The position numbers were made by a program, and so were the translations under genes. Of a DNA stretch of 64,000 nt, positions 1 to 64,000 are shown one piece after another. Within the stretch, counting starts at the first letter, position 1, and each line of letters begins with the position of its first letter. The stretch is from Candidatus Microgenomates bacterium. GTDB lineage: Bacteria; Patescibacteriota; JACPGU01. The stretch is from positions 123,106 to 187,105 of the forward strand of contig JACPGU010000001.1 of the NCBI GenBank assembly GCA_016188915.1, given 5' to 3'. The notes beneath the pieces are model-generated. The model searched no databases, had not been told where the DNA came from, and saw nothing but the letters and a program-made list of their open reading frames with translations.

Positions 1-481
1 CCCAGCGCCCGGCCATGCGCAATCCCTTGATAGTTCTTTGCGGAAAACGCGAGCCAATAGAGCCAACTTTTCTTTGTTCGGGATGCCCGTGGCCGGCAGG
101 ATGACCGCGAAAACCATATCTCTTGACCGGGCCGGTAAAGCCATGGCCTTTGATTAGGCCACTGATTTTTACCTTGTCGCCCTTGGCGAAAAGTGAAGTA
201 TCAAAATGGTCACCTATCTGATTTTCAGCTATTTTTTCCAACCTCACTTCTTTTAAGTGACGCAGGATTTCGCCTGATTTTTTCAAATGGCCAGTTTTGG
301 GCTTGTTGGCTTTTTTAATCTTTTCAAAACCAACTTGTAGAGCATTGTAGCCGTCTTTTTCTTCTGTTTTGACAGCCGTTACAACACATGGCCCCGCCTC
401 CACTACAGTTATCGGAGTAATTTTGCCATTTTCTCCGATGATACTGGTCATACCAATTTTTTTGCCTAGTAAAAATTTCAT
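1..481 (-). CDS. rplC: 50S ribosomal protein L3 (3' end truncated by window start)
   Basis: Reverse-strand translation from ATG at 481 gives MKFLLGKKIGMTSIIGENGKITPITVVEAGPCVV...GFRGHPAGHGHPEQRKVGSIGSRFP, a typical L3. It lies directly downstream of rpsJ as in the S10 operon. The ORF runs off the window. Confidence 0.85.
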   Translation of the reverse strand, partial: MKFLLGKKIGMTSIIGENGKITPITVVEAGPCVVTAVKTEEKDGYNALQVGFEKIKKANKPKTGHLKKSGEILRHLKEVRLEKIAENQIGDHFDTSLFAKGDKVKISGLIKGHGFTGPVKRYGFRGHPAGHGHPEQRKVGSIGSRFPQRTIKGLRMAGRW

Positions 482-621
482 CACCATAAAATGATTATTG
501 AGCGGAAACAAAAAGGCCGGCAGAACCACCACGGCTCTATCGGCCATCTGGCTCTTACTTATCACCTTAAAGATGATAGTATAAGATTTCTACTTTTTAT
601 TTTTTTCAAATTTCAAATTTG

Positions 622-993
622 TTACATCTTGATCTCAATATCCACTCCCGCGGGCAAATTGAGATTCATCAGGGAATCAATCGTTTTCTGGCCGGCATCA
701 AATATATCAATCAATCTTTTATGGATTCTCATGGAAAATTGCTCTTGAGAATTTTTATGAACAAAAGTTGAACGCAAAACAGAATAAAGGTTTCTTTCTG
801 TCGGCAGAGGGATAGGCCCCGCCACGTTTGCCCCTGTTCTTTTGACTGTTTCTAAAATCTGCGCCGCCGACTGATCCAAGACTTTGTGGTCGTAAGATTT
901 CAATCGCAAACGCACTCTTTGGCCAAATTGCTTTTCCGCTTTTTTAGGAGCAGAAGCAGATTTTGCTTTTGTTTTGGTAGCAGTTTCCGCCAT
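622..993 (-). CDS. rpsJ: 30S ribosomal protein S10 with Lys/Ala-rich N-terminal extension
   Basis: [17 protein letters not shown]...[25 protein letters not shown] matches the S10 core. It sits between tuf and rplC. Confidence 0.9.
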
Positions 994-1039
994 AAAAAAT
1001 CTAAAATTCCTGAAAACTTGGAGTTTTCAGGAATTAATA

Positions 1040-2242
1040 TTACTTGCTAATCTTGGTTACGATACCGGCTCCTACGGTGCGACCGCCTTCGCGAATAGCA
1101 AAGCGCATGCCGTCTTCCATAGCTACCGGTACAATCAATTTGATTTTCAAAGTAACGGTGTCGCCCGGCATTACCATTTCAGCGCCTTCCGGCAATTCTA
1201 CTTCGCCCGTTACATCGGTTGTTCTGATGTAAAATTGTGGCTTGTAGCCTTTGAAAAATGGTGTGTGACGACCGCCTTCCTCTTTAGTCAGAATATACAC
1301 TTCACCTTCAAATTCTGTATGAGGAGTGATGGAACCTGGCTTTGCCAAAACTTGACCTCTCTCAATGTCTTCTTTTTCAATACCGCGGAGCAACACGCCG
1401 ACATTGTCACCAGCTTGGCCTTGGTCGAGCAATTTTCTAAACATCTCCACCCCTGTGACAACTGTTTTTTTAGTATCACGGATACCCACTATTTCAATTT
1501 CTTCATTGACTTTGACAATGCCTCTTTCAATACGACCGGTGGCAACAGTGCCACGTCCTTTGATAGAGAAAACATCTTCTACCGCCATCAAAAATGGCTT
1601 ATCTACTGCTCTTTCTGGCTGCGGGATATAGGTATCCAAAGCAGTGGCCAATTCTATAACAGGACCACAATTTTGGCAATCAGCCTTGCCGCAACCGCAC
1701 TCCAAAGCTTTCAGCGCGGAGCCTTTGACGATAGGCGTGTCTTTACCTGGAAATTCATATTTAGTCAACAGATCCCTGACCTCTTCTTCCACCAAAGAAA
1801 CCAACTCCGGATCGGAAACCATATCAGCTTTGTTTAAGAATACAACGATATATGGAACACCCACTTGACGAGCAAGGAGAATGTGTTCGCGAGTTTGTGG
1901 CATCGGACCATCGGCGGCAGAAACTACCAAAATAGCTCCGTCCATTTGAGCGGCACCAGTAATCATATTCTTGATGTAGTCGGCGTGACCTGGACAGTCT
2001 ACGTGCGCGTAGTGACGATTGGGAGTCTGATATTCTACGTGCGCTGTATTGATAGTAATGCCGCGAGCCTTTTCTTCTGGAGCGGCATCTATTTGGTCAT
2101 AGCCCTTTACTTCAACTTGCTGACCAGAACCAGCCAAAACTTTCGTCAAAGCAGCGGTAAGAGTAGTTTTACCGTGGTCTACGTGTCCAATTGTACCAAC
2201 ATTCAAATGCGGTTTGCTGCGGTCGAATTTTTCTCCTGCCAT
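1040..2242 (-). CDS. tuf: elongation factor Tu
   Basis: [26 protein letters not shown] motifs and full-length EF-Tu similarity. RBS AGGAGGA before ATG. Contains an unusual Cys4 insert (see findings). Confidence 0.97.
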
Positions 2243-2557
2243 TTTATCCTCCTGTAAACAAATTTATTTATTTTTTGTAAAATAATATTTTGCTTTGTGT
2301 AGTAAATTTATGGGCAAAAAAATAATGCCTCACAAAGAAACCTTTGCTATGCCTAAATAGCTACAAGCCATTTTACCTAATATTCAGGAGTAGCGCAAGG
2401 GGGATTTTCGCGCTCACTAATTTTATATGATAGTCTTGCACGACCTGCCAATTTTCGCTTCTCGCGACCCGCCTGCCGGCGAGGCAGGGACAGGAATCGT
2501 AGTTCCGTGAGCGAGAAAGAATATAGGCGGGTAATGTCAAGCTTGTCCTATAATTAT

Positions 2558-2586
2558 TTGACACTAACTAACAATACCCCTATAAT
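2558..2586 (+). promoter_or_regulatory. sigma70-like promoter TTGACA-17bp-TATAAT upstream of the PIN toxin-antitoxin pair
   Basis: TTGACA at 2558-2563, exact 17-nt spacer, TATAAT at 2581-2586, ATG at 2606. Confidence 0.5.
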
Positions 2587-2605
2587 TGCTCTTATAATTT
2601 AATTT

Positions 2606-2827
2606 ATGACAACCAAAAGCATTAATATACAAAAAAACTCTATTTCTCTACCTGATTCTTGGAAAAACACCCGGGCTTTTGTTTCTATTTCCTCCGATTC
2701 TTTAGTACTAAAAAAGATGAAACCTCTAGACCTGACCTCTATCAAAGAAAAAATGAAGGCCGCCGGCAAAAATATTACTCAAAAAGACATCTTTTCTGCC
2801 ACAAAAAAGGCTCGAAAACAAAAATAA
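2606..2827 (+). CDS. putative antitoxin (small protein immediately preceding and abutting PIN toxin gene)
   Basis: 73-aa ORF. Its stop TAA is immediately followed by ATG of the PIN gene at 2828. Gene order antitoxin-toxin is typical of VapBC-like modules. No specific fold recognised. Confidence 0.45.
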   Translation: MTTKSINIQKNSISLPDSWKNTRAFVSISSDSLVLKKMKPLDLTSIKEKMKAAGKNITQKDIFSATKKARKQK

Positions 2828-3244
2828 ATGAATATTGTCTTAGATACCAATATCATCATTTCGGGACTTTTGTGGAAAGGAAACGCAAAAGTTCTTTTTG
2901 ATTTCATTGAAGAAAACGAATTTACTATTTGTTTAACTCCCAAAATACTTGACGAAATAAAACGAGTTTTGGAGTATCCTAGAATAAAAAAACAACTCGA
3001 AAAAGTCTCTCTAGAGATTAATGAAGTACTCTTTTTTCTCTTGCAATATTCTGAAATATATTCTGATATAGAAATTTTTAAAGTAGTAGCCGACGACCCT
3101 TCTGACGATATGTTTGTCAATTGCGCTCTTCTCTGTGGCTCTCAATATATTATCTCTGGCGATCAGCATCTGTTGAAAATAAAAAAGTTTCAAAATGTGG
3201 CTATACTAACGGTAAGAGAATTTTTAGAAAAACAAAACCCATGA
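2828..3244 (+). CDS. PIN-domain protein (VapC-like toxin)
   Basis: N-terminal LDTNIII, central DDPSDD..VNCAL and IISGDQHLL are acidic-residue signatures of PIN nucleases. Confidence 0.75.
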   Translation: MNIVLDTNIIISGLLWKGNAKVLFDFIEENEFTICLTPKILDEIKRVLEYPRIKKQLEKVSLEINEVLFFLLQYSEIYSDIEIFKVVADDPSDDMFVNCALLCGSQYIISGDQHLLKIKKFQNVAILTVREFLEKQNP

Positions 3245-3798
3245 AAACAAAAACCAAATTCTACTTCTACTTATTATTAAATTTTCCAGGTATTGCGACG
3301 CACGAACTGTCGCATGCTATTTTCTGCTGGCTTTCGGGAGTAAAGGTGACGAAAGTCGTCTTCTTTCAATTCAAAAATCCTCCGGGCTTCGTGGAGCACC
3401 ACCAGCCTCGTGGCGTTCTTCAATCATTTTTCATCTCCTTCGGCCCCTTCTTTTTTGGTAGTTTTGTTTCTCTTTCTATGTTCTGGATTGTAAGTTACAT
3501 GTTGAGAAGTTCTTTTTCTTCATACTTAATACCTGATACTCAATACTTAATACTGATGTTTGTCTCTCTCTACCTCGGTCTCTCCGTCTCCCTCAATCTC
3601 TTTCCCAGCGACGAAGATGCGAAGGTCTTGCTCTCCAATGTCAATTATCATGTCTTGCACCGTTTCAATCCCTTCGCCGTTCTGCTCTATCCTTTTGTTT
3701 TACTAATTCGTCTTTTTAATTTTCTCCGTCGCGTCCATTTTGACTGGGCGTATGCGATCTTTCTTTTTTTGCTAACCTGGTATTTCATCAATGAGTAG
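3241..3798 (+). CDS. multi-pass membrane protein with HExxH motif (putative membrane zinc metallopeptidase, DUF3267-like)
   Basis: Starts ATGA overlapping the PIN stop. THELSHAIFCWLSG contains HExxH, followed by several hydrophobic segments. Confidence 0.5.
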   Translation: MKTKTKFYFYLLLNFPGIATHELSHAIFCWLSGVKVTKVVFFQFKNPPGFVEHHQPRGVLQSFFISFGPFFFGSFVSLSMFWIVSYMLRSSFSSYLIPDTQYLILMFVSLYLGLSVSLNLFPSDEDAKVLLSNVNYHVLHRFNPFAVLLYPFVLLIRLFNFLRRVHFDWAYAIFLFLLTWYFINE

Positions 3799-3825
3799 GA
3801 CACGACGTTCGACCTCGTGTCCTAG
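3796..3825. repeat. palindromic repeat family 1, copy 1 (TAGGACACGACGTTCGACCTCGTGTCCTA, one arm mismatch)
   Basis: Near-perfect 29-nt palindrome. Related copies at 10223-10253 and 49105-49151. Confidence 0.7.
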
Positions 3826-3828
3826 TCA

Positions 3829-3857
3829 TTGAGAGATAAGACAGTGTCTGTTATAAT
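3829..3857 (+). promoter_or_regulatory. sigma70-like promoter TTGAGA-17bp-TATAAT for the Cys-rich gene pair
   Basis: TTGAGA 3829-3834, 17-nt spacer, TATAAT 3852-3857. GGAGA RBS at 3885-3889 then GTG 3896. Confidence 0.5.
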
Positions 3858-3895
3858 GGATAACGAATGACAAAAAAACAGAAAGGAGAAGAACG

Positions 3896-4195
3896 GTGGG
3901 CGAACCCAATGAGATCGTTAACAACCTTGTCGATCCTGAATGTAAATCTTGCCAAGGGACTGGCAAATGTCCCGATGATGATTGCGATGGCGGATTTATT
4001 CCCGGTGATATCGATGCGGAATGCGATCTCCCCCTCGAGATGCAACACATGAGCACCCCCGATCCTTGCAGGATATGCTTTGGAACCGGCAAATGTCTTT
4101 GCGTTCTGCTCAAAGAAAGTCCGGAAAGATGGGGGTCCGTGATCTTCGGAGAAGAGCAGTGGGAAAAAATGGAGAAAGAAAAGACTACGCCATGA
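3896..4195 (+). CDS. small cysteine-rich protein with two CxxCxGTGxC motifs (DnaJ zinc-finger-like); GTG start
   Basis: CKSCQGTGKCPDDDC and CRICFGTGKCLC motifs. Good RBS spacing to GTG. Confidence 0.55.
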   Translation: MGEPNEIVNNLVDPECKSCQGTGKCPDDDCDGGFIPGDIDAECDLPLEMQHMSTPDPCRICFGTGKCLCVLLKESPERWGSVIFGEEQWEKMEKEKTTP

Positions 4196-4398
4196 CCGCT
4201 ACAAAACGCTCGAAAGATTCTTATGCCGATCCAACATGCCCAAGATGCCAGGGCGATGGCAAATGCAATAAATGTGGCGGAGCAAAGACTATACGCTACG
4301 GCAGAGATTCATATATCCTCGGCTATGACGATTTTTGCGACAGATGTAATGGTACCGGTTTCTGCTCTTGTCGCCGACCGCCCAATCCCCTTTTCTGA
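4192..4398 (+). CDS. small cysteine-rich protein, paralog of upstream gene (translationally coupled, ATGA overlap)
   Basis: MTATKRSKDSYADPTCPRCQGDGKCNKCGG...FCDRCNGTGFCSC. ATG 4192 overlaps the TGA of the previous gene. Confidence 0.55.
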   Translation: MTATKRSKDSYADPTCPRCQGDGKCNKCGGAKTIRYGRDSYILGYDDFCDRCNGTGFCSCRRPPNPLF

Positions 4399-4446
4399 TT
4401 TTATGACCACGCGAAACATTTTTATCCTCATCGAACACCGCTCAAA

Positions 4447-4476
4447 AAGAGACCCGCAAGGGTCTCTTAATTTTTT
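4447..4476 (+). terminator. rho-independent terminator after Cys-rich gene pair
   Basis: AAGAGACCC-GCAA-GGGTCTCTT hairpin followed by AATTTTTT. Confidence 0.6.
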
Positions 4477-4518
4477 AGCGCGATTGGCAATTTGACCTAG
4501 CGCCCTATTGTCACTTTT

Positions 4519-4629
4519 CTCCTCATCAATCTCCCCCTCACTTTTTTTTAAAAAATTTCAAACACGACCTATAACTCACGGCTTGCCCCGCATCCTTCAT
4601 GGTGCGTGGGTCGTGAGTTATAGGTCATA
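4519..4629. repeat. repeat family 2, copy A
   Basis: Shares the core ctcatcaatctcc ... ttcaaacacgacctataactcacggc plus the spacer with the copy at 6044-6147, and contains a divergent inverted partner arm (tcgtgagttataggtc). Confidence 0.6.
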
Positions 4630-4650
4630 AGCCTAGCTATCAACGAGCCA

Positions 4651-4680
4651 CAACAAAAAGAGGGAGACGAGTCTCCCTCT
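4651..4680 (-). terminator. rho-independent terminator downstream of 412-aa hypothetical gene
   Basis: AGAGGGAGAC-GA-GTCTCCCTCT hairpin. On the minus strand it is followed by TTTTTG. Confidence 0.5.
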
Positions 4681-4701
4681 AGGATCTTTACGGAAAAGAA
4701 A

Positions 4702-5940
4702 TTATTTCTTGATGGCCTTTTTTATGGCCAGAGCCAAAGCGGCATACAGCTCCGCGGGGGTATAGTCACTCGGTGGCTTCAGACCCTGGATAGCCAAATG
4801 TGCTCGCGCAAAATCTTTCAGTTTCCGCGTGTGCTCAGCGATTGCTATCAGAGCCAAGACCTTGTCGTGATTAAACACTATCCTCGCCATTTCCTTGCGC
4901 GCGGCAGAGAGACACCTCTGACTCAGCCGTATCTTTACGATGGACAGCCGGGCGCGATCCACATCGGCAGAGCTTCGATAATCATTGCATTCAAGACAAG
5001 AATGTACGCTCTTTACAAGAGCATCAACCTCTTCTCGAGTGACGCCAGGAACTGTGGCTTCTGCGCAAAGAAGCTCAATGTAGTCAGAACCATACATCCA
5101 GTTGCTTCTAAGCGACTTTTTTAGGTCATCCGCTTTTTTGGTGTAGGAAGCTCCTTTCCCTTCGTCATTCTTCGCCAGATAGGCGGAAGCGATGAATCTG
5201 TAGGCCAAAGTTTTTTGGTAATCATTCGAAATGTTTTCGGCCACTTCTTCCGCCCCCACAAAATCCCCTATTTTGAGCTGCGCTTTCACTAATGAAAATC
5301 GCGCTTTTGCCATAATCCCAGAGTTACGAATGAGGCAAAGGTTCATCAGGGCTTCCTCTATAAACTTCGCATCCCCGCTTTTTTCTGCCATCATTGCTCG
5401 GCATCGCACTCTGCTTGGGGAGGATGCGGAAGTAAGTTTCCCAAGAGCCTTCTCCGCAAGACCGTCATGCCCGTGCTCAAGCAGAGACTCCACAAGAGAG
5501 GCGGCCATCCAACCATCCTGACGGGCCGACTGAACTTCTTCTAGCGCCCGGTCAAAATCCGCCTTCTCGCCTGTGATGGCCGCGATATAGCAAAGCGTCT
5601 CTTCTTGTCGAGACCATTGCATATCTTTCCTTTTCTCGAGCAACAATCGCACTTCAACGATCAATTCTTCCAATCTTGTCTGAAGTGCAATTTGATTATA
5701 GATGTCAAGCAAAATTTGCAGATCCCGATCGAGACCTGAGCCCCCACCACCTTCCTCGAGTAATCGGTTGTAGTCGCGAAGCAAAACCTGCAATGTCTGA
5801 CTGGAATCTGGGTCGGCGACGATTCTTTCGAGTAATTGTCTTAATTGTCCTACCGTTGGCCTTCTTCCCATCACGCACCTCTTGTTAAAGAATTTCCGCC
5901 AGTAGTTTATTGTGGCGAAATAGCACGCCAAGCGCGCCAT
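4702..5940 (-). CDS. hypothetical alpha-helical protein, higher GC than flanks (likely start at 5871)
   Basis: Long ORF rich in Ala/Leu/Arg/Glu. No recognised domain. Flanked on both sides by repeat family 2. Possible paralog at 58809-60134. Confidence 0.45.
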   Translation of the reverse strand: MARLACYFATINYWRKFFNKRCVMGRRPTVGQLRQLLERIVADPDSSQTLQVLLRDYNRLLEEGGGGSGLDRDLQILLDIYNQIALQTRLEELIVEVRLLLEKRKDMQWSRQEETLCYIAAITGEKADFDRALEEVQSARQDGWMAASLVESLLEHGHDGLAEKALGKLTSASSPSRVRCRAMMAEKSGDAKFIEEALMNLCLIRNSGIMAKARFSLVKAQLKIGDFVGAEEVAENISNDYQKTLAYRFIASAYLAKNDEGKGASYTKKADDLKKSLRSNWMYGSDYIELLCAEATVPGVTREEVDALVKSVHSCLECNDYRSSADVDRARLSIVKIRLSQRCLSAARKEMARIVFNHDKVLALIAIAEHTRKLKDFARAHLAIQGLKPPSDYTPAELYAALALAIKKAIKK

Positions 5941-6043
5941 TTCGCCTACGAACCCCAGCAGATACTGTTATTATAGCGCAAATATTTATAAATACCAAAT
6001 TATATTCGTCCATTTCTTCGTCTCCTCCAGTATCGTCACACCC

Positions 6044-6147
6044 TTTCTCATCAATCTCCACCTAATTTCAAATCAAATTCAAACACGACCTATAACTCAC
6101 GGCCCACGCACCATGAAGGATGCAGGGCAAGCCGTGAGTTAGCGTAG
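6044..6147. repeat. repeat family 2, copy B (internal spacer inverted relative to copy A)
   Basis: Same left arm acacgacctataactcacggc. The spacer ccacgcaccatgaaggatgcagggcaa is the reverse complement of the copy A spacer. Confidence 0.6.
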
Positions 6148-6322
6148 TAGCATAACTGATGGTACTAATGATTCTGTTTATGGCGAATGACTGAAGGCAA
6201 TTCAAGAGTAGTTAAAAATAGTTGCCGGAAGACAAATGCTGTTTATGCAAAAAAACAACCCCGAGGCAAAAGCCCCGGGGCGCGAGAAATAGACGAACGA
6301 ATGACGAGGACGGAGGCGAGGA

Positions 6323-7318
6323 CTACACCCCCAGCGGGGTTCTGCTCTTGGCGCTTTCCGCGCTCTTAGTGCTTTTCTTTTTCCCCTCTTCCTTTTTCCT
6401 CCACTCCCTGTAATCCACGACGAAATCCCAATCGGGGTCTTTAAGGAATCTCAACCATCGCTCGGGGGAAATCTCGTTGAGCCACTCTATGGCGGCAAGG
6501 ATGTCGGACTTCGTCGGCCTGTCATCACCCGTACCCGATATCGCGTCTCTCAATTTCTCTAATGCCTTCGCCACAGCCAGCCGGTACCTTTCAAAAAGAA
6601 TCTCCGCCACGCTCTGGCCTGCGTGTCTTTCCGCGAGAAGCAACAGATCCTTGATCCGCTCCGAAAATATGTTACCTAGTGGTCGCAGGGGTTCTCTTAG
6701 GGAACCGTCTTTAACATAAAAGAAGTCGCCTAAAAAAGAGATCCCCTTCTTCCAATTTGCCGCCCTGAAGTGACAAGAGAGCCATTCGGTGGAAGGGTCA
6801 GGGTAATCCGAATACAGCTTCAGAAGGAATTTTTGACTCCTCATCCAGTAAAATTCTGTCATACCTACGATGCCCAGAAAATTACCGAGGGAGTACTCCT
6901 TTACTTCTTTGTTGCCCTCGTCCAAGATGAAAACCTTGCAATTATTCATGGAGGACCCTTGCCTGATATGTCCGAGAATGATTTCTCGCATTCTTTTTTC
7001 AACTACGCCGGATCCTTCATTCCTGCTCCAGTAAGCAATCTTTTTGACGATCAGAATCGCCTTGTGGTGGTAATAGGCAGCATTAAACGCCGCCATCAAA
7101 GAAGCAAGGGATAGGGGGATAGAGGAAGAACTGATTATTGGATGCATATGCTTCCAATAAATCAAATCGCCGAGAAAGAATAATCCGCCAAGCAAACTGA
7201 GAACGGCCCAACAAAGATACCAGAACATCACAACCTCCTTTTGCCTTGCTGTCTTGTCCTTTTTGCCTTTTTTTTCGAGTTGCCTCGAGATCATGCAAAC
7301 CGAACTACAGCCCGACAA
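6323..7318 (-). CDS. hypothetical membrane-anchored protein, higher GC
   Basis: Long ORF with an N-terminal hydrophobic segment. No recognisable motif. Confidence 0.4.
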   Translation of the reverse strand: MSGCSSVCMISRQLEKKGKKDKTARQKEVVMFWYLCWAVLSLLGGLFFLGDLIYWKHMHPIISSSSIPLSLASLMAAFNAAYYHHKAILIVKKIAYWSRNEGSGVVEKRMREIILGHIRQGSSMNNCKVFILDEGNKEVKEYSLGNFLGIVGMTEFYWMRSQKFLLKLYSDYPDPSTEWLSCHFRAANWKKGISFLGDFFYVKDGSLREPLRPLGNIFSERIKDLLLLAERHAGQSVAEILFERYRLAVAKALEKLRDAISGTGDDRPTKSDILAAIEWLNEISPERWLRFLKDPDWDFVVDYREWRKKEEGKKKSTKSAESAKSRTPLGV

Positions 7319-7391
7319 AACACGGTTTTTCTTGAGCAGGGCAACCGCGAAACCATCGTCCTTATTTTAAGGATCGATACCAACTGTTCTA

Positions 7392-7420
7392 ATTATACGC
7401 TCAACAAAGCTAAATGTCAA
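7392..7420 (-). promoter_or_regulatory. sigma70-like promoter (minus strand) TTGACA-17-TATAAT
   Basis: Plus strand tgtcaa at 7415-7420 and attata at 7392-7397 with a 17-nt spacer. Drives the gene starting at 7318. Confidence 0.5.
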
Positions 7421-7424
7421 GAAA

Positions 7425-7455
7425 GTCAAAAAGGGGTGGGTTAGAAACCCGCCCC
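7425..7455 (-). terminator. rho-independent terminator downstream of fusA
   Basis: GGGGTGGGTT-AGAA-ACCCGCCCC hairpin (G-U pairs in RNA) followed on the minus strand by TTTTTG. Confidence 0.6.
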
Positions 7456-7504
7456 TACAATTTCTTAATTTTTTATTTTTTTATTTTTTTATTTTCTCCC
7501 CCCC

Positions 7505-9601
7505 CTACCGTCCCTCCGCCTTCTCTTTTGCCTTAATCCCGATGATAGTTTCCGCCACATTGCGAGGCACTTCGGCATAATGGTCGAATTCCATCGTGGA
7601 AGAACCGCGGCCTTGCGTCATCGAACGCAGATTGGTCGTGTAGCCAAACATTTCACCGAGTGGCACATAAGCATCGATAAATTTAATCGTGCCTCGGTCG
7701 CCGGACTCCAAAATCTGGCCGCGTTTGGCGTTCAAATCGCCCATAATATCGCCCAAGAATTCTTCTGGCGCCAGCACTTCCACTTTCATTACCGGTTCCA
7801 AAATTACCGGATCGGCCTTTTTCACGCCGTCTTGAAAGGCCATACTGGCTGCGATTTTGAAGGCCATTTCAGATGAGTCCACTTCGTGGAAAGAACCGTC
7901 AAAAACCGCCGCTTTCAGATCTATCACTGGATAGCCAGCGATTACTCCCCTGTCCATAGCTTCTTTGATACCTTTTTCAATCGCCGGAACATATTCGCGC
8001 GGAATAGCGCCACCGACGATTTTGTTCTCAAATTCAAAACCTTTGCCTGCTTCCAGAGGCGATAATTCCAACCAACAATGGCCGTATTGGCCACGACCGC
8101 CGGATTGACGGATGAATTTACCCTCGCACTGAACCAATTTGCGAATAGCCTCTTTGTAGGCCACTTGTGGTTTGCCCACATTAGCCTCCACTTTGAATTC
8201 TCTTTTCATACGATCTACAATAATTTCCAAGTGCAATTCGCCCATGCCGGAAATAATCGTTTCTCCAGTCTCTTGATCACCTTTGATGCGAAAGGTTGGA
8301 TCTTCTTCGGCTAGCTTGGAGAGCGCCACGCCCATTTTTTCCTGATCGGCTTTAGTCTTTGGTTCAATCGCTACCGAAATCACTGGCTCGGGAAAAGTGA
8401 TATTTTCCAAAATAACAGGGTTGGTTTCATCGCACAAAGTATCGCCGGTAAAGGTAGATTTTAATCCTACCGCTGCCGCAATCTCACCAGCTGAAACTTC
8501 CGAGACATCTTCCCTCTGCGCGGCGTGGAGTCTGACGATACGGCCTATTCTTTCTCTTTCGCCCTTCGTTGAATTATAAACATAGGAGCCGGCTGTCAAT
8601 TTCCCTGAATAAACGCGGAAAAAGCAAAGCTTACCAACAAAAGGGTCAGAGGCTATCTTGAAAGCTAATGCTGCAAAAGGTTCTTTCTCGGAGGCTAAGC
8701 GTGTCACTTCTTCACCGGTTTTGGGATGGGTGCCTTTCACCGGCGGTTTGTCTAGTGGCGAGGGTAAATAATACATGATGGCGTCTAGCAAAGTTTCTAC
8801 AATGACGCCTCGACCATCGCCACCCATAACGGGGAAAAAATTGCCGGTCAGAGTCGCCTTGCGGATAGCTGAACGCAATTCTTCGGTCGTTAGTTCTTCG
8901 CCGCCCAGATATTTTTCCATCAATTTCTCGTCAAATTCCACCGCTTTCTCAATCAGTTCTGAACGATATTTGGCTACTTGTTCAGCCATTTCCGCCGGTA
9001 CTTCGCTTTCGATTAATTGATGGTCGGTGAATTCTTTGTAGGTATAGGATTTCAGCGCCACCAGATCCACCACACCATTGATGTCTTTTTCGAAACCAAT
9101 CGGCAGTTGAATCGGGTAGGCTTCTTTGCGAAGTCTTTTGCGAATAGAATCCAAAGATTTATAAAAATCGCCACCGGTTTGATTGATTTTGTTGATAAAG
9201 CAAATGCGTGGTACACCATATTTGTCGCCTTGACGCCAGACGGTCTCCGACTGCGGTTCCACGCCCATTTTGCCGTCAAAGATAACGGCCGCGCCATCCA
9301 AAACACGCAAAGATCGCTCTACCTCAACGGTAAAGTCAACGTGCCCCGGCGTGTCAATAATATTGAAACGATGGTCTTTCCAAAAACAAGTGGTCGCCGC
9401 CGAAGTAATCGTGATACCTCGCTCGCGCTCTTGCTCCATCCAGTCCATAGTCGCCTCGCCTTCGTGTACCGCGCCGATTTTGTGCTTTTTCCCGGTACGG
9501 TAAAGAATGCCTTCGGTCACCGTCGTCTTACCAGCGTCGATATGGGCAATGGTGCCGAAATTGCGAACATGGTCGAGGGGATATTTTGTCTCTTCTGTCA
9601 T
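7505..9601 (-). CDS. fusA: elongation factor G
   Basis: [22 protein letters not shown]-like motifs. Full-length EF-G similarity. Ends with TAG. Confidence 0.97.
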
Positions 9602-9794
9602 TGTGCGTTTTTCTAATAATCTAGTGCTATTTAAAAGTTATAATTTTTGAATTTTGTAATTTTTGAATTTTTAAACAATTTCTAATGTTCTAATTTTTAA
9701 AAAATTAAAAATTGTAAAAATTAAAAATTGGCGTTCAGGACGAAGCCTTGCCTATTATACGCAGAATAGATACTGGAAGCAAGAAAATTTTTTA

Positions 9795-9823
9795 TTGCTA
9801 TTGTTTTGCCAAAGATTTATAAT
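9795..9823 (+). promoter_or_regulatory. sigma70-like promoter TTGCTA-17-TATAAT for third Cys-rich gene
   Basis: TTGCTA 9795-9800, 17-nt spacer, TATAAT 9818-9823. RBS AGAGAGG at about 9872. Confidence 0.5.
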
Positions 9824-9890
9824 AATGGCAACTTCAAGAACCTGAAGGCTGGGTTTTTGGAGAAATTTAAAAAGAGAGGCGGTGGAAAAG

Positions 9891-10148
9891 ATGTGCAAGT
9901 CGGCTGAAGAAATGCAGGGAGCACAGAGAGCCATGGATATTCCGAGGAAAAGGCCTCCCGAAGGGGAAGCTCATATAACGTTCACTCCCTATGTGAAGGG
10001 TTCTGGTTGCGACATCTGTTATGGCACCGGCGCCTGCATGGCCTGTCATGATAATGGCGGAGAATGTTCTTCCTGTCATGGGACTAGGCTCTGTATCGCC
10101 TGCGAAGGAAAGAAAGGAGAGGAGAAAGAATCCAAAGGAGTGTCATGA
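9891..10148 (+). CDS. small cysteine-rich protein, third member of CxxCxGTGxC family
   Basis: GCDICYGTGACMACHDNGGEC and CSSCHGTRLCIAC. An alternative GTG start at 9882 is possible. Confidence 0.55.
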   Translation: MCKSAEEMQGAQRAMDIPRKRPPEGEAHITFTPYVKGSGCDICYGTGACMACHDNGGECSSCHGTRLCIACEGKKGEEKESKGVS

Positions 10149-10176
10149 CCGCCATTCCCACACACTACCAAAAGTA

Positions 10177-10220
10177 AAAAGACCCGTTCGCCGGTTTCGC
10201 CGACAACGGGTCTTTTCTGT
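10177..10220 (+). terminator. rho-independent terminator after third Cys-rich gene
   Basis: AGACCCGTT...AACGGGTCT stem followed by TTTTCTGTT. Confidence 0.55.
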
Positions 10221-10222
10221 TA

Positions 10223-10253
10223 CTAGGACACGACGTTCGACGTCGTGTCCTAG
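10223..10253. repeat. palindromic repeat family 1, copy 2 (perfect 31-nt palindrome CTAGGACACGACGTTCGACGTCGTGTCCTAG)
   Basis: Perfect palindrome seen directly. Confidence 0.7.
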
Positions 10254-10256
10254 TAG

Positions 10257-10300
10257 TACAAAAAAAATACCGCGCGGTTGCTCGCGCGGTGAATATTTTT
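10257..10300. terminator. bidirectional hairpin terminator (ACCGCGCG-GTTGCT-CGCGCGGT flanked by A-run and T-run)
   Basis: 8-bp GC stem with an A8 run upstream and a T9 run downstream. Lies downstream of the lipoprotein gene on the minus strand. Confidence 0.55.
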
Positions 10301-10313
10301 TTTGCTTGATGCC

Positions 10314-11432
10314 TTACTCGGAGGAGAGCTTCCTCTCCCAGTAAAGCCTTCCCGGGAATTCCTCGGTGGTTGGCTCCTGGTAGTCGGTCGCCTCCCACTC
10401 CAAGGACTCGGGGAGAATATTGATATTTATGCAAAATTCTCCCCCTTCCACATCGATTGGGTTCACGAGCCGGAAGTAGTCCCAGCTCGAATCGATGGCC
10501 TCCGGCTTCGTTTGAAGCTTGAAGCATTCCCGATACTGGCCGGCAGGAATCCCCTCCGCCGAGAGGGAAAAGCTAACGCTTCCTGTGTCGCCCGGCAAAA
10601 TCCTATAGCCGGTAGCATCAGAAACCACCGTCCTGTCGTACCAGGACGAAGAGTCAAAAAACTGACTCCCGGTAGCGTTAACCGTCACCATATACACGCG
10701 GTTCTTCCTGTTGGACAGGTTGTACCACGGCATATTCCCCGTATTCTTCACCCGAACTTCGGGGAAAAAATACGGCCAACTCCCGCCACGCTGCCCGGAC
10801 ACCAAGGTCACCGAGATTTCCTGATCGGTCACAGCGGCGTACTTCGGCTCGGTGCCTTCCGGCAGGACACCGATTTCTAATTCGGCCGTGGGAATCCAGA
10901 AGCTGTCCTTGCTCAAAACGGACAGGTCTTCGACAGTGGCGCGAACAGTGATGGTTTTGGTGCTTCCCTGCGCCACAGCCGGAAGAATAACCGCCATCGT
11001 CGCCACACCCCAATCGTTGGTCGTGACGATTTCGGTCGCGCCCAATTGAATTGAGCCGTCGTAAACTCGAAACGTCACCGGAGCCTTGAGCCGCGAGTAA
11101 TCGCAACCCTCTCTGCAGCTCCCGTGGATTTTTGCTCCAGTCGTCATTTCTTCTCCAGCCATGCCCACCTGATAGCTGTAATCCAGATAGGTGTCATCGG
11201 AAACCGCCCCCGAGCTTGCCGCCGAAATCCAGGAAACCACATCGCCTTCAGCGATGATGATGTTGCCCGGATTCTCCGGAATGGGTGGCTCCATGCCTTC
11301 GTCCAGGGTGGGCGGAACGGGCACAACCGGTGTCCCTCCCCCGCCTCCGCAACCGGATAGAAGAAGAATCGCAATCAGGAGCAAGAAAATGCCTCCCACC
11401 ACCGCCAACCCCACCTTTTTCATCTTTTTCAA
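10314..11432 (-). CDS. putative secreted lipoprotein, higher GC
   Basis: N-terminal MKKMKKVGLAVVGGIFLLLIAILLLSGC (signal peptide plus lipobox-like LSGC) then a Gly/Pro-rich linker. No known domain. Confidence 0.55.
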   Translation of the reverse strand: MKKMKKVGLAVVGGIFLLLIAILLLSGCGGGGGTPVVPVPPTLDEGMEPPIPENPGNIIIAEGDVVSWISAASSGAVSDDTYLDYSYQVGMAGEEMTTGAKIHGSCREGCDYSRLKAPVTFRVYDGSIQLGATEIVTTNDWGVATMAVILPAVAQGSTKTITVRATVEDLSVLSKDSFWIPTAELEIGVLPEGTEPKYAAVTDQEISVTLVSGQRGGSWPYFFPEVRVKNTGNMPWYNLSNRKNRVYMVTVNATGSQFFDSSSWYDRTVVSDATGYRILPGDTGSVSFSLSAEGIPAGQYRECFKLQTKPEAIDSSWDYFRLVNPIDVEGGEFCININILPESLEWEATDYQEPTTEEFPGRLYWERKLSSE

Positions 11433-11518
11433 AGCTACTTCCTCCTTTTCTGGCCCCGTAGGGCTGATTTTTTAGCACATTTTTAAGGATCAAACTGCAC
11501 CCTTTATGCTTATCTACC

Positions 11519-11547
11519 ATTATAGCATAGTTTATGAAAAAAGTCAA
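11519..11547 (-). promoter_or_regulatory. sigma70-like promoter (minus) TTGACT-17-TATAAT for lipoprotein gene
   Basis: Plus strand agtcaa at 11542-11547 and attata at 11519-11524, 17-nt spacer. Confidence 0.5.
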
Positions 11548-11571
11548 GGTTTTTACGCGTATATCCACACA

Positions 11572-11610
11572 TATCAATAAAAATCAGCCGTTAAGCTGAT
11601 TTTTATCTTT
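11572..11610 (-). terminator. hairpin terminator downstream of rpsG (also has T-run on plus strand)
   Basis: AAATCAGC-CGTTAA-GCTGATTT with T-rich flanks on both strands. Confidence 0.45.
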
Positions 11611-11647
11611 CGTACAATTTGTCTAAAAATTCGTAAAATTTGTCTTC

Positions 11648-12124
11648 CTAATATCTCCCGAAATGGGCGTAGGCGCGATTGCTTTCGGCCATTTTGTGAG
11701 TATCTTCTTTTTTCTTGATTGCTCCACCCTGATTGTCAGAAGCCAAAATCAATTCTTCGGCCAGCTCTTCTGGTGTAGAACGACCCTTTTTAGCCCGCAC
11801 TACCCCTAATATCCATTTGATAGCAAAGACAACTTTTTGGTCTTTTTTGACTTCCATCGGCACCTGGTAATTGGCCCCTCCGATACGACGACTACGCACT
11901 TTTAGGCTGGGAGAGACATTTTTAATAGCATTGTTAAAAACATCGATACCCTTTTTGTCAGTCTTTTTTTCCACTATTTCCAAAGCATCATAAAAAATAC
12001 GAGTAGCCAAAGATTTTTTGCCACCCCACATCAGATTGTTGATAAATTTGGCAACCACAACTGACCCATAAACAGGGTCTGGCTGGATCTCTCTTTTTGG
12101 CGCTTGTTTTGAACCTCGGCTCAT
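11648..12124 (-). CDS. rpsG: 30S ribosomal protein S7
   Basis: Full-length S7 similarity (KFINNLMWGGKKSLA..., VPMEVKKDQ...). Confidence 0.95.
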   Translation of the reverse strand: MSRGSKQAPKREIQPDPVYGSVVVAKFINNLMWGGKKSLATRIFYDALEIVEKKTDKKGIDVFNNAIKNVSPSLKVRSRRIGGANYQVPMEVKKDQKVVFAIKWILGVVRAKKGRSTPEELAEELILASDNQGGAIKKKEDTHKMAESNRAYAHFGRY

Positions 12125-12216
12125 GGCTAAAAAATTAATAAAATAAAAAAGTAAAAAATTAAGAATTCTGCAATTATTATTTTCTTAATTTCTTATTTTC
12201 TTAATTTCTTAATTCC

Positions 12217-12630
12217 TTATTTCCGCTTTGCTCCATACCTAGAACGACCTTGCTGTCTTTTTTCTACCCCTCCAGCATCCAACATGCCACGCACAATATG
12301 ATATCTAACCCCCGGTAGGTCTTTTACTCTGCCACCACGGATAACCACTACTGAGTGTTCTTGAAGATTGTGCCCGATCCCCGGGATGTAGGCTGTCACT
12401 TCCATACCATTAGTCAATCTGACACGAGCGATTTTACGCAAAGCGGAGTTTGGCTTTTTCGGTGTCATCGTCGTCACCTTGGTGCAAACACCGCGCTTAA
12501 AAGGCGAACCTTTTTTACTCTCCGTAGTGCGACCTTTGATGGAATTAAAACCCAAAAGCAAAGCTGGCGCCTTGCTTTTTTTTGCGGCGCTCTTTCTCCC
12601 CTTGCGAATTAATTGATTAATGGTAGGCAC
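12217..12630 (-). CDS. rpsL: 30S ribosomal protein S12
   Basis: [11 protein letters not shown]...[10 protein letters not shown]...[14 protein letters not shown] typical of S12. Confidence 0.95.
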
Positions 12631-12745
12631 AAAAATAAAATAAAATTTCTAATTAACCTAATTGACCTAATTTCTAATTAATTAAATCAATTAGAAATTT
12701 TGCGAACATTTAACATTATAGCAAAAACAACGCGCTATTTCAACC

Positions 12746-15700
12746 CTATTGTCTTCGGCGAGTGGCAAAACCAGTGCCGGCAGGAATTAATTTACCCAAA
12801 ATCGTATTCTCTTTCAAGCCTCGCAGACGGTCTACTTTGCCTACCGTTGCCGCGTCAATCAAAACCGAAGTCGTCTCTTGGAAGGAAGCGGCCGACAAGA
12901 AAGAATCTGTGTTCAATGAAGATTTAGTGACACCCAAAAGCAATTCTTCCCAGGCTATTAATTTCTTACGAGATTTTTCTAATTTTTTGTTCATGGCTCG
13001 AACCGACGAAAGCGTAACAATATCGCCTTCCAAAAATTCGCTCGCACCCGGATCGGTGATACGAACCTTGGAGAACATTTGGCGAATAATAATTTCAATA
13101 TGCTTGTCGTTGATGGACTGGCCCTGCGATTCGTATATTTCCTGAATTTCTTTGACAATATATCTTTTGACCGCGCCAGAGTCTCTGATATCCATTAGCT
13201 GATGCAAGTCAATATGGCCCTCCGTGATTTGCGCGCCTTTTTCTATTTTTTCACCCTCCCCTACCAAAACCTCTATCCCGCGGTCAATATTGTAGATTCT
13301 TTCTTCTTTTGTAGCGTAGGTCAGAATAATTTTTTGCGCGTTTTTATCTATTTTGACCACACCCTTACCATGCGCCTTCAAGTGTTTTGTTTTGCTCAAA
13401 TCCAAAACAGTTTGACCGTCGGCTACTTTGTCTCCATCTTTGACCAAAATTTTAGCGTTTTTAGGAATTTCTATAATATCTTTTTTGAAATCATCGGAAG
13501 AAATTGTCACCGTGATTTTTCCATCTTTATCTTCGGTTAAAGAAACTGCTCCAGAGATCTCGGAAATAATCGCCAGACCCTTGGGGGCGCGCGCCTCAAA
13601 AAGCTCTTCTACGCGAGGCAAACCTTGGGTAATATCACGTTTGGCAATACCACCAGAGTGAAAAGTTCTCATTGTCAACTGCGTGCCAGGCTCACCGATA
13701 GATTGAGCTGCCATAATACCCACCGCTTCTCCCATCATTACGATTTGTCCGCGCGCCAAATCACGACCATAGCAAGTCTGGCAAATCCCCCATTCCGCTT
13801 CACATTCCAAAGCCGTCTTTACGGCCACCGTATCAATGAATCCATCATCAATAATTTTTTTGATTTTTTCCAAAGTCAACTCTTCGCCTTTGGCAAAAAG
13901 AATTTTCTTATTTTTGCCAACTATGTCACGCGCGATAATACGTCCGTCCAGTCTTTTGATAAAATCTCGATCTATGTCTTCAGCATTACTTTTGGCAAAT
14001 TCCATTGCCGCGCTAGTGCCACAATCTTCTAGGCTGATAATCATATCTTGCGCCACATCAACCAAGCGGCGGGTCAAATAACCGGCATCTGAAGTTCGAA
14101 GCGCTGTATCAGCCAAGCCTTTTCTCGCGCCGTGAGAAGAAATAAAATATTCCAGAACAGTCAGTCCTTCTTTAAAGTTGGATTTGACCGGCAGGTCAAT
14201 AATATCTCCGGTCGGACTCTGCAAGAGTCCTCTCATCGCCACTACTTGAGAAAGGTGGTCTTTGTTGCCGCGCGCCTTGGAAGTAATCATGATGGTAACA
14301 GGATTTTCTCGGTCAAAACGAGCGAAAAGATCTTTTTCAATTTTTTCTTTGGTAGCCGTCCAAATCTCAATATTTTTCAAATATTTTTCAGTCGGAGTGA
14401 TTAGGCCTTTTTTATATTGATTATCCACTTCGTCTATTTTGCGCTCGGCTTCTGTTATTTCCTTGGTTTTGTTTTCGGGGATATGTAAATCGTCAACCGA
14501 AAGGCTAATGCCTGACAAAGTGGCTGCCAACATTCCGATACTTTTGATATCGTCAACCAGAATAGCTGTTTTCTCAATGCCTAATTCTTTAAAAGATTTG
14601 GCGATTATTTTTTCCAAATCACCTTTGGCCACGGTAGCATTTACGAAATCTATTTCATCTGGGATGTATTGATTGAACCAAATACGACCCAATGTTGTTT
14701 CTATTATCTTATCGTCCATACGCACTTTTATTTTAGCCTGCATATGGATTTGCCCAAGCTGATAGGCCATATTGGCTTCTTCCGCGCTGTGGAAAGCGCG
14801 ACCTTCACCTAAAACACCAGACGCTTCCATTGTCAGATAATAGCAACCCAAGGCGATATCCTGAGAAGGAGCAACAGAAGGAGAACCGTCGGACGGTTTC
14901 AGTAGATTTTTGGAAGAGAGCATAATATTGGCAGCTTCTTCTTGGGCCGGTCGCGACAGTGGTACATGAATGGCCATCTGGTCGCCATCAAAGTCGGCGT
15001 TGAAAGGAGAACAAACTAAAGGGTGAATACGAATAGCCTTGCCTTCAATTAATTTTACCTTAAAAGCCTGGATGCCCAAGCGATGCAAAGTCGGCGCGCG
15101 ATTAAGTAAAACATAATATTTTTTAGTGATTTCTTCCAAAATATCCCAAACTTCAGAGATGCCAGAGTCTATCAATTTGGAGGCGCTTTTGGCGCTGTGG
15201 GTAAAGCCTCGACCGATTAATTCCGCGATAATGAAGGGTTTGAACAATTCCAAAGCCATAGTCTTTGGTATGCCACACTCATCCAAGCGCATATCGGGTC
15301 CGCCAACGATTACCGAACGACCGGAATAATCTACGCGCTTGCCCAAAAGATTTTGACGGAAACGCCCCTGTTTGCCCTTCAGCCCTTCGGACAAAGATTT
15401 TAATTTTTTCTTGCCGACAACAGCAGTTTTGCCACGCGCCGAATCAGTACCTATCAAGGCATCTACCGCTTCTTGCAACATTCTTTTTTCATTTCTTTGG
15501 ATAACTTCTGGCGCGCGTAATTCCTGCAAACGCTTCAAGCGATTGTTGCGATTGATAACCCTGCGATACAAATCATTAATATCAGAAGTCGCGAAACGAC
15601 CGCCATCCAATGGCACCATCGGTCGCAAATCTGGCGGGATCACCGCTACGTGAGTCAAAATCATCCAAGCCGGGTCAATACTGGCGCGATCCAAACCTTT

Positions 15701-16609
15701 CAGAAAACGTAATCTTTTGCTGATTTTTTTGCGTCTCTGGCCAGAGGCGATATCTCGTTCTTTTTCTAATTCACCAATCATTTTTTTGATATCCAATTCT
15801 TTAACGAGATTCAAAATAGCTTCGGCGCCAATGCCTGCTTTGAAAAAATCACCATACTTTTGCCTCAAATCAGAATATTTACCTTCGGAGATAATAGCAT
15901 ATTTATTCAGACGAACGATATCATCTTTGGCTTCCTCAAAGGCCAATTGAATTTCGGCTGTTTTCTGCTCCATTTCCTTTTCCCAAAGACTGAATTCTCC
16001 CTGAACTTTTTTGACGATTTCTTTTTTGTCCATTCCAGGATGCTTTTTGGCCAAATCTTGCTTTTGCTTTTCTAGCTCATTTTTCTTTTTGGTGTGCTCC
16101 TTGCTTGTCTCTTTTTTGAAATCTTCCACTTCTTCTTTCAGCTTGCTCAAAATTTGTTGCTTGGTTTTTTCATCAACGCTTACAACAACAAAATTAGCAA
16201 AATAGATTACTTTTTCCAAATCGCGGACAGAGATGCCAAGATACATGCCAATACGGGAGGGCACGCCTCTTAAATACCAGATATGAGCAACTGGTGTAGC
16301 CAATTTTATATGTCCCATTCTTTCGCGACGGACCAAACTCCTAGTCACTTGTACTCCGCATTTGTCACAGATAATACCTTTGTAGCGAATTTTTTTGTAT
16401 TTGCCACAGTAACATTCCCAGTCCTTGGTCGGACCAAAAATACGCTCGCAAAACAATCCGTCTTTTTCCGGTTTTTGAGTGCGATAATTGATAGTCTCTG
16501 GTTTGGTGACCTCGCCATGCGACCAAGAAAGAATATGTTCCGGGCTGGCCAAAGAGACTTTAATAGCATCAAAATCAGTGACTTTTTCTCCGAGCTGATC
16601 TTTGATCAT
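12746..16609 (-). CDS. rpoC: DNA-directed RNA polymerase subunit beta'
   Basis: NADFDGD catalytic motif, zinc-binding CxxC motifs. Full-length beta' similarity. Ends with TAG. Confidence 0.97.
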   Translation of the reverse strand: MIKDQLGEKVTDFDAIKVSLASPEHILSWSHGEVTKPETINYRTQKPEKDGLFCERIFGPTKDWECYCGKYKKIRYKGIICDKCGVQVTRSLVRRERMGHIKLATPVAHIWYLRGVPSRIGMYLGISVRDLEKVIYFANFVVVSVDEKTKQQILSKLKEEVEDFKKETSKEHTKKKNELEKQKQDLAKKHPGMDKKEIVKKVQGEFSLWEKEMEQKTAEIQLAFEEAKDDIVRLNKYAIISEGKYSDLRQKYGDFFKAGIGAEAILNLVKELDIKKMIGELEKERDIASGQRRKKISKRLRFLKGLDRASIDPAWMILTHVAVIPPDLRPMVPLDGGRFATSDINDLYRRVINRNNRLKRLQELRAPEVIQRNEKRMLQEAVDALIGTDSARGKTAVVGKKKLKSLSEGLKGKQGRFRQNLLGKRVDYSGRSVIVGGPDMRLDECGIPKTMALELFKPFIIAELIGRGFTHSAKSASKLIDSGISEVWDILEEITKKYYVLLNRAPTLHRLGIQAFKVKLIEGKAIRIHPLVCSPFNADFDGDQMAIHVPLSRPAQEEAANIMLSSKNLLKPSDGSPSVAPSQDIALGCYYLTMEASGVLGEGRAFHSAEEANMAYQLGQIHMQAKIKVRMDDKIIETTLGRIWFNQYIPDEIDFVNATVAKGDLEKIIAKSFKELGIEKTAILVDDIKSIGMLAATLSGISLSVDDLHIPENKTKEITEAERKIDEVDNQYKKGLITPTEKYLKNIEIWTATKEKIEKDLFARFDRENPVTIMITSKARGNKDHLSQVVAMRGLLQSPTGDIIDLPVKSNFKEGLTVLEYFISSHGARKGLADTALRTSDAGYLTRRLVDVAQDMIISLEDCGTSAAMEFAKSNAEDIDRDFIKRLDGRIIARDIVGKNKKILFAKGEELTLEKIKKIIDDGFIDTVAVKTALECEAEWGICQTCYGRDLARGQIVMMGEAVGIMAAQSIGEPGTQLTMRTFHSGGIAKRDITQGLPRVEELFEARAPKGLAIISEISGAVSLTEDKDGKITVTISSDDFKKDIIEIPKNAKILVKDGDKVADGQTVLDLSKTKHLKAHGKGVVKIDKNAQKIILTYATKEERIYNIDRGIEVLVGEGEKIEKGAQITEGHIDLHQLMDIRDSGAVKRYIVKEIQEIYESQGQSINDKHIEIIIRQMFSKVRITDPGASEFLEGDIVTLSSVRAMNKKLEKSRKKLIAWEELLLGVTKSSLNTDSFLSAASFQETTSVLIDAATVGKVDRLRGLKENTILGKLIPAGTGFATRRRQ

Positions 16610-16651
16610 AAGGATTGATTACTGGTTGGTTGATAATTATTACTAATGAGC

Positions 16652-19600
16652 TTATTCCGTTTCTTTTATTTCTTCTTCCATCTCTTCTGATTTTTCCGGC
16701 ATGTCGTCAAAACTTTCTTCTTCCAATTCTAAATCTTCTATTTGTTCTTCTGGCGCGTCAGATATTTCTTTGTTCGGCTCTCCTTCATCGCCCTCAATGC
16801 TAAACCCGCCACCGGCCAAATCAGCGTCAGTAGCTATTATTTCACCCAAATTCAGGGTCGCTTCTTGATTCAAATCTTCAATTCCTTGATCGGCTACTTT
16901 TTCAGCGTCTATTATCTCTTCTCCTTCTTCGCTTTCGCGAATCAATTCCACGGCCAAGCCCAAGCCCTCTAACTCCTTAACCAAAACATTAAAGGATTCT
17001 GGAATGGAAGGTTTTTTGATTTCTTCATTTTTGATGATAGACTCATAGGCCTTGGAACGACCCCAGACATCATCGGATTTGATCGTCAGCATTTCCTGCA
17101 AGGTGTGCGCCGCGCCATAAGCTTCTAGCGCCCATACTTCCATTTCTCCAAATCTCTGACCGCCAAATTGCGCGCGACCACCCAATGGTTGCTGGGTTAC
17201 TAAAGAATATGGTCCGATAGAACGAGCATGGATTTTGTCATCTACCAGATGGGAAAGTTTCATCATATATTTGATGCCTACGGTCGTTTTTTGTCCGAAA
17301 GGCTCTCCCGTACGACCGTCATAGAGCTGAACCTTGCCGTCTTCGGGCAATCCCGCCTTTTTCAGCTCACCAACTATTTCGTCAAAAGAAATCCCTCGAA
17401 AAACTGGGCTGGCCGCCTTATAGCCTAATTTACTGGCGGCATAGCCCAAATGCGTTTCCAAAAGTTGCCCTAGATTCATACGAGAAATAACACCCAAGGG
17501 ATTTAAGATCATATCAATTGGCGTTCCGTCAGCAAGCATCGGCATATCTTCTGCTGGCAAAACTTTAGAAACAATGCCCTTGTTGCCGTGACGGCCTGCC
17601 ATTTTGTCGCCTACAACTATTTTTCTAAATTGCGCGACCGAGACTTCTATTTTGGTAATAACGCCAGAAGATAATTCGTCGCCGCGATCGGCGTGAAATT
17701 CTCTGACGTCCACCACCTTACCGTATTCGCCGTGTGGCAGACGCAACGAAACATCTTTGACGTCACGAGCTTTTTCGCCGAAAATAGCGCGCAATAATCT
17801 TTCTTCTGGTGTCAATTCAGTCTCGCCCTTGGGAGTGATTTTGCCTACCAAAATATCGCCGGCTTTGACTTCGGCGCCGATTCTAATAATACCCATTTCG
17901 TCTAGATTTTTTAAAGCTTCATCGCCGACATTGGGAATATCTCGCGTTACTATCTCCGGCCCCAATTTGGTATCACGAACTTCAATAGAATAATCTTCAA
18001 TATGAATAGAGCTGTAAATATCATCATGAACTAGACGCTCGGAAACTATAATAGCGTCTTCAAAGCCAAAACCACTCCAAGTCATAAAAGCGACAAAGAC
18101 ATTTTGTCCCAAGGCCGCCTCTCCCCGATCGGTAGCCATACCATCGGCCAAAATATCCCCTGCCTCTACCTTGTCGTCAATATTAACCAAAACTTTATGA
18201 GAAATACAGGTACGATCATTAGATCTGACAAAACGACGTAATTTGTAGCTGCTGGCTACTCCGCCTTTTTCGCTAACAATTATTTCTGTATCTGTAATTT
18301 CTTTTACTGTTCCGGCATTTTTGGCAATCAACATCTGACCAGAATTGCGGGCTACAAATTCTTCCATACCAGTGCCAACAATGGGCGCTTTTGATTTTAC
18401 CAATGGTACCGCCTGACGCAACATGTTGGAGCCCATCAAGGCACGGCGCACTTCGTCATGTTCAACAAAGGGAATCAGAGAAGCCGTTACCCCGACAATT
18501 TGACGAGTGGAGACATCCATATAGTCTATTTTTTCCGGCGCTACAACATCTGGCTCACTGTGATTGCGCACAGCTACCCTTTTTTCTACGAAATAACCTT
18601 CTTTATCTATTTGAGAGTTAGCCTGCGCGATAATGTTTTTTTCATCCTCTTCAGCATCCAAATACATTACCTGTCCCGTCACGCGCGGTTTAACCAAAAT
18701 TTTTTCTATTTTTAGATAAGAAAATTTTTCTGCTAATTCTTTAGTTATTTTTTCGTCTTTTTTGGCTATCGTTTTACCTTTTCCGTCGACGACATCTTCT
18801 CGCAAAGTATGCCCTATCGGATCACGGCCGTCGTTTTTGGCCTTGCGCTGGACATAAATGTAGGGAGTTTCCATAAACCCATACTCGTTGACCCTGACAT
18901 AGGTAGCAAAATAAGCGATTAAGCCAATATTGGGACCTTCGGGAGTCTCTACCGGACATAGGCGGCCATAGTGAGAAGAGTGGACATCGCGCACTTCAAA
19001 GCCGGCTCTTTCACGAGAAAGCCCTCCCGGTCCCATGGCCGAAAGACGTCTTTTATGTTCCAGCTCTGAGAGTAGATTGGTTTGATCCATGAATTGAGAC
19101 AGCTGAGAAGAAGCGAAATGTTCTTGCAAGACAGCCGTGATCGGACGCACATTAATCAATTGCGCCGGCGTCACTGATTCAATATCCACTACGCTCATGC
19201 GATCTTTGATCATTCTTTCTACACGCAAAAAGCCGATGCGCACGCGTCTTTGCACCAATTCACCGACAGCCCGCACACGGCGATTTTTCAAATGGTCAAT
19301 ATTGTCAGGGATAGCGTCAGGATCATTATTGAGACGAATGATTTCTCTAACAACAGCCACGATATCTTCTTTTTGCAAAACTCTGTGAGCAATATCATTC
19401 GGGATATCTAGATTTAGCCTTTTATTGATTTTGTAACGTCCGACTTTGGAAAAATCATAGCGACGGAAATTAAAAAACATATTATCCACCAAAGTTTTGG
19501 CATTTTCTACCGTCACCAAATCACCCGGACGAATACGACGATAAACATCCAAAATAGCAGCGTCCATGGTCGTAGCCGGATCTTTTTCCAGGGTCGTTCT

Positions 19601-20272
19601 GATAAATGGTCTATCAGGGTCAGTATCAACATCGGCAAAAAGCTTGATTAATTGGTCGTTATCCCCCAACCCAAAAGCTTTCAGCAAAGTAGTGATTGGG
19701 ATTTTTCTTTTGCGATCTATTTTAACTGAAATAATATTTTTACTAGAAGTCTCCAGCTCTAGCCAAGCGCCTCGATCAGGAATAATTTTGGCACCAAAAA
19801 GATCCGTTCCGGAAGAATTGTCAGAAGTGAATAAAACTCCAGGGGAACGGACGATTTGTGATACTACTACTCTTTCAATGCCATTGATAATAAAAGTACC
19901 CTGATCGGTCATGAGTGGAAAATCACCCAGAAAAACGCTTTGTTCTTTAATCTCGCCGGTATTTTTGTTAACCAAACGAATACGGCAACGTACCGCGGCC
20001 TTGTAGGTAAGATTTCTGGTTCGGACATCATCTTCAGAATATTTCGGCTCTTCTACTTTGTAGTCCAGAAAATAGAGTTCTAGATTTTTCCCGATAAAGT
20101 CCTCTACGGGGTTTAATTCTTCAAAAATTTCCTTCAGCCCTTCCTCTAAAAACCAACGGTATGAGTCCAGTTGCACCTCAATAAGATTGGGAGGGGCAAT
20201 AACTTCGTCATTAGGACGAAAATATTTTCTTTCAGAGACAGAGTTTTTTGAGACCATAAAAAACCTCCCCAA
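16652..20272 (-). CDS. rpoB: DNA-directed RNA polymerase subunit beta (with acidic C-terminal tail)
   Basis: Full-length beta similarity. The C-terminal ~90 aa are strongly acidic (E/D-rich). Confidence 0.97.
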   Translation of the reverse strand: MGRFFMVSKNSVSERKYFRPNDEVIAPPNLIEVQLDSYRWFLEEGLKEIFEELNPVEDFIGKNLELYFLDYKVEEPKYSEDDVRTRNLTYKAAVRCRIRLVNKNTGEIKEQSVFLGDFPLMTDQGTFIINGIERVVVSQIVRSPGVLFTSDNSSGTDLFGAKIIPDRGAWLELETSSKNIISVKIDRKRKIPITTLLKAFGLGDNDQLIKLFADVDTDPDRPFIRTTLEKDPATTMDAAILDVYRRIRPGDLVTVENAKTLVDNMFFNFRRYDFSKVGRYKINKRLNLDIPNDIAHRVLQKEDIVAVVREIIRLNNDPDAIPDNIDHLKNRRVRAVGELVQRRVRIGFLRVERMIKDRMSVVDIESVTPAQLINVRPITAVLQEHFASSQLSQFMDQTNLLSELEHKRRLSAMGPGGLSRERAGFEVRDVHSSHYGRLCPVETPEGPNIGLIAYFATYVRVNEYGFMETPYIYVQRKAKNDGRDPIGHTLREDVVDGKGKTIAKKDEKITKELAEKFSYLKIEKILVKPRVTGQVMYLDAEEDEKNIIAQANSQIDKEGYFVEKRVAVRNHSEPDVVAPEKIDYMDVSTRQIVGVTASLIPFVEHDEVRRALMGSNMLRQAVPLVKSKAPIVGTGMEEFVARNSGQMLIAKNAGTVKEITDTEIIVSEKGGVASSYKLRRFVRSNDRTCISHKVLVNIDDKVEAGDILADGMATDRGEAALGQNVFVAFMTWSGFGFEDAIIVSERLVHDDIYSSIHIEDYSIEVRDTKLGPEIVTRDIPNVGDEALKNLDEMGIIRIGAEVKAGDILVGKITPKGETELTPEERLLRAIFGEKARDVKDVSLRLPHGEYGKVVDVREFHADRGDELSSGVITKIEVSVAQFRKIVVGDKMAGRHGNKGIVSKVLPAEDMPMLADGTPIDMILNPLGVISRMNLGQLLETHLGYAASKLGYKAASPVFRGISFDEIVGELKKAGLPEDGKVQLYDGRTGEPFGQKTTVGIKYMMKLSHLVDDKIHARSIGPYSLVTQQPLGGRAQFGGQRFGEMEVWALEAYGAAHTLQEMLTIKSDDVWGRSKAYESIIKNEEIKKPSIPESFNVLVKELEGLGLAVELIRESEEGEEIIDAEKVADQGIEDLNQEATLNLGEIIATDADLAGGGFSIEGDEGEPNKEISDAPEEQIEDLELEEESFDDMPEKSEEMEEEIKETE

Positions 20273-20308
20273 TTAAAAATAAGAAAAGGGAAAATCGGCT
20301 TTCCTTAA

Positions 20309-20884
20309 TTGCAAGTAATCAAATTGTTATCCACAATACAATCAATATACCATATAGCAACCCCCCGTCAAGAGGATTTTATTTATGTATACTCTCTCTG
20401 TCAAATACGCTATACTGATTTTATGCGCGACGAAAAATGGTTATACCACTTACTAGCCGAAATCAGAGAAAAATATTTCCCCGATACTAGGGGCAATACT
20501 ATCAAAATAAAATTTGGCCGACCCAGCCGAACTCGCCTGGGGTCCATTACTTTACGCAAAAAAGGGCAAGAAAACAGAAGGCTTTTGAGGAATGAAGCTA
20601 GAAATATTTCTTCCGACGATTTAGTCAGCGTCATCACTATCAATCCTTTACTTGCCCATGGCGATGTGCCGGACAAAATAACTTTGGCCACTATCGTTCA
20701 TGAATTCATTCATTACGCGCAGGGGTTTAATTCCGCTATTGAACAAAATATTATTCATCCTCACCGTGGCAATATAATGCAAAAAGAATTTTCCCGTATC
20801 GGCTTGGTTGATCTTTATTTCTTCCAAAAAAACTGGCTCAAAGAAAACTGGATCAGTTTTTTACAAAAGCGCCACTTTCATTAA
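20309..20884 (+). CDS. SprT-like/DUF45-like zinc metalloprotease-domain protein (probable start near 20423)
   Basis: IVHEFIHYAQG HExxH motif preceded by a region resembling the SprT-like N-terminus. Confidence 0.45.
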   Translation: MQVIKLLSTIQSIYHIATPRQEDFIYVYSLCQIRYTDFMRDEKWLYHLLAEIREKYFPDTRGNTIKIKFGRPSRTRLGSITLRKKGQENRRLLRNEARNISSDDLVSVITINPLLAHGDVPDKITLATIVHEFIHYAQGFNSAIEQNIIHPHRGNIMQKEFSRIGLVDLYFFQKNWLKENWISFLQKRHFH

Positions 20885-20901
20885 CATTAGTCTTCGCCTA
20901 C

Positions 20902-21546
20902 ATGATTTCTTGTCTCGTCCCCGCTTATAATGAAGAAAAAAATATTGTTGAGATGCTACGTGCCGTCAAAAGTGCTGGTATTTTTGACGAAATTATTGTT
21001 ATTAATGACGGTTCGGAAGATTTGACTGCTTTTTTGATAGAAAAAGAAGGCGGTGTAGTTTTTATTAATTTGCCAAAAAATCTGGGTAAGGGTGGTGCTG
21101 TCTGGGCCGGCATCAAACAGGCCTGTGGAGAAATAATCGTTATGCTAGATGCCGATCTGGTCGGTATTACGCGCAAAAGTTTGGAAAAATTAATTGAACC
21201 GGTTCAGAGCGGTAGAGCCGATGTCTGCGTTGGTGTTATTAATAGTGGTGGCGAGAGGCCATTCATTGATTTTGCTCAAAAAAATCTCCACTTTCTCTCT
21301 GGCCAGCAAGCCTTTCTCCGCGAATTAGTATTAGACGCTGAAAAAATCAAAGATAGTCGCTTTGGTGTGGAGCTAGAATTGCGCGATCATTTCAAAAGAA
21401 AGCAAGCCAAAATAGAAAAAATAGTGCTCCACAATATCAAACACCTTTTGAAAGAAGAAAAAATGGGAGTAAGGAAAGGTTTTGCTAAGCGCCTAAAAAT
21501 GTATTGGGAGGTCGTGGCTAGCTTCTTTATCGTTTTGTTCCGCTGA
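20902..21546 (+). CDS. family 2 glycosyltransferase (polyprenyl-phosphate sugar transferase-like)
   Basis: SCLVPAYNEEKNI and DADL motifs typical of GT2 (GT-A fold). Confidence 0.7.
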   Translation: MISCLVPAYNEEKNIVEMLRAVKSAGIFDEIIVINDGSEDLTAFLIEKEGGVVFINLPKNLGKGGAVWAGIKQACGEIIVMLDADLVGITRKSLEKLIEPVQSGRADVCVGVINSGGERPFIDFAQKNLHFLSGQQAFLRELVLDAEKIKDSRFGVELELRDHFKRKQAKIEKIVLHNIKHLLKEEKMGVRKGFAKRLKMYWEVVASFFIVLFR

Positions 21547-22251
21547 TTACCGTAAAAAAATAATAGATGCTTTTTTTTCGGCCAAACTAATTTCTAGATT
21601 ATCTCCCGCTTTAAAGATAAAAGAGCGCGGACTATTATCAAAAGTGACTAAGGCTCGACTCCTGGTAACCTGCATTTTGAAAATTCCTTCTTTCGCTATT
21701 ATCGGTTCTATTTTTTTGGTGCTGTTATTAAAGGCCGCACCCAAACCTTCGGCAAAATTGATTCTCGTAATACTTTCAAAATAACCGGTAGAGCCTTGTG
21801 CCGTGGCGAAAACCATGCCATCGCCGATAACTTCAATCTTCCGATCGGCATATTGCAGGACAAAGCGCAAAGCCTCGCGCTGATTGATATTCCTTACCGT
21901 CACATCGTTGACGGCAAAAAAAATATTTTTCTTAAAACAAAGTTTTATTTTGTCAATCGGACATATATCGAAATCGCCTTTTTTTATTTTTTGGATAGAG
22001 CGAGTATCGACATCTCCCCTACAAAGACGACAGATTTTACTATTTTTCAAAATCAGTTTTGGCACTCCGGGATATTTTCTTTCAGCAAAAAGAAAGGTGC
22101 CATCACCACCCAAAGTAATAATAAAATCTGGGTTTTTGGACACAATTAAAAAGCCCTGCTCTTTGAGCAAAGTTTTTAGCTCTTGCGATTTTTCCGCTAG
22201 ATGCTCCTCCGTCTCTCCACGCGAGACTATCTGCGCTTTTTGCAAACCCAT
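21547..22251 (-). CDS. nadK: NAD kinase
   Basis: GGDGT motif, NDVTV, DGMVFATAQGSTGY (NAD kinase signature). Confidence 0.8.
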   Translation of the reverse strand: MGLQKAQIVSRGETEEHLAEKSQELKTLLKEQGFLIVSKNPDFIITLGGDGTFLFAERKYPGVPKLILKNSKICRLCRGDVDTRSIQKIKKGDFDICPIDKIKLCFKKNIFFAVNDVTVRNINQREALRFVLQYADRKIEVIGDGMVFATAQGSTGYFESITRINFAEGLGAAFNNSTKKIEPIIAKEGIFKMQVTRSRALVTFDNSPRSFIFKAGDNLEISLAEKKASIIFLR

Positions 22252-22278
22252 AATTTATTTTCTCAATTTTTTATTTTC

Positions 22279-23556
22279 TTATCCCTCTTCCCACTCCACC
22301 ACTTTTTCCCCTATCCACAAAATTTGTTCTTCCATCAGTCCTTGCTTTTTCAGCTCTTTTACAATGCCCAATTTTTTAGCGACATCAAAAAATCTTTGCC
22401 TAGCCTGCCAATTATTAAGATCCAGACGCAACGACAAATCTTCCATTTTTTTGCAATAGATACGAAAGCCTGTTTTAACTTTTTTTATTTCAAACAGATT
22501 GGGATTGGCATCGGCAAAAGTGAAAATCCTTTTGCTGTCCTCGATTACTTCTGGCTCGGTTATCTTTTGGCACAATCGAAAAACTTCATCGAAAAGATCG
22601 TCAATATTTTTACCCGTAAGCGCCGATATGCCGTATATTTTTTTGGCTTTAATCGTTTTTCGCAAATGAGAGGAAGCAAGCGCATAGCGCCCAGCATCAA
22701 TCAAATCAATTTTGTTGATGGCTACCAGCTCTTTTTTTTCGGCCAATTTTTTATCAAATTTTAGGAGCTCTGATCTTATCATTTTATAATCAGCTACCCA
22801 ATCTTCTCTCGTTCCGTCTATGAGATGAATAACCATTTTGCTTCTTTGAATGTGGCGTAAAAATTCGTGTCCTAAACCTTTGCCTTCCGATGCTCCCTCA
22901 ATCAATCCGGGGACATCGGCAACGACCAAGGTATCCTTTCCTCTTTTTGCTATCCCCAGATGAGGGACCAGAGTAGTGAAGGGATAATCGGCTATTTTAG
23001 GCCGAGCGGCAGTAATTTTGGAGATAAGGCTTGATTTGCCAGCCGAGGGAAAACCGATTATCGCCACATCAGCGACCAGCTTTAGCTCCAATTCCAAAGA
23101 AAAATCTTCTCCCGGAGAGCCGAATTCAGCAAATTTTGGCGTCTGACGAGTAGATGAAGTAAAATGCGCGTTACCAAAACCGCCCCTACCACCACGCGCT
23201 ACGACTATTTGATCAGTGTCTTTTTTTAGATCGCCCAAAGATTGTCGACCATTTTCGGGTAGGATTTTATAGACAAGCGTGCCGACCGGTACTTTTAATA
23301 TCAAATCTTCTCCTGACTTACCATGCGCCCTTTGATGACCGCCGCCGGCGCCGTTTTCCGCTTCGTATTCTTTCTGCCTGACAAAATCAAAAAGCGTATT
23401 TTCTCTAGTAGTAGCCGAAAGAACAATATTACCACCACGACCGCCATCACCGCCATCAGGGCCGCCCTTGGCCGCTTCTTTGCTATGCCGAAACAAGACC
23501 GCGCCATTGCCACCGTCTCCCGCCTTCACGTTAATTGTAGCTCGATCGTAGAACAT
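22279..23556 (-). CDS. obg: GTPase Obg
   Basis: N-terminal Gly-rich Obg fold (GDGGNGAV...GGPDGGDGGRGG), G-domain motifs GFPSAGKSS and DVPGLIEGA, C-terminal OCT-like domain. Confidence 0.9.
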   Translation of the reverse strand: MFYDRATINVKAGDGGNGAVLFRHSKEAAKGGPDGGDGGRGGNIVLSATTRENTLFDFVRQKEYEAENGAGGGHQRAHGKSGEDLILKVPVGTLVYKILPENGRQSLGDLKKDTDQIVVARGGRGGFGNAHFTSSTRQTPKFAEFGSPGEDFSLELELKLVADVAIIGFPSAGKSSLISKITAARPKIADYPFTTLVPHLGIAKRGKDTLVVADVPGLIEGASEGKGLGHEFLRHIQRSKMVIHLIDGTREDWVADYKMIRSELLKFDKKLAEKKELVAINKIDLIDAGRYALASSHLRKTIKAKKIYGISALTGKNIDDLFDEVFRLCQKITEPEVIEDSKRIFTFADANPNLFEIKKVKTGFRIYCKKMEDLSLRLDLNNWQARQRFFDVAKKLGIVKELKKQGLMEEQILWIGEKVVEWEEG

Positions 23557-23689
23557 ACGATAGTTATTTGATTAATAAACACAACGACAAGTCAAACCCT
23601 ATCCTGCTATATTATACTCATAAATCAATCCCGACGCTATGGTCGGGATTGATTTTTTTAACTTTCGCACGCCCTATTCTTCTATTTCC

Positions 23690-24790
23690 TTATTTTATAT
23701 ACGCCAGCGGATTCACCGCGCGACCATCAAAACGAATCTCAAAGTGTAGGTGCGTTCCGGTAGAACGACCGGTAGAGCCCATTATGCCGATTTTTTGACC
23801 CTTTTCTACTGTTTGACCAGGCTGAACTCCGATAGATGATAGGTGGGAATATAGCGTTTGATAGCCATTGCCGTGATCCACAACGATGTGTTTACCGTAG
23901 CCACCACTCCAGCCAGAGCCGATAGAAACCACTGTGCCACGATCAGAAGCCAAGATATCCAGACCATTGCGAAAGTCCAGGTCAATACCGGTATGTTTGT
24001 AGTAGGGGGTGACCCAGGTAAAATATTGAGTAATAAAACGTTCCGAACTGGTCAAAGGCCAAGCGAAAGAACCGGTGCCGGGCGTCACCGAACCCTCGTA
24101 GGTCAAAACATTAGGATCCACCACCGGCAGAAGGATTTTGGTAGAAGAAAATCTCTTTGCCCCAGGAATAATCAGGCGTTGCCCGAGAGTTAGAGTATTG
24201 CTAGCCAATTTGTTCTGAGAAACAATGCTATCAGCCGCCACTCCATAAAAAGTAGCCATACTACCTACCGTGTCCCCTTCGGCCACATTATGTAACAAAC
24301 CATTGACCGGTAGAATAATCAATTCCTGGCCCGATTTGATTCCGTTCAAATCTTCAATATTATTCGCCCAACGCAAGGTATCAATAGTAATTTCAAATTT
24401 ATAAGCAATCGTCCAATATGTATCCCCGTCTATAACCTTATAGGTAGTGATATTCTCACGAGGCAAACCTGAGATTATAGTGTTGGTTAACATCGGCTTG
24501 CTCAAAAAGCCACCATCTTCAGTCAAAACCTCTGTATATCGGTGACTATCTCCCTGAATTTCCAAAGGTGGAGCAATACGACTCAAATGAGAATAAAGAG
24601 CATCTACTTTTTTAGCATCAACGAAAGTCACAGGAGTAGAATCGGCCCAAGCGGTATTCTGAGTGGCGCCTCCCAGGAAAAACAAATCACCAAAAATAAC
24701 AGCTACCGCCAGCGCTATAAAGCTGATATGGATGCTGTATTCAAAAGATTTACCAACCAATTTTTTGACAAAACCAGTAGTTTTCCCCAT
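23690..24790 (-). CDS. LysM-domain M23 family peptidase
   Basis: Two LysM-like segments plus C-terminal HTGIDL...YGKHIVVDHGNGYQTLYSHL...HLHFE M23 motifs. N-terminal TM/signal. Confidence 0.8.
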   Translation of the reverse strand: MGKTTGFVKKLVGKSFEYSIHISFIALAVAVIFGDLFFLGGATQNTAWADSTPVTFVDAKKVDALYSHLSRIAPPLEIQGDSHRYTEVLTEDGGFLSKPMLTNTIISGLPRENITTYKVIDGDTYWTIAYKFEITIDTLRWANNIEDLNGIKSGQELIILPVNGLLHNVAEGDTVGSMATFYGVAADSIVSQNKLASNTLTLGQRLIIPGAKRFSSTKILLPVVDPNVLTYEGSVTPGTGSFAWPLTSSERFITQYFTWVTPYYKHTGIDLDFRNGLDILASDRGTVVSIGSGWSGGYGKHIVVDHGNGYQTLYSHLSSIGVQPGQTVEKGQKIGIMGSTGRSTGTHLHFEIRFDGRAVNPLAYIK

Positions 24791-24851
24791 AAATTTGTTA
24801 GCTTGAAAAACCCGTTGCCAAAACCCTAATTATCCACAATGATGACACCTA

Positions 24852-24880
24852 TTGTATGGCAGGGCGCCAAAAATGTCAAT
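24852..24880 (-). promoter_or_regulatory. sigma70-like promoter (minus) TTGACA-17-TACAAT for M23 peptidase gene
   Basis: Plus tgtcaa 24875-24880 and attgta 24852-24857, 17-nt spacer. A second TTGACT-17-TATAAT promoter lies about 100 bp further upstream. Confidence 0.5.
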
Positions 24881-25181
24881 TATAACCTGGTAATTAGGCA
24901 AGATCAGACCGTTTAAAAGGTCCCATCTAGACCCCTCGGGCTTTATTTTTAAGATGTTACCATTATACCATATCTTTTATAAAAAGTCAAGTTAGCGCTA
25001 CTTACCCAAATCGGATATCGGTAAATTCCATTCTGTTATGACAGGAACGAGCTTCGGAAGGTTATTTTCGCTCTTTTTTGTATAAATAAATTAATGCGCG
25101 AAAACAAAAAACCGCCCCGGGTTTTACCCGAAGGCGGTCTGCAAATTCGTTTAAGCGGAAGAACAGATTTTCTTGCGATTT

Positions 25182-25895
25182 TTACCGGCTCGCAGGGGCC
25201 GGGGGCTGAAAATCCATGAACCACCGGATGAAATCCTCGGTAATCACTTCCACTCTTAATTTTTTTTTCGAAGAGAAAAGCTCGGCCATTTTCTTCTCGG
25301 CGTATTCCCTCTGAAGAAAGGCCTCAAAGTCTATCTGGGGACAACGACAACAGCCGTTGGACCACGGCCATCTATTGCCATCCTCCATGATGACGAACCA
25401 CCCCATCGCCTCCCGAAGGGTAGCAACGTGGTTTTGGTCGGTGGTGCCGGTTTTATAATGACCGGAAAAGTGTTGCGAATTCTTCCTGGTCAGCCTTGTC
25501 GATCCATCGTTATTAATAAGATCGACGACCTTTCTTTCCAAAACATTCAGGACAAGAAATCCGCCGTGAGGCGAACCGTCAGTGTTGCGCCCCCTATTCC
25601 CATCCTCTAAAGATAAGTAGGAGGGCTCCCCGGCACTGTTATCGCCAGAACGAAGAATTGTCTCCGGATATTGCTCGATTTGCCTGAACAATTCTTCGTC
25701 TAGATTGGGCGAAGCTCCAATGTATAGGATTCCCCGACCCTGTTTGACGGCCATTTCGACCATCACCATGTAGTCTTTAATTAAGGTAACCAACGCATTG
25801 TAAAGTTCCATTTCTTTGTTCCTCCTTGGGACAGCCCCCGTAGGGGCAGGATTTACGATTTTTACCGGCTCGCATGGGCCGGGATAAATTGTCAA
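25182..25895 (-). CDS. hypothetical protein, higher GC (probable start at 25810)
   Basis: ORF without recognised domains. Flanked by a 29-bp imperfect direct repeat that encodes PGPCEPVKI in both copies. Confidence 0.3.
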   Translation of the reverse strand: MTIYPGPCEPVKIVNPAPTGAVPRRNKEMELYNALVTLIKDYMVMVEMAVKQGRGILYIGASPNLDEELFRQIEQYPETILRSGDNSAGEPSYLSLEDGNRGRNTDGSPHGGFLVLNVLERKVVDLINNDGSTRLTRKNSQHFSGHYKTGTTDQNHVATLREAMGWFVIMEDGNRWPWSNGCCRCPQIDFEAFLQREYAEKKMAELFSSKKKLRVEVITEDFIRWFMDFQPPAPASR

Positions 25896-25990
25896 AGATC
25901 TTTTTTTGACATAGTCACCATATCATATTTTTCTAAAAAAGTCAATGTTTTTTCGTAGGGGCAGGTTTATAACCTGCCCTGAATTAAATC

Positions 25991-26020
25991 AAAAGGGCGG
26001 GTTAGAAACCCACCCCCTCT
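25991..26020 (-). terminator. rho-independent terminator downstream of proS
   Basis: GGGCGGGTT-AGAA-ACCCACCC hairpin. On the minus strand it is followed by TTTTGATTT. Related in sequence to the fusA terminator. Confidence 0.55.
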
Positions 26021-26042
26021 AGAAAATCTGCTAAAACTAAAT

Positions 26043-26082
26043 AACTACTCTTTTCTATGCTATAGCTTTGAAAAGAGTAGTT
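26043..26082. repeat. palindromic repeat family 3, copy 1 (AACTACTCTTTT...AAAAGAGTAGTT)
   Basis: 12-bp perfect arms. Second copy at 28976-29019. Confidence 0.6.
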
Positions 26083-26133
26083 ATTATTTCAAGAATATTG
26101 CGTATTGCTTAGAGATCTGCGATACCATTGGCT

Positions 26134-44468: not shown

Positions 44469-44741
44469 TTATTGCAATTTAGATGCTTCTCCCAATTTGA
44501 CTAGCCACTCGCCTATTACTGGCACTCCGCCAAATGAACGGATAATATAGGTCAAAATAGTAACAACCAGAGCTACGCCAATAATAGTCCCTAGACCAAA
44601 AGCCGTTCCGCGCAAAAAACTGAAAAGGAAGGTTTTCCAAGGGCTTTTGATAAAATTAACATATTCAGCAAAACTCGTTTCTTCAGTCAATTCGGTAATA
44701 TTTTGTTTTTCTCTTCTGTTGATTTTTTGTTTTTGATTCAT
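44469..44741 (-). CDS. small hypothetical membrane protein
   Basis: ORF with one TM segment. Confidence 0.35.
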   Translation of the reverse strand: MNQKQKINRREKQNITELTEETSFAEYVNFIKSPWKTFLFSFLRGTAFGLGTIIGVALVVTILTYIIRSFGGVPVIGEWLVKLGEASKLQ

Positions 44742-44742
44742 T

Positions 44743-45024
44743 TTAGCGACTATATTTTTTGATAGTTTTTTGTGCTTTTTTTACTATTTTTTTCCCTTGA
44801 CGGGCGGCTATTTTGGCAGTTTTTTTAGCTGTTTTGATATTTTTCTTCACTTCCGGACCATATTTTTTTTGTAATCTTTCCCCTTCTTTTACCGCTCGCT
44901 TTATCGCTTGTCTTGCTTTATTCTGCATTTGCTTACCCTTTTCCGGCGCTCCGAAAATACCAGCTGCCAATCCCAGCAATCCACCAAACAAAGCTCCTTT
45001 GAGAAAAGTTTTTGTTTTTGCCAT
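44743..45024 (-). CDS. YtxH-like protein
   Basis: FLKGALFGGLLGLAAGIFGAPEKGK N-terminus and a Lys-rich helical tail typical of YtxH. Confidence 0.5.
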   Translation of the reverse strand: MAKTKTFLKGALFGGLLGLAAGIFGAPEKGKQMQNKARQAIKRAVKEGERLQKKYGPEVKKNIKTAKKTAKIAARQGKKIVKKAQKTIKKYSR

Positions 45025-45098
45025 CTTTTTCTATCCTCCTACTAATTTTATTTTTATTTTACTAATTTTTTCCTAACGTTGAATGTTAGGAAAACTTT

Positions 45099-45446
45099 TT
45101 ATTCGTCTTCTTCATAGATTTCAACATTGGAAAAATTTTTCTTAGATGATTTTTTCTTTTTTTTCTCATCATTTATTTTTTTTGCGCCCAATCCTAAACT
45201 CACCACTCCCAAAATCGCTGGTACTATTTTGTCAATTACCAGAGAATTGGCAAAAAAAGATTTTGTTTTATCGGAGACTACTGTTATGGTATCACTAACC
45301 GACCCAATATCTTTTTGAAGACGATCGGTAATTTTTCTGACATCAATCATTATTTTTATCATGGCACCCAACGCCACGCAAACAAAAGCAATCAAAACAA
45401 CAAAACCAATAGTAAGGACAGTAATCAAGATATTTTCATTCGACAT
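45099..45446 (-). CDS. DUF948-like membrane protein
   Basis: N-terminal TM then helical region. Commonly paired with YtxH. Confidence 0.4.
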   Translation of the reverse strand: MSNENILITVLTIGFVVLIAFVCVALGAMIKIMIDVRKITDRLQKDIGSVSDTITVVSDKTKSFFANSLVIDKIVPAILGVVSLGLGAKKINDEKKKKKSSKKNFSNVEIYEEDE

Positions 45447-45508
45447 ATGGGTGATTTCTAATTTTTATTATATCCATATCTTCGCTAAAAGCAATGTCAA
45501 AATATTTT

Positions 45509-47107
45509 TTACCGCGCGCCCCAACTGACAATATCATCGGTGATACTGCTGATATTGGTAATCTTGCGCGAAGATAAATCCATCACCAAAAGATTACTAC
45601 CGGTGCCGCTTTTGGTTGTCATCGCCACTATTTTTTGGATATCAGGCCAAATAATATTTTGGTATTCTACTGGCTGGTCGGTTAGACGGTTTTCCCTGTC
45701 GGAATCTTTACCGATAGTAAAAAGCGCACCTTGGCCATCACGAATAGAGGAAAAAAGTATTCTCTCGCTATCTTTGCTCCAAGCGACATTATCTACCGCT
45801 ACCGAACTTTTGTAGATCTCTTCTTCTTTCTCGGTGATCAGACTATAGGAAAAAATCCGCGAGCTGAAATCAAAACCATCGCGCACATAGAGAATATTTT
45901 TCCCATCAGGAGAAAAACGCGGCAGAGCTTCGTAGTCAAAACTTGAGGTGATTTTCTTTTCAGTATATTTTTTTGTATTGATTAAAAAAATATCGCGCGA
46001 ATCGTCAGCAAAAGCCGCGTAGACTATCTGCGATCCGTCAGGTGAAATATCAATGTCAGACTCAAAAATATTATTGTCGGTCAATTTTTGCCAAGATTTG
46101 TCGTATAGCCCGACTAAATAAATCTCCGGCATAGCGTCACCAAAATTTCTCCCCAAAAAAGTCGCGTACTGTCCATTGCGACTGACAGCAAAATCGCCTT
46201 CCGGCAAAATTTCTCTGCTGATTCTTTGTGGTTCATGACTGCCATCAATATCGGCAACGTAAAGCGCTATGTTTTTGGCAGATGTGGCTGTGGGATTTTC
46301 TAAAGTAGAATAAAAAACTATTTTTTTGCCATCAGGTGTCAGGTGACCGCCCCAAGATTCTCCACCCCAACGCCCTGTGATATTGGCAAGACCCGTGCCA
46401 TCATAATTGATAGTATAAATATTTTTCTTACCTTCGCGCATGGAGGTAAAAGATAATTTGCCATAAGGAGTGAGTGCGATTTCTTTTTTATTTTTTTCCA
46501 GAATCGCCCGACTACTCTCATTGGCGATAGTAACGATTTCTTCTTTGTCCCAAAAATCTATAGCGCTGATTTTGATTATTTGATCGCCCGTTCCCACATC
46601 AGTAAAATCGAAAGCTCCTTGATCATTGGTGGTGGTTTTTTGGCCATCTATCTCTACTTGCGCGCCCCCAATCGGTCTTTTATCAAAATTGTTTATTACC
46701 ACTCCAATCAAAGCACCAGAAAAGGCGGGATCGCGCTTCATGAATATTTTTCTTAAAGAAGTATTTTTGCGCCAAATTAAAACATTTTTTTCTTGCGTGT
46801 AGAATTGTTTTTTACTGATAATTAATTTTTGTTTTCCGTAGGCTAATTGAGGAAAAGTAAAATTACCATAAACATCGGTGGTAGTCTCTTCCTCCCCTAT
46901 TTTCACTACCGCGTCATAAACGGGAGAATTTTTATATATTATTGTTCCTACGACTTTGGCTGTTCCGTTCCTTTTTTCTGCCGTATTAAAAAAATAAAAA
47001 AGCCAAACGAAAGATACAGCGATGATTATAATCGCCAAAAAAACTAGTCGTCTAATCAAAGAATAATTGACAAAACTACCGCCCAAGCGACGGATAATAG
47101 TTAGCAT
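45509..47107 (-). CDS. TolB-like beta-propeller (PD40 repeat) protein with carboxypeptidase-regulatory-like domains
   Basis: N-terminal TM. Two segments resembling CarboxypepD_reg (GTIIYKNSPVYDAVVKI..., GVVINNFDKRPIGGAQVEI...). Repeated FSPDGK-type PD40 motifs. Confidence 0.6.
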   Translation of the reverse strand: MLTIIRRLGGSFVNYSLIRRLVFLAIIIIAVSFVWLFYFFNTAEKRNGTAKVVGTIIYKNSPVYDAVVKIGEEETTTDVYGNFTFPQLAYGKQKLIISKKQFYTQEKNVLIWRKNTSLRKIFMKRDPAFSGALIGVVINNFDKRPIGGAQVEIDGQKTTTNDQGAFDFTDVGTGDQIIKISAIDFWDKEEIVTIANESSRAILEKNKKEIALTPYGKLSFTSMREGKKNIYTINYDGTGLANITGRWGGESWGGHLTPDGKKIVFYSTLENPTATSAKNIALYVADIDGSHEPQRISREILPEGDFAVSRNGQYATFLGRNFGDAMPEIYLVGLYDKSWQKLTDNNIFESDIDISPDGSQIVYAAFADDSRDIFLINTKKYTEKKITSSFDYEALPRFSPDGKNILYVRDGFDFSSRIFSYSLITEKEEEIYKSSVAVDNVAWSKDSERILFSSIRDGQGALFTIGKDSDRENRLTDQPVEYQNIIWPDIQKIVAMTTKSGTGSNLLVMDLSSRKITNISSITDDIVSWGAR

Positions 47108-47240
47108 AGCCCTCCCTTGTAATACAAAAAGCGCGAATTATGAATTATGAAGTATAAAGTATTTAGCAAGTATTGATTTCATTATATTATCTCAAGGAAA
47201 AATCGCAAGAGAAAGATTCGAGATTTTAGATTGTATATTT

Positions 47241-48206
47241 TTAGATTTCAGATTTTAGATTTATGAATCCACCGATAATCTCTTCTGTTTCTTTATAGTC
47301 TTTCGCCTCCATCAGTTTCTTCCGCAGATCGCTTGCTCCGGGAAAATCCGCGCAATAAATCTTGAAAAACTTTTTCATCTTGGCGAATTTCACCCCTTTG
47401 CCCCAAAATTTTTCAAATAATTTCGCATGCTCAATTGCGAGCTTTAATTTTTTAATTTTTTGGTTTTTTACTTTCTTATTTTCAAAAATCCAAGGATTTT
47501 TGAATATCCCTCTCCCAATCATCACGCCATCACAACCGGTTTTTTCGGCCAAAGCCTTCCCTTCTTCAATTGAGCCGACATCGCCATTGCCGATGATCAA
47601 AACTCCCGAACCCTTGGCGATTTCCACCGCGTCTTTTATCCTCTCCCAACGCGCCGGCACCTTGGACATTTCTTTTCTTGTTCGCGCGTGAATAATGATG
47701 GCTTCTGGTTTTTCGGCGAGGAGTTCGGGCAGCCATTCTTCCAAAATATCGGTATTAAATCCCAGCCGTGTCTTGATAGACAAAGGAAGATTCGGCGCGC
47801 CGGCTTTGGCCGCCCTTATTATCTCGCGCGCCAATTGCGGATTTTTCATCAGCGCCGCGCCCGCGCCTTGTTTTTCTATTGTTTTGTCCGGACAACCCAT
47901 ATTGATATCCAGCCCGTCAAAGCCGAGCTTTGCCACCAAACGCGCCGCCTCTTCCATTTTTTCTGGATTGGCCGTAAAAAGCTGGGCGATAATTGGTCTT
48001 TCCTGTTCTGTAAATCGCAAATTTTTCAAAAGCTTTTTTCGACCCACCGAGCACAGCCCATTGGCCGAAACGAATTCGGTATAGAGCACATCCGGCTTGC
48101 CGAAACGCACCACCATTTGCCGAAAAACCGGATCAGTCACATCCGCCATCGGAGCCAAGACGAAAAAAGGCTTCGGTAATTTGTGCCAAAAAGATTTATT
48201 TGCCAT
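47241..48206 (-). CDS. tRNA-dihydrouridine synthase
   Basis: FVLAPMADVTDPVFR, LDINMGCP, Dus TIM-barrel signature. Confidence 0.85.
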   Translation of the reverse strand: MANKSFWHKLPKPFFVLAPMADVTDPVFRQMVVRFGKPDVLYTEFVSANGLCSVGRKKLLKNLRFTEQERPIIAQLFTANPEKMEEAARLVAKLGFDGLDINMGCPDKTIEKQGAGAALMKNPQLAREIIRAAKAGAPNLPLSIKTRLGFNTDILEEWLPELLAEKPEAIIIHARTRKEMSKVPARWERIKDAVEIAKGSGVLIIGNGDVGSIEEGKALAEKTGCDGVMIGRGIFKNPWIFENKKVKNQKIKKLKLAIEHAKLFEKFWGKGVKFAKMKKFFKIYCADFPGASDLRKKLMEAKDYKETEEIIGGFINLKSEI

Positions 48207-48284
48207 TGGGAAATTATAGCAAAAAAACTATCTCCTGACCATCAAAATTCCCCGCCGTAAGCGGGGAATTTTTCGAAAAAGCAA

Positions 48285-49016
48285 TTATGATAACAGACGC
48301 TCTGCCAGAGCCTCTAGCACCGCGTCAAAAACTTCATCCGGTGTTTTGTCGTCAACCGGAATAACAATGAAACGTCTGCCGTCATATCGCGCTTGCGCCA
48401 GATAACCCTGGCGAACTTTCTCGTGATAATCCAGCCCTAGTTTTTCGTAAGAAGACCCGCCATCGTTTCTGGCTCTGGCGCGAGCAAGCCCCGTTTCAGG
48501 CGATATATCCAGGTATATCACGAAATCTGGTAGCCGACCTGACAGCGAAAGACGGACGGCGCTCATCACCTCAGAGAGAGACAATCCTCCAGCGAAATGC
48601 TGATAAGCCACCGAAGAAGCGTATGAGCGGTCAGAAAAAACCATTCCTCCCACCTCGAGCATCGGCTTGATCAGCCCTTCGTAAATTAAACATCTGGCCG
48701 CGCTGAAAAGATACAATTCCGCTCTTGACTCTAATTTGTGCGTCTTGATGATTTCGTAAATTTTGGCGCCAACCTCCGTGCTTTTCGGCTCGGAAACGAA
48801 GACGATGTCGTCAGGAAATGGGGCAAAGAGCTTTTTTATCCTCTCTATTACCGTCCCCTTGCCCGCGCCGTCACCGCCCTCTATGGCGATGTAGATGCCT
48901 TCTCGCTCCTTGGCTTTTGCGACCAACTGCTTGACGAAATTGCTTTGCAAACGGCGCCTTCCTGCCGGAAACATGCGAAGTAAAGCGCCCCACACACTTT
49001 TGATATTAAGGTTCAT
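48285..49016 (-). CDS. tmk: thymidylate kinase
   Basis: IAIEGGDGAGKGT P-loop, DRS motif. GGAGG RBS before ATG at 49016. Confidence 0.8.
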   Translation of the reverse strand: MNLNIKSVWGALLRMFPAGRRRLQSNFVKQLVAKAKEREGIYIAIEGGDGAGKGTVIERIKKLFAPFPDDIVFVSEPKSTEVGAKIYEIIKTHKLESRAELYLFSAARCLIYEGLIKPMLEVGGMVFSDRSYASSVAYQHFAGGLSLSEVMSAVRLSLSGRLPDFVIYLDISPETGLARARARNDGGSSYEKLGLDYHEKVRQGYLAQARYDGRRFIVIPVDDKTPDEVFDAVLEALAERLLS

Positions 49017-49104
49017 ACTCCCTCTCCCTCCGAAAAAAAAGATTGAGGGCGCGCCCTCTGCGCGTATTATAACCAAATCACCGAGCAAAAATCAAGCCGA
49101 AATG

Positions 49105-49151
49105 CTAGGACACGACGTTCGACGTCGTGTCCCCAATTCGACGTCGTGTCC
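49105..49151. repeat. palindromic repeat family 1, copy 3 (with partial tandem duplication of one arm)
   Basis: CTAGGACACGACGTTCGACGTCGTGTCC followed by CCAATTCGACGTCGTGTCCCC. Confidence 0.7.
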
Positions 49152-49168
49152 CCAAATTTTTCTTAAGT

Positions 49169-49204
49169 AAAAACCCGACCGTCAAATCACGGCCGGGTTT
49201 TTTG
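49169..49204 (-). terminator. hairpin terminator flanked by A-run and T-run (bidirectional)
   Basis: CCCGACCG-TCAAATCA-CGGCCGGG then TTTTTT. Confidence 0.45.
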
Positions 49205-49226
49205 CTTGGATGCTTCATCCAGAGAA

Positions 49227-50099
49227 TCATTTCCCTAGATTTTTCTGAAAAATTATTAGCGCTTCTTCTAATGCCCATTCAGGATTTTCAGAAGAAAAAT
49301 TCTCAAAATTTAAATCTCGGCGAAACCGATCGGACAAGGCCGCCAGCCCCGCCAAAATTGTCAATTGCTGAGCAGGATTGTCCATATTGTGACCACCGAA
49401 CTGGTAACCCTCATTCTTGGTGACATGGCCATTCATGGGGTTAATGCCACAGGCGTCTCCCGGACAACTGACATTGAGCCAGCCCGTGTCATAATCAATA
49501 GAGGCGCGGAAGTTATATTTCTCAAACTTGCTTAGCGGTCCATACATTCTCCGATGAGCCCGAATCATCGCCTCTACCATTTCCGGACGAGAGGTCTGAG
49601 CCGGAAAAGAACTAAGATATCGTCCCAGACTTAGACTGAAATCGCCACTTATGGATCCTCCGTGCATATCTTTCAAAGTGGCGAAATCGATCGTCATGAT
49701 TTGTGGCTCCTTGGATGAGGTATTCTCCTTCGGATGAAAGGCCCAGAAGCCAAAGAAGCATAGACTGGCCGAAATGGCAAAGGCTTCTTGGTAGTCACAC
49801 CAAAAATCGTATCCACCTCCTTCGCAACAGGGGCATCTTCCTTCGTGATACGGATGCTTTTTGCTCCCTCCGCAGAACCGACACTTTTCTTCCGTTCGTT
49901 TTTTCACCCTCGGAATAAGAGCGGAAAGCACGATGAAATCTTTTGGTTGCCTTTTTACCGGAACAAAAGCGCCATCAAAGCCAAAACCTTGGCTAAAGTC
50001 AGAACAAAATGCCTGAAAGCCAAATTTTTTTTTGAAATCTGCGATGATAGGCGCTTGAGGCGCACTCTTTTGCCGTCCCAAGAAAAACGGTACCAGCAC
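49227..50099 (-). CDS. hypothetical Cys-containing protein, higher GC; 5' region overlaps an alternative frame (possible frameshift)
   Basis: CRFCGGSKKHPYHEGRCPCCEGGGY cluster, no known domain. Overlapping ORF 49955-50245 in another frame across an A9 run. Confidence 0.35.
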   Translation of the reverse strand: MLVPFFLGRQKSAPQAPIIADFKKKFGFQAFCSDFSQGFGFDGAFVPVKRQPKDFIVLSALIPRVKKRTEEKCRFCGGSKKHPYHEGRCPCCEGGGYDFWCDYQEAFAISASLCFFGFWAFHPKENTSSKEPQIMTIDFATLKDMHGGSISGDFSLSLGRYLSSFPAQTSRPEMVEAMIRAHRRMYGPLSKFEKYNFRASIDYDTGWLNVSCPGDACGINPMNGHVTKNEGYQFGGHNMDNPAQQLTILAGLAALSDRFRRDLNFENFSSENPEWALEEALIIFQKNLGK

Positions 50100-50257
50100 G
50101 GTCTATCGGCGTAGCGAATGTTGACTATATCTCCCATGGCGATCCCGCCCTTTCTTTTTGGATTTTTAAGGCGACAAAAACCAAGCCCTCCGAGAGCTTG
50201 GTCAATTGTTAGCTTAATTATAACAAAGAAAATCTCCCGCCACAATCTAAAACAGAT

Positions 50258-52498
50258 TTAGCCTCTTTTTTTAATCCGCAAACTATTGACTACCACCGAC
50301 ACGGAAGAAAAGGCCATGGCTCCCGCCGCAATCATCGGACTCAAGAGCCCTACCGCCGCCAGTGGAATAGCCGCCGCATTGTAGGCAAAGGCCCAGAAAA
50401 GATTTTGCTGTATAACACGAAAAGTTTTTTGCGAAAGAGCAATCGCTTCTACCACCTTCATCGGACTGCCTTTGACAATCACGATGTTGCCCGCTTCAAT
50501 GGCGATGTCCGTTCCCGTTCCCATGGCGATGCCGAAATCTGATTGCGCCAAAGCCGGCGCGTCGTTGATACCATCGCCGATAAAAGCGATTTTCTTCCCC
50601 TCCTCCTGCAATTTTTTGACAATAGCCGCTTTTTCCTGTGGCAGAACTTCGGCAAAAATCTGATCTATTTTAAGTTCTCGGCCGATAGCTTCGGCGGTTT
50701 TTTGATTGTCGCCGGTAATCATTATTGCCGCGATATTTTTATTTTTTAATTGTCTGATCGCTTCTACCGCGTCCGGCTTTACCGTGTCGGCGATAGCGAC
50801 AAGACCCAAAATCTCTTTTTCTCTGACAATCATCACCACTGTCTTGGCTTCAGCTTGGAGTTTCCGCAAAAAAGTTTCATCCTTCAATTTTACGCCCAAT
50901 TCTTCCGCCATTTTCTCGTTGCCTACCGCCACCTGTTTCCCGCCAATAAATCCTTTAACTCCCTTGCCGGCCACATTTTCAAATTTTTCCACTTCCAGCA
51001 ATTTCACTCCGTCTTTCTCCGCCCTCTCCACGATCGCTCGCGCCAGAGGATGGTCAGAATTTTTGTCGAGCGAGGCGGCTACTGTCAGCACACCCCGAGG
51101 AGACACCTCGGGGCTCCCCGAGGTGTCTCCTCGGGGGATAACAACGATATCCGTTACCACCGGCTTCCCCTCCGTCAGGGTCCCGGTTTTGTCAAAAATC
51201 ACCGCGTCAATTTTTTTGCCTTTTTCTAAAGACTCGCCGTTTTTGATGAGGATTCCTTTTTTCGCTCCCAGCCCTGTCCCGACCATGATGGCCGTAGGCG
51301 TAGCCAGACCGAGCGCGCAAGGACAAGCGATGACCAAGACCGCCACGGCTGGCACGAAAGCGGAAGCGATGTCACCTGTCGCCCAATACCAAATGCCAAA
51401 AGTAATAATAGCAATCAAGAAAACCACCGGCACAAAGATAGAAGAGATCTTGTCCGCCAATTTTTGAATCGGCGCTTTTTGCGTCTGCGCGTCAGAGACC
51501 ATTTGGACGATTTGGGAGAGGACAGTTTCAGCCCCCACCTTGGTCGCTTTCATAATAATCACGCCGTTGATATTGATGGTGGCGGCAAAAACTCCATCGA
51601 AGATATTTTTTTCTACCGGCATACTCTCGCCGGTCAGCATAGATTCATCAATAGTCGTCTCTCCTTTTGTAATTTCTCCGTCAGTCGGGATTTTTTCACC
51701 CGGCAAAACACGCAGGGTGTCTCCTACTTGCACTTGTTCAATCGGAATCTCTTTTTCTTGGTCACCTTCTACTAGTCGCGCGGTCTTGGCGCCCAATTTC
51801 AGCAATTTCTCAATCGCCTCACTCGCTTGTCCGCGACTTTTGGCTTCAAAATAGCGCCCTAGTAAAATCAGCGCCGTAATCACCGCGCCGATTTCAAAAT
51901 ACAGGTCCTTTCCTCCGGAAGACAATTCCCAAAAGCTAAAGATCAGAGCCGCCAAAGTACCGACAGAAATCAGCGTATTCATATCGGCGGAAAAATAGCG
52001 TAATTGTTTGGCCGCGCCACGGTGAAATTCCCAACCGATGACAAGAATGACGACGGTGGACAATACTGCTTCAATAATCATGCTGGCGTTGAAACCAAAA
52101 TACTCCCAGGGCAATTCTATTTTGCCCATGGCTATAATCAGTGGCGGTAAGGCTAGAATAAGCGCGATAATTGCCCTGTTTCTGGCTTTCAAAGTTTCAG
52201 CCGATCCCGAAGGATGGTGATGGGAGTGGTCCGCCTTATGAGACGAAGCATGCCTGCCCGCCGAAATGGAGGGCTTCGTCTCTACATGATCCATTACGGC
52301 TTTGTAGCCAACCTTTGCTACTGCCTGATGGAGATCGTGTTCGGAAGCCAGATTTTCGTCAAATTCTACCGTGGCGCTCCGCAACGCCAGATTGACCGAA
52401 GCGGATTTGACGCCCGGCACTTTTTGTAGCGCTTTTTCGTTTTTTAGAACACAGCTGGCGCAATGCAAACCCTCAATGGCAAAAGTTGTTTTTTTCAT
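50258..52498 (-). CDS. copA: copper-translocating P-type ATPase
   Basis: N-terminal HMA (GLHCASC), CPC in TM6, DKTGTLT, GDGINDAP. Carries an in-frame 44-nt palindromic insertion. Confidence 0.92.
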   Translation of the reverse strand: MKKTTFAIEGLHCASCVLKNEKALQKVPGVKSASVNLALRSATVEFDENLASEHDLHQAVAKVGYKAVMDHVETKPSISAGRHASSHKADHSHHHPSGSAETLKARNRAIIALILALPPLIIAMGKIELPWEYFGFNASMIIEAVLSTVVILVIGWEFHRGAAKQLRYFSADMNTLISVGTLAALIFSFWELSSGGKDLYFEIGAVITALILLGRYFEAKSRGQASEAIEKLLKLGAKTARLVEGDQEKEIPIEQVQVGDTLRVLPGEKIPTDGEITKGETTIDESMLTGESMPVEKNIFDGVFAATININGVIIMKATKVGAETVLSQIVQMVSDAQTQKAPIQKLADKISSIFVPVVFLIAIITFGIWYWATGDIASAFVPAVAVLVIACPCALGLATPTAIMVGTGLGAKKGILIKNGESLEKGKKIDAVIFDKTGTLTEGKPVVTDIVVIPRGDTSGSPEVSPRGVLTVAASLDKNSDHPLARAIVERAEKDGVKLLEVEKFENVAGKGVKGFIGGKQVAVGNEKMAEELGVKLKDETFLRKLQAEAKTVVMIVREKEILGLVAIADTVKPDAVEAIRQLKNKNIAAIMITGDNQKTAEAIGRELKIDQIFAEVLPQEKAAIVKKLQEEGKKIAFIGDGINDAPALAQSDFGIAMGTGTDIAIEAGNIVIVKGSPMKVVEAIALSQKTFRVIQQNLFWAFAYNAAAIPLAAVGLLSPMIAAGAMAFSSVSVVVNSLRIKKRG
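51093..51136. repeat. 44-nt perfect palindrome inside copA coding sequence (CCCCGAGGAGACACCTCGGGG-CT-CCCCGAGGTGTCTCCTCGGGG)
   Basis: Seen directly. Encodes PRGDTSGSPEVSPRG between DKTGTLTEGKP and the N-domain. Confidence 0.8.
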
Positions 52499-52764
52499 GA
52501 TGTGTATATTTTACTTTTAACAACGATTAAGTCTTCTAAGTATATTCCTACTGTCAATTTCTAAATCCTAATTTCTAATTTCTAAACAAACCTTAAATCC
52601 TAAAACCCAATTACAGAAACGCTCGCTCTTTAAGGTTCGACCTCCCTCCAGAGGCGGGCGAGTAAACAGCCAATTCTCAAGGTCGAACCTTTTCTCGCTC
52701 GCTTAATTTCTCCCGCCTCCTTTATCCAAATATATTGTTGGCGGGACCCCGCCAAAGGCGGTGG

Positions 52765-54117
52765 TTAATTTCTAACTTCAAATCCCGCTCCCGGCGTCGT
52801 CATCCCCATCGCGCAGTAAAAGGGATAAAATCCGGGCTTGGGAAAATTGAGCTTGATGGTTTTCGTACCCTTTTGTGGCAAAATTTCTTGAATATCCAAA
52901 TCAGGCAAAATCAAAATCCGCGCGCAACCGGCGGCATTAGCGCCATCCACCACCCACTCAATATCCGTATTGGCAAGAACGGTAAAATTGGCTGGAAAAT
53001 AATCGTAGCCCTCTACCTTCATTTTTACTTTGTTTTTGATAGTTGTATTATCCTCCTTTTCTCCTATCTTTGGCAAATTAAACGAAACTGGAGTTTCCGC
53101 CTTGGCCAAAATTTTTCCCACCCCCAAGAGATTGGCTCCGCCATTTAGACCAAATATCCCCAACACGATGACGATAAGACCTGCCGTCGTAACAAAATAT
53201 CTTTTGGCTGTCCCTTGCAGAAAATTAGCCATCGCCCCCACTGAAAGCAGACCCGGCAGAGTCCCTAGCGCAAAGATTCCCATGGTCAGCATACCGAGAA
53301 CGAATCCGCCTTGCGACAAAACATAGAGCTGGAGCGCTTGTGTGAATCCGCAAGGCAGGAAGAAGGTAAGGGCTCCCAAAACAAAAGGCTTCGCGCCTCC
53401 ACTTTTTGCTTGATGATGAGAAAAATGACCGAAAATTTTTGGCATTTTCAACCCCAAAAGCCCAAGTTTCGGGAAGATGCCCAACATTTGTACGCCCAAA
53501 ATCATCATGGCGAAAGAAGCGATGATGGTAATCAGACCGCTCATCTTTGGCGAGAGAGAAAAGCTACTTCCCAGGACCCCCACTAAACCACCCAGTAAGG
53601 AGTAAGAGATGATCCGACCGAAGTTGAAAGACAGTTGCGCGCGCCACAGAAAACTTTTTTTCATCCCTTGCTCCAAGAGACGGGTGGAGATAGAAACCAA
53701 AAGTCCGCCGGTGACCGCCATGCAAGTGGAAAAAGCGGCGACTAACCCCAGGAGAAAAACGAATCCATAGCTCATTTCTTCTTTGATGCCGAAGCCTTCC
53801 GGCAATAGATCTAATTTTTTGAGCAAAATGTAAACAGAAAGAAGCAGTAACGCCAGCGCTCCGATCTCGCTCCAGCGATTGACTGACGGCGTCGTCTTGA
53901 GACTCTCTCCTTCGCGAAAAACCCGGTAGTCCGTATCAGCCAAAAGACTATTTAATTTGGCCAGATCCGGCTCGCGCTCCGCGTAGATTTTTAAGCCTCC
54001 CAGAGCCGTGCTGGCGCGCGCCTTGACTGCTCCGGGAAGTGTCATCGCCACCTTTTCTAAAGTGATTTCACAAGCGGCGCAATGCATGCCGGAGACTTTG
54101 AATTTATATTTTTGCAT
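52765..54117 (-). CDS. HMA-domain membrane protein (TauE/SafE-like permease core) with C-terminal cupredoxin-like segment
   Basis: N-terminal GMHCAACE HMA motif, about 8 TM segments, C-terminal YPFYCAMGM. Confidence 0.55.
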   Translation of the reverse strand: MQKYKFKVSGMHCAACEITLEKVAMTLPGAVKARASTALGGLKIYAEREPDLAKLNSLLADTDYRVFREGESLKTTPSVNRWSEIGALALLLLSVYILLKKLDLLPEGFGIKEEMSYGFVFLLGLVAAFSTCMAVTGGLLVSISTRLLEQGMKKSFLWRAQLSFNFGRIISYSLLGGLVGVLGSSFSLSPKMSGLITIIASFAMMILGVQMLGIFPKLGLLGLKMPKIFGHFSHHQAKSGGAKPFVLGALTFFLPCGFTQALQLYVLSQGGFVLGMLTMGIFALGTLPGLLSVGAMANFLQGTAKRYFVTTAGLIVIVLGIFGLNGGANLLGVGKILAKAETPVSFNLPKIGEKEDNTTIKNKVKMKVEGYDYFPANFTVLANTDIEWVVDGANAAGCARILILPDLDIQEILPQKGTKTIKLNFPKPGFYPFYCAMGMTTPGAGFEVRN

Positions 54118-54149
54118 ATAGAGTATTGATGATTATTTTACGAGAGTTA

Positions 54150-54195
54150 CGAAGGAGAGACCTTCGGATCCTCTGAGTCGAAGGTCTCTCCTTCG
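54150..54195. promoter_or_regulatory. 17-bp perfect inverted repeat (CGAAGGAGAGACCTTCG-N12-CGAAGGTCTCTCCTTCG) upstream of the HMA-membrane gene; candidate metalloregulator operator
   Basis: Perfect IR 35-80 bp upstream of the minus-strand start at 54117. Confidence 0.5.
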
Positions 54196-54256
54196 TGGGA
54201 AATCTTAAGCAACGCAAAAAGGCGTATTCAAATACGTCAAAGAAAATCAGGAGAAC

Positions 54257-54655
54257 TTAGAAAAGTTTGGGGTTCAAAATACCGGCGGAAAAAAGTTGTG
54301 GCCAAAGATAGAGCGACCGGAGGAAAATTCGCCGTTGCCGATAAAATTTTTTAGAAAAGAAGCGCGCTTCGTATGAAATAACTTCAACTAAGTAAAGTGA
54401 GACTATCAACAAAAGAGCCAAAGAAAAATAATTCATCACGCCGGCAAATCTTGTCTGCCAATCGGTGATTTGCTGGACAACATTCAAAGGACAAAAAAGA
54501 TTGGGGCCGTGGCTCATTGAAACGCACTGGGATGCTTGTTCCGCGTGGCTGTTAGCAAAACTGAAATTAATGCCAAAAATAGCTACGACGAGATAAAGCG
54601 AAGTGAAACTGATAGTCAAAACACGCAAAATATTTTTGGTCAAAACAAATGTCAT
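54257..54655 (-). CDS. small hypothetical membrane protein adjacent to copper cluster
   Basis: Three hydrophobic segments. HAEQASQCVSMSHGPNLFCP segment. Confidence 0.3.
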   Translation of the reverse strand: MTFVLTKNILRVLTISFTSLYLVVAIFGINFSFANSHAEQASQCVSMSHGPNLFCPLNVVQQITDWQTRFAGVMNYFSLALLLIVSLYLVEVISYEARFFSKKFYRQRRIFLRSLYLWPQLFSAGILNPKLF

Positions 54656-54715
54656 AACACTAATATTTTACCACAAATTTTTTACATAGCAAAAAAGAAT
54701 TTATCGAAACTTATC

Positions 54716-56167
54716 TCATTTCATTTTTTTTCTCAACACTTCCATCACCACCTCCGGGTTGGCTTGGCCACGGGTCACCTTCATCACTTGCCCGACAAAA
54801 AAGCCGAGGATTTCTGTCTTGCCGGCGCGGTATTGCGCCACCGGCCCGGGATTGGCGGCAATAATTTCCTGAATGATTTTCTCCAGCTCTCCAATATCCG
54901 AGATCTGCTTGATACCTTCGGCAGATATAATTTCATCCGCGCTCCGACCGCTCTCCGCCATTTTGGCAAAAACATCTTTGGCTATTTTACTAGAAATCTC
55001 GCCCGACTCGATCTTGCTCGCCAAATCTGCCAGATCAGTTGGTTTGATTTTGAAATCGGCAATCGTTTGATTGTTAGCGTTCAGATAACCCAAAACATCG
55101 GTCAAAAGTAAAGAGGCGGTCTTTTTTCGTAGAGACAATTCATGAATTGTCTCTACCGCAGTTTCAAAATACCCTGCTAGATCTATATCACCGACAAAAA
55201 CTTCCGTGTCTTTCTCATTCAACCCAAAATCTTTCCCATATCTCTCTCTTTTCTCCGCCGGTAGCTCCGGTATTTGTCGTTTTAATTCTTCTAAGTCAAA
55301 TGCCTGTTTGTGATTTGAGATTTGTGATTTGTCGTTTCCGACGCGAAGCGGAGGCAAGTCTGGTTCCGGAAAGTACCGGTAGTCATGCGCCTGTTCCTTA
55401 CTCCTCTGCGAAAAAGTTTTTTGCTTCGCCTCGTCCCAACCGCGCGTTTCTTGCGTCACCTTCCCGCCTTCCTCCAAAATTTCTGTCTGCCTTTTGATCT
55501 CGTACGCCAACGCCTTTTCCACTGACGCAAAAGAATTCATATTTTTCACCTCCGCTTTTTTGCCCAGCTCTTTCTGTCCCACGGGACGAACAGAGATATT
55601 AGCATCGCACCGCAAATGTCCTTTTTCCATATCGGCATCAGAAATGTCAAGATAACGCAAGATGAGGCGCAATTCCTGCATGAAAGTTTTGGCCTCTTGT
55701 GGCGTAGAAAAACACGGATTAGTAACGATTTCCAAAAGTGGCGTTCCCGCGCGATTCAAATCCACCAGCGAATAGTCGCCAGCGTGGATTAATTTCCCCG
55801 CGTCTTCTTCGAGGTGGATGTGTTCGATGGTGAAAGTTTTGCTGTCAATCTCTAGCTCTCCTCCTACCAACGGCGGGGTGGTCTGACTGGTTATCTGATA
55901 CGCCTTTGGTAGGTCGGGATAGAAATATTGCTTGCGTTCAAAATTAAATTGGGGCGAGATCTGGCACCCCAAGGCTAGACCCAAAAGATAGGTCCATTCC
56001 AGCGCTTGACGATTGGCGACCGGCAAAGTCCCGGGATGCCCCATGCACACGGGACAAGTGACGGTATTAGGCTCTTTGCCTTCGGCGTCATTATCGCAAC
56101 TACAAAACATCTTGCTCTTTGTTTTGAGCTGGCAGTGGATTTCCAGACCGATGACTGGTTCGTACAT
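54716..56167 (-). CDS. gatB: aspartyl/glutamyl-tRNA amidotransferase subunit B
   Basis: MYEPVIGLEIHCQL...CSCDN...CPVCMGHPGTLPV N-terminal GatB signature. Full length. Confidence 0.93.
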   Translation of the reverse strand: MYEPVIGLEIHCQLKTKSKMFCSCDNDAEGKEPNTVTCPVCMGHPGTLPVANRQALEWTYLLGLALGCQISPQFNFERKQYFYPDLPKAYQITSQTTPPLVGGELEIDSKTFTIEHIHLEEDAGKLIHAGDYSLVDLNRAGTPLLEIVTNPCFSTPQEAKTFMQELRLILRYLDISDADMEKGHLRCDANISVRPVGQKELGKKAEVKNMNSFASVEKALAYEIKRQTEILEEGGKVTQETRGWDEAKQKTFSQRSKEQAHDYRYFPEPDLPPLRVGNDKSQISNHKQAFDLEELKRQIPELPAEKRERYGKDFGLNEKDTEVFVGDIDLAGYFETAVETIHELSLRKKTASLLLTDVLGYLNANNQTIADFKIKPTDLADLASKIESGEISSKIAKDVFAKMAESGRSADEIISAEGIKQISDIGELEKIIQEIIAANPGPVAQYRAGKTEILGFFVGQVMKVTRGQANPEVVMEVLRKKMK

Positions 56168-56170
56168 TTT

Positions 56171-56210
56171 AGTATTAAGTATTAAGTATTAGGTATTAGG
56201 TATTAAGTAT
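56171..56210. repeat. microsatellite (GTATTAR heptamer x about 5.5)
   Basis: agtattaagtattaagtattaggtattaggtattaagtat. Confidence 0.7.
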
Positions 56211-56251
56211 AGCAGAAAAAAGATTTTCTAAAAAGCTGGCAAATTTTATTC

Positions 56252-56280
56252 TTGAATATTAAAAAGTATTGGTGTATGAT
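56252..56280 (+). promoter_or_regulatory. sigma70-like promoter TTGAAT-17-TATGAT
   Basis: TTGAAT 56252-56257, 17-nt spacer, TATGAT 56275-56280. Confidence 0.45.
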
Positions 56281-56327
56281 AAGCCAGTCTTTTGAAGACC
56301 AATCCACCTTGACAAAGGAGACCTGTA

Positions 56328-56705
56328 ATGAAACCTCTCGCAAAAACGGGCCTTCCGAAAGGTGGCTCGCCCGATTCGCTACGGCAGATTTTTATGGTCA
56401 TACATTCCAACGGTTCTTCTCGGCGCAAATTACATCTGGGCGTCAGCGGAAATCCGAGAACATGGATGAGAGCCAAAGGCGACCAAAAGTTTTATATTCG
56501 CTACCACGTCTGGACTTGCGCCCTAGAAGGATCCGAAAAAGATGTCCTTTCTCGCGCCCTGCCTCTGGCCGAACAAGGCGGAGTTCAAATGGCTGACATC
56601 TTCGCCTTTCAGATCTCTCCGCTAGTCAGCGAGAGTCAAAGTCTACACCAAGTAACGCTTTTTTACTTCACCGAGGAAAAACGGGCAAACTCCGCTAAAA
56701 AATAA
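56328..56705 (+). CDS. hypothetical protein
   Basis: ORF downstream of a promoter. No domain. Confidence 0.3.
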   Translation: MKPLAKTGLPKGGSPDSLRQIFMVIHSNGSSRRKLHLGVSGNPRTWMRAKGDQKFYIRYHVWTCALEGSEKDVLSRALPLAEQGGVQMADIFAFQISPLVSESQSLHQVTLFYFTEEKRANSAKK

Positions 56706-56885
56706 CCCGCCATATAACTTTTGTTCGCACTTCGTCCGGGAATAGTTTCCGGTTTCTGCTATTCTCGGCAATATCGCTTTTGGCGCTTCCCCGCTTCCCC
56801 CTCGCGCCGGCCGATATTCTCCAATCTTTCCGCCGGCAAACCACCCCTCAAAAGGTGGTTTTATTTTGCTTTCTTTGGAAAACTA

Positions 56886-56914
56886 TTGACTTTTATCATA
56901 AAAAGGTGTATAAT
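56886..56914 (+). promoter_or_regulatory. sigma70-like promoter TTGACT-17-TATAAT (the -10 overlaps a candidate ATG)
   Basis: TTGACT 56886-56891, 17-nt spacer, TATAAT 56909-56914. Confidence 0.4.
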
Positions 56915-57578
56915 GATAGAGTGGTTTAAAAAATTGAAAGGGGGCCAAACGGCCATCATGAAGATCATTTACAGGAAGAATGGGGAGGAGCGGGAGACCC
57001 AACTATCCCACCTGGTTTTCAGGGGGATCGTCTGGAAGGTGGAGGAGAGATTCAAAAACAAATTCCTCCAGATTTACGCGACTCTCGAGATGCGCGGACA
57101 TCTCTCGACCGTCCTCAAAACGGTCAAAGAAAAAGGGCTGCACGCCATCGCGCAGGAGGCGTCTCCTCCGCTGTGGTTCGTCGCCTCCAACCCGGAACTC
57201 TTGGAAGAACAGGGGCTATCGTTCTCTCAAAGGGAAAATACCCTGATCATCATCAAGAAGAAGTTCCCGAAGAAGCTCCAGGATGATCCCTCTTTGGGGA
57301 TTAACAGCAAATTGGTGATTGTTTGCCAAAAGGTGCAGAAACTGGAAGATCTTCTCCGGCAAGAGGAGGAGACTCGGAGGATCGTCTTGCAGGCGATCAA
57401 TCCTGGCCGGAATGCGGAATTGGTGGGAAAACCCACCCCGCCACCTGCTCCTCCGTCACCTGCCTCGCCACCGACTCTGCAGCCTGGGCTGCAGGAAGCG
57501 ATCGAGAAAATCGGCGAAGAAGACACCGTCAAAATGACGGCCAAGGCGGAGAGGGAAAAGAAAAGACTGGTGGCCTGA
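56913..57578 (+). CDS. hypothetical protein with Pro-rich C-terminal region (alternative start 56958); in-frame ORF continues past TGA to 57830
   Basis: ORF. The TGA at 57576-57578 is followed by 84 in-frame sense codons with no start codon. Confidence 0.35.
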   Translation: MIEWFKKLKGGQTAIMKIIYRKNGEERETQLSHLVFRGIVWKVEERFKNKFLQIYATLEMRGHLSTVLKTVKEKGLHAIAQEASPPLWFVASNPELLEEQGLSFSQRENTLIIIKKKFPKKLQDDPSLGINSKLVIVCQKVQKLEDLLRQEEETRRIVLQAINPGRNAELVGKPTPPPAPPSPASPPTLQPGLQEAIEKIGEEDTVKMTAKAEREKKRLVA

Positions 57579-57971
57579 GAGCTGGAAAAGCGACTCCGGG
57601 AGGCCGAAAGGGAATCGGCCAAAAAGCCCCCTCGTCAAAAAAAGGACTGGCAGAAGACCGAACGAGGGCGGAGGACTCTGGCCCGGGCAGGCAAAGGCAC
57701 CTCCAACCGCCGAACCGGCTGGGATCCCAAGAAAGGGGTTAACCCCGCCGCCGACACCCACGGCCGCAAAAACGGCGGCAAGGCCAAGGCGACCGGGAAA
57801 AACGGCGGAGCCAAGGCCGGGAAGAAGTGATTTCAAAGGACGCGCGTAGCGCGTCCGCCAGCACCCCCGAAAGGGGGTGTTTTTTATGCGCGAATTTTTG
57901 AGAATAAGCAATTTAGAACTATGCTATAATGTGTTTACGACCTATCACCTATAATCTATCACCTAATTACA

Positions 57972-58802
57972 ATGTTCTGCTATTTCAACGACAAAATAGT
58001 GCCTCTGGAAGAAATCAAAATCTCACCCTATGATTTAGGCTTTTTGCGCGGTTTTGGTGTTTTTGATTTCCTCCGCACCTATGGCGGGAAACCATTTCGA
58101 TTGGCTGACCATATCAAAAGATTTCGAGCCAGCGCCAATATCACCAAACTCCCCGTCCCCTATTCCGATGGGAAAATAATGGAGCTGACCGAAGAATTAT
58201 TGGAAAAAAACGGCCGACCGGAGTGCTGTATCAGAATCATGCTCTCGGGTGGTGTAGAACCAAAACTTACCGCGCCGACTTTTCTGATTTTAATTGAACC
58301 CCTCCATACTTTTCCATCCGAATGTTATACGAAAGGTATCAAGGTCGCGACTATTAACGAGCATCGACTTTATCCGACAGCCAAAACGACCTGCTATTTG
58401 CCGGCATTGAAAGCCCAACAAGAATTAAAAAATGAAAATCCTTTTGAAGTTATCTACGCGCCCGACGGCAATGTCTTGGAGGCCTCCACCGCCAACATTT
58501 TCATTGTCAAAAATGGAAAGCTCATCACGCCAAAAGATGGTATTCTGCTTGGTATCACCCGACAGGTGGTGCTAGAGCTATCTGTAGAGACGAAGCATGC
58601 TTCGTCTCTACAGGCGACAGAGTCCGTAATCGTCCTTCAAGAATTATATACCGCCAATGAATGTTTCCTGACCGCCAGCAACAAAGAAATAATGCCGGTA
58701 ACCGAAATAGACGGCCGAAAAATCGGTGATGGGCAAGTGGGCAAAATAACGAAAGAAGTGATGAAACGATTTACCGAATATACAGGCGTTGCTATAGTTT
58801 GA
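57972..58802 (+). CDS. class IV PLP-dependent aminotransferase (branched-chain/D-amino-acid aminotransferase family)
   Basis: Fold-type IV sequence character (FLRGFGVFDFLRTYGGKPF..., conserved Lys region, E..ANIF). Confidence 0.8.
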   Translation: MFCYFNDKIVPLEEIKISPYDLGFLRGFGVFDFLRTYGGKPFRLADHIKRFRASANITKLPVPYSDGKIMELTEELLEKNGRPECCIRIMLSGGVEPKLTAPTFLILIEPLHTFPSECYTKGIKVATINEHRLYPTAKTTCYLPALKAQQELKNENPFEVIYAPDGNVLEASTANIFIVKNGKLITPKDGILLGITRQVVLELSVETKHASSLQATESVIVLQELYTANECFLTASNKEIMPVTEIDGRKIGDGQVGKITKEVMKRFTEYTGVAIV

Positions 58803-58808
58803 GAAAAA

Positions 58809-60134
58809 TTATTCTGCCTTTTTGCTCTGCAAACATTCCAGCACCGCGCAAAAAGCATGGATTTTGCCGCATGGGTCGGAAACACTATGCGCTATGTGCA
58901 TCGCTTCTTTCAAAAATCGCTGGGAACCGCCAGCAGAAGCGGTAACGCACAACGCTTCGACTCTCGCAACATCATTATTCGCGAAAAGCATTAATGCCCC
59001 TCTCGCATCGTTAAACAGTTTCTTCTCTACTAGATCCTTGATGAATAATTGCCCCAATTCACCTCGCAGATCGCTGTCCACCACTCTCTCGGCCAGACAA
59101 TAAGCTTTGGCGCAGTTCTCGTTATTCCAAAACGCGCGCGCCAAGTGGTAGTAATGCCTGTTAAATTCAGAGGAAGATTCACTGACAGAAGAAATCATCA
59201 TATTAAGGGCTACAAACAGTTCCGAAGCATATCTCTCATACCGGTCGCTAACGGAGCTGATTGCATCGGCAACCATGCAGGACAAAAGGAGGCGTTCTTT
59301 CTTGTCCTCCTCTGGAACGCCATTAACAAGAGAGCGCATTCTCCTGATGATTCCCTCATCCGGTTTCGACCCGATGATATGGCGTAACACCTCCAAATGC
59401 ACTGAAGGAAACCGAGAGAGGACGGGATCGCTCTCTGTCGTATTTGCCATATCAGAGCGACCCAACAAGACCTCCGTCCTCACGGCCTCACACAGAAGCT
59501 CCGCCAAAGCGGCTGATTTGTTCGCTCCATCCATACCCTGCACGAAGCTATTAAGATAGCCCATGCCCGTTTTTAGGTATTCGACATCTCTAGTGTCTGT
59601 CGCAATCCGAAAAAACAACAACGGCCGAGGAAACTTCTCTCTCACCGAAAAAGCAAACTTTTTGGCCTCCTCTGCTCCTTTCAAAAGGAGAAAGGTGTCT
59701 ATAAATGCTATCCACGCGGCGCGGGCGCGAGCGCGATTCTCTATACTGTCAGTCAGCCAGGCGCAACTTGCTATTCCCGCGGTCTGGATTTGCTCAAGAA
59801 TTTTTTTATCTCCGAGGACAACTGCGGCGCGACTCAAAACGCACACCTGAAGCCACGTATACTGCCCGAGTATCAAAGGTCGCCGAAAAGCTTCGAGGGC
59901 TTCTCCTAACGCACGCTGGGTTTCCTCCAGCGCAACTCTCCTTTCGGTCTTGGCAAAACTGTCTATAATATCTCGCAAGACCGCTCGAGGATATGTCGCC
60001 CCTTCAACACGCTTTAAAAACTCTGATACTTGCCTAAGAGTAGCGTCATTCATTGCAGACCTCTTTGTTAAGGTATTTCCAGCCCGTGCCCATTGACCAC
60101 AACGCACCCGTCTGCACGCCGTGGGTAAAGACAT
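58809..60134 (-). CDS. hypothetical alpha-helical protein, higher GC (probable start 60053); possible paralog of 4702-5940
   Basis: Ala/Leu/Arg-rich ORF. Local similarity (D..E.LC...A...G) to the 412-aa protein. Adjacent to repeat family 2 copy C. Confidence 0.4.
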   Translation of the reverse strand: MSLPTACRRVRCGQWARAGNTLTKRSAMNDATLRQVSEFLKRVEGATYPRAVLRDIIDSFAKTERRVALEETQRALGEALEAFRRPLILGQYTWLQVCVLSRAAVVLGDKKILEQIQTAGIASCAWLTDSIENRARARAAWIAFIDTFLLLKGAEEAKKFAFSVREKFPRPLLFFRIATDTRDVEYLKTGMGYLNSFVQGMDGANKSAALAELLCEAVRTEVLLGRSDMANTTESDPVLSRFPSVHLEVLRHIIGSKPDEGIIRRMRSLVNGVPEEDKKERLLLSCMVADAISSVSDRYERYASELFVALNMMISSVSESSSEFNRHYYHLARAFWNNENCAKAYCLAERVVDSDLRGELGQLFIKDLVEKKLFNDARGALMLFANNDVARVEALCVTASAGGSQRFLKEAMHIAHSVSDPCGKIHAFCAVLECLQSKKAE

Positions 60135-60246
60135 GACCGGATAGCACCATTATACGATAACTGCGTACTGTGGTCAAAATATTTACTCTACTCCTTACAG
60201 CAACAATCCACGAATTTAATCCGTGCGCTTAAAATATGCCATCCGA

Positions 60247-60289
60247 GAACACGACCTATAACTCACGGCCGTGAGTTATAGGTCGTGTT
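60247..60289. repeat. repeat family 2, copy C (40-nt perfect palindrome ACACGACCTATAACTCACGGCCGTGAGTTATAGGTCGTGT)
   Basis: Seen directly. Same arm sequence as copies A and B, but with no spacer. Confidence 0.7.
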
Positions 60290-60349
60290 TATAATTATTT
60301 GTCACGGAATGGAGCTATTTTTTTGCGCGTGCAAGACATAGCGTCAGGC

Positions 60350-60392
60350 ACAAAATGGGCGCCGATTTGCAGGGAGCAAATCGGCGCCTTTA
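60350..60392 (-). terminator. strong hairpin terminator (12-bp stem GGCGCCGATTTG/CAAATCGGCGCC)
   Basis: Immediately after the stop of the 80-aa ORF. On the minus strand it is followed by CATTTTGTG. Confidence 0.5.
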
Positions 60393-60632
60393 GGTAGACG
60401 CACCTGATGGCGCTGAAGTGGAAACGTCTAATTCATCTTCGCGAAGATCCAGTAAGGCGAGAAAATGATTCGTGCAGGCAAACCTCGCGGTAGATATCAC
60501 AGAAATTATCCCCCCATCGACAATGTGCGTCTTTGCCGAAACCCACATAATTCTCCTCTTGCACCCTTCAGCAAGACATCTATTGCCGTTGCCTTCCTCA
60601 ACAAAATATAATCGCCGAAACACTTTCTTCAC
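60390..60632 (-). CDS. small hypothetical protein
   Basis: ORF only. Confidence 0.3.
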   Translation of the reverse strand: MKKVFRRLYFVEEGNGNRCLAEGCKRRIMWVSAKTHIVDGGIISVISTARFACTNHFLALLDLREDELDVSTSAPSGAST

Positions 60633-60721
60633 CTCCTTTTTTTAAGTTGCGCTGAGAGTAAAGATGTTGCATTGCAACGTCTCTACGAAACAAAAATAGA
60701 CCCATCAAGAGTCCATTCGTG

Positions 60722-61129
60722 TTACATCGCGCCCAAATCCTGCAATGTTTTTTCAAATTTTTTAATTGCGGTTCTTGCTTCAAAATCCATCACATTGTAA
60801 TCCATGTTGTGCACCATTTCATTTCTCAATTTGTGCGCCTGCCACATATCATTGAAAAAGTCGCGGTCAAAATCGTCTCTTGGGATCATTTTCATCCGCT
60901 CCCCCATTGTCTGCCCGCGATAATTTAAGGATTTCAAAACATGGTCTAATAATTTGTCAGCATCTAAAACTGCTGTCTTGAAAGCCGAGGGTCGTCCGAC
61001 TTTCATCAAGGTCTCAATCTCCGCCCATTTTTCCCGCACATAGATCCTCTCTTGTACCGAAAGTCCACCCCGCGCGCTGGGAGAAAAAGAGGGGGTGAGG
61101 AGTTTTTTGAGGAAGGAAAGGAAGGACAT
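60722..61129 (-). CDS. hypothetical protein (DUF4145-like C-terminal region)
   Basis: HKLRNEMVHN segment reminiscent of DUF4145. Start ATG 61129 directly after the brnA stop. Confidence 0.3.
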   Translation of the reverse strand: MSFLSFLKKLLTPSFSPSARGGLSVQERIYVREKWAEIETLMKVGRPSAFKTAVLDADKLLDHVLKSLNYRGQTMGERMKMIPRDDFDRDFFNDMWQAHKLRNEMVHNMDYNVMDFEARTAIKKFEKTLQDLGAM

Positions 61130-61130
61130 G

Positions 61131-61397
61131 TTATTTTTTCGCAATGCCTTGTTTAATATAGCGTTTGATAAGTGACTGATACGGCACATCCAACTCATTG
61201 GCTTGCTCCTTGAGGCGAACCAGAAGAAATGACGGAAGACGAAGCGAGATTGACTGCGAAGACGGCTTGAGATTGGGGAAAAATGCCGGCACGAAATCAG
61301 CGCTGTCAAAATATTCGTCCAGCGATACTTTGTCCCAAAACTTTCTCTCTTCGTCCTCGTTTTTGAATTTTGGTACCTTTAATGATTTCTTAGGCAT
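61131..61397 (-). CDS. brnA: BrnA-like antitoxin (ribbon-helix-helix)
   Basis: MPKKSLKVPKFKNEDEERKFWDKVSLDEYFDSADFV...ISLRLPSFLLVRLKEQANELDVPYQSLIKRYI matches BrnA. 8-nt overlap with brnT. Confidence 0.65.
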   Translation of the reverse strand: MPKKSLKVPKFKNEDEERKFWDKVSLDEYFDSADFVPAFFPNLKPSSQSISLRLPSFLLVRLKEQANELDVPYQSLIKRYIKQGIAKK

Positions 61398-61677
61398 ACA
61401 ATTTCCTTTCTTTCTTATTGATTGGTCGCGCCGATATGACGCGGACATTATTGCTCCTGATAGTAAAAACTATAAAAAGAATTTTATTATTTTTTGTCGC
61501 TCCGAGTAAAATATATCTTTCTTCTTTGTCGGAATGCAATGTGTCTTTTGCTATCTTTTTGCGATAGTCGAAAAAGGACTCTTCGCATTCGCCGGAAGTT
61601 ATTTGATGTTTTTTCCAAATCTTTTCTCTATTGGCGCTGTCCCATTGAAATTCTAATGGTTCTTTCAATATCTTCAT
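61390..61677 (-). CDS. brnT: BrnT-like toxin (DUF497 ribonuclease)
   Basis: FQWDSANREKIWKKHQITSGECEESFFD...HSDKEERYILLGATKNNKILFIVFTIRSNNVRVISARPINKKERKLY matches BrnT. Confidence 0.7.
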   Translation of the reverse strand: MKILKEPLEFQWDSANREKIWKKHQITSGECEESFFDYRKKIAKDTLHSDKEERYILLGATKNNKILFIVFTIRSNNVRVISARPINKKERKLYA

Positions 61678-61791
61678 ATTCCTATTGTATATGTCACACG
61701 CTACATGTCAAGACATTTTCGCGCAAAAAAAGTCCCTCCGCCCACAAGGGTCAGAGGGACCAAGCATCTAAGGGTCAAGAGAGCCGAGGGC

Positions 61792-62517
61792 TTAAGGAGC
61801 CAGTTGCGGAACAACGACCCGCAGCCGACTGCCGGCACCCCACACGCCGGCGCCGCCGAACTCGTAGACGTCCACGACCAGACGACCACCGCCGCTCAGA
61901 CCCACGACGGCAACGAAGAAACGGCCATCTTCCTCCCTGTTAATGAGAAAGAAATACCAGCCTGGGACGAGCTTGTCGCGATGCCTCTCGCAGAAATCGA
62001 CAACCTGGGACTGTTCCCAGTAAAGGGTGCTAAGACTTCGGCCTTTGAATCCTTCGTAGATCTGCCGGAATTTGGCGTTTTCTACTAACTCTAGAACGGT
62101 AGCCATGGCTTTTGAAGTTGGTTTGCTTGGCTTGTCGAGTTCCCATCTCCTGAAATTTGGGCCAATACCATCCTTGAAGACATTCTCCGCGTCAGCGATG
62201 GTTCTCTGGCCGTCCGTATCGAAGATAGGAACGCTCTCGTAGCCAGGAACGACTTTAAGAAATGGATTGATTAGGCCGAGAGCTTTTGCAACATTGGGTT
62301 TCGAGTCGGTGGCGGGAACAATCTTTGCTGTTCCTTGCAAAAAGCTCAAGATGTGAGGCAGATATTCCCTACCTCTTGCGCGCACCATTTCCTCGTCAGT
62401 AGCGCCAGCTCTCACCAACGCATCCACTAACTGCCTTGCCGTGCTCCACTTCAAAGAAGGCATTGCCTTCCTCCTTTCCGGGGCATTGCCCCACCAAAAT
62501 GCTGTTTGGTTTGGCAA
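61792..62517 (-). CDS. hypothetical protein, higher GC (probable start 62463 after AAGGAGG RBS)
   Basis: ORF with its own promoter and a long structured leader. Confidence 0.4.
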   Translation of the reverse strand: MPNQTAFWWGNAPERRKAMPSLKWSTARQLVDALVRAGATDEEMVRARGREYLPHILSFLQGTAKIVPATDSKPNVAKALGLINPFLKVVPGYESVPIFDTDGQRTIADAENVFKDGIGPNFRRWELDKPSKPTSKAMATVLELVENAKFRQIYEGFKGRSLSTLYWEQSQVVDFCERHRDKLVPGWYFFLINREEDGRFFVAVVGLSGGGRLVVDVYEFGGAGVWGAGSRLRVVVPQLAP

Positions 62518-62640
62518 ACATTGTTTGCCACAGCAGAAAGGGGTCTAGCGCGGGAAAAGGTCGTTCCTCGGCCGTAGCGAAGCGAAGGAAGAGGTGCGAC
62601 CTTGAGGAGCGCCAACCAGACCACTTTCTGCTGTGGCAAA
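62511..62640 (-). promoter_or_regulatory. structured 5' leader: 22-bp inverted repeat (TTTGCCACAGCAGAAAGGGGTCT / AGACCACTTTCTGCTGTGGCAAA) enclosing nested hairpins
   Basis: Long near-perfect IR with nested AAGGTCG/CGACCTT helices, between the promoter at 62692-62720 and the RBS. Confidence 0.4.
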
Positions 62641-62691
62641 TTGCTAATTTTCAAAGAACCAAAACTGCGCCATGTTGCCCTCAATACCATT

Positions 62692-62720
62692 ATTCTACTT
62701 CATAGAGCCAAAAATGTCAA
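62692..62720 (-). promoter_or_regulatory. sigma70-like promoter (minus) TTGACA-17-TAGAAT
   Basis: Plus tgtcaa 62715-62720 and attcta 62692-62697. Confidence 0.5.
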
Positions 62721-62826
62721 GTTGTTGGCTCCATGTTTCCACGCGGAGACAGTGTGGACAGTTTCGCTCCATGCAGGCCTCCGGCGAGGAGGAAGCATGA
62801 AGCGAACGAAGATTCTGTGAAAATAC

Positions 62827-62982
62827 CTACAACGCTGGCCACTTCGTATGCCAATCGGTCGCGTTCTGGAAAGCCATGCCGGCGGAGATTAATTTTTCCT
62901 CGCCGAAACGAGGGCCGAGTATTTGGAGCCCGACAGGCAGAGGGGTAGTTGGTAGTTGGTAGTTGGAGAAGATTTGGAAGCG
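62827..62982 (-). pseudogene. remnant of a reverse-transcriptase 3' end (no start codon), homologous to the C-terminus of the RT at 63684-64000
   Basis: Translates to ...LQILGPRFGEEKLISAGMAFQNATDWHTKWPAL* versus the RT ...SGLLGHGNAKKLEKLISIGIAFQNATDWHTKPPLLS*. Bounded upstream by an in-frame TGA. Confidence 0.4.
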
Positions 62983-63055
62983 TCAGATATAGGGGTAAAA
63001 AGTTTTGAGAGGAGAGAGAGATGGCATAGAGGGATCGAGATCAAATGAATAGACC

Positions 63056-63397
63056 CTACCCTGAAATTAAGAGAATTATTTTTTCTTGCAGTTCTTTGAA
63101 AGTATTATTAGCTACTTTTTCTACAAAAGCAACTCCGCGGCTTTGCCAATCAATACTTTTGAGCTGATCGGACAAAATAGCCCCTGTTATTTTCTTGCCG
63201 TTGTGCGCGACTTCAAAAGGATATGTTTTTATTTTGGAGGTAACAGGACAAACGAGCGCGAGTCCTGATCTTTCGTTATAATCTTTTGGCGAAACAACAA
63301 CAGCCGGCCTCCTGCCTTTCTGCTCGTGACCAGATGTAGTGTAAAAATCAACCCAAATACAATCTCCTCTTTCGGGAACATATTTTGTTTTCACCAC
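63056..63397 (-). CDS. mazF: MazF/PemK-family toxin (endoribonuclease)
   Basis: VPERGDCIWVDF...RPAVVVSP...LVCPVTSKIK...AILSDQLKSIDWQSR matches the MazF/PemK fold. Confidence 0.8.
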   Translation of the reverse strand: MVKTKYVPERGDCIWVDFYTTSGHEQKGRRPAVVVSPKDYNERSGLALVCPVTSKIKTYPFEVAHNGKKITGAILSDQLKSIDWQSRGVAFVEKVANNTFKELQEKIILLISG

Positions 63398-63633
63398 ACT
63401 TCCTTTCCCTTTGCATCACCCCAACTAATATGTTCCGGCAGATTTTGAGGGGATATTTTCTTGACGAGATCGACTAGAGTAGTATTTTTTTTCCTAATCG
63501 GCTGAACGACTATATGTTTTCTCCCAGCAACGATAGTAACTGCTACTCCTTCTGACAGATGATAGTGTTCGGCAATGTCTTTGGGTAGACGCACCGCCAG
63601 ACTATTACCCCACTTTTGAACTTTAGTCGTCAT
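63391..63633 (-). CDS. mazE: MazE-like antitoxin (AbrB/SpoVT-type swapped hairpin)
   Basis: VQKWGNSLAVRLPKDIAEHYHLSEGVAV matches MazE. Overlaps mazF by 7 nt. The AGTAGTATCTACT palindrome at 63645-63657 just upstream is a likely operator. Confidence 0.75.
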   Translation of the reverse strand: MTTKVQKWGNSLAVRLPKDIAEHYHLSEGVAVTIVAGRKHIVVQPIRKKNTTLVDLVKKISPQNLPEHISWGDAKGKEVW

Positions 63634-63683
63634 ATGAATTTGCTTAGTAGTATCTACTTAGTATATACATCCTGCTATGACTG

Positions 63684-64000
63684 TCAACTAAGTAATGGGG
63701 GCTTTGTGTGCCAATCGGTCGCGTTCTGGAAAGCAATGCCAATAGAGATTAGTTTTTCCAACTTTTTCGCATTTCCATGCCCCAAAAGCCCCGAATACGA
63801 AGCGAGTGTTTCGGGAGAAGGACATTCCGCTACTCTTTTCATCATACGCCTTTTTGTCGCAGTCCTCAATACTCTGTGGTCAGGGAAATGCACCCAGCCC
63901 AAGAAATCCAGACCGGACGACAAGGTGGCAACGAAAGTTTTGCGCGGATGAAGCTCCAGCTTTAATTTTTCTTTAAGAAATTCTGCAATTCGCGACAATT
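63684..64000 (-). CDS. reverse transcriptase, C-terminal part (gene continues beyond window end); DGR/retron/group-II-like RT
   Basis: LKLELHPRKTFVATLSSGLDFLGWVHF is the RT domain 7 / thumb junction motif (h-h-L-h-h-K-T, G-h-D-F-L-G). Confidence 0.6.
   Translation of the reverse strand, partial: LSRIAEFLKEKLKLELHPRKTFVATLSSGLDFLGWVHFPDHRVLRTATKRRMMKRVAECPSPETLASYSGLLGHGNAKKLEKLISIGIAFQNATDWHTKPPLLS

Follow-up and report, generated by a model that had tools for sequence, protein, structure and literature searches.

Analysis of a 64,000-nt window from a deposited "Candidatus Microgenomates bacterium" MAG (Patescibacteria) indicates that the str operon of this organism probably broke up long ago into three units, each with its own promoter, with the two spacers between them having become gene-flux hotspots. 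The split appears to be old, clade-wide, and phylum-typical, with changing cargo, rather than a rare recent foreign insertion.

Layout of the str genes and the inserted units

The rpsL-rpsG pair, fusA, and tuf are all on the minus strand, co-oriented and in the canonical order, as given, coordinates included, in a preliminary description of this DNA; rpoC and rpoB lie upstream of rpsL-rpsG. The gap between fusA and tuf is 5,262 nt (5.2 kb in that description). The split between rpsG and fusA is likewise present, but its size is 2,046 nt and not 2.2 kb. Together, the gaps hold nine plausible genes, and the genes, palindrome, bidirectional terminator, and hairpin repeats described earlier were all found at the positions below. 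Promoters and terminators in the list are predictions; L166 is a relative with 93% identical EF-G.

12715–12743 (−): promoter, rpsL-rpsG unit; TTGAAA-17-TGnTATAAT, 11/12
12217–12630 (−): rpsL (S12); GTG start, without Shine-Dalgarno (SD), AT-rich leader
11648–12124 (−): rpsG (S7); PF00177
11576–11607 (−): intrinsic terminator after rpsG; 14-bp stem, U-tract, −16.6 kcal/mol, z −5.7
11519–11547 (−): promoter, lipoprotein gene; TTGACT-17-TATAAT
10314–11432 (−): lipoprotein gene; 372 aa, lipobox L-S-G-C28
10268–10291: bidirectional intrinsic terminator, lipoprotein gene/cys88
10222–10254: 31-nt palindromic repeat; family also at 3796–3826 and 49108–49132
9882–10148 (+): cys88, small CxxCxGxG protein; positional counterpart in L166 (482–763, −)
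9795–9823 (+): cys88 promoter; TTGCTA-17-TATAAT, back to back with fusA promoter
9754–9782 (−): putative fusA promoter; TTGCTT-17-TATAAT, conserved in L166
9628–9730: AT-rich 8/16-nt periodic repeats in fusA leader; Logan contig break
7505–9601 (−): fusA (EF-G)
7432–7456 (−): intrinsic terminator after fusA
7392–7420 (−): promoter, hyp301; TTGACA-17-TATAAT, 12/12
6323–7228 (−): hyp301, orphan; N-terminal membrane helix, strong SD
6258–6281 (−): terminator after hyp301
6031–6141: hairpin repeat copy B (REP-like); loop inverted relative to copy A
5970–5998 (−): promoter, hyp389; TTGGTA-17-TATAAT
4702–5871 (−): hyp389, orphan, TPR-like helical-repeat protein; alternative start 5940
4659–4680 (−): terminator after hyp389
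4506–4626: hairpin repeat copy A
4447–4468 (+): terminator after cys99-cys68 pair
4192–4398 (+): cys68, small CxxCxGxG protein; ATGA overlap with cys99
3896–4195 (+): cys99, small CxxCxGxG protein
3829–3857 (+): promoter, cys99-cys68; TTGAGA-17-TGnTATAAT
3796–3826: 31-nt palindromic repeat/terminator after M50-like gene
3241–3798 (+): M50B-like HExxH membrane protein; 185 aa, ATGA overlap with PIN gene, 68% identical in L166
2828–3244 (+): PIN-domain toxin (PIN_3/TIGR00305); TIGR00305 1.8e-21, PF13470 3.4e-18, 77% identical in L166
2606–2827 (+): putative antitoxin; 73 aa, 73% identical in L166
2558–2586 (+): promoter, antitoxin-PIN-M50 unit; TTGACA-17-TATAAT, 12/12
2370–2398 (−): putative tuf promoter; TTGCGC-17-TAAAAT, conserved in L166 and L168
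1040–2242 (−): tuf (EF-Tu); strong SD
1005–1035 (−): 14-bp hairpin and U-tract, tuf/rpsJ
622–993 (−): rpsJ (S10), start of S10 cluster; rplC next, <500

The four genes, their co-orientation, and their order equal those of the canonical str operon (Escherichia coli/Salmonella and most bacteria), and the cluster likewise sits between rpoBC and the S10 cluster. Unlike the canonical operon, whose spacers measure tens to ~200 nt, the window has spacers of 2.0 and 5.3 kb, nine unrelated genes in them (five of them, from three of the six inserted units, encoded on the other strand), terminators after rpsG and fusA, and separate predicted promoters before fusA and tuf.

Five promoter sites in 13 kb reach 11 or more matches out of 12 with 17-nt spacing, versus 0.07 ± 0.26 expected by chance (200 dinucleotide shuffles), and all five lie directly upstream of a gene. 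The earlier proposal that inserted genes have their own 17-nt-spaced promoters is borne out at the level of prediction; every inserted unit has a near-consensus predicted promoter and a predicted terminator. Both hairpins proposed as terminators after rpsG and after fusA also fold as claimed. The −35 boxes predicted for fusA and tuf are weak (3/6); in alignments, the tuf promoter shows conservation across three genomes, and the back-to-back fusA/cys88 promoters across two. Judged by these sequence signals, the three units would be transcribed independently. The repeat families of the inserts have further copies in distant parts of the window, at 49108 and 60253, and are therefore genome-resident rather than insert-specific.

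The antitoxin-PIN-M50-like cassette resembles VapBC-type (PIN-domain) type II toxin-antitoxin modules in that a small upstream gene abuts a PIN_3/TIGR00305 toxin gene. It differs from them in that a family search with the putative antitoxin returned no match, and in having a third gene, coding for the M50B-like HExxH membrane protein, translationally coupled by an ATGA overlap that is conserved in L166. The lipoprotein has tandem β-sandwich domains in a structure model of moderate confidence.

Gene spacing in relatives and in other bacteria

Three of three sampled relatives with EF-G 84–93% identical were interrupted, two of them measurably at both junctions; the comparison covers three lineages at EF-G ≥84%, two of which are cut off on one side by a contig edge. 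The fusA-tuf gap of L166 is 2.5 kb; its contig reaches 1,040 nt upstream of fusA and contains no rpsG there, so this lineage is measured at fusA-tuf only. The gaps are 6.7 and 5.9 kb in L167/L168 (EF-G 85%). In L169–172 (EF-G 84%), one gap measures 2.9 kb and the other extends for at least 0.95 kb, up to where the contig stops.

The cargo of these relatives is mostly different, and is unrelated apart from the cassette shared with L166; the inserts are thus not a fixed part of the operon. L166 has the antitoxin-PIN-M50-like cassette, as well as two of the small Cys-rich genes, at the same positions (the cys68 homologue is at 3891–4118, with 39–44% identity), and lacks cys99, hyp389, hyp301, and the lipoprotein gene. 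Synonymous divergence of the cassette (pS 0.68–0.70) is close to that of fusA and tuf (0.59–0.66), and dN/dS values of 0.08–0.14 indicate purifying selection. Since the cassette is as saturated as fusA/tuf, it must be old. The synteny comparison agrees with the preliminary view of the inserts insofar as cargo varies between relatives, but not for the split itself, which all three close relatives share.

The claim that interruption of this operon is rare in bacteria fails for Patescibacteria. Gaps of at least 400 nt were found between rpsG and fusA in 8/14 Patescibacteria-labelled loci versus 1/47 from other bacteria, and between fusA and tuf in 8/10 versus 1/44, where gap sizes are tblastn spans and the labels come from record titles, some of them plainly wrong. 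Median spacers in 160 loci were 70 and 125 nt. Gaps of other Patescibacteria carry heterogeneous cargo (pilin-like, alpha-amylase, DHODH, DKNYY, and a recurrent Phd/YefM-like gene). The farther relatives L001, L081, and L004 (68–72%) are compact, so the comparison does not fix the age and single origin of the split. The str cluster of Helicobacter rodentium is also non-contiguous, with no tuf within 10 kb downstream of fusA; in such lineages tuf has moved elsewhere, whereas the window retains the gene order, with cargo separating the genes.

Composition, assembly, and alternative explanations

It is unlikely that two recent horizontal insertions of foreign DNA struck an intact str operon in this genome only. 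The inserts had been described as compositionally foreign, which holds for the lipoprotein gene, the GC/GC3 extreme of the window (GC 0.56, GC3 0.69, z +2.6 to +2.9), and for the antitoxin/PIN pair, its low-GC extreme (GC 0.32–0.34, z −2.6 to −3.2; PIN 0.32), and these values favor recent arrival. The rest, including the Cys-rich genes and the supposedly higher-GC hyp389 and hyp301, are within the range of the window's genes, and "insert A" taken whole has the mean GC of the window. Recent insertion would also fit the orphan status of hyp389 and hyp301, their absence, with that of cys99, from the 93% relative, and the occurrence of lipoprotein homologues (36% identical) in other Patescibacteria in a different genomic context. 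However, the closer relatives are interrupted too, the low-GC PIN cassette has orthologues in L166 that are as diverged as fusA/tuf, the repeat families in the inserts are those of the genome itself, and neither an integrase or transposase nor a tRNA target nor any match to phages, plasmids, or viruses was found for them. For the split itself, recent insertion is largely refuted.

We give still less credence to the idea that the inserted genes serve the translation genes as functional partners, in a selected regulatory unit rather than as passive cargo, with the small zinc-finger proteins or the PIN/M50 cassette modulating EF-G/EF-Tu expression via shared divergent promoter regions. The only three small CxxCxGxG ORFs of the 64 kb do fall in the two gaps, and both the conserved back-to-back cys88/fusA promoter region and the PIN cassette divergent from the conserved tuf promoter recur in L166. 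Yet the genes are absent from the 84–85% relatives and from 160/160 more distant loci, the Cys-rich proteins are only 34–44% identical in L166, where EF-G is 93% identical, and M50-like homologues elsewhere are unlinked to PIN or translation genes.

The continuity of the junctions, which bears on a possible chimera, was compared with Logan contigs (SRR12113420), whose sequencing runs may be the very data behind the MAG. These are 100% identical to positions 1959–8261 (tuf, insert, fusA) and 9674–12210 (cys88, lipoprotein, rpsG), each span being present in two samples. Among the contigs found, only the cys88/fusA junction (9602–9674, AT-rich repeats) is unspanned, and the contigs break exactly at AT-rich periodic repeats (9674 and 12210), as could be expected if the MAG contig were chimeric at repeats and the housekeeping genes not so separated. 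Such an artefact is highly improbable given the identical contigs and L166, another genome, where a Cys-rich gene, back-to-back promoters, and fusA follow one another in the same arrangement, supporting that junction, and the same PIN cassette adjoins tuf.

The spacers as probable sites of gene flux

In some lineages, accessory genes have been reported to be inserted, between operons, into the ancient supercluster of transcription and translation genes, with core order retained. The window likewise keeps the core order, but its breaks are inside the str operon and not between operons, and they are clade-wide and common across a phylum-level radiation. A known concept of comparative genomics is the chromosomal hotspot, a site between conserved core genes at which genes are gained and lost, exemplified, reportedly, by work of Oliveira, Touchon and Rocha from 2017. 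Like such hotspots, the locus has fixed core flanks and lineage-specific cargo, with toxin-antitoxin modules and surface proteins over-represented. Unlike the usual hotspots, its flanks are the most conserved, highly expressed translation genes, it lacks integrases and hallmarks of mobile elements, and it sits in tiny genomes that are otherwise streamlined.

If the operon dissolved long ago, as we favor, the ancestral str operon would have become P-rpsL-rpsG-terminator, P-fusA-terminator, and P-tuf(-rpsJ...). An old layer of cargo, common to the 93% relative, would comprise the antitoxin-PIN-M50-like cassette divergent from tuf, the adjoining small Cys-rich gene, and the small Cys-rich gene divergent from fusA; cys99, hyp389, hyp301, and the high-GC lipoprotein gene may form a newer or more variable layer. 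Entry, we speculate, might occur by illegitimate or repeat-mediated recombination at the terminator and REP-like hairpins. The rpsG-fusA and fusA-tuf spacers would thus act as permissive slots, in which toxin-antitoxin modules, surface proteins, small zinc-finger proteins, and orphan genes may be gained, kept for a while, and replaced.

Gene order and transcription units of the split cluster

The genes rpsL, rpsG, fusA and tuf are co-oriented in the canonical order on the minus strand of the window. They are not contiguous: the rpsG-fusA spacer measures 2,046 nt, the fusA-tuf spacer 5,262 nt, and nine ORFs lie inside. The preliminary description, in which accessory genes separate rpsL-rpsG, fusA and tuf, was correct and well supported on this point. 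The features of the region are as follows.

Features of the str region and its two spacers
16652-20272, minus: rpoB
12746-16609, minus: rpoC
12217-12630, minus: rpsL
11648-12124, minus: rpsG
11576-11607, minus: predicted rpsG terminator hairpin (-16.6 kcal/mol, z -5.7)
11547-11519, minus: predicted promoter of the lipoprotein gene, TTGACT-17-TATAAT
10314-11432, minus: lipoprotein gene, 372 aa, lipobox LSGC28
10268-10291, rpsG-fusA spacer: predicted bidirectional terminator
10222-10254, rpsG-fusA spacer: 31-nt palindrome
9882-10148, plus: cys88, an 88-aa Cys-rich gene with its own predicted promoter at 9795-9823
7505-9601, minus: fusA
7432-7456: predicted fusA terminator
6323-7228, minus: hyp301, hypothetical gene with promoter, Shine-Dalgarno or start context, and terminator
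4702-5871, minus: hyp389, hypothetical gene with promoter, Shine-Dalgarno or start context, and terminator
3896-4195 and 4192-4398: cys99 and cys68, overlapping small Cys-rich genes, with a terminator after the pair
3829-3857: predicted promoter of cys99-cys68
3796-3826: palindrome/terminator after the M50-like gene
3241-3798: M50B-like HExxH membrane protein gene, ATGA overlap with the PIN stop
2828-3244: PIN toxin gene (TIGR00305, 1.8e-21)
2606-2827: putative antitoxin gene, 73 aa
2558-2586: predicted promoter of the antitoxin-PIN-M50-like unit, 12/12 match
1040-2242, minus: tuf
622-993, minus: rpsJ, with rplC next, at the window edge

A chimeric assembly at the junctions is a very unlikely source of this gene order. 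A contig from the public Logan assemblies (run SRR12113420) is 100% identical to positions 1959-8261, covering the 5' part of tuf, the entire insert and the 3' part of fusA, and a second contig of the same run is 100% identical to 9674-12210, covering cys88, the lipoprotein gene and rpsG; both are recorded in two samples each. The cys88/fusA junction is covered by no independent contig, because the Logan contigs end at AT-rich repeats of 8- and 16-nt periodicity (9628-9730 and 12128-12225). Another genome, that of the close relative L166, has the same arrangement of a Cys-rich gene, back-to-back promoters and fusA. Repeats of this type, at 7453-7505 and 9628-9730, flank fusA on both sides, and the copy at 12128-12225 fills the rpsL-rpsG spacer.

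Five promoter-like sites with at least 11/12 matches and a 17-nt spacer were found in the first 13 kb, compared with 0.07 +/- 0.26 in 200 dinucleotide-preserving shuffles, and all five are located directly upstream of a gene. The predicted terminators folded far better than their own shuffles in every case, including the hairpins after rpsG (11576-11607) and fusA (7432-7456). The predictions thus agree with the earlier claims that both genes have terminators of their own and that the inserted genes have their own 17-bp-spaced promoters. An rpsL promoter was predicted at 12743-12715. A tuf promoter-like site, TTGCRM-17-TARAAT, lies ca. 125 nt before the start codon (2398-2370) in an alignment of the window with relatives L166 and L168, while a fusA site, TTGYKT-17-TATAAT (9782-9754), is common to the window and L166 and stands back to back with the promoter of the Cys-rich gene. 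Together with the terminators, these conserved sites and the rpsL promoter support the organization of the str genes in three separate predicted transcription units. A single rpsL-to-tuf transcript is argued against by the predicted terminators after rpsG and fusA, the opposite-strand units, and the conserved fusA and tuf promoter-like sites.

The leaders of rpsL, rpsG and fusA are AT-rich and lack a Shine-Dalgarno sequence; AGGAG(G)-type sites precede tuf and the inserted cys99, hyp301 and lipoprotein genes. The 10-mer AATTTCTAAT occurs 13 times in the window (0.54 expected), every copy being intergenic (9677, 12644-12699, 30275-30412, 30578, 39489 and 52570). Most copies are in 5' leaders of minus-strand genes (fusA, rpsL, an RseP-like M50 gene and others), the copy at 30578 has no leader assignment, and one set forms a tandem array (56 nt x 2.9, 30263-30424). 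The 10-mer could be a leader/translation-enhancer motif or a regulator binding site. No Rfam family was found within or close to the inserts. A GC-rich 150-nt stretch (2408-2557), absent from L166, has no second copy in the window and no convincing structure.

The split in close relatives and in other bacteria

Two large DNA scans with EF-G, one of genomes and one of metagenomes, returned identities of at most 72% among the matches listed, where the best relatives (L001, L081 and L004) have the compact order rpoBC-rpsL-rpsG-fusA-tuf-rpsJ. Exact-protein look-ups with EF-G and EF-Tu gave no matches. A protein search gave EF-G sequences of higher identity (93, 85 and 84%), and the surroundings of fusA in three such lineages (L166, L167/L168 and L169-L172) are listed below. 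Further EF-G relatives, outside this comparison, are P0006 (93%), P0007 (85%), P0010 (83%) and P0011/P0012 (79-80%).

Genes beside fusA in three close relatives
L166 (EF-G 93%), rpsG-fusA side: an unrelated gene and a Cys-rich gene 5' of fusA; no rpsG within 1,040 nt, to the contig end
L166, fusA-tuf side: RRM gene, Cys-rich gene, M50-like, PIN, antitoxin, tuf
L167/L168 (EF-G 85%), rpsG-fusA side: three genes, 6.7 kb, one encoding a 1,648-aa FG-GAP protein
L167/L168, fusA-tuf side: eleven genes, 5.9 kb (guanylate kinase, MsrB, YafQ toxin pair, SpoU, GNAT, HAD, others)
L169-L172 (EF-G 84%, 'CPR3'), rpsG-fusA side: three genes, 2.9 kb
L169-L172, fusA-tuf side: non-tuf genes as far as the contig end

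In all-against-all BLASTP, the cargo was unrelated between lineages except for the genes common to the window and L166: the antitoxin (73% protein identity), PIN (77%), the M50-like protein (68%) and cys68 (39-44%). At the DNA level, homology to L166 covered fusA, 2605-3747 and 622-2408, with none over 3748-7504. Synonymous divergence (pS) from L166 was 0.68-0.70 for the antitoxin-PIN-M50-like cassette, 0.59 for fusA and 0.66 for tuf, indicating similar saturation, and dN/dS of the cassette was 0.08-0.14. Such saturation, combined with low dN/dS, places the low-GC PIN cassette beside tuf in the common ancestor with L166, and makes it a functional, vertically inherited resident. The idea of a recent split is contradicted by these data, since the three inspected relatives at 84-93% EF-G identity are also interrupted and the cassette is as diverged synonymously as fusA and tuf. 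The expected synteny differences were found in part: most cargo is lineage-specific, but the cassette and cys68 are common to L166.

Three proteins encoded in the rpsG-fusA spacer of L168 (252 aa, the 1,648-aa FG-GAP protein and 221 aa; L167/L168 3415-9890) have N-termini resembling a signal peptide or lipobox, as does a 113-aa protein encoded just 3' of fusA in L169 (12710-13048). Counting also the lipoprotein gene of the window, the N-terminal sequences hint at a surface-protein theme around fusA.

Among the matches listed, 160 EF-G loci had median spacers of 70 nt (rpsG-fusA) and 125 nt (fusA-tuf). Titled genome loci were sorted by record labels into Patescibacteria and other phyla.

Loci with a gap of at least 400 nt, among the matches listed
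Patescibacteria-labelled: rpsG-fusA 8/14, fusA-tuf 8/10
Other phyla: rpsG-fusA 1/47, fusA-tuf 1/44

Interruption is thus rare in bacteria at large, as had been stated, but normal in Patescibacteria. Gaps of other Patescibacteria contained genes for pilin-like, alpha-amylase, dihydroorotate dehydrogenase and DKNYY proteins, and for one protein of 1,251 aa that carries a peptidoglycan-binding domain. A small co-oriented Phd/YefM-like gene, absent from the window, recurs between fusA and tuf in at least 13 loci (L003, L005, L006, L008, L009, L011, L013, L018, L084, L085, L091, L092, L101). By label or by grouping, these loci fall with Patescibacteria; several are untitled metagenome contigs or carry other phylum labels. 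The product (80-160 aa) has the N-terminal motif KKTGDRIIVFD...YVVM.L..YE.L; its similarity to Phd/YefM is weak, with one member at E=1.8e-4, under the Pfam cut-off, and a second scanned member without a match. The gene may belong to the str cluster as a lineage-specific member.

Composition, origin and families of the inserted genes

The 43 other genes of the window served as the composition reference (GC 0.451 +/- 0.042, GC3 0.474 +/- 0.073). The inserted material had been described as compositionally foreign; this applies to the antitoxin and PIN genes (GC 0.34 and 0.32, z about -3) and the lipoprotein gene (GC 0.56, GC3 0.69, z about +2.7), which fall outside the observed range. It does not apply to the other six genes (hyp389, hyp301, the M50-like gene and the three Cys-rich genes), which are within about 1.5 sd of the window genes, or to insert A overall (GC 0.441, window 0.442). 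Hyp389 and hyp301, which had been called higher-GC, are among these six.

No integrase, recombinase or transposase was detected among the nine inserted ORFs with Pfam, NCBIfam, PHROGs and PADLOC, and the last three collections gave nothing besides PIN. The insert boundaries carry no tRNA, the sole one of the window being at 33649, and no flanking direct repeats (att sites); REP-like hairpins surround hyp389 only. Phage, plasmid and IMG/VR searches with the cargo gave no matches, nor did the nine proteins have homologues in the 160 EF-G loci among the matches listed. The repeat families, earlier counted as a feature of the inserts, are resident REP-like elements: copies of the palindromes (3798, 10226, 49108) and hairpins (4566, 6087, 60253) lie within the inserts and also at distant sites of the window. 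The hairpins flanking hyp389 (4506-4626 and 6031-6141) have their left flank and stem arm in common, in direct orientation, but the 27-nt loop of one is inverted relative to that of the other. The third (60253-60284) is a perfect palindrome without a loop, a pattern pointing to a flipped loop or to an insertion inside a palindromic element.

The PIN domain scored above threshold with both TIGR00305 (76.5 bits, cut-off 29.15) and PF13470 (67 bits, cut-off 27). A 73-aa ORF ends directly upstream, at 2827, PIN starting at 2828, and the pair is kept in L166; this putative antitoxin matched no family in Pfam, NCBIfam, PHROGs or PADLOC. The M50-like protein, annotated in the source record as an M50 family metallopeptidase, has an HExxH in a membrane helix, with H21-E22-x-x-H25 invariant in eight homologues. 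Its score against PF13398 was 25.3 bits (cut-off 26), and an invariant F-P-S-x-x-D-A-K resembles, but differs from, the NxxPxxxxDG-like third-zinc-ligand motif. A widely conserved PIN+M50 module was rejected, since M50-like homologues (40-45% identity) occur in archaeal-type contexts without PIN.

Cys99, cys68 and cys88 each contain two CxxCxGxG motifs, and DnaJ-type or anti-TRAP-like families were not matched (PF00684, 14 bits, cut-off 32.7; RtpA NF058604, 16.4 bits, cut-off 65; PDB 3lcz, E=0.67). The lipoprotein was read from its sequence as having a signal peptide and lipobox (...LLLSGC28GGGG), with G27-C28 invariant in three homologues. Only two homologues (36% identity), both from Patescibacteria, were found in 5.8 billion proteins, and their genes adjoin a large amidase/SpoIID protein gene outside str clusters. 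Structure matches of the lipoprotein model (pLDDT 61) were limited to generic Ig-like sandwiches (TM 0.17-0.28) and give no basis for assigning a function. PDB searches gave no sequence relatives for hyp301, cys88 or the lipoprotein, and hyp301 had none in phage, plasmid or IMG/VR searches. For the orphan hyp389, a search of 1.84 billion representatives gave only weak matches to TPR-type repeats; its form called in public data is 389 aa, and an exact look-up of a 412-aa form was empty.

Loosening of translation gene clusters

Further classic translation clusters of this genome are also loosened. In the rpsB-tsf-...-frr cluster (30587-33138), an S-adenosylmethionine decarboxylase-like gene (31334-31762) occupies the usual pyrH position, and upstream of rpoB, in place of rplJL, there are one gene without an assigned function and an opposite-strand glycosyltransferase gene. 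EF-Tu (tuf, 1040-2242) has a Cys-rich insertion after the G domain. The only tRNA in the 64 kb (33649-33722, plus; Rfam 55.8 bits) has an 8-nt anticodon loop, CUCCUAGA, in which ARAGORN reads the four-base anticodon CCUA; it resembles a tRNA-Arg(CCU) whose loop is one base too long. Just downstream is the gene of a class-I release factor (33993-35075).

The str cluster is widely regarded as a fixed landmark of bacterial genomes. Described at the outset as a rare, recent and foreign disruption of a universally conserved operon, the window is instead one case of a loosening of this cluster that is old, shared across the clade and typical of Patescibacteria, with both spacers holding accessory genes subject to turnover. 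This is a comparative-genomics pattern, with no new molecular mechanism, and belongs with the insertions and hotspots of the translation-gene supercluster. Full-text literature searches gave no paper that connects the str operon to Patescibacteria or the candidate phyla radiation, and none for the run accession; the nearest literature describes how several genes at a time were inserted between operons of that supercluster in Proteobacteria (PMC6735719).

A more far-reaching combination of ideas appears improbable to us. It would make the two spacers preferred landing or retention sites across Patescibacteria and the main variable "islets" of streamlined genomes, with some cargo (candidates being the antitoxin-PIN-M50-like triad and the DnaJ-type zinc-finger mini-proteins) wired to fusA/tuf expression via shared divergent promoter regions, and the triad acting as a toxin-antitoxin system of three components, one of them its own dedicated membrane metalloprotease.

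The case shows that the str cluster is routinely pulled apart throughout a small-genome radiation, at the same two spacers and with accessory genes that differ from lineage to lineage. In CPR genomes, such gaps should not be called misassemblies by operon-based annotation or by binning checks that rely on synteny, and the spacers are promising places for lineage-specific surface proteins and for toxin-antitoxin or defence genes. Co-transcription of ribosomal protein and elongation factor genes appears to be dispensable in these organisms.

Follow-up and report, generated by a model that had tools for sequence, protein, structure and literature searches.

Three near-identical, hairpin-forming copies of 29–31 bases with the consensus CTAGGACACGACGT-TCG-ACGTCGTGTCCTAG are found in the window, by which we mean the whole 64-kb stretch of DNA that was analysed. 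This palindrome, referred to here as family 1, is best explained as a young, lineage-specific REP/MITE-like short hairpin repeat that inserted into intergenic DNA, and we give this reading a probability of about 50%. The near-identity of the copies, the absence of the palindrome from each orthologous site of the closest relative available and the lack of decayed copies in the window favor it.

The host is an uncultured Candidatus Microgenomates (CPR/Patescibacteria) bacterium from groundwater, and its closest relatives are groundwater-derived as well. EF-G, dTMP kinase (tmk) and one hypothetical protein encoded in the window are 100% identical to NCBI proteins of Candidatus Microgenomates bacterium. 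The G+C content of the window is 44%. The GC skew is negative across its whole length, and the window therefore represents a single replichore with the plus strand as the lagging strand. The gene order on the minus strand is rpoB-rpoC-rpsL-rpsG, an insert, fusA, a second insert, tuf and S10. The two inserts around fusA contain a PIN toxin-antitoxin pair, a zincin-like peptidase gene, small Cys-rich ORFs and orphan genes. The sole match in an Rfam 15 scan of the window is one tRNA, and family 1 gives no match to Rfam 15 at the gathering score. At its right edge the window contains a diversity-generating retroelement (DGR). Further dispersed palindrome families are present besides family 1; one of these, AAACACGACCTATAACTCACGGCC, brackets the accessory gene 4702–5940.

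Structure and setting of the three copies

The copies and the signals beside them are:

3796..3824, no strand: family 1 copy 1, TAGGACACGACGTTCGACCTCGTGTCCTA, with one mismatch in the right arm
3829..3857, plus strand: promoter-like site of the Cys-rich ORFs, TTGAGA-17-TATAAT (11/12), conserved in the palindrome-free relative
10177..10216, plus strand: terminator hairpin of the Cys-rich gene 9891–10148, directly left of copy 2
10221..10255, no strand: family 1 copy 2, TACTAGGACACGACGT-TCG-ACGTCGTGTCCTAGTA, with a perfect 16-bp stem and a 3-nt loop
10259..10304, minus strand: bidirectional terminator hairpin of the 372-aa accessory gene 10314–11432, directly right of copy 2
49066..49095, minus strand: tmk promoter-like site, TTGATT-18-TATAAT, conserved in the palindrome-free relative
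49106..49134, no strand: family 1 copy 3, with left arm, loop and right arm intact and the right outer TAG changed to CCAA
49137..49155, no strand: second, tandem occurrence of the copy 3 segment made up of loop, right arm and CCAA; the first TTCGACGTCGTGTCCCCAA unit is at 49118–49136
49169..49202, minus strand: terminator hairpin that ends the CxxC-protein gene (stop codon 49227); read along the minus strand, it comes shortly before copy 3

The initial annotation had reported a palindrome at three loci, and all three copies are indeed there. They match the consensus at 29/29, 28/29 and 27/29 positions, and dinucleotide-preserving shuffles give 0 matches, with none expected by chance. The unit is 29–35 nt long and has a stem of 11–16 bp, a 3-nt loop and inverted ends of 11 nt. 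Copy 2, with its core at 10224–10252, is the best of the three. It had been described as a perfect palindrome; its 16-bp stem is perfect, but the asymmetric TCG at the centre keeps it from being a strict palindrome. The one mismatch ascribed to copy 1 is a G to C change at 3814, which breaks one stem pair, and AATGA/TCATT flanks lengthen the hairpin of this copy to 3790–3830. Copy 3, initially described as one full copy plus a partial tandem arm, has the unit TTCGACGTCGTGTCCCCAA repeated in tandem at 49118–49136 and 49137–49155. TA (usually CTAG) stands on both sides of the core in copies 1 and 2 and is missing on the right of copy 3. The loop reads TTCGA on the plus strand in all three copies. 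No further or decayed copy with up to 8 mismatches is found in the window. The Logan assemblies of runs SRR12113420 and SRR12113422 are 100% identical to the window over all three copies, and since these independent assemblies reproduce them, an assembly artefact is excluded. The palindromes alone fold as DNA with energies of −13 to −18 kcal/mol, and the palindrome-bearing stretches fold as RNA, with neighboring hairpins included, at −28 to −71 kcal/mol. The z-scores of hairpin stability range from −3.4 to −9.1 over the DNA and RNA folds.

All three copies are extragenic and lie downstream of ORFs, between unidirectional or convergent genes, and copy 1 overlaps a stop codon. Its first three bases (3796–3798) are the TAG stop of the peptidase-like gene 3241–3798. 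The earlier statement that every copy is intergenic thus holds for copies 2 and 3 and has to be amended for copy 1. Measured from the gene end, the palindrome lies at 0 nt in copy 1 and at about 75 nt in the other two. Copies 2 and 3 adjoin terminators, as had been proposed for all three, but the neighbor of copy 1 is the strong promoter-like site of the Cys-rich ORFs, whose −35 hexamer is 5 nt from the end of the palindrome. Copy 1 is also the sole hairpin between the toxin-antitoxin/peptidase operon and this next promoter. Copy 2 sits between the terminators of two convergent genes, and the RNA fold of this stretch consists of three consecutive hairpins. Copy 3 is separated by 10 nt from the −35 hexamer of the tmk promoter on the minus strand. 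The terminator scan calls none of the three copies. The T-run is absent after copies 1 and 2, and that of copy 3 is antisense to both neighboring genes. An intrinsic terminator was rejected on these results. Copies 1 and 3 have opposite orientations relative to their neighboring transcripts, because all three loops read in the same direction on the plus strand.

The proximity to Cys-rich cassettes, noted initially for two of the three copies, is a link of position only, and the count rises to three of three when genes with a CxxCxGxG-type motif are considered. The chance of this adjacency is near 0.001 by a rough post-hoc estimate. Cys-rich genes also occupy the two corresponding positions of the relative, those beside copies 1 and 2, where no palindrome is present, and the palindrome is therefore not a part of the Cys-rich genes. 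The palindromes and the Cys-rich genes may both mark accessory regions that tolerate insertion.

Comparison with a groundwater relative and public collections

The nearest available relative is a Hainich groundwater population (NCBI GCA_964355795.1 and ENA ERZ1292617), and the comparison rests on this single relative lineage. Its EF-G is 93% identical at the protein level, and the flanking genes are 74–83% identical at the DNA level. Neither a full nor a half site of family 1 is found in the ~24 kb of the relative that match the three loci. At the site of copy 1, the peptidase-like gene of the relative ends with TAA and is followed by the promoter TTGGAA-17-TACAAT and the Cys-rich gene, with no hairpin. 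At the site of copy 2, a single bidirectional terminator comes after the Cys-rich gene, and the gene beyond it is a different one. At the site of copy 3, a spacing of 2 nt separates the terminator from the conserved tmk −35 hexamer, no palindrome is present, and the upstream gene is thyX in place of the CxxC protein. The presence or absence of the palindrome thus differs at 3/3 orthologous sites, all of them empty in the relative, and family 1 is not part of a longer region conserved in the relative. Such a longer region had been named by the initial annotation as one outcome contrary to its reading, and on this point the reading is not refuted.

The three copies are 93–100% identical to each other, whereas the surrounding DNA is ~20% diverged between the two lineages. 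The copies therefore have a common origin after the lineage split, or there were three losses in the relative. Recent spread is the simpler reading. The intergenic sequence of the relative has diverged so far that insertion boundaries cannot be placed exactly, and loss there thus keeps some probability. Each copy (3/3) also stands at one edge of a segment with genes unlike those of the relative, in agreement with the proposal that copies mark the boundaries of variable regions, as judged against the closest relative available. The differing segment at 3.8–7.5 kb has genes for 412-aa and 331-aa proteins here and an RRM gene in the relative. The other differing segments are the 372-aa gene and the 320-aa CxxC gene, whose place is taken by thyX in the relative. 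A search of 5.8 billion proteins gave just two homologues of the 372-aa gene product, both 36% identical, which makes this gene almost an orphan.

The collections scanned were one genome per GTDB species, the JGI metagenomes and IMG/VR; the source genome is not among them. The pattern GGACACGACG-N5-C(N)TCGTGTCC tolerated any loop and, in the metagenome and viral scans, the mismatch of copy 1 as well. No other copy of family 1 was found in these three collections. The matches are lone hairpins with different loops and flanks in unrelated genomes, nearly all of high G+C. The 2.8 kb beyond the right window edge also has no copy. A looser pattern, CTAGGACAC-N(3-21)-GTGTCCTAG, gave 19 matches in viral contigs, which represent two or three orthologous hairpin loci. 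These were rejected as the same element; they belong to low-GC phages and have non-palindromic loops. Within the collections scanned, family 1 is lineage-specific.

A plausible course of events is the recent insertion of a unit of ~25–31 nt, with the core GGACACGACGT-TCG-ACGTCGTGTCC and TA or CTAG flanks, into permissive intergenic DNA downstream of gene ends, beside terminators or promoters. The enzyme that moved the unit would have acted in trans from a gene at another place in the genome; the likeliest candidates would be a TA-targeting DDE transposase or, in the manner of REPs, an HUH/Y1-type transposase acting on single-stranded hairpins. No host function need be assumed for the elements, and side effects are possible: copy 1 now provides the stop codon of its upstream gene and abuts the −35 hexamer of the next promoter, and a read-through transcript would bear a stable hairpin. 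The TA/CTAG beside copies 1 and 2 may represent a target duplication or, being self-complementary, equally well a part of the palindrome itself. The shared TTCGA orientation on one replichore has a chance probability of p = 0.25 with three copies, and it fits a replication-strand-dependent insertion by enzymes that act on single-stranded hairpins at the fork. The opposite orientation of copies 1 and 3 relative to transcripts counts against a specific RNA or operator role. Since other dispersed palindrome families are present, palindrome spread appears to be a general process in this genome. Several points speak against a mobile repeat or are not accounted for by it. Only three copies are known, all within the 64-kb window, Pfam detects no transposase or recombinase among the 46 larger window ORFs, and the position at edges of variable segments beside CxxCxGxG-motif genes is not predicted by a purely selfish random inserter.

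Known repeat classes and rival explanations

Family 1 behaves like a REP or a very small MITE and is a member of neither as defined. REPs form GTAG- and CGTC-tagged families that are mobilised by RAYT/TnpA-REP Y1 transposases (PMC3733652, PMC2817692). They have an unpaired GTAG or CGTC at one end, usually 6–9-bp stems, and often occur as inverted dimers (PMC3733652). By definition they are 20–40-nt palindromic units with a short loop that lie outside genes, chiefly downstream of ORFs where the adjoining genes are unidirectional or convergent, and that have high copy number, dimers or clusters and a cognate RAYT gene flanked by the repeat (PMC3733652). Family 1 is alike in being a 20–40-nt palindrome with a short loop, in lying outside genes, mostly downstream of them, with co-directional or convergent neighbors, and in being a species-specific family with presumed selfish spread and possible RNA-hairpin side effects. 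One of its six ends, the left end of copy 1, is GTAG. It differs in that its ends are CTAG and base-paired, with no unpaired GTAG or CGTC tag, its CGTC lies inside the stem beside the loop, and its perfect stem of 11–16 bp exceeds the usual 6–9 bp. The copies are three singletons in 64 kb with no inverted dimers or BIMEs, although copy 3 has its tandem partial arm. Pfam detects no transposase, recombinase or integrase among the 46 larger ORFs of the window and no Y1_Tnp/RAYT in particular; the cognate REP-associated tyrosine transposase or other recombinase suggested earlier was thus not detected among these ORFs. A canonical REP was rejected for the missing unpaired tag and dimers.

The comparison with MITEs is similar. 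Family 1 has terminal inverted repeats and no coding capacity, TA is found on both flanks in 2/3 copies (where it may be the palindrome's own), and insertion polymorphism is seen, all three orthologous sites being empty in the Hainich relative. Bacterial MITEs are about 50–500 bp long and contain internal sequence from a parent IS with matching ends; examples of such elements are the Stowaway-like or IS630-derived ones with TA duplication, Correia and RPE. Family 1, in contrast, is 25–31 nt long with a 3-nt centre and essentially no internal sequence. To our knowledge this is below any accepted MITE, and membership was rejected for the short length. No parent element was found in the window, and we know of no insertion sequence (IS) with ends matching family 1. 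The REP/MITE-like character proposed initially is therefore retained for dispersed, near-identical, non-coding hairpins and does not extend to the unpaired tag, the dimers or the MITE length.

Family 1 also has some likeness to dif/pdif XerC-XerD sites and integron attC sites: its inverted arms are 11–14 bp, it lies at boundaries between conserved and variable genes, and two copies are at the 3′ end of an accessory gene. It differs from both in its 3–5-nt spacer between perfect arms, and Pfam detects no integrase or Xer gene nearby in the window. The attC site has R″-L″/L′-R′ arms, extrahelical bases and GTTRRRY, and its cassettes are promoterless and lie beside intI. Family 1 has no R′/L′ structure, extrahelical bases or GTTRRRY motif, and the genes adjoining it carry their own promoters and terminators. 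An integron attC site or cassette array was rejected on the perfect arms, the absence of GTTRRRY, these promoters and terminators, and the lack of an integrase in the window; a dif-like site was rejected on structure, as was identity with parS or matS. We know of no likeness of the family 1 palindrome to parS, matS or the Noc binding site. A DGR target hairpin was also rejected, the sequences beside the three copies sharing nothing past the palindrome.

The main rival to a mobile hairpin repeat is a site for site-specific recombination, or a cassette junction, at which a recombinase encoded elsewhere would recognise the inverted 11–14-bp arms and accessory genes would be exchanged alongside. 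We consider it unlikely. Each copy does lie at one edge of a segment with gene content unlike the relative, but the opposite edge of each segment has no copy or half site, and the edges were judged against one relative lineage only. Copies 2 and 3 share the minus-strand layout of accessory gene, terminator, palindrome and conserved flank, which copy 1 does not follow. Exchange of accessory genes would suit the near-orphan 372-aa gene, with its two homologues at 36% identity, and the second palindrome family, which brackets gene 4702–5940. It is less easily reconciled with a window in which Pfam detects no recombinase and with an arm spacing unlike that of known core sites; known tyrosine-recombinase core sites have an asymmetric spacer of 6–8 nt. 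Chance coincidence or an assembly artefact has practically no standing: apart from the small copy number nothing favors it, 0 shuffle matches are expected, and the separate Logan assemblies of two runs are identical across the three copies.

Readings as an RNA element or an operator are weaker than that of a recombination site or cassette junction. It is quite improbable that the hairpin acts as an RNA under selection, as a 3′-end stabiliser, back-up terminator or insulator between transcription units, as has been proposed for some REPs. All copies are downstream of a gene end (0 nt or about 75 nt), the predicted RNA folds are very stable, and copy 1 is the one hairpin between the toxin-antitoxin/peptidase operon and the next promoter. 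However, neither copy 1 nor copy 2 is followed by a U-tract, the genes that end next to copies 2 and 3 already have canonical terminators, which come before the palindrome, and the stem mismatch of copy 1 is uncompensated. The relative handles the same junctions with no hairpin, and the use of one exact sequence at unrelated junctions is left unexplained. Less probable again is a binding site for a dimeric operator or nucleoid protein that recognises the inverted repeat and regulates adjacent promoters or organises the chromosome. Such a site would account for the dyad symmetry, for the closeness of copy 1 (5 nt) and copy 3 (10 nt) to −35 hexamers and for the CxxCxGxG-motif genes adjoining all three copies. 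Yet these two distances are unequal, copy 2 lies between convergent terminators with no promoter nearby, and the relative retains these promoters although it lacks the palindrome. The perfect arms of 11–16 bp are also longer than typical operator half-sites.

CATG-centred palindromes and implications

The hairpin scan of the window also returned further long perfect palindromes of 28 nt, GTAGAGAC-N4-CATG-N4-GTCTCTAC. They are found in gatB (55129–55156) and in a class IV aminotransferase gene (58584–58611), both in frame inside the gene, and in these window genes they always read V-E-T-x-H-x-x-S-L. In alignments to solved structures, both fall in variable loops. The relative (ERZ1292617) has two more CATG palindromes at other places (copper ATPase gene), and 4/4 in the window and the relative are thus in frame within genes. 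A scan of IMG/VR gave 41 instances in 38 stretches with a G+C content of 36–64% and unconserved flanks, partly inside long ORFs. The inner four bases are variable, yet complementary in 31/41. A variant with a G-T mismatch gave seven matches with at least six distinct flanks, and its recurrence in distinct flanks points to copying of all 28 nt as one unit. Mu-like phages account for many of the IMG/VR contigs. BLAST of the GTAGAGAC palindrome against the cultured/GenBank phage records of INPHARED gave no match, and a literature search for the GTAGAGAC sequence returned nothing relevant.

The CATG palindromes and family 1 are alike in their similar size, perfect palindrome, xTAG head and lack of conserved flanks, and in a scattered distribution that changes from one close relative to another. 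In one of the relative's CATG palindromes the arm, TAGAGACACGAC, is similar to the TAG-GACACGACG arm of family 1, and kinship of the two, based on about 11 nt, is possible. They are unlike in their outer arm and in the even CATG centre. The CATG palindromes are widespread in phage contigs and lie in genes here, while family 1 lies between genes, and the collections scanned gave no copy of it outside this genome. Tentatively, and with considerable doubt, family 1 might be a lineage-specific branch of a class of ultra-small (~28–31 nt) xTAG-headed palindromic mobile elements shared by CPR bacteria and uncultivated phages. The CATG elements would be the widespread form, insertion would be intergenic or in frame, and in this genome the elements would tend to lie at junctions of swapped accessory genes. 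Such a broader class of tiny xTAG-headed palindromes would possibly be undescribed, and it deserves a separate look.

Family 1 alone, with three copies and no enzyme found, is of modest importance. Our literature searches returned no paper on REP- or MITE-like repeats in CPR bacteria. CPR/Patescibacteria genomes are small, and if family 1 is indeed a young repeat that differs between close groundwater populations, selfish elements would be active in these reduced genomes. In that case the family would also serve as a strain-level marker and would point to a mobilising enzyme yet to be named. If the link to the edges of variable segments holds genome-wide, it would be relevant to the exchange of accessory genes within operons that are otherwise conserved, such as rpsG-fusA-tuf.

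Palindromes of 28 nt centred on CATG

Palindromes of 28 nt and of the form GTAGAGAC-N4-CATG-N4-GTCTCTAC are present in the window, in the contig L035 of the relative from Hainich groundwater and in IMG/VR stretches (L038-L075). The copies in the window and in the relative are as follows.

Window 55129-55156: inside gatB, in frame
Window 58584-58611: inside the class IV aminotransferase gene, in frame
L035 1227-1254 and 2568-2595: two different sites in the relative's copper ATPase gene, in frame

The in-gene translation of these copies is V-E-T-x-H-x-x-S-L. IMG/VR holds 41 further instances, whose flanks are not conserved, and some of these are contained in long ORFs too. The inner 4 nt are variable, with complementarity kept in 31 of the 41. 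Many of the IMG/VR contigs that carry the palindrome are Mu-like phages, and no instance was found in cultured phage records. A literature search by sequence gave no match.

Other long palindromes and periodic repeats

Several further symmetric or periodic elements are found in the window.

4560-4625, 6081-6141 and 60248-60289: three copies of the second palindrome family, with AAACACGACCTATAACTCACGGCC arms
51093-51136: 44-nt perfect GC-rich palindrome, CCCCGAGGAGACACCTCGGGG-CT-CCCCGAGGTGTCTCCTCGGGG, in frame in the copper ATPase gene
28975-29020 and 26039-26088: loopless, perfect AT-rich 46-nt palindrome (23+23 nt) and a related copy (82%), both intergenic
7449-7510, 12128-12238, 33127-33204 and 47436-47497: AT-rich tracts of 8-nt period, TTTCTTAA-like, upstream of several genes
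30263-30430: three tandem repeats of a 56-nt unit

Two copies of the second palindrome family carry a 27-nt loop, which is inverted in one relative to the other; they have in common a direct-repeat left flank of about 90 nt, and the accessory gene at 4702-5940 lies between them. A perfect palindrome of 21+21 nt forms the third copy. This family was not found in the relative or in IMG/VR. The palindrome in the copper ATPase gene sits directly past the DKTGT motif and is translated as PRGDTSGSPEVSPRG; the orthologue in the relative is 8 residues shorter in this region. The two related AT-rich palindromes lie 2.9 kb apart. Close to two of the tracts of 8-nt period, Logan contigs break.

A tRNA gene with an apparently enlarged anticodon loop and a retroelement at the right edge

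33649-33723: tRNA gene, Rfam 55.8 bits
63684-63998 and beyond (Logan contig L036): diversity-generating retroelement at the right window edge
62842-62899, 63702-63759 and 54451-54482: repeats considered together with the diversity-generating retroelement

For the tRNA, ARAGORN calls a four-base anticodon, CCTA. As we read the sequence, its anticodon loop is 8 nt long (CUCCUAGA) and includes CUA, and such a loop would be suited to decoding UAG or UAGG. About 270 nt downstream lies the gene of a class I release factor (33993-35075). Of the retroelement, only the part of a reverse transcriptase gene that encodes the C-terminal end falls within the window; bAvd and RVT_1 are found just outside it on L036, adjoining a MazEF pair. 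The 58-nt repeats are 86% identical and may be template and variable repeats or gene fragments.

Gene content and variation

The 193-aa protein encoded at 28338-28919 contains a PaaX central Cas2-like domain and also matches CRISPR_Cas2 weakly; no CRISPR array is apparent near its gene. At 50063-50064, 52 nt are missing from the window, although the two Logan assemblies of this population both contain them; their absence splits the gene of a 320-aa CxxC-motif protein into ORFs of 96 aa and 290 aa. The absence is either a population variant or an assembly error of the MAG. Accessory genes at 2243-7504 and 9602-11647 break up the rpsG-fusA-tuf operon, which is normally compact. This genome, the 93% relative and the 85% relative each have different accessory genes there. 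In this clade the region appears to be a hot spot of gene exchange.

Follow-up and report, generated by a model that had tools for sequence, protein, structure and literature searches.

The window analysed in this work is a 64-kb stretch of DNA from a Candidatus Microgenomates genome, with locus tags HYV44_007xx on the source contig, and it contains the str cluster of ribosomal protein and elongation factor genes. All members identified lie on the minus strand and were assigned through NCBIfam equivalogs: rpsJ (622-993), tuf (1040-2242), fusA (7505-9601), rpsG (11648-12124) and rpsL (12217-12630), with rpoC and rpoB beyond rpsL. These assignments agree with the initial annotation, which had placed a group of small cysteine-rich genes inside the cluster. 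The order rpsL-rpsG-fusA-tuf-rpsJ is broken at two places. The interval between tuf and fusA holds a putative antitoxin, a PIN_3 toxin, a membrane protein with an HExxH motif resembling the M50B family (E 1.5e-5), the two small genes called P1 and P2 here, and two orphans of 412 and 331 aa. The interval between fusA and rpsG holds the third small gene, P3, and an orphan of 372 aa. The M50B-like gene is directly upstream of P1.

The three open reading frames are all on the plus strand, and the ORF check returned the coordinates and lengths (99, 68 and 85 aa) that had been given for them. P1 occupies 3896-4195 and encodes 99 aa from a GTG start, with AAAGGAGA standing 7 nt upstream; it is deposited as MBI2448072.1 and annotated as a hypothetical protein. 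P2 (4192-4398, 68 aa) begins at an ATG that overlaps the stop codon of P1, so that the TGA of the one and the ATG of the other share the ATGA at 4192-4195, the overlap on which translational coupling of the pair had been proposed. There is no good Shine-Dalgarno sequence near the P2 start, and the arrangement fits translation of P2 by termination-reinitiation coupled to P1. P3 (9891-10148, 85 aa from the ATG at 9891) corresponds to MBI2448077.1, also a hypothetical protein, which the NCBI annotation begins at the GTG at 9882 to give 88 aa; the ATG is better spaced from the GAGAGG sequence than the GTG. The six motifs quoted earlier for these proteins are present as stated, namely CKSCQGTGKC and CRICFGTGKC in P1, CPRCQGDGKC and CDRCNGTGFC in P2, and CDICYGTGAC and CSSCHGTRLC in P3. 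P1 and P2 are paralogues (BLASTP E 4e-5, 29% identity); P3 has little in common with either of them beyond the motif.

All three are real protein-coding genes. Motif counts and profile scores together effectively rule out the rival possibility, that they are chance reading frames whose motifs are an accident of composition. When the 64-kb window is translated in all six frames, the pattern C..C.G.G.C occurs 5 times, always within P1, P2 or P3, when 0.005 occurrences are expected (mean of 200 simulations under a first-order Markov model, maximum 1); the sixth motif, CSSCHGTRLC of P3, is a near-variant outside this pattern. The motifs sit in frames accompanied by a promoter, a Shine-Dalgarno sequence and a terminator. 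A profile HMM built from relatives outside the window gave 50.2 bits for P2 (E 1e-14), 31.9 bits for P1 and 23.4 bits for P3, and the best of the 1174 six-frame ORFs of the window after these three had an E value of 0.39. The definition of the family is partly circular, since its relatives were found with a profile of P1-P3. P2 also matches its closest relative, P0025, by direct BLASTP comparison (E 2e-10, 33% identity, gapless). Codon-usage log-odds, trained on 14 long genes of the window, were highest in the annotated frame of the six for P1 (+0.21) and P3 (+0.14). On the other hand, the score of the short, cysteine-rich P2 is ambiguous and does not favour its own frame, gene callers passed P2 over, and orthologues of the three were found nowhere, which are the points that could be raised for chance frames. 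P2 is absent from protein collections under any of its eight possible starts, it was skipped by the Logan gene caller, and it was not among the returns of an exhaustive HMMER search of 1.84 billion representatives; the overlapping ORF at 4223-4495 has no protein record either. From these sequence comparisons P2 appears to be an unannotated gene.

Both loci carry expression signals of their own. A sigma-70-like promoter for the P1-P2 operon lies at 3829-3857 on the plus strand (TTGAGA-17-TATAAT with extended TG, 11/12), and an intrinsic terminator at 4447-4468 on the same strand consists of a 9-bp stem followed by AATTTTTT. The P3 promoter, likewise sigma-70-like and on the plus strand, is at 9795-9823 (TTGCTA-17-TATAAT, 10/12). 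After P3 a terminator-like hairpin at 10177-10216 on the plus strand (-21.8 kcal/mol, z -4.2) is followed by the U-rich tail UUUUCUGUU; it was overlooked by the consensus terminator scan because of its long loop. The same scan found a bidirectional terminator at 10268-10291, common to the P3 side and the convergent 372-aa orphan.

Two families of palindromes accompany these signals. Palindrome A (TAGGACACGACGTTCGACSTCGTGTCCTAG, with the REP-like hairpin TAGGACACGACGTTCGACCTCGTGTCCTAGT) has its first copy at 3796-3826 (fold -22.9 kcal/mol, z -5.9), with 2 nt between it and the -35 hexamer of the promoter for P1-P2, and its second at 10224-10254, downstream of the P3 terminator. There are 3 copies in the window (3796, 10224 and 49106) against 0 expected, and all of them adjoin an ORF with a CxxCxG zinc knuckle. 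Palindrome B is a compound hairpin of about 66 nt after P2 (4561-4627; fold -40.2 kcal/mol, z -8.7). An inverted copy at 6082-6141 (55 nt, 96% complementary) forms with it a pair flanking the neighbouring 412-aa orphan gene, and one more copy is found at 60248. Rfam contains no known RNA at the palindromes, and an exact search of JGI metagenomes with palindrome A gave no match. It had been claimed that every locus shows the same succession of palindrome, promoter, gene, terminator and a further repeat. The promoter and the terminator are indeed present at both loci, but palindrome A precedes the promoter at P1 and follows the terminator at P3, and the element after P2 is palindrome B, which is different from A. 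No palindrome stands before the P3 promoter; the DNA there is AT-rich and belongs to the region upstream of fusA, which is divergently oriented. With such inconsistent placement, before one locus and after the other, palindrome A was rejected as an operator. An integron-like cassette was rejected too, as the genes have their own promoters and an integrase is absent.

The modular layout is a trait of the entire inserted region and not of the cysteine-rich genes alone, because the unrelated neighbours, cysteine-rich or not, likewise carry their own near-consensus promoters and terminators. Most of the inserted genes have a GC content of 50-56% (32% for the PIN gene) with GC3 up to 68%, compared to 44% for the window. 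This base composition supports horizontal acquisition of the accessory modules that include P1-P3. Searches of PHROGs and PADLOC gave nothing useful for P1-P3 or their neighbours.

We now consider the proteins themselves. Each has four cysteine pairs in the order known from DnaJ: 16/19, 25/30, 58/61 and 67/69 in P1, with an extra Cys43; 16/19, 25/28, 49/52 and 58/60 in P2; and the tightly spaced CxxC pairs 40/43, 49/52, 59/62 and 68/71 in P3, with an extra Cys2. When judged against a four-CxxCxGxG criterion, two or three of them are canonical. For example, the knuckles of P2 read CPRCQGDG, CNKCGGAK, CDRCNGTG and CSC in order, the second knuckle of P1 is Cx4C and its fourth is CLC (again CxC), and in P3 all four pairs are CxxC, a single one being a complete CxxCxGxG. 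The additional cysteines had been thought to allow two Zn(Cys)4 sites per protein; the four pairs in each would suffice for the two predicted sites. One zinc site of P1 and P2 may be altered, given the CxC fourth knuckle of both and the Cx4C second knuckle of P1, features which also count against a canonical assignment to the cysteine-rich (CR) domain of DnaJ. The cysteine content is 9-12%. P1 is acidic (pI 4.25, net charge -12.5), P2 basic (pI 8.87) and P3 near neutral, and none of them has a J domain, a signal peptide, or an enzyme-like or membrane part. In the AF2 model of P3 the core has a pLDDT of 81-87.

When scored singly, P1-P3 remain below every Pfam and NCBIfam cut-off. DnaJ_CXXCXGXG (PF00684) gives 14.4 bits for P1 and 16.7 bits for P2 against a cut-off of 32.7, leaving P3 unmatched, and DUF7895 (PF25433) gives 15.7 bits for P2 and 11.5 bits for P3 against a cut-off of 27, leaving P1 unmatched. 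The sub-threshold E values are 0.009-0.05 for DnaJ_CXXCXGXG, 0.02 for DUF7895 and 0.007 for anti-TRAP. The DnaJ/Hsp40 co-chaperone model TIGR02349 reaches 8.8 bits, far from its cut-off of 377, and no ORF containing HPD was found in the 64-kb window.

The picture becomes clearer when relatives are included. The exhaustive HMMER search mentioned above, performed with the P1-P3 profile, returned 67 proteins at E < 1e-3, with no close orthologue among them. The motif is present in all of the 26 hits retrieved. The hits are of three types, namely small stand-alone proteins of 53-126 aa that carry the double-knuckle module, lipoprotein-like proteins with the module at the C-terminus, and long proteins with up to 22 matched stretches, of which only P0008 (492 aa, 9 stretches) was retrieved, a protein made up of CxxCHxG repeats. 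The relatives come from metagenomes and form tiny clusters of one or two members. What the profile search recommended earlier brought out is a diffuse set of relatives with the motif. Seventeen small relatives were aligned with P1-P3 (n=20), and the aligned unit is CxxCxGxGxCxxCxGxG, a linker of about 10-25 residues, and CxxCxGxGxCxxCxGxG again. DUF7895 is matched at E <= 0.01 by 16 of the 20 aligned members (best 29.5 bits), and one relative that was checked exceeds its cut-off of 27 bits. The DnaJ central domain PF00684 is matched at the same level by 12 of the 20; relatives cover the full model (positions 1-65) with E values of 1e-5 to 1e-8 and scores of 19-35 bits, two of them above the cut-off. 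Some relatives also bear the JGI label 'DnaJ-class molecular chaperone'. The statement that this is not a described family accordingly has to be withdrawn. The compact architecture is already catalogued through DUF7895 and the relatives matching PF00684, though it is uncharacterised, and a literature search found no paper that mentions DUF7895.

Comparison with known structures points in the same direction. The best match of the family profile in the PDB is 1EXK, the cysteine-rich domain of E. coli DnaJ (E 1.6e-5), with all four knuckles aligned and the extra residues of DnaJ falling solely between knuckles 1/2 and 3/4. Comparing the family profile by hhalign with the CR sequence of E. coli DnaJ yields a probability of 96% (E 5e-9). 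Lower-scoring PDB matches are the UvrA zinc finger, other DnaJ proteins, BSD2, anti-TRAP and Q-lambda. Foldseek placed DnaJ CR, BSD2, UvrA and anti-TRAP at its top ranks for both AF2 models, none of them significantly. The DnaJ-type zinc-finger core that had been recognized in the motif is thereby supported knuckle for knuckle. Because the family and profile matches of the relatives tie to the DnaJ CR domain, P1-P3 are, as judged from sequence homology, divergent, compact, stand-alone DnaJ-type CR domains.

The relatives were also placed in their genomic context. P0025, which like P2 has a CxC fourth knuckle, lies on a phage-like contig that encodes RecT along with numerous small ORFs, among them another with CxxCxGxG. 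P0022 is in a phage, between structural genes and the DnaB/RusA replication genes, and P0083 is in an actinobacterial integrative conjugative element with FtsK, RepSA and an integrase. Others occupy ordinary chromosomal sites. A scan of species-representative genomes with the P1-P3 profile gave one match, a Dormibacterota ORF between gcvPA and gcvPB, and scans of IMG/VR viral contigs and JGI metagenome contigs gave zero; none of these three collections contained an orthologue of P1-P3. Homologue searches with P2 alone and with the 3-sequence and 20-sequence profiles returned self-matches or relatives already known, and tblastn against GenBank phages produced a single weak match (E 0.01). Two Logan contigs carry P1 and P3, but these derive from the sample of the window itself and do not differ from it (100% identity), so that they add no independent evidence. 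The suggestion of a mobile or recently duplicated module fares poorly. Identity between P1 and P2 is as low as 29%, the resemblance of P3 to them hardly extends past the motif, and the genomes, viral contigs and metagenome contigs that were scanned yielded no further copy of the cassette.

We consider it most probable, at about 0.6, that P1-P3 are zinc-stabilised protein-binding modules, each built on one compact DnaJ-type CR domain. Every protein would amount to little more than this domain, that is, CxxCxGxGxCxxC, a linker and CxxCxGxGxCx(1-2)C. By homology with the DnaJ CR domain it is predicted to fold around two Zn(Cys)4 centres, with knuckle 1 paired with knuckle 4 and knuckle 2 with knuckle 3. 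By analogy P1-P3 may act as a holdase, an adaptor or an inhibitor of a partner protein, a role which is favoured because the characterised stand-alone relatives anti-TRAP and BSD2/ZnJ2 work in this way. Anti-TRAP acts by binding and blocking TRAP (PMC2896485), and ZnJ2/BSD2 binds zinc and holds unfolded clients, a holding-chaperone activity (PMC5818400). The acidic P1 and the basic P2, made from one transcript with coupled translation, would probably be produced in equal amounts and act jointly; the opposite pI values (4.25 vs 8.87) together with the coupling suggest a 1:1 pair. P3 would be made from its own promoter. In this reading the three genes belong to lineage-specific accessory modules of atypical composition, inserted between the str genes of a CPR genome. 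A much bolder version, which we regard as quite unlikely, has P1 and P2 forming a heterodimeric four-zinc module with P3 as the single-chain version, all of them the cargo of a small mobile or recombining CPR unit with palindromes A and B at its junctions, and their products acting on the translation or transcription machinery whose genes are interrupted.

Part of the same evidence could be read in favour of nucleic-acid-binding regulators, whose knuckles would contact DNA or RNA and control neighbouring or phage genes in the manner of lambda Q or UvrA. Among PDB entries the family profile does match the C-terminal zinc finger of UvrA (E 2e-5) as well as Q-lambda (E 0.06), one relative matches the PHROG family 'anti-termination protein Q-like' (E 7e-4), the early and replication modules of phages contain relatives, and P2, at pI 8.9, is basic. 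However, UvrA and Q align over two knuckles only while DnaJ CR aligns over four, P1 is strongly acidic (-12.5) and P3 near neutral, and DNA-reading elements such as a helix-turn-helix are absent. Palindrome A, upstream at one locus and downstream at the other, does not offer a consistent operator either. We therefore regard such a regulatory role as rather doubtful. An anti-sigma factor of the ZAS type was rejected, with no HxxxCxxC in P1-P3 and no sigma-factor match among the neighbours.

The initial annotation had also proposed peptide precursors, and the closest parallel is the cysimiditides, RiPPs whose precursors carry two zinc-binding CxxCxGxG motifs 14-22 residues apart (bioRxiv 10.1101/2024.10.02.616296). 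P1-P3 would in this case be small precursors of similar kind, holding zinc with a motif pair around a modified Asp, or otherwise modified at cysteine; their small, cysteine-rich ORFs would suit this, and the M50B-like membrane protein could be counted in its favour. Nevertheless, that gene belongs to a separate transcription unit, with palindrome A and a promoter intervening, and no PIMT-type methyltransferase, radical SAM, cyclodehydratase or lanthipeptide enzyme is found among the neighbours, whose Pfam matches are unrelated or lacking altogether. Maturases are equally absent beside the relatives in phages and the integrative element. Moreover, there are eight cysteines in four knuckles per domain, as in DnaJ, and not four, and cysimiditides, which are actinobacterial, depend on a PIMT-like methyltransferase encoded next to them and on an Asp-Gly site that separates their motifs. 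We consider the precursor proposal very unlikely.

A redox-active (thiol-disulfide oxidoreductase) or a zinc- or heavy-metal-buffering function is unlikely as well. The DnaJ cysteine-rich domain has, according to work cited in PMC5818400, reductase and oxidase activity in vitro, and the cysteine content of P1-P3 could serve such a function; but ZnJ2, a stand-alone relative, has no reductase activity in the insulin assay (PMC5818400), and a Gly conserved behind each CxxC is characteristic of zinc knuckles with a structural role. Of the metal genes, the closest is a P-type ATPase (50258-52498) some 40 kb from P1-P3. Metallothioneins have a far higher cysteine content, and membership in that group was rejected.

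Stand-alone DnaJ-type zinc-finger mini-proteins form a large class that has hardly been studied and that turns up repeatedly in phages, integrative elements and accessory islets; it now gains three divergent members, one of them unannotated. The window also shows that lineage-specific modules equipped with promoters of their own can be accommodated even in the highly conserved str cluster of a reduced CPR genome. What is new here is the divergent members and their unusual place, since the domain type is widespread and already catalogued; the present result improves the annotation, and no new kind of system emerges from it. If a partner protein is found, it could reveal the role of a common mobile-element domain.

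Among the known systems, anti-TRAP (RtpA) of Bacillus is similar in being a small stand-alone CxxCxGxG zinc protein, and it gives weak profile matches. However, at about 53 aa it has two knuckles and one zinc per chain while P1-P3 have four knuckles, and there is no TRAP or trp context at the P1-P3 loci, whose host is a CPR bacterium. Membership was rejected, with 16.4 bits for P2 and 10.8 bits for P1 compared to the equivalog cut-off of 65 (NF058604 / PF15777), and the anti-TRAP-like binder proposed earlier does not hold as a family assignment. BSD2/ZnJ2 resembles P1-P3 in architecture, as a CR domain of four knuckles that stands alone and lacks a J domain, and BSD2 was among the top Foldseek ranks. 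Those proteins occur in eukaryotes, are targeted to plastids and have Rubisco as client; the family profile reaches only E 0.035-0.08 against BSD2, and P1-P3 have no match to the Pfam family BSD2_CRD. DUF7895 shares the double CxxCxGxGxCxxCxGxG unit, and the matches fall at about positions 4-25 and 52-74 of its profile, though those of P2 and P3 are below the cut-off, P1 has none, and DUF7895 has no function attached. Finally, compared to complete DnaJ/Hsp40 proteins, P1-P3 (68-99 aa) are without the J domain, the G/F region and the C-terminal substrate-binding domain. They differ from the DnaJ CR domain in that knuckles 1 and 2, and likewise 3 and 4, are separated by a single residue, against 8 or 5 additional residues in E. 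coli DnaJ, in the CxC fourth knuckle of P1 and P2, and in scores under the Pfam cut-off. With the type I CR domain of DnaJ (PF00684; 1EXK) they nevertheless share the order of four CxxCxGxG-type knuckles, of which two or three are canonical, and two Zn(Cys)4 centres would be expected as in that domain.

When the window was scanned with the family HMM, a profile built from relatives of the three small Cys-rich proteins (P1-P3) in other genomes and without the window sequences, the top match was P2 at 4192-4398 (+), with a score of 50 bits. P2 was absent from a collection of 15 billion proteins with any of its eight possible starts, an exhaustive search returned no P2-like entry, and the Logan gene caller passed over it. 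P2 therefore appears to be an unannotated gene.

A CxxCxG knuckle accompanies the third copy of palindrome A, the REP-like hairpin, at 49106-49136. This copy, together with a copy resembling the compound hairpin palindrome B at about 49172, lies immediately 3' of the ORF (49227-50099, minus strand) of the 290-aa hypothetical protein MBI2448119.1. The protein contains a half-domain, CRFCGG-x11-CPCCEGGG, which was aligned to the family by hhalign with an E-value of 1.7e-4 and a probability of 50%; therefore, all three palindrome A copies in the window adjoin an ORF with a CxxCxG knuckle.

Palindrome B is about 55-66 nt long, does not match Rfam, and looks REP- or MITE-like. Two inverted copies (4572-4626 and 6087-6141, 96% complementary) flank a 412-aa orphan gene (4702-5940, minus strand) on both sides, and another version at 60248-60289 is a perfect 42-nt palindrome. 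Two further orphan proteins of 331 aa (6323-7318) and 372 aa (10314-11432) are also encoded on the minus strand of the str region, the latter starting with a lipoprotein-like signal (…LLSGCGGGG). None of the three orphans has a match in Pfam, PHROG or PADLOC, and all three genes are of atypical composition; for example, GC is 56% and GC3 68% in the 372-aa gene, compared with 44% for the window. The interval from tuf to the Cys-rich genes also contains an inserted unit (2606-3798, plus strand) whose perfect TTGACA-17-TATAAT promoter lies at 2558-2586. The unit encodes a 73-aa putative antitoxin that lacks a Pfam match, a PIN_3 toxin and an HExxH membrane protein that is M50B-like/DUF3267.

Other repeats are also found in the window. 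AT-rich tracts with an approximately 8-nt period (TTAATTTCTTATTTT…) may be UP-element-like or curved DNA. They lie immediately downstream of fusA (7449-7510), immediately upstream of the minus-strand genes fusA (9640-9730) and rpsG (12132-12238), and at 33127-33204 and 47436-47497. A 56-nt unit (AGACATGAATAAAATTTCTAATTGATCTAATTTCTAATTGATC…) is present in three tandem copies at 30263-30430, with related direct and inverted copies at 12632-12696 and 30554-30588. Two direct repeats of about 60 nt each occur in two copies with 85-86% identity (37109-37169 and 37538-37598; 62842-62899 and 63702-63759).

Among the relatives' loci in other genomes, the phage-like contig (L003) bearing P0025, the closest P2 relative, carries a second ORF with the CxxCxGxG motif (CEDCGGTG, 6903-7406) about 1 kb downstream of P0025. 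In the Dormibacterota MAG contig DASQGJ010000024.1 (L007), a small double-knuckle zinc-finger ORF (5980-6189) resembling the relative P0081 is flanked by gcvPA and gcvPB, the genes of the two glycine dehydrogenase subunits, and is a further example of this domain wedged into a conserved gene pair.

Follow-up and report, generated by a model that had tools for sequence, protein, structure and literature searches.

A 44-nt in-frame palindrome in copA of a Candidatus Microgenomates bacterium, a possible intragenic REPIN-like doublet

REP elements are hairpin units of 20-40 nt that usually lie outside genes, on their 3' side, and two inverted units make up the longer hairpin of a REPIN, a concept that reportedly goes back to Bertels and Rainey in 2011. 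REPs and their doublets (REPINs or BIMEs) are mobilised by RAYT Y1 transposases. Intragenic REPs have also been documented, more than half as dimers or groups (Di Nocera et al. 2013, PMC3733652). We found no reports of REP- or REPIN-like elements in bacteria of the CPR (Patescibacteria). The 64-kb stretch of Candidatus Microgenomates DNA analysed here (64,000 nt, the window) contains a palindrome within copA. We lean towards reading it as a REPIN-like pair of 21-nt REP-like hairpins that lies inside the gene and is tolerated in a surface loop.

Other palindromic elements resemble this locus in part. MITEs are likewise non-autonomous, carry terminal inverted repeats and can be fused in frame with host ORFs, but they measure 70-300 bp, originate from DDE-type IS and are associated with target-site duplications. 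The MITE-like label of the original prediction was abandoned: at 44-48 nt across the copA copy and the rseP copies described below, the element is too small, no direct repeat flanks either the copA copy (ATC on one side, TGT on the other) or the rseP copy (ATT and AAA), and ORF scans found no IS element within the 64-kb window. Cyanobacterial SDRs and the double-hairpin elements of chytrid mitochondria are mobile-looking hairpins or double hairpins of some tens of nt, sometimes intragenic; they occur in other lineages and have sequences other than that of the copA hairpin family. The palindromic elements of Rickettsia are in-frame repeats in unrelated housekeeping genes, tolerated at the protein surface, and their hosts too are small-genome, host-dependent bacteria (PMC10969869). 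They are ~100-150 bp long, present in many copies per genome and encode a conserved peptide, with repeat identity fading over time, whereas the copA element has 44 nt and perfect arms. The coding palindromes of Nematomorpha mitochondria are perfect inverted repeats in functional coding sequence, gained and lost among relatives, and the "binary" character of their perfection is suggestive of active conversion between the arms, for which template switching has been proposed (PMC6649704). Unlike the copA element, they are mitochondrial, reach 284 bp, encode conserved protein regions on both arms instead of an added loop, and lack a known shared sequence family or transposase.

The copA palindrome, at positions 51093-51136, is composed of two 21-nt arms, CCCCGAGGAGACACCTCGGGG (51093-51113) and CCCCGAGGTGTCTCCTCGGGG (51116-51136), with 100% complementarity. 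The central CT (51114..51115, AG on the coding strand) forms a 2-nt spacer that is not self-complementary and holds the sole non-palindromic positions, which leaves 42 palindromic positions out of 44. The predicted 44-nt palindrome is real. Each arm also folds alone, pairing CCCCGAGG with CCTCGGGG around a 5-nt loop in an 8-bp stem, which makes the whole a nested double hairpin. In the coding direction (minus strand), unit 1 (51116..51136; CCCCGAGG-AGACA-CCTCGGGG) encodes the peptide PRGDTSG, and unit 2 (51093..51113; CCCCGAGG-TGTCT-CCTCGGGG), its exact reverse complement, encodes (S)PEVSPRG. The coding strand reads ATC CCC CGA GGA GAC ACC TCG GGG AGC CCC GAG GTG TCT CCT CGG GGT, translated as I-PRGDTSGSPEVSPRG, and the flanks are ...GTTATC/CCCC...GGGG/TGTGC. 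The palindrome has a GC content of 75% versus 49% for copA, the 44-mer contains no stop codon in any of the six frames, and no GTAG or CGTC tag is present at its hairpin foot. None of 100 shuffled sequences contained the 21-mer.

The host gene (50258..52498, minus strand) encodes a copA-type heavy-metal P1B ATPase of 746 aa, with an HMA domain and CPC, DKTGT and GDGINDAP motifs; the Pfam domains in its product are HMA, E1-E2_ATPase and Hydrolase. Alignment of 17 CopA homologs revealed C392-P393-C394, D436-T440 and G641-P648 to be invariant. The palindrome lies in frame, as predicted, and the segment P455-G469, nine residues past DKTGTLTEGKP, is encoded by 45 bases (51092..51136, minus strand) at the junction of the P-domain and N-domain. 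In the AF2 model, this segment is a coil between a strand (442-453) and a helix (467-478), with DSSP coil at 454-466 and pLDDT below 50 at 458-462.

Relative to the closest ortholog (P0002, 83% identity) and to most of the 16 aligned homologs, the loop has 8 extra aa. The proposal that the segment is foreign to canonical CopA stands as far as this extra length is concerned and falls where it implies a clean insertion of 44/45 nt, the net gain being 24 nt. Because the net difference from the nearest ortholog is 24 nt and the flanking loop has diverged, insertion boundaries are not placeable and a target-site duplication is not visible; no empty-site copA allele closer than 83% identity was found. 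The related proposal of an in-frame insertion tolerated in a surface loop is supported by the preserved frame and by the low-pLDDT coil of the AF2 model, and not in its picture of a single clean insertion event. The copA loop was also considered as a general palindrome hot spot, an idea that was rejected: the only other homolog with 8 additional residues (P0024) has a (CTACAAC)x4 microsatellite there.

The sequence family of the palindrome extends to a non-homologous locus. The 21-mer has no second copy in the 64-kb window at up to 3 mismatches, and none in GTDB representative genomes, viral contigs, or phage or plasmid records. The identical 21-mer occurs together with the preceding Ile codon and in the same frame (PRGDTSG) in rseP of contig Ga0334722_10002272 (GC 42%; rseP of L005/L012-L014). 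It is followed there by the reverse complement of its own first 15 nt, and the outer 15 nt of the second copA hairpin unit, GGTGTCTCCTCGGGG, are found in the rseP copy as well. RseP and RRF of this second, Parcubacteria-like host are only 32-36% identical to those of the window, so the host is a distant CPR lineage and the gene a non-homologous one; within the ~20-kb regions of this host, the 21-mer is single. The sole match among GTDB representatives was a hairpin with a 17-bp stem in Pedococcus cremeus (GC 71%), and two GC-rich metagenome contigs (L004, L006) have a single hairpin each. These three were set aside as unrelated terminator-like hairpins or chance: each lacks a second arm and a coding context and differs in composition.

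The window itself contains further hairpins, several of them in frame within genes. The N-terminal linker of copA has a second in-frame palindromic element (52240..52285, minus strand; GTAGAGACGAAGC-[20 nt]-CATGCTTCGTCTC), which is an interrupted copy of a perfect 32-nt palindrome in a class-IV aminotransferase gene (58582..58613, plus strand; CTGTAGAGACGAAGCA/TGCTTCGTCTCTACAG, in frame as VETKHASSLQ). The sibling element GTAGAGACGAAGCATGCTTCGTCTC is thus in frame in two unrelated genes of the window, at the copA N-terminus and in the aminotransferase gene. At the site orthologous to 52240..52285, the copA of L001 has a different GTAGAGAC palindrome. A sibling GTAGAGAC element is present at 2-3 loci of the window, and its family, GTAGAGAC...GTCTCTAC, does have GTAG. 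A 28-nt sibling palindrome is present in gatB (55129..55156, minus strand; GTAGAGACAATTCA/TGAATTGTCTCTAC, in frame as VETIHELSL), and in L001 this gatB loop is occupied by another palindrome, of 46 nt and different from the one in the window. An imperfect double hairpin is located in prmC (42395..42437, plus strand), where GAAGGCTAAGCCTTC and GAAGGATTAGCCTTC are separated by 11 nt and are in frame (RRLSLHASSEGLAFV). Two hairpins with a GAGAC core lie just beyond genes: one (4659..4680; AGAGGGAGAC-GA-GTCTCCCTCT) 22 nt past the stop of the gene at 4702..5940 on the minus strand, the other (31293..31316; CTCCGTCTCT-CGCA-AGAGACGGAG) 18 nt past the stop of the gene at 31334..31762, also on the minus strand. 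GAGAC or GTCTC is found in 7 of the 30 perfect inverted-repeat arms of the window versus 0.4 expected (~17-fold).

Another sister contig of the rseP host (L017/L018) encodes a 221-aa Y1_Tnp protein (Pfam PF01797, 2.7e-9) that contains HFH and YIHLNP motifs. Its sole NCBIfam match is the REP-associated tyrosine transposase, at 37.8 bits, under the equivalog cut-off of 80. The insertion site of the gene is empty in five relatives, and on each side of the gene is an identical 41-nt repeat ending in the hairpin TTCCAAAGAGACTCCTTGGAA. This hairpin of 21 nt has the 8+5+8 geometry of the copA arm and an AGAC core, and by position-by-position comparison it is identical to the copA arm at 13/21 positions and to the rseP hairpin of a further relative (L010) at 15/21; 20 kb of the contig that carries it contain no further copy. 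In the window, a Pfam scan of ~40 ORFs and tblastn revealed no Y1 transposase, including no tblastn match to an approximate IS200 TnpA query.

Set against REPs and REPINs, the copA locus shares a hairpin unit of comparable size (21 nt; stem 8 bp, loop 5 nt) and the arrangement of two inverted units in a longer hairpin. Related hairpins of the window lie directly 3' of genes (18-22 nt past stops), some copies are in frame within conserved genes and encode short peptides, and a RAYT-like Y1 gene lies beside a related hairpin in a relative of the rseP host. The locus departs from REPs and REPINs in the missing GTAG or CGTC terminal tag, in a spacer of only 2 nt and a total of 44 nt, in a very low copy number in the sequence examined with no RAYT seen in the window, and in its intragenic location.

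A REPIN-like origin would make the doublet a member of a hairpin family with a GAGAC/AGAC core, scattered through CPR genomes. This reading draws on the rseP copy in a distant lineage, the RAYT-like gene, the GAGAC enrichment, the sibling element in two genes, the extra loop length and the documented intragenic REPs, and also on the L007 variant and the six aligned hairpins described below. Such hairpins would fold in single-stranded DNA, with a RAYT-like HUH/Y1 tyrosine transposase as the most likely agent of their movement or copying, while intrastrand template switching during replication may double resident hairpins and keep their arms identical, as the sister-genome comparisons below would fit. 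Survival of the copA copy would be favoured by its site, a variable loop that runs from the post-DKTGT beta-strand to the initial helix of the nucleotide-binding domain, and by its sequence, which has no stop in any frame, preserves the reading frame and presumably adds just a 15-residue Pro/Gly/Ser-rich surface coil. We infer that the palindrome is neutral for CopA function.

The main rival to the REPIN-like reading is purely local template switching. It holds that intrastrand or inter-strand switching copied a short hairpin of the loop in inverted form and perfected the arms, and that the identity with rseP reflects convergence among GC-rich hairpins; we regard it as unlikely, though a serious contender. 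Template switching has been documented as a source of new hairpins and of the perfection of their arms (PMC8794818, PMC13100816). At copA, the net gain of 24 nt relative to the ortholog approximates one 21-nt unit plus spacer, and the alignment, read by eye, shows a weak hairpin of 5 bp (AACCG...CGGTT) in the corresponding position of the L001 ortholog. At the rseP site, the lone hairpin of relative L008 recurs in L010 together with an inverted copy 11 nt upstream, so a double hairpin can form by local inverted duplication and transposition is unneeded for the doublet itself. Sister genome L007 has CCCAAAGGAGACACC...CCCAAAGGTGTCTCCTTTGGG at this site, where a change of CG to AA on one arm is matched by TT on the other, so that the inverted repeat of 15-18 nt stays perfect. 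Arms match within each genome and not the arms of relatives, which amounts to concerted evolution. Six such 21-mers align gap-free, with C3, A6, G8, C14, C15, T16 and G19 invariant, and 4 of their 8 stem pairs vary on both sides and 0 on one side only, compensatory changes that are never of the G-U type and point to copying at the DNA level; the high pairing among these six is partly circular, since the set was chosen by eye. A purely local origin nevertheless leaves unexplained how the same 21-mer, in the same frame and with a 15-nt inverted partner, came to lie in another gene of a host with core proteins that are only 32-36% identical. Nor does it account for a sequence of 75% GC within a genome of 44-49% GC, or for a core that recurs in hairpins beside a Y1 transposase.

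A role under selection as a cis-acting structure of copA mRNA or DNA, whether a protein-binding site, a translation pause that helps the protein to fold, or a site for RNase III or decay by which pump expression is tuned, appears improbable. The stability of the hairpin is strong: folded as RNA in its 84-nt context, it reaches -55.7 kcal/mol (z = -8.3; 0/200 shuffles fold equally well), and the minimum-free-energy fold of the doublet is one perfect 20-bp stem. RNase III substrates need a stem of about this length at minimum. Placement exactly at the junction of the P-domain and N-domain also suits a cis-acting role, as does an intergenic nested double hairpin built on the same plan (54149..54196; CGAAGG-AGAGA-CCTTCG, 12 nt, CGAAGG-TCTCT-CCTTCG) located ~30 nt upstream of the dsbD/cupredoxin-copA operon, with a positional counterpart of different sequence in L001. 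This upstream double hairpin was also considered as a conserved operator, in a comparison that covered L001 and L015. The gatB and rseP loops, moreover, keep palindromes in relatives although the sequences change. Against such a role, L015 has no hairpin upstream of the operon, no such structure is present at the palindrome site in the closest copA ortholog and ~15 other homologs, and the P0024 microsatellite occupies the same loop in another homolog. The same element is found in unrelated genes, its perfect complementarity including both loops exceeds the needs of an RNA function, and Rfam returned no family match at the gathering threshold, merely generic miRNA-hairpin matches far below it.

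Fold-back artefacts can yield a perfect palindrome, and metagenome assemblies are the only sources here, but an artefact of assembly or sequencing, for instance from a chimeric fold-back read, is highly improbable. The identical palindrome is present in Logan contig L003 (run SRR12113422), which belongs to another assembly of the organism; a 52-nt indel elsewhere separates the two assemblies, so neither is a copy of the other. The frame is open throughout a conserved 746-aa protein, and the related copy in rseP does not differ among three independent samples (ENA, JGI and Logan).

If the REPIN-like reading of the copA palindrome is true, hairpins of the REP/RAYT type would extend beyond the intergenic regions of Proteobacteria-like genomes. 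In reduced CPR genomes they would colonise core genes (copA, gatB, rseP, prmC and the aminotransferase gene) at their coding loops, as elements common to deep lineages. More speculatively, and with considerable doubt, CPR bacteria may run an active system that writes hairpins of up to 45 nt ("coding REPINs") into the coding loops of essential genes, copies them between loci and even distant lineages and continually re-perfects them, with a RAYT-like Y1 transposase, a template-switch bias or both as the agent; the cell might in turn use them, for example as translation pauses or as RNase III sites tuning copA and other genes. At 21 nt, the hairpin could also serve as a small and testable substrate in work on the Y1 transposases of CPR bacteria, which have received little study. 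Under the REPIN-like reading, the elements would bear on strain typing and on the stability of perfect palindromes in cells with minimal repair machinery, and would account for unexplained "insertions" in CPR proteins during annotation and alignment. For protein evolution, they would constitute a ready supply of new surface loops.

The copA palindrome, at window 51093-51136, is a real feature with the sequence CCCCGAGGAGACACCTCGGGG-CT-CCCCGAGGTGTCTCCTCGGGG, composed of two 21-nt arms that are 100% complementary around a 2-nt centre. Each arm folds on its own into a stem of 8 bp (CCCCGAGG/CCTCGGGG) closed by a 5-nt loop, AGACA or TGTCT; the second unit is thus the first with an inverted loop, and the two together make a nested double hairpin. 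The host ORF (50258..52498, minus strand, 746 aa; Pfam HMA, E1-E2_ATPase and HAD hydrolase) encodes a protein 100% identical to P0001, the 'heavy metal translocating P-type ATPase [Candidatus Microgenomates bacterium]'. The element, read on the coding strand, encodes PRGDTSGSPEVSPRG in frame (P455-G469), nine residues past DKTGTLTEGKP, and the six frames of the 44-mer contain no stop codon, bearing out the original prediction of a perfect, in-frame palindrome. Its GC content is 75%, versus 49% for the gene and 37-50% for the window.

In a protein alignment of 17 CopA sequences, including that of the window, the window's loop between VTD and the AAS(L/V)E helix exceeds that of P0002 (the nearest ortholog, 83% identity, 732 aa) and those of most other homologs by 8 residues. 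DNA alignment with L001, the contig encoding P0002, shows flanks 85-95% identical around an unalignable loop. The predicted insertion absent from orthologs holds as extra loop length but not as a clean gain of the whole palindrome, the net difference being 24 nt, not 44-45. Among 5.8 billion sequences no protein comes closer than 83% identity, so there is no empty-site allele, exact boundaries cannot be set and a target duplication is not visible. An AlphaFold2 model built from the same alignment (mean pLDDT 69.9) places residues 454-466 in a coil between a strand (442-453) and a helix (467-478), with pLDDT <50 at 458-462; this prediction fits the proposed tolerated surface loop at the P-domain/N-domain junction. 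In the CopA homolog P0024 (copA on contig L015, ~5350-5380), the loop is also 8 residues longer, through a (CTACAAC)x4 heptanucleotide microsatellite encoding LQPTTYNLQP. Because this microsatellite is unrelated to the palindrome, the P/N-domain loop takes extra sequence of any origin.

The original prediction called for a search for other copies of the 21-mer; with up to three mismatches allowed, the 64-kb window holds no second copy, and the 21-mer appears in 0 of 100 shuffles. Scanning of GTDB representative genomes yields one match, a long GC-rich hairpin in Pedococcus, and viral contigs yield none. JGI metagenome contigs contain three matches, two of which are single hairpins on GC-rich contigs (63-67% GC). 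The third lies on L005, a 42%-GC contig of a distant CPR bacterium (Ga0334722_10002272), inside the gene of the site-2 protease RseP, where the coding strand reads ATT CCCCGAGGAGACACCTCGGGG ACATACAAA GGTGTCTCCTCGGGG AAA and encodes I-PRGDTSG-TYK-GVSSG-K. The two copies share the 21-mer, the preceding Ile codon, the reading frame and an inverted 15-nt partner, with a total length of 45 nt in rseP versus 44 nt in copA. Their hosts differ: the RseP and RRF of L005 share 32-36% identity with those of the window, and homologs of this RseP are labelled Parcubacteria/Zambryskibacteria. The rseP copy is identical in contigs of three samples (ENA, JGI and Logan) and is the main evidence suggesting that the copA palindrome belongs to a dispersed sequence family and is not a local accident. 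A purely local origin by template switching, the main rival, explains the doublet and the perfect arms but not why a different gene of a distant genome carries the identical sequence. The best-supported reading of the copA palindrome is an intragenic REP-like hairpin doublet, a very small REPIN-like element (REPs being short hairpin repeats and REPINs their inverted doublets) of a GAGAC-core family of distant CPR lineages. A separate 25-nt inverted repeat (84% complementary, 24-nt spacer) at L005 2372-2445, inside the holB/DNA polymerase III delta' CDS, is possibly another in-frame palindromic insertion in this second host.

Relatives of L005 were compared at the RseP loop following FGGFVKIFGEN by protein alignment, DNA alignment and folds. 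L005 (100% identity) carries the CCCCGAGGAGACACCTCGGGG element with its 15-nt inverted partner. L007 (78% RseP identity to L005) carries CCCAAAGGAGACACC...CCCAAAGGTGTCTCCTTTGGG, a version of the L005 element in which AA replaces CG in one arm and TT replaces it in the other, paired changes that leave an 18-nt inverted repeat perfect. L010 (84%) possesses CCAAGGGT-A-ACCCTTGG, a spacer and CCAAGGGT-T-ACCCTTGG, a double hairpin with 19-nt perfect arms that is unlike the L005 element in sequence and alike in architecture. L008 (90%) has a single hairpin, TCCAAGGCC-G-GGCCTTGGA, the ortholog of L010's second one; L016 (85%) has a weaker hairpin, and in L017 (74%) the hairpin is nearly absent. These sequences show that a hairpin is long-lived at the site, that its stems change through paired substitutions, and that the second, inverted unit matches the resident unit of its own genome. 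Together they point to concerted evolution or to inverted duplication that recurred locally. Replication template switching yields such a pattern (PMC8794818, PMC13100816) and has been proposed for coding palindromes (PMC6649704).

L017/L018 carries an inserted 221-aa gene between proS and the small gene that follows rseP; five relatives have an empty site at this position. The protein matches Pfam Y1_Tnp (2.7e-9), contains HFH and YIHLNP motifs, and has as its only NCBIfam match 'REP-associated tyrosine transposase' (RAYT), at 37.8 bits, under the 80-bit equivalog cut-off. The gene is bounded on both sides by a 41-nt direct repeat, ATTATACCACACATTTAAAC-TTCCAAAGAGACTCCTTGGAA, whose last 21 nt fold into a hairpin that shares its 8+5+8 geometry and AGAC core with the copA arm; compared manually, position by position, it is identical to the copA arm at 13/21 positions and to the L010 rseP hairpin at 15/21. 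No further copy of the flank hairpin occurs in 20 kb of the L017 contig, and scans of the window with Pfam (about 40 ORFs) and tblastn turned up no Y1 gene. Gap-free alignment of six 21-mers (copA = L005, L007, L017 flank, L010, L008 and the hairpin upstream of the window's copA operon) reveals seven invariant columns, with four of eight stem pairs changing on both sides and none on one side only. The observed covariation was reached in 0 of 500 shuffles; 93.8% of cells are paired, a percentage that is partly circular because the six were chosen for being hairpins. What is informative is that the six have a common geometry and an invariant core and lack G-U-type changes.

The window contains 13 perfect palindromes (arms ≥11 nt, loops ≤6 nt) versus ~0.2 in shuffles, and the 5-mer with the strongest enrichment in inverted-repeat arms is GAGAC/GTCTC (7 of 30 arms versus 0.4 expected). 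In-frame examples lie inside conserved genes, in gatB (55129-55156; GTAGAGAC-N4-CATG-N4-GTCTCTAC, encoding VETIHELSL), in a class-IV aminotransferase gene (58582-58613; VETKHASSLQ), in the linker at the copA N-terminus (52240-52285; the aminotransferase element broken by 20 nt) and, as an imperfect double hairpin, in prmC (42395-42437). L001 copA has GTAGAGAC-type palindromes at two sites, one orthologous to the window's N-terminal site, and L001 gatB carries a 46-nt perfect palindrome of other sequence exactly in the loop of the window's 28-nt palindrome. Elsewhere in gatB, L001 has a clean in-frame insertion of 63 nt (455-517) that the window's gene lacks; it adds 21 residues to a highly conserved enzyme and bears 13-nt perfect inverted repeats (GAAGTCCGACATC...GATGTCGGACTTC). 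All four complete copies of the gatB-type element (two in the window, two in L001) use the same frame, VETxHxxSL; one of the two other frames contains TAG. Two GAGAC hairpins of the window lie 18-22 nt past stop codons, the usual place for REPs (PMC3733652).

Other palindromes form separate groups. The hairpin family (TAG)GACACGACGT-TCG-ACGTCGTGTCC(TA), located past gene ends at 3796-3824, 10221-10255 and 49108-49132, is REP-like or terminator-like, with a GTAG-like foot in part; its 49108 copy is the same in L003, a second assembly of the source organism. Another intergenic family, with common GACCTATAACTCACGG / CCGTGAGTTATAGGTC, occupies 4566-4626, 6093-6141 and 60248-60289, the last being a perfect 42-mer. 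Related AT-rich palindromes (ATTAACTACTCTTTTTTACGCTT|AAGCG...) are present at 28975-29020 and 26040-26085; the first, a perfect 46-mer, is probably an operator for the regulator encoded just downstream (28338..28919(-), PaaX_M/Cas2-like domain), given its site. A 24-nt AT-rich perfect palindrome at 47481-47504 (TTCAAAAATCC-AA-GGATTTTTGAA, encoding FKNPWIFE), inside a dihydrouridine-synthase-like gene (47241..48206(-)), may reflect chance plus codon usage. At the edge of an otherwise core ribosomal/translation gene region, a PemK/MazF-type toxin gene (63056-63397) and a small upstream ORF (63391..63633) probably form a toxin-antitoxin pair. A nested double hairpin ~30-45 nt upstream of the dsbD/cupredoxin-copA operon, at window 54149-54196 and L001 2703-2744, differs in sequence between the two genomes (CGAAGGAGAGACCTTCG versus GAGGTTCGACCTT) and is missing from L015; an operator, a 5'-UTR structure and another REP-like doublet are possible readings.

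RNA folding of the copA palindrome in its 84-nt context gives a single 20-bp stem of -55.7 kcal/mol (z = -8.3). A hairpin selected for regulation is a less likely account of the element. An assembly or sequencing artefact is also less likely: the palindrome is identical in L003 (Logan, run SRR12113422), and a 52-nt indel ~1 kb away indicates that the two assemblies were built independently. The 52 additional bases of L003 (2521-2574; window ~50063, between 50062 and 50065) leave intact a 320-aa hypothetical gene directly downstream of copA that is broken in the window into ORFs 49955..50245(-) and 49227..50099(-), a split that reflects a frameshifting deletion within the population or, alternatively, misassembly of one of the two records.

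As a REP-like doublet, the copA element works like REP/REPIN elements, whose documented forms include intragenic dimers that encode 20-30 residues (PMC3733652), and also like the palindromic elements of Rickettsia, which are in frame and ~150 bp long (PMC10969869). A further parallel is with the coding palindromes of Nematomorpha mitochondria, which are 'binary' and perfectly maintained (PMC6649704). The element is not placed in the described GTAG/CGTC REP superfamilies, whose terminal tag it lacks, and the MITE-like origin first proposed was abandoned, as the element is too small and lacks both a target duplication and a parent IS. RAYT-like Y1 transposases acting on single-stranded hairpins probably spread the element, and template switching would double it and, through arm conversion, keep its arms perfect. 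Presumably neutral, it would persist because it is stop-free, preserves the frame and sits in a permissive loop. A full-text literature search for in-frame palindromic elements turned up no report for CPR coding sequences, which is weak evidence of absence. The general kind is known; what sets this REP-doublet-like element of a CPR bacterium apart is that it is ultra-small, untagged and intragenic. There is a small chance that it reflects a mechanism, active across the CPR, by which coding hairpins are written and maintained, possibly for regulatory use.

Follow-up and report, generated by a model that had tools for sequence, protein, structure and literature searches.

A probably functional DGR at the end of a Patescibacteria chromosome window, with toxin-antitoxin neighbours and a second variable protein

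The 64,000-nucleotide stretch of a Patescibacteria ('Candidatus Microgenomates') chromosome analysed here, which we call the window, ends inside a diversity-generating retroelement (DGR), which rewrites a binding protein at its tip; judging from its sequence, the system is complete and probably functional. The genes at 60390-64000 were all found as placed in the original prediction, every one on the minus strand. We hold with high confidence that, taken together, they are best explained by a complete DGR at the window end, two toxin-antitoxin (TA) pairs that are hitch-hikers, a 223-aa orphan or trans-served variable protein (p223), and a leader hairpin that would be a cis-acting RNA. The locus itself is an ordinary DGR, and the by-products of interest are the leader hairpin and the unmatched fold of the p223 family.

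The reverse transcriptase and the DGR across the window edge

The partial reverse transcriptase (RT) with motif 7 that had been predicted at the edge is indeed there:

63684..64000 (-): 3' end of the DGR RT gene, last 104 codons and stop, with motif 7 'GLDFLGW' (open reading frame and sequence)

The contig extension proposed with the original prediction was provided by a public sequence, L001, which overlaps the window end exactly (1156 nt, 0 mismatches) and holds the rest of the DGR; the deposited NCBI genome has the identical gene order, with consecutive accessions. The full RT gene (L001 1774-2796, reaching virtual coordinate about 64706) encodes 340 aa and carries the motifs LGNLTSQ and YADD. 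As anticipated, the complete system extends beyond the window: the template repeat (TR), Avd, the variable repeat (VR) and the target lie 0.7-2.5 kb past base 64000, in the minus-strand order target gene with 3' VR, TR, inverted bAvd gene, RT. The target gene encodes 197 aa, its last ~126 nt being VR, and TR is located 482 nt downstream of it. TR and VR form a 126-nt pair with 87% identity, and 15 of the 16 substitutions inside the homologous block fall at TR adenines, the remaining one at a T, a bias with a binomial estimate of ~1e-7 when A is taken as ~28% of TR. Avd matches Pfam PF22296 and NCBIfam DivGenRetAVD (E 1.6e-19). No variants of the target VR were found, the 90% cluster of the target having one member, and the hairpin expected directly 3' of VR is indistinguishable from shuffled sequence (z = +0.23). 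By analogy with the Bordetella phage paradigm, an RT-Avd complex would copy the TR RNA, misincorporating at random opposite adenines, and the resulting cDNA would replace VR, recoding ~15 positions of what would be the C-terminal binding surface of the target.

The RTs of 79 loci from Patescibacteria MAGs are 60-69% identical to the window-edge RT and share its synteny, with an inverted Avd directly upstream of RT in 76 of them. These homologues stop before a C-terminal tail of ~20 aa that the window-edge RT possesses, and the genes downstream of them are heterogeneous housekeeping genes. The best solved-structure relative of the RT is 8ub7_A, at 148.5 bits versus 75.5 bits for group II RTs; from its length (328 aa) and deposition series, we provisionally take this chain to be bRT.

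The RT had been predicted to belong to a retron, DRT or DGR system; Avd, the TR/VR pair and the adenine-specific mismatches identify it as a DGR RT, and it is neither a retron, DRT nor group II intron enzyme. That it could be a retron, DRT or Abi-type defence RT, with MazF and BrnT as toxic effectors of a tripartite TA-like defence system, is extremely improbable. RT-plus-toxin arrangements are known in retrons (PMC8632793), and several UG/DRT models of PADLOC match the RT (e.g., RT_UG17, 108.9 bits), but more weakly than the generic RT model (184 bits), and the NCBIfam retron, Drt2, Drt3a and Drt5 models reach 17-71 bits against cut-offs of 200-550. Furthermore, of the elements to be sought past base 64000, the DGR TR/VR pair is present, whereas Rfam detected no msr/msd-like or other RNA in the window and L001, and the TA pairs are missing from the related loci considered below. 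The retron, DRT or Abi identity is refuted by the TR, VR and Avd evidence.

Still less credible is a group II intron-encoded protein among unrelated neighbours, the alternative that the original prediction had set against itself. NCBI does name the protein 'group II intron reverse transcriptase domain-containing protein', and its best NCBIfam match is TIGR04416 (E 1e-39); the score, however, is 136.7 bits, far under the cut-off of 300, the RT is only 340 aa long and is devoid of maturase X and endonuclease domains, and its LGNLTSQ motif is not the group II version. Rfam also detected no intron RNA domains, whether in the window or in L001, and Avd and TR/VR are present. Thus, the intron identity is refuted, and only the other half of that alternative held, namely, that the TA genes are unrelated neighbours.

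Toxin-antitoxin cassettes after the reverse transcriptase gene

Three independent transcription units, each with its own predicted promoter, would follow the RT gene: mazEF, p223, and brnTA with two small open reading frames (ORFs). The predicted MazE and MazF lie directly after the RT stop, bracketed by a repeat:

63702..63759 (-): copy B of a 58-nt direct repeat, encoding the non-conserved RT C-terminal tail (EKLISIGIAFQNATDWHTK); 86% identical to copy C
63660..63687 (-): mazEF promoter, sigma-70-like, TTGACA-16-TATACT; 11/12 consensus matches, -35 box overlapping the RT stop codon
63391..63633 (-): mazE antitoxin, 80 aa; Pfam PF04014, 44.1 bits; exact copy on L001
63056..63397 (-): mazF endoribonuclease toxin, 112-113 aa, overlapping mazE by 4-7 nt; Pfam PF02452, 87 bits
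62842..62899 (-): repeat copy C, remnant RT 3' end (...EKLISAGMAFQNATDWHTKWPAL, then stop); repeat search

MazF also exceeds the cut-off of 120 for NCBIfam NF007386, with 127.6 bits. Of the operator-like palindrome claimed for mazE, a short palindrome does exist between the promoter and the mazE start codon (AGTAG-ATA-CTACT, also GTATATAC), but it is too short to separate from chance. The 23-nt core of the 58-nt repeat has 2 matches in the window versus 0 expected, and copies B and C delimit an 860-nt mazEF cassette. Because duplicate segments of the RT 3' end flank this cassette, mazEF is a secondary insertion: a type II TA cassette would have inserted at the RT 3' end, bracketed by the imperfect 58-nt duplication. 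A third copy of the repeat, copy A, is found right at the beginning of L001, upstream of the DGR target, and retains the RT-tail reading frame (...FQNATDWHTKFPIT, then stop).

The second TA pair and its small companions lie at the far end of the gene set:

61684-61711 (-): brnT promoter of its own, sigma-70-like; 11/12 consensus matches
61390..61677 (-): brnT toxin, 95 aa; Pfam PF04365, 74.8 bits
61131..61397 (-): brnA antitoxin, 88 aa from the ATG at 61397; Pfam PF12441, 90.2 bits; NCBIfam BrnA, E 3.1e-9
60722..61129 (-): small helical protein, 135 aa from ATG or 105 aa from the GTG at 61039, which has the better RBS (ORF)
60390..60632 (-): 80-aa ORF, followed by a terminator at 60358-60388

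The 8-nt overlap claimed for BrnT and BrnA is correct provided that the start codon of BrnA is the ATG at 61397. The small helical protein, called as 105 aa in L007, loses its DUF4145-like label: Pfam at E<=10 returned only a sub-threshold DUF4142 match (20.6 bits, cut-off 27), searches of PADLOC, NCBIfam and PDB sequences returned nothing, and PHROGs gave one weak match of unknown function. An R-x4-H string (LRNEMVH) was seen in this protein, by eye only.

The original prediction treated these genes as a TA and defence cluster tied to the RT. No protein matched a PADLOC defence model except through generic RT models, so that 'defence-like' is unsupported. Homologues of MazE, MazF, BrnT and BrnA occur in 0 of the 79 loci with a related RT and in 0 of 61 loci with a p223 relative, by a test (single-sequence tblastn, and Pfam on the first two downstream ORFs only) that distant or farther TA families could escape. 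Given this absence from all 140 related loci, the TA pairs are incidental neighbours, and the functional tie is unsupported: MazEF and BrnTA are unrelated insertions, selfish or stabilising hitch-hikers, and not components of the RT system. Nevertheless, a related locus (L019) carries, at exactly the same position, a different TA-like pair, a nucleotidyltransferase and an R-x4-H (HEPN-like) protein, flanked by a 36-nt direct repeat (89%) that overlaps the RT stop. This second lineage lends something to the rather improbable alternative that TA modules were functionally recruited, mazEF stabilising a deletion-prone locus through read-through from RT, or MazF modulating the TR RNA. Chromosomal TA cassettes stabilise neighbouring DNA in integron arrays; read-through is possible because the mazE -35 box overlaps the RT stop codon; and, for the second version, MazF is an ACA-cutting RNase and the TR RNA is A-rich. 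However, of ~68 loci whose downstream sequence could be read, only 2 have such pairs, from two unrelated TA families and with no conservation across related loci, and mazEF has its own strong promoter.

p223 and its leader hairpin

Between the two TA pairs lies the higher-GC hypothetical protein with a structured leader that had been predicted; both attributes were confirmed:

62692..62720 (-): p223 promoter, sigma-70-like, TTGACA-17-TAGAAT; 11/12 consensus matches
62520..62644 (-): p223 leader hairpin, 17-bp conserved basal stem (TTTGCCACAGCAGAAAG / CTTTCTGCTGTGGCAAA) and 71-nt apical insert; inverted repeat and covariance model
61792..62463 (-): p223, DGR-type variable protein, 223 aa from the ATG at 62463, RBS GGAAAGGAGG; family membership
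61798..61920 (-): VR-like segment of p223 (FFVAVVGLSGGGRLVVDVYEFGGAGVWGAGSRLRVVVPQLA), 7 A in 123 nt
61734..61750 (-): terminator-like hairpin and T-run after p223; sequence scan

The NCBI gene call for p223 is 241 aa from 62517, and the GC content of the gene is 0.52-0.55 versus 0.40-0.45 in its neighbours. The original prediction overlooked that this gene and its leader are the DGR-related part inside the window itself. By its sequence relationships, p223 is a variable protein of a large family (1185 representatives) diversified by other DGRs of the same lineage, and this family differs from that of the first DGR target. The family has no Pfam match; the AF2 model of p223 has a pLDDT of 88. 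The family HMM matches the target of the L080 DGR, where 21 of 21 TR/VR mismatches are at A. In ~24 metagenomic relatives, a cognate TR lies 290-360 nt after the stop codon, followed by inverted Avd and then an RT 55-68% identical to the window-edge RT; the TR consensus of the family is FFVANVNVNSDGxLKVNVNRFENSNVWNAENRHRVVVPKLA. Compared with heterologous TRs of the family, the p223 VR mismatches at 78-88% of TR-A sites and 19-36% of non-A sites, and it has clearly undergone adenine mutagenesis in the past.

An A-tolerant scan, the family HMM and tblastn of the TR consensus recovered no p223-type TR in the window or L001 (66.5 kb), so that p223 would be either a frozen orphan or a trans target. 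We consider it unlikely, albeit far from negligible, that p223 is actively served in trans by a second DGR of the genome. Copy A might then be the RT 3' end of that DGR, which would lie immediately past the recovered extension. The intact p223 ORF, promoter, RBS and leader hairpin fit such activity, as does copy A, with its preserved frame at the start of L001, and multi-target DGRs and targets served in trans are documented (PMC8632793). Against it stand the three fruitless TR searches, the position of brnTA where the ~24 relatives have TR, and the lack of TR, Avd and RT in roughly half of the sampled relatives whose flanks are long enough.

The p223 leader contains a 23-nt inverted repeat, 96% complementary, and its fold has a z-score of -3.9. 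Covariance model R1 finds it as the sole match in the 64-kb window (33.7 bits, E 2.7e-5) and matches both leaders at the locus, those of the DGR target and p223. Across 1.2 Mb, 22 of ~26 matches lie 1.4-1.9 kb upstream of an RT start, at least 22 related loci have the motif 5' of a DGR target gene, and covariation is present in both the training set and an independent set. Rfam matched the hairpin neither in the window nor in seven of the best instances. The hairpin is conserved and, as an RNA, apparently has no earlier description; its position and sense-strand G.U pairs suggest that it is most likely a cis-acting RNA controlling the expression or stability of variable-protein mRNAs.

Relationship to known systems

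The window-edge DGR is of architecture B3, 'TR-(avd)-RT', described for Patescibacteria/CPR (Wu et al. 2018, PMC5758913); DGR clade 2 of Roux et al. 2021 (PMC8144416) is also among the closest known systems. With B3 DGRs it shares gene order and orientation (target with 3' VR, TR, inverted avd, RT) and adenine-specific mismatches, but it adds mazEF at the RT 3' end, three RT-tail repeat copies, the ~20-aa RT tail, and, as a neighbour, an orphan variable protein from a different target family. The Bordetella phage BPP-1 DGR (mtd-avd-TR-brt) likewise has an RT-Avd pair, TR/VR with A-to-N mutagenesis, and a small binding protein with VR at its C-terminus. Our locus departs from it in several ways: it resides on a chromosome and not on a phage, avd sits between TR and RT in inverted orientation, and the target does not resemble Mtd; in addition, the IMH-adjacent hairpin is not significant, and Rfam did not recover the RT-10 RNA motif of BPP-1 (PMC5737381).

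The predicted TA modules resemble E. coli-type MazEF and Brucella-type BrnTA in domain content, small overlapping gene pairs and own promoters; brnTA is toxin first, as usual for its family. MazE scores only 57.6 bits against the E. coli equivalog model, whose cut-off is 113. Like the RT-1 to RT-19 motifs found near bacterial RT genes (Weinberg et al. 2017, PMC5737381), the leader hairpin is a structured RNA associated with RT/DGR loci but, unlike them, it occupies a variable-protein 5' UTR, 1.4-1.9 kb upstream of RT, and not the space between TR and RT. Finally, p223 parallels the variable proteins with a C-type-lectin fold (Mtd, TvpA, AvpA, TaqVP) in carrying VR at its very C-terminal end, where AAY-coded variable positions are interspersed among conserved scaffold residues.

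The window edge and its continuation

Every ORF named in the original prediction is present, in each case on the minus strand.

Genes at the window edge (window coordinates)
63684-64000, minus strand: partial reverse transcriptase (RT) gene
63391-63633, minus strand: mazE (PF04014, 44.1 bits, over cut-off)
63056-63397, minus strand: mazF (PF02452, 87 bits, over cut-off; NF007386, 127.6 bits vs cut-off 120)
61792-62463/62517, minus strand: hypothetical gene (p223/p241, 223/241 aa from the two starts)
61390-61677, minus strand: brnT (PF04365, 74.8 bits)
61131-61397/61448, minus strand: brnA (PF12441, CopG/BrnA, 90.2 bits)
60722-61129, minus strand: ORF of 105/135 aa
60390-60632, minus strand: ORF of 80 aa

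The toxin-antitoxin (TA) labels stand, with Pfam matches over the curated cut-offs and, for MazF, an NCBIfam match at the equivalog level. From sequence, mazEF is predicted to be a PemK/MazF-fold toxin preceded by an AbrB/MazE-fold antitoxin, with overlapping genes; in the other pair, BrnT is followed by CopG/BrnA, both Pfam-matched, with the 8-nt overlap originally described. The p223 gene indeed has a GC content above that of its neighbours and a structured leader (23-nt inverted repeat, fold z = -3.9). The ‘DUF4145-like’ label of the ORF at 60722-61129 was reproduced by no profile library: DUF4145 gave no match at E<=10, and DUF4142 scored 20.6 bits against a cut-off of 27. Farther from the edge, a perfect loopless palindrome of 21+21 nt (60248-60289, AACACGACCTATAACTCACGG/CCGTGAGTTATAGGTCGTGTT), classed as terminator-like by a terminator scan, sits between genes downstream of the 80-aa ORF, and the region 57400-57800 is anomalous in composition (GC 0.62, AT skew +0.52), with overlapping ORFs on both strands; the 285-aa ORF at 56721-57578 has no Pfam match.

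An exact look-up of MazE retrieved a 3635-nt Logan contig, L001; those of MazF and the 241-aa protein had no match, and only MazE and the 223-aa form gave contigs. The last 1156 nt of L001 are the reverse complement of window positions 62845-64000 with 0 mismatches, and L001 therefore supplies 2479 nt past base 64000 (virtual window coordinate = 66480 minus L001 coordinate). On a 198,983-nt MAG contig deposited as ‘Candidatus Microgenomates bacterium’, these proteins have consecutive accessions, in the order BrnT, p241, (MazF), MazE, RT, ‘four helix bundle protein’, (one ORF), target. Given this identical order and the consecutive accessions, the join between the window and L001 is not an assembly artefact. 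A homologue search with the RT fragment returned only fragments of <=72% identity and missed the exact full-length protein.

Among the options originally listed for the RT, the diversity-generating retroelement (DGR) proved correct: template repeat (TR), variable repeat (VR), target gene and an inverted gene for the accessory protein bAvd are all on L001.

DGR cassette beyond base 64000 (L001 coordinates)
325-918: target gene, 197 aa, carrying the VR at its 3′ end
775-900: VR, 126 nt, ending 18 nt before the target stop codon
1257-1382: TR, 87% identical to the VR
1413-1745, opposite strand: bAvd gene, 110 aa (Pfam PF22296)
1774-2796: RT gene, 340 aa

In the homologous block of TR and VR, 15 of the 16 substitutions fall at TR adenines and 1 at T; the repeats share 22 identical nt at the 3′ end and diverge beyond. 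The RT contains both LGNLTSQ, conforming to DGR motif 4 ([LIV]GxxxSQ), and YADD, conforming to the catalytic YxDD, and its best relative among solved structures scores 148.5 bits, compared with 75.5 bits for group II RTs. The Avd matches NF033474 (E 1.6e-19) at 70.1 bits, short of the curated cut-off of 80. A candidate stem-loop after the VR (z +0.23) is no better than shuffles, and the target is the single member of its 90% cluster. By analogy with the Bordetella paradigm (PMC8632793, PMC8867640), the RT-Avd pair would misincorporate at adenines while copying the TR RNA, and the resulting cDNA would replace VR1, the VR of this target. Directly after the TR lies a terminator-like hairpin, CCCGCC-tctct-GGCGGG followed by TTTT (L001 1394-1414, virtual ~65066-65086; z -2.6), which could mark the end of the TR transcript before the antisense avd or, on the other strand, be the avd terminator.

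The retron and DRT options of the original prediction, as well as the group II intron RT that it had named as the competing outcome, are rejected, the equivalog cut-offs being missed by wide margins. This RT of 340 aa reaches 51 bits with the retron RT model (cut-off 235) and 136.7 bits with TIGR04416, for group II introns (cut-off 300); neither the window nor L001 has an Rfam match, be it to introns, retrons or other RNA families. The UG models of PADLOC are outscored by the generic RT model, NCBIfam Drt models fall far under their cut-offs, and the neighbours of the RT are Avd and a TR, not DRT effectors. In the public record, however, the RT is a ‘group II intron reverse transcriptase domain-containing protein’ and the Avd a ‘four helix bundle protein’ (MBI2448135.1 / MBI2448136.1). 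Because of these generic annotations, the DGR and both variable proteins are invisible in the deposited genome, and identification of the DGR corrects the entries for RT and Avd.

Toxin-antitoxin pairs beside the retroelement

A scan with the full RT, using one genome per GTDB species, yielded 79 loci with RTs of 60-69% identity, nearly all titled as Patescibacteria/CPR MAGs, with a few other titles. An inverted Avd homologue lies directly upstream of the RT in 76 of these, and in the remaining 3 the RT is at a contig edge. The original prediction had tied the TA genes to the RT as a defence cluster, a view at odds with three observations. First, tblastn found homologues of MazE, MazF, BrnT and BrnA in none of the 79 loci, and there were likewise 0 in 61 further loci anchored on p223 relatives. 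The first two ORFs 3′ of the RT, scanned with Pfam in 67 loci, include no recurrent family and encode MreB, NUDIX, secretion ATPases, FolD and other housekeeping proteins. Second, a separate near-consensus promoter precedes each of mazEF, p223 and brnTA. Third, mazEF is bounded by a repeat.

This 58-nt direct repeat brackets mazEF at 63702-63759 (copy B) and 62842-62899 (copy C), which are 86% identical, and encodes a C-terminal RT tail that is absent from RT homologues; by eye, copy C can still be read as the tail plus a stop codon. Copy A, at the start of L001 (1-47, virtual 66433-66479), ~280 nt upstream of the DGR target, reads ...FQNATDWHTKFPIT*. By eye, GTAGATACTAC, found in the mazE promoter region, follows copies A and B. 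Both Logan contigs of the sample break within the repeat, L001 ending and L007 starting in copy C. Neither the repeat nor its encoded tail has a copy in the 140 related loci, and its 22-nt core has 0 matches in metagenome and viral collections. A DGR-type bias to adenines between copies B and C is not apparent: by eye, the 8 differences comprise transitions and transversions at all four bases. A reading of the repeats as integron-like attC sites finds no support: the 58-mer lacks an inverted repeat of its own, and the 20 kb examined contain no integrase. Two further features, the palindrome in the mazE promoter region and a 17-nt repeat (D6) flanking brnTA, are too short to tell from chance.

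We conclude that mazEF is a secondary insertion or the product of Campbell-type recombination at the RT 3′ end and that the TA pairs are neighbours of the RT system, not its components; MazEF and BrnTA would act as autonomous addiction modules. A parallel to the mazEF insertion after a DGR RT stop is found in a Paceibacterota MAG (DASWIZ010000033; locus L019), where genes for an MNT-like nucleotidyltransferase and an R-x4-H (HEPN-like) protein directly follow the RT stop (11009-12652), and the insert is flanked by a 36-nt direct repeat (89%) overlapping the RT stop codon. Because this is the same kind of event, we retain, as a minor possibility, that the RT 3′ end is an insertion hot spot or that TA genes there have a stabilising role. 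The L019 insert also contains a VR-like remnant ORF ending in ...DWGDDWWFAALRK and copies of a 27-nt repeat that is also present upstream of that DGR's target. For defence-system mining, the neighbour reading of the TA pairs provides a useful negative: the adjacency of an RT and a toxin can be coincidental.

Two other loci merit mention. In L085, an 80-nt piece of the RT 3′ region is repeated 8 kb upstream (1724-1803 vs 10920-11000, 96% identity), which suggests a second RT copy or remnant, and several DGR units per locus may therefore not be rare. In L014 (8135-8434), a 29%-identity homologue of the 135-aa window ORF, the sole one among the 79 RT-anchored loci, lies directly upstream of that locus's DGR target, which may be a coincidence.

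The p223 family of variable proteins

A word-indexed search identified 3 relatives of p223; an exhaustive HMMER search found 1185 representatives, 508 at E<=1e-10. The family has no Pfam match; its members are mostly 200-240 aa long and have the C-terminal ~155 residues in common. At the C-terminal end the alignment reads FFVAxVxxxxxGxLxVxVxRFxxxxVWxAxxRxRxVVPQL, conserved scaffold positions alternating with positions occupied by D, Y, S, H, G, N, A, C and R. The family HMM matches an ORF in the target position of a DGR (locus L080, E 1.3e-8) as well as the TR of the same locus, in which all 21 TR/VR mismatches (21/21) are at TR adenines. A metagenome scan gave 61 loci, ~46 of them with enough downstream sequence; in ~24 of these ~46, a cognate TR is located 290-360 nt after the p223-like gene and encodes FFVANVNVNSDGxLKVNVNRFENSNVWNAENRHRVVVPKLA, followed by an Avd in inverted orientation and an RT sharing 55-68% identity with that of our locus.

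In p223 the C-terminal sequence is FFVAVVGLSGGGRLVVDVYEFGGAGVWGAGSRLRVVVPQLA; the substitutions fall precisely at the codons for Asn and at other codons of the family TR that contain A. Its VR-like segment (61798-61920) has 7 adenines in 123 nt, whereas the whole gene has 23% A, and differs from heterologous family TRs at 78-88% of A sites compared with 19-36% of other sites. Given this depletion of adenines and bias of mismatches, part of the higher GC of p223 results from past adenine mutagenesis. Thus, p223 is homologous to DGR-diversified proteins and carries its VR in the same place. Three methods detected no cognate TR for it in the window or L001, and TR1, the template of the neighbouring DGR, was discarded as its template, with a best local match of 24 nt. 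Here, brnTA occupies the position taken by TR-Avd-RT in p223 relatives. Because a cognate TR is absent from the window and L001 and brnTA is present instead, p223 appears to be an orphan, frozen variable protein or a trans target of another DGR.

BLASTP gave no match between the neighbouring DGR target and p223, and hhalign with a 3-sequence profile gave a probability of 0.17; with a 63-sequence profile, p223 and the family of that target are co-linear over 123 columns, a weak match (E 0.004, probability 8%). The decisive evidence for p223 as a DGR target is that of the genomic loci of its family members.

An AlphaFold2 model of p223 from 3 sequences has a pLDDT of 39.9. The predicted fold of the family is confident, lacks a recognisable relative and does not recognisably resemble a C-type lectin. 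In current opinion, VRs lie ‘systematically’ on C-Lec folds (PMC8144416). Two family members, P0169 (560 aa) and P0170 (476 aa), and locus L132 contain 2-3 tandem variable domains or tandem paralogous genes. In another locus (L098, 729-2488), a p223-family gene is directly followed by an RT (55% identity), with no Avd or TR detected; this cassette may be a variant or decayed.

A hairpin in the leaders of DGR targets

Over the 250 nt upstream, variable-protein genes show an unusual degree of structure, with a median z of -3.4 in the p223 family (below -3 in 23 of 41 loci) and of -2.4 in the family of the neighbouring target. The common element is a long hairpin of ~60 nt, which follows a promoter at a distance of 30-60 nt and precedes the RBS by 40-60 nt. 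Its consensus is recognisable, YGCCAYAGC-N3-AAAG ... CUUU-N3-GCURUGGCRAA, and its closing pair is a conserved G.U. A covariance model trained on 12 instances finds ~26 sites in 1.2 Mb of RT-anchored loci; 22 of them precede the RT start by 1.4-1.9 kb, a position just 5′ of the target gene, and 18 are in loci outside the training set. In the 64-kb window, the model matches only at 62520-62644, the p223 leader (33.7 bits, E 2.7e-5); the leader of the neighbouring DGR target also matches (L001 184-259, 25.3 bits), with 17/17 pairs formed.

The percentages of pairing, 96% for the 12 hairpins aligned by sequence and 92% for 16 non-training matches re-aligned by sequence alone, are inflated because the instances were chosen or found for folding; the independent evidence consists of the genomic position and the compensatory changes, at 15/17 and 14/17 pairs, respectively. 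The covariation score of the 12 hairpins is 0.76, compared with 0.26 in shuffles. In 13 of the 16 non-training matches the closing pair is G.U, which supports an RNA hairpin on the sense strand. The hairpin matches no Rfam family, and the searchable literature yielded no description of it; the RT-associated motifs described by Weinberg et al., among them RT-10 of the BPP-1 DGR, are elsewhere in the cassette (PMC5737381). Our verdict is that the hairpin is conserved and specific to DGR variable-protein genes. Possibly, it is a cis-regulatory or processing element coupling expression of the target to the retroelement; speculatively, it might act on the mRNAs of variable proteins by controlling their translation, their stability or their cleavage by RNase III. 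By eye, a second small conserved element can be seen between the hairpin and the RBS in several loci from the two target families, GCCUGGGGCCC...(loop)...GGGUGAGGGGC, which in L104, L108, L022 and L110 lies ~20-70 nt before the variable-protein start and is weaker in the window (62470-62500).

Taken together, these observations allow a tentative joint reading, which we consider somewhat short of an even chance, that the hairpin is a dedicated cis element of DGR clade 2 and the p223 family a variation scaffold other than the C-type lectin. Under its first part, an undescribed covarying hairpin marks the 5′ UTRs of variable-protein genes in at least 2 target families of Patescibacteria. Under the second, the variable residues of the p223 family, with >1000 representatives, are predicted to alternate along two adjacent beta-strands of a modelled fold that matches no solved structure. 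If true, the family would be a scaffold for massive variation that departs from the C-type lectin paradigm. The hairpin offers a starting point for studying how hypervariable proteins are regulated in Patescibacteria, and a new sequence signature by which DGR targets, orphans included, can be found. These by-products, a DGR-target family without a Pfam match and a leader hairpin of DGR targets, may outweigh the locus itself. The latter is a genuine, ordinary Patescibacteria DGR with incidental TA insertions, of a kind already known: its arrangement is the same as that of architecture B3, ‘TR-(avd)-RT’, of Wu et al. (PMC5758913), and it corresponds to DGR clade 2 of Roux et al., which is confined to Patescibacteria (PMC8144416).

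Follow-up and report, generated by a model that had tools for sequence, protein, structure and literature searches.

Three gatA 3′ ends bracket a DGR and mazEF in a Candidatus Microgenomates genome: a candidate footprint of serial insertion

The direct repeat flanking mazEF in the window (the whole 64,000-nt stretch of a Candidatus Microgenomates (CPR) contig that was analyzed) is identified by translation and by matches to GatA as the 3′ end of the housekeeping gene gatA, a few dozen codons in length and present in three copies. In a public contig that extends the locus (L001), the order is copy 0, a complete DGR (target gene with VR, TR, avd, and RT), copy D, mazEF, and copy P. With a confidence just above even, we attribute this arrangement to the serial insertion of accessory modules at the gatA 3′ end by homology-anchored illegitimate recombination. 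The features of the window around mazEF are as follows.

62827..62943, minus strand: gatA 3′ remnant (copy P), last ~38 codons plus stop, PLPVGLQILGPRFGEEKLISAGMAFQNATDWHTKWPAL-stop, assigned by translation and GatA matches
62842..62899, unstranded: proximal copy of the 58-nt direct repeat, perfect core at 62849-62874
62944..63055, minus strand: 112-nt spacer from the mazF stop to copy P, pyrimidine-rich on the coding strand
63056..63397, minus strand: mazF/PemK toxin gene, 113 aa (PF02452, E=1.2e-24)
63391..63633, minus strand: mazE antitoxin gene, 80 aa (PF04014, E=2e-11)
63660..63687 (L001 2793-2820), minus strand: sigma-70-like site TTGACA-16-TATACT (11/12, the best of the contig) over the RT stop codon, presumed mazEF promoter
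63684..63758, minus strand: gatA 3′ remnant (copy D), 24 codons plus stop, EKLISIGIAFQNATDWHTKPPLLS-stop, in frame as the C terminus of the RT ORF
63702..63759, unstranded: distal copy of the 58-nt direct repeat, perfect core at 63709-63734
63684..64000, minus strand: 3′ portion of the DGR RT (reverse transcriptase) gene, which in full encodes 340 aa, reaches window-equivalent position 64706, and corresponds to L001 1774-2796

A repeat search of the window showed that 62842-62899 and 63702-63759 are 86% identical over 58 nt at a spacing of 860. This repeat was far above chance, its 22-nt core occurring twice in the window against an expectation of 0 from 100 shuffles. Both copies contain the perfect 26-mer TGCCAATCGGTCGCGTTCTGGAAAGC, at 62849-62874 and 63709-63734. 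The original prediction had reported a shared block with a perfect 26-mer; the repeat is real and the distal coordinates were right, but the proximal ones (62850-62912, with the 26-mer at 62859-62884) lay about 10 nt off. The location of mazEF between diverged direct repeats was confirmed by the repeat search and by the Pfam assignments of mazE and mazF. The reading of the proximal copy as a start-less peptide ending in EEKLISAGMAFQNATDWHTKWPAL-stop was correct by translation, and the distal copy, which had been placed inside the RT C-terminal coding region, forms the last 24 codons of the RT ORF. On the other hand, the block is not derived from the RT gene, as had been proposed: the proximal copy is the gatA 3′ end, and its upstream continuation is GatA and not RT. 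An assembly artefact is an unlikely source of the repeat, as the identical runs (26-34 nt) are shorter than the reads, and the NCBI MAG contig shows the same layout as a Logan contig seen in two samples.

The translation of copy P matched GatA residues 446-482 of 484 in PDB entry 4wj3_A (E=4.9e-6, phmmer) and, more weakly, 3kfu_E (E=0.006). In a tblastn comparison with the GatA of the nearest relative, it matched residues 453-489 of 490 (E=8e-8). The upstream part of copy P is still GatA (LPVGLQILGPRFGEEK...); it lacks a start codon, and GatA similarity ceases upstream of PLPVG. The 5′ truncation of the two remnants is unequal: copy P keeps 38 codons and copy D 24 codons. Copy P carries 13 additional GatA codons. 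In copy D, a 1-nt deletion relative to copy 0 changes KFPIT-stop to KPPLLS-stop. The third GatA tail, copy 0 (...QNATDWHTKFPIT-stop), opens L001, which matches the window at 100% identity over 1156 nt and adds 2479 nt beyond its edge (window position = 66480 minus L001 coordinate). Both ends of L001 lie inside the repeat, as those of a k=31 de Bruijn contig would if the 34-mer common to copies 0 and P were shared and the sequences outside were different. L001 begins inside copy 0, and the amidase signature GGSSGG was not found within the window; from synteny and the logic of the contig ends, an intact gatA probably ends in copy 0, with the expected terminus ...AFQNATDWHTKFPIT-stop.

The 26-nt core was perfect in all three tails, whereas the flanks were ~25% different and the tails as a whole had diverged by 10-25%; the probability that randomly placed mismatches leave such a core was about 0.014. 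Copies 0 and P were identical over 34 nt (GCTTTCC...GAAGT), and copies 0 and D have CCCCATTACTTA and TA[G/A]GTAGATACTAC in common past the stop codon. The similarity among the three copies forms a mosaic pattern. The core coincides with the most conserved peptide, AFQNATDWH, and part of its conservation is therefore inherited coding constraint. That the RT produced the tails as retro-copies from the 3′ end of gatA mRNA was considered unlikely, as the tails have no common 3′ end, are followed by differing sequences, and are too unlike one another.

The module between copies 0 and D is a DGR that consists of a promoter, a 5′ hairpin, a gene for a 197-aa target with VR, TR, avd, and RT, in this order when read in the gatA orientation. 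TR (L001 1257-1382) and VR (L001 775-900) differed at 16 positions, 15 of which were TR adenines, and all differences fell at codon positions 1 or 2. VR lies within the last 48 codons of the target ORF (L001 325-918), and both TR and VR close with the identical invariant G+C-rich stretch CTGGCGTTTTGCCGCTGTCCGC. TR showed no similarity to the gatA tail. The gene adjoining RT is bAvd (PF22296); against NF033474 (DivGenRetAVD) it gave E=1e-18 and 67.5 bits, below the curated 80-bit cutoff. The RT has an RVT_1 domain with the motifs LGNLTSQ (of the [I/L/V]GxxxSQ type) and YADD, and it is a full, bona fide DGR RT, with an ORF that continues into gatA remnant D. The protein is identical to NCBI MBI2448135.1, which is named 'group II intron reverse transcriptase domain-containing protein'. 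A group II intron with gatA as its flanking exon was rejected: there is no room for domains V and VI between RT and the tail, an Rfam search gave no intron RNA, and avd and the TR/VR pair mark a DGR.

About 15 close homologs of the RT (64-70% identical) end in ...HGNAYKLRKxI plus 3-15 variable residues, without the IAFQNATDWHTK tail. Therefore, the RT gained the gatA tail and not the reverse, and its last ~22 residues are GatA-derived. In the fusion, the DGR RT would have lost at most a few variable C-terminal residues. It now runs through remnant D in the GatA frame to a TGA two codons beyond the position of the old gatA stop, which is out of the RT frame because of the 1-nt deletion in copy D. 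The two strongest promoter-like sites of L001 were located directly after copy 0 and at the end of copy D. In the spacer downstream of mazF, (CCAACTA)x3 abuts the truncated 5′ edge of copy P, and this boundary is presumably an illegitimate junction. The relatives of MazF in metagenomes and viral contigs were distant (at most 56% identical) or absent, and none was near gatA.

The region from copy P to gatB contains the following genes.

61792..62463, minus strand: ORF of no assigned family, 223 aa (241 aa from an upstream TTG), first gene after copy P, not in the gatA-gatB interval of the relatives
61131..61677, minus strand: brnT/brnA toxin-antitoxin pair (PF04365 and PF12441), not in the gatA-gatB interval of the relatives
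60725..61129, minus strand: conserved small gene with an ortholog in the gatA-gatB interval of the relatives (tblastn 63% over 120 aa in L043, 54% over 135 aa in L044)
54716..56167, minus strand: gatB (GatB_N and GatB_Yqey), same strand as the gatA remnants, identical to NCBI MBI2448123.1

In the nearest relatives (67-70% GatB identity), the order is gatC-gatA-(1 to 3 small genes)-racemase-gatB. Their gatA-gatB gap is 1.5-2.1 kb, compared with at least 10.3 kb here, and they have one gatA tail and no DGR, mazEF, or brnTA. This layout favors insertion, although a true empty site was not observed; no relative above 70% GatB identity was present in the collections, and neither was a donor configuration. 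In L043 the conserved small gene follows gatA directly; in L044, a 44-aa ORF and a NUDIX gene stand between the two. Ancestral synteny resumes at the small gene. Since the small genes of the gatA-gatB gap already differ between these two relatives, the gap is a variable spot. No locus was found in which gatA is directly followed by mazEF or by this DGR; the RT relatives, at most 70% identical, are in other contexts. A degenerate scan of GTDB genomes for FQNATDWH returned unrelated phyla only. Related DGR cassettes had a different housekeeping context in each genome examined.

From this layout we infer both an order of events and a mode of recombination. An incoming segment would consist of a gatA 3′ region followed by cargo. 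At one end it would recombine through homology inside gatA, and at the far end it would be joined illegitimately inside or just before the resident gatA tail. The gene would thereby retain a working end, and the old end would be displaced downstream as a 5′-truncated, decaying orphan. Copy P would be the oldest tail, copy D would have arrived with mazEF, and copy 0 would have arrived with the DGR. The perfect core amid diverged flanks is counter-evidence to this mechanism, as it would be expected under a site-specific att core or gene conversion and not under plain illegitimate joining. Homology-facilitated illegitimate recombination is also rare in experiments.

That core is the strength of an alternative in which the 26-34-nt stretch is an att site and the DGR and mazEF units are integrase-less cis-mobilizable or decayed elements, each with a gatA-like attP arm, that accreted in tandem by site-specific integration, like the islands at the 3′ ends of tRNA, tmRNA, and protein genes. 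Besides the perfect 26-mer, the 34-nt identity of copies 0 and P speaks for it, and the downstream arms of copies 0 and D have further motifs in common, which would fit related attP arms. In ICE/IME families, integrase-less elements are documented to accrete in tandem between att repeats (PMC5704250, PMC7563491). Nevertheless, we hold this alternative to be unlikely. No integrase, recombinase, or transposase was found among the scanned ORFs of the window and L001, and, at 2.75 kb and 0.86 kb, the units are tiny. Copies D and P have their upstream edges at different positions, and the extra GatA codons of copy P would be needless for an attP. The conservation of the core is in part that of the AFQNATDWH peptide, and the exact core gave 0 matches in JGI metagenomes and IMG/VR. 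Integron attC-like sites were likewise rejected, as single-strand DNA folds of the three tails gave z values of -0.9 to +0.3 on both strands and no integrase was found among the scanned ORFs. A related idea, that the core is the att site of an unlinked, trans-acting recombinase and that DGR cassettes and TA pairs stack as integrase-less cassettes, appears distinctly doubtful to us. A single RecA crossover offers a further route: circles with cargo and one gatA tail, released for instance when two tails recombined in another cell, would integrate in Campbell fashion in the longest identical stretch and duplicate the tail around the cargo. Such an event yields exactly the direct-repeat bracket observed and would explain the identical run in the middle of each copy, and the mosaic similarity fits hybrid products. 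A length of 26-34 nt is close to the minimum for efficient RecA pairing. However, the first circle requires a prior duplication, and the crossover alone leaves the different 5′ truncation of copies D and P and the fusion of the RT to the tail unexplained. No circular form was seen either; the ends of L001 in the repeat are equally expected from a linear array in de Bruijn assembly. We therefore regard the crossover of circles as rather improbable.

The two readings that tie the repeat to the retroelement itself fared worse. A 3′ fragment of the RT gene, with mazEF inserted into a duplicated RT 3′ region or left after the deletion of a second RT copy, had been suggested by the presence of the distal copy within the RT ORF. 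It is very improbable: the sequence that continues upstream in the proximal copy is GatA, a third copy precedes the entire DGR and has no RT in front of it, and both the repeat and mazEF are absent from related DGR loci. The deletion of a second RT copy is refuted, given that the close RT homologs lack the shared segment and that the repeat is gatA; an insertion of mazEF into a duplicated RT end names the wrong object, as the repeated sequence is the gatA tail. The repeat adjoins a genuine DGR RT, but there is next to no prospect that it is a template/variable pair or a second DGR target. Only 2 of the 8 differences between the 58-nt copies were at adenines, on either strand, and the real TR/VR pair, the TR of which is unlike the gatA tail, lies elsewhere, just past the window edge. 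The original prediction was accurate on both of these points, having described the substitutions as not adenine-specific and a DGR pair as unlikely.

Serial insertion at the gatA 3′ end has a counterpart in the C-terminal or sequential displacement known from rhs, CDI, and T6SS effector-immunity loci (Kirchberger et al. 2017, PMC5361080; see also Jackson et al. 2009, as cited there). The mechanism proposed for those loci likewise relies on homology in the conserved part of the gene as an anchor, with an illegitimate join at the far end (PMC5361080). Like such arrays, the gatA locus has a full-length gene (probable here) followed by 5′-truncated 3′-end copies, each with its own downstream genes: copy D is followed by mazEF, and copy P by the unassigned ORF and brnTA. 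In those arrays, however, selection acts on the displaced 3′ tips as cargo, namely toxin domains accompanied by their cognate immunity genes. The gatA locus instead has an essential housekeeping gene as its anchor, with a tail of no variable function, and its cargo (DGR, mazEF) is unrelated. With 24 and 38 codons, its remnants are also short, and one has been co-opted to end the ORF of another gene. The locus also resembles the tandem accretion of ICEs/IMEs, in that direct repeats derived from a 3′ end bracket each unit, the units are stacked at one site, and the gene receiving them stays intact (probable here) because the incoming DNA brings a replacement end. Unlike ICEs/IMEs, it showed no recombinase, no conjugation or mobilization genes, and no defined att arms, and its repeat edges are ragged instead of falling at a fixed crossover point. 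In CPR, DGRs have been reported as common (PMC8144416, PMC11661182). The present one agrees with compact CPR DGRs (target-TR-avd-RT): its RT is 64-70% identical to many CPR DGR RTs, and it shares with L047-L049 the module order and size as well as the VR/TR length (126-132 nt) and identity (84-88%). Among the CPR DGRs compared, only this one is bracketed by the ends of a neighboring gene, and only this RT ORF is extended by the ~22 GatA-derived residues.

These results correct the annotation of the locus, in that the peptide without a start codon on the far side of mazEF represents a fragment of a gatA pseudogene and not a second retroelement. Under serial insertion, the locus would be a tidy and fairly ordinary footprint of gene acquisition. 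It would form a record dated by position, with the oldest remnant furthest downstream, of how a CPR chromosome that is tiny and in other respects strongly syntenic gained a complete DGR and TA modules with no visible mobility gene, the end of an essential gene being the landing pad. The arrival footprint of one DGR cassette is useful, and it is drawn from a single locus. If the core were a real recombination site, the case would be considerably more interesting; with a trans-acting recombinase, it would represent integron-like accretion lacking attC hairpins, and complete DGRs would have a first defined vehicle by which to spread horizontally among CPR genomes.

One further feature lies in the 360 nt that separate copy P from the next gene.

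62524..62640, unstranded: long near-perfect hairpin (inverted repeat) with 23-nt outer arms

No match to this hairpin was found in Rfam, and searches of the unassigned ORFs with PADLOC and NCBIfam gave no matches. The hairpin folded with z = -9.2 and -8.4 on the two strands and is unique in the window.

A repeat search of the window detected a direct repeat of 58 nt (62842-62899 and 63702-63759; 86% identity, spacing 860) on either side of mazEF, and Pfam confirmed the identity of both toxin-antitoxin genes. The original prediction of such a repeat was thus correct, as were the peptides given for its two copies: minus-strand translation yielded ...PLPVGLQILGPRFGEEKLISAGMAFQNATDWHTKWPAL* from the proximal copy (copy P) and ...GLLGHGNAKKLEKLISIGIAFQNATDWHTKPPLLS* from the distal copy (copy D), the latter terminating an ORF that leaves the window. 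A perfect 26-mer, TGCCAATCGGTCGCGTTCTGGAAAGC, was located at 62849-62874 and 63709-63734; its distal position had been predicted exactly, whereas the proximal one had been placed 10 nt too high. The 22-nt core occurred exactly twice in the window, even with 3 mismatches permitted, and was not found in any of 100 dinucleotide-preserving shuffles. The features concerned are as follows.

54716-56167, same strand as copy P: gatB
62827-62943: copy P
63056-63397: mazF
63391-63633: mazE
63684-63758: copy D

GatA is the amidase subunit of Asp/Glu-tRNA amidotransferase. In a search against all PDB chains, the sole significant matches of the proximal peptide were the extreme C-termini of GatA (4wj3_A, residues 446-482 of 484, E=4.9e-6; 3kfu_E, E=0.006). 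GatA of the nearest relatives ends in EKLPVGLQIMGPRFEEGKILAIAK.YED..EW..M[FW]PEIK*, which is plainly homologous to copy P. These matches, together with gatB on the same strand, indicate that the shared block is the 3' end of gatA. Since the amidase signature motif GGSSGG was absent throughout the window, the body of gatA does not lie within it. The block had been attributed to the reverse transcriptase (RT) gene. This attribution was wrong, because the proximal peptide is not RT-like and RT homologs lack the shared segment; RT-based readings of the repeat are essentially excluded. A scan of GTDB genomes for FQNATDWH gave matches in unrelated phyla only, and the core had no match in JGI metagenomes or in IMG/VR.

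An exact MazE look-up retrieved a 3635-nt Logan contig (L001; SRR12113420), present in two samples. Its plus strand corresponds to the window's minus strand, is identical to it at 1156/1156 overlapping positions, and carries the locus on to window-equivalent 66479. It contains the following features in its own coordinates.

1-43: copy 0, a third GatA tail (...QNATDWHTKFPIT*)
82-110: strong promoter-like site
176-262: stable hairpin
325-918: 197-aa ORF
1413-1739, opposite strand: bAvd gene
1774-2796: RT gene, 340 aa, the final 24 codons being copy D
3' of the RT gene: mazE, mazF, then copy P at the contig end

The ends of L001 coincide with the k=31 assembly-graph breaks expected if the 34-mer GCTTTCCAGAACGCGACCGATTGGCATACGAAGT is common to copies 0 and P and the two diverge directly at each of its ends. 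From this assembly behaviour we infer that copy 0 reaches upstream at least through GCTTTCC. Protein- and DNA-level searches revealed no further tail copies in the window.

The 26-nt core is common to all three tails. Copies 0 and P are identical over 34 nt, and D and P are alike over an additional 25 nt upstream of the core (approximately 72% identity). Only P continues upstream into GatA, for 13 more codons (LPVGLQILGPRFG), up to an abrupt cut adjoining a (CCAACTA)x3 run. Downstream of the core, copies 0 and D are alike up to, across and beyond the stop codon (CCCCATTACTTA, then TA[G/A]GTAGATACTAC), and a 1-nt deletion in D relative to copy 0 changes KFPIT* to KPPLLS*, its old frame still reading ...KAPIT*. 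This pattern of shared and differing stretches shows that D derives from a tail of the copy-0 type by 5' truncation and a frameshift, whereas P, the longer remnant, comes from a tail that was more divergent and was truncated independently.

The RT has thousands of homologs in CPR, the best 64-70% identical, and their alignments end at approximately 94% of the query. The C-termini of the 14 homologs inspected read ...SY.GLL.HGN[AT][YF]KL[RK][KR].[IV] followed by 3-15 unconserved residues, and none carried the IAFQNATDWHTK tail. Family homology reaches approximately HGNAKKL and the GatA-tail homology begins at EKLIS; the RT is therefore missing no more than a few of the variable residues at its end. 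Its ORF reads through approximately 22 GatA-derived codons, the old gatA stop in D being out of frame through the 1-nt deletion, and stops at a TGA two codons beyond the old stop position (TAA in copy 0); this TGA is part of the TTGACA element in the promoter-like site of mazEF. These results indicate that the RT is a chimera with a GatA-derived C-terminus.

A 126-nt repeat pair was found on L001, with VR at 775-900 (3' end of the 197-aa ORF) and TR at 1257-1382. Fifteen of their 16 differences fall at TR adenines and all 16 at codon positions 1 or 2, and both share the same invariant G+C-rich closing stretch. The RT carries the DGR-type motifs LGNLTSQ and YADD, and the neighbouring gene encodes Avd (PF22296; NF033474 with E=1e-18, short of the curated cutoff). 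These features identify a genuine diversity-generating retroelement (DGR). In the gatA-tail repeat only 2/8 differences lie at adenines and the real pair is 1.7 kb beyond the window end, which upholds the original view that the repeat flanking mazEF is not a TR/VR pair. The RT protein is identical to MBI2448135.1 of Candidatus Microgenomates bacterium, and GatB is MBI2448123.1 on the same 198,983-nt contig. The hairpin at L001 176-262 (66218-66304 in window-equivalent coordinates, minus strand; z = -6.1 for the coding strand; no Rfam match) follows the promoter-like site downstream of copy 0 and precedes the DGR target gene, presumably within the 5' UTR of this diversified gene.

In a search of 5.8 billion sequences, the closest GatB proteins were only 70% identical; the lineage is therefore sparsely sampled. 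The gene orders at two loci of these relatives are as follows.

L043: gatC, gatA, 122-aa gene, Asp/Glu racemase, gatB
L044: gatA, 44-aa ORF, NUDIX, 134-aa gene, racemase, gatB

Each has a single GatA tail and no DGR, mazEF or brnTA, and the gatA-gatB gap is 1.5 and 2.1 kb, respectively, compared with at least 10.3 kb here. The ortholog of the 122/134-aa gene lies at 60725-61129 in the window (63% and 54% identity), which indicates that everything between copy 0 and this gene (DGR, D, mazEF, P, a 223-aa unknown ORF and brnTA) is lineage-specific. The surrounding window carries core chromosomal genes arranged as in the relatives (HtrA, PrmC, rubrerythrin, exonuclease, RF-1, Dus and others). The ORFs scanned included no integrase, recombinase or transposase. 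MazF relatives were at most 56% identical and none adjoined gatA; the collections searched yielded no close relative, and with it neither a true empty site nor a donor configuration.

At three RT-homolog loci on long contigs, the same compact module of approximately 2.5 kb (target of approximately 211-219 aa, TR, avd on the opposite strand, RT) is wedged between different, unrelated housekeeping genes in each genome, with spacing of 0-20 nt or overlap. Such near-identical modules in three CPR genomes imply that relocation or transfer involves the complete module at once, with no visible mobility gene. The only direct repeats there were the VR/TR pairs (126-132 nt, 84-88% identity), and neither mazEF nor a duplicated neighbour-gene end was present; the bracket here thus belongs to the insertion site and not to the DGR family.

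Sequential or C-terminal displacement is known at rhs, CDI and T6SS effector-immunity loci, where homology-facilitated illegitimate recombination was proposed: homology to the conserved portion of a gene anchors the incoming DNA, whose other end lacks homology and is joined illegitimately (PMC5361080). Those arrays resemble the present one in having a full-length gene (here presumed) followed by successively displaced, 5'-truncated 3'-end copies, each with its own cargo; the setting here is unusual in that the anchor is an essential housekeeping gene and the cargo includes a complete DGR. The anatomy of the locus makes displacement by homology-anchored recombination somewhat probable. A segment of the gatA 3' region plus mazEF would have displaced the resident tail, of which P keeps 38 codons; later, a segment of the gatA 3' region plus the DGR would have displaced the then-resident tail, of which D keeps 24 codons, its far end joining at the very end of the RT gene to give the in-frame fusion. 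We infer this order and mechanism from anatomy and precedent. Displacement explains why the 5' edges are ragged, why D has decayed, why mobility genes are absent and why each cargo has a separate promoter, as well as the variability of this spot even between the two relatives.

The perfect core fits displacement less well, since 11 mismatches placed randomly in 62 aligned positions leave a run of at least 26 with P of approximately 0.014. Part of its conservation is attributable to the conserved AFQNATDWH peptide that it encodes, and gene conversion between tandem copies is a possible source. The presence of the perfect 26-nt core in all three tails would suit site-specific accretion at a genuine att core served by a recombinase encoded elsewhere, which we consider unlikely, and its conservation would also suit Campbell-type homologous integration of a circle with crossover in the longest identical stretch, for which the probability appears lower still. 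The tails lack any potential to form hairpins, which excludes an attC-like site. A DGR and a mazEF module have been stacked behind gatA in a CPR chromosome; this has left an array of three gatA 3' ends and, by accident, a fusion of the DGR RT with one of the remnants. As an insertion footprint the locus is a clear and instructive case of a known type, not a new kind of element, and would gain weight if the conserved core were a functional recombination site.

The 360-nt gap that separates P from the next ORF holds a nearly perfect hairpin of approximately 117 nt (62524-62640; outer arms of 23 nt, 96% complementary; z = -9.2 and -8.4 for the two strands), unique in the window. Rfam gave no match, and the hairpin may represent an sRNA, part of a 5' UTR or what is left of an inverted-repeat element. 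The relatives' Asp/Glu racemase gene is immediately upstream of gatB, and the window contains no racemase homolog. Close to where the racemase would be expected, next to the stretch 56168-57971, the opposite strand carries a class IV (D-amino-acid/branched-chain type) aminotransferase gene (57972-58802, plus strand), which may be a non-orthologous replacement for D-glutamate supply. A copper/heavy-metal module lies between gatB and the tmk-dus genes.

49227-54117, minus strand: whole module, including an unknown 290-aa ORF
50258-52498, minus strand: P-type ATPase with HMA domain
52765-54117, minus strand: DsbD_2-cupredoxin-HMA protein

Between gatB and dus the relatives carry nothing but small ORFs; the module is therefore a further lineage-specific insertion, the second one next to the gat genes.

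The 193-aa product of 28338-28919 (minus strand) matched the PaaX central Cas2-like domain (E=4e-22) and, weakly, Cas2; its gene has housekeeping neighbours, and no CRISPR array was noticed in the vicinity. A perfect 42-nt palindrome (60248-60289; AACACGACCTATAACTCACGGCC / GGCCGTGAGTTATAGGTCGTGTT) is just upstream of a 441-aa unknown ORF (58809-60134). The only tRNA gene in the window (33649-33722, plus strand; Rfam tRNA at 55.8 bits) lies just upstream of prfA (RF-1; 33993-35075). ARAGORN assigned it the 4-base anticodon 'ccta', and its 8-nt anticodon loop, CUCCUAGA, contains CUA (amber-suppressor-like) or the quadruplet CCUA. Its position immediately before the gene for the UAG-reading RF-1 may reflect stop-codon suppression, recoding or frameshift suppression.
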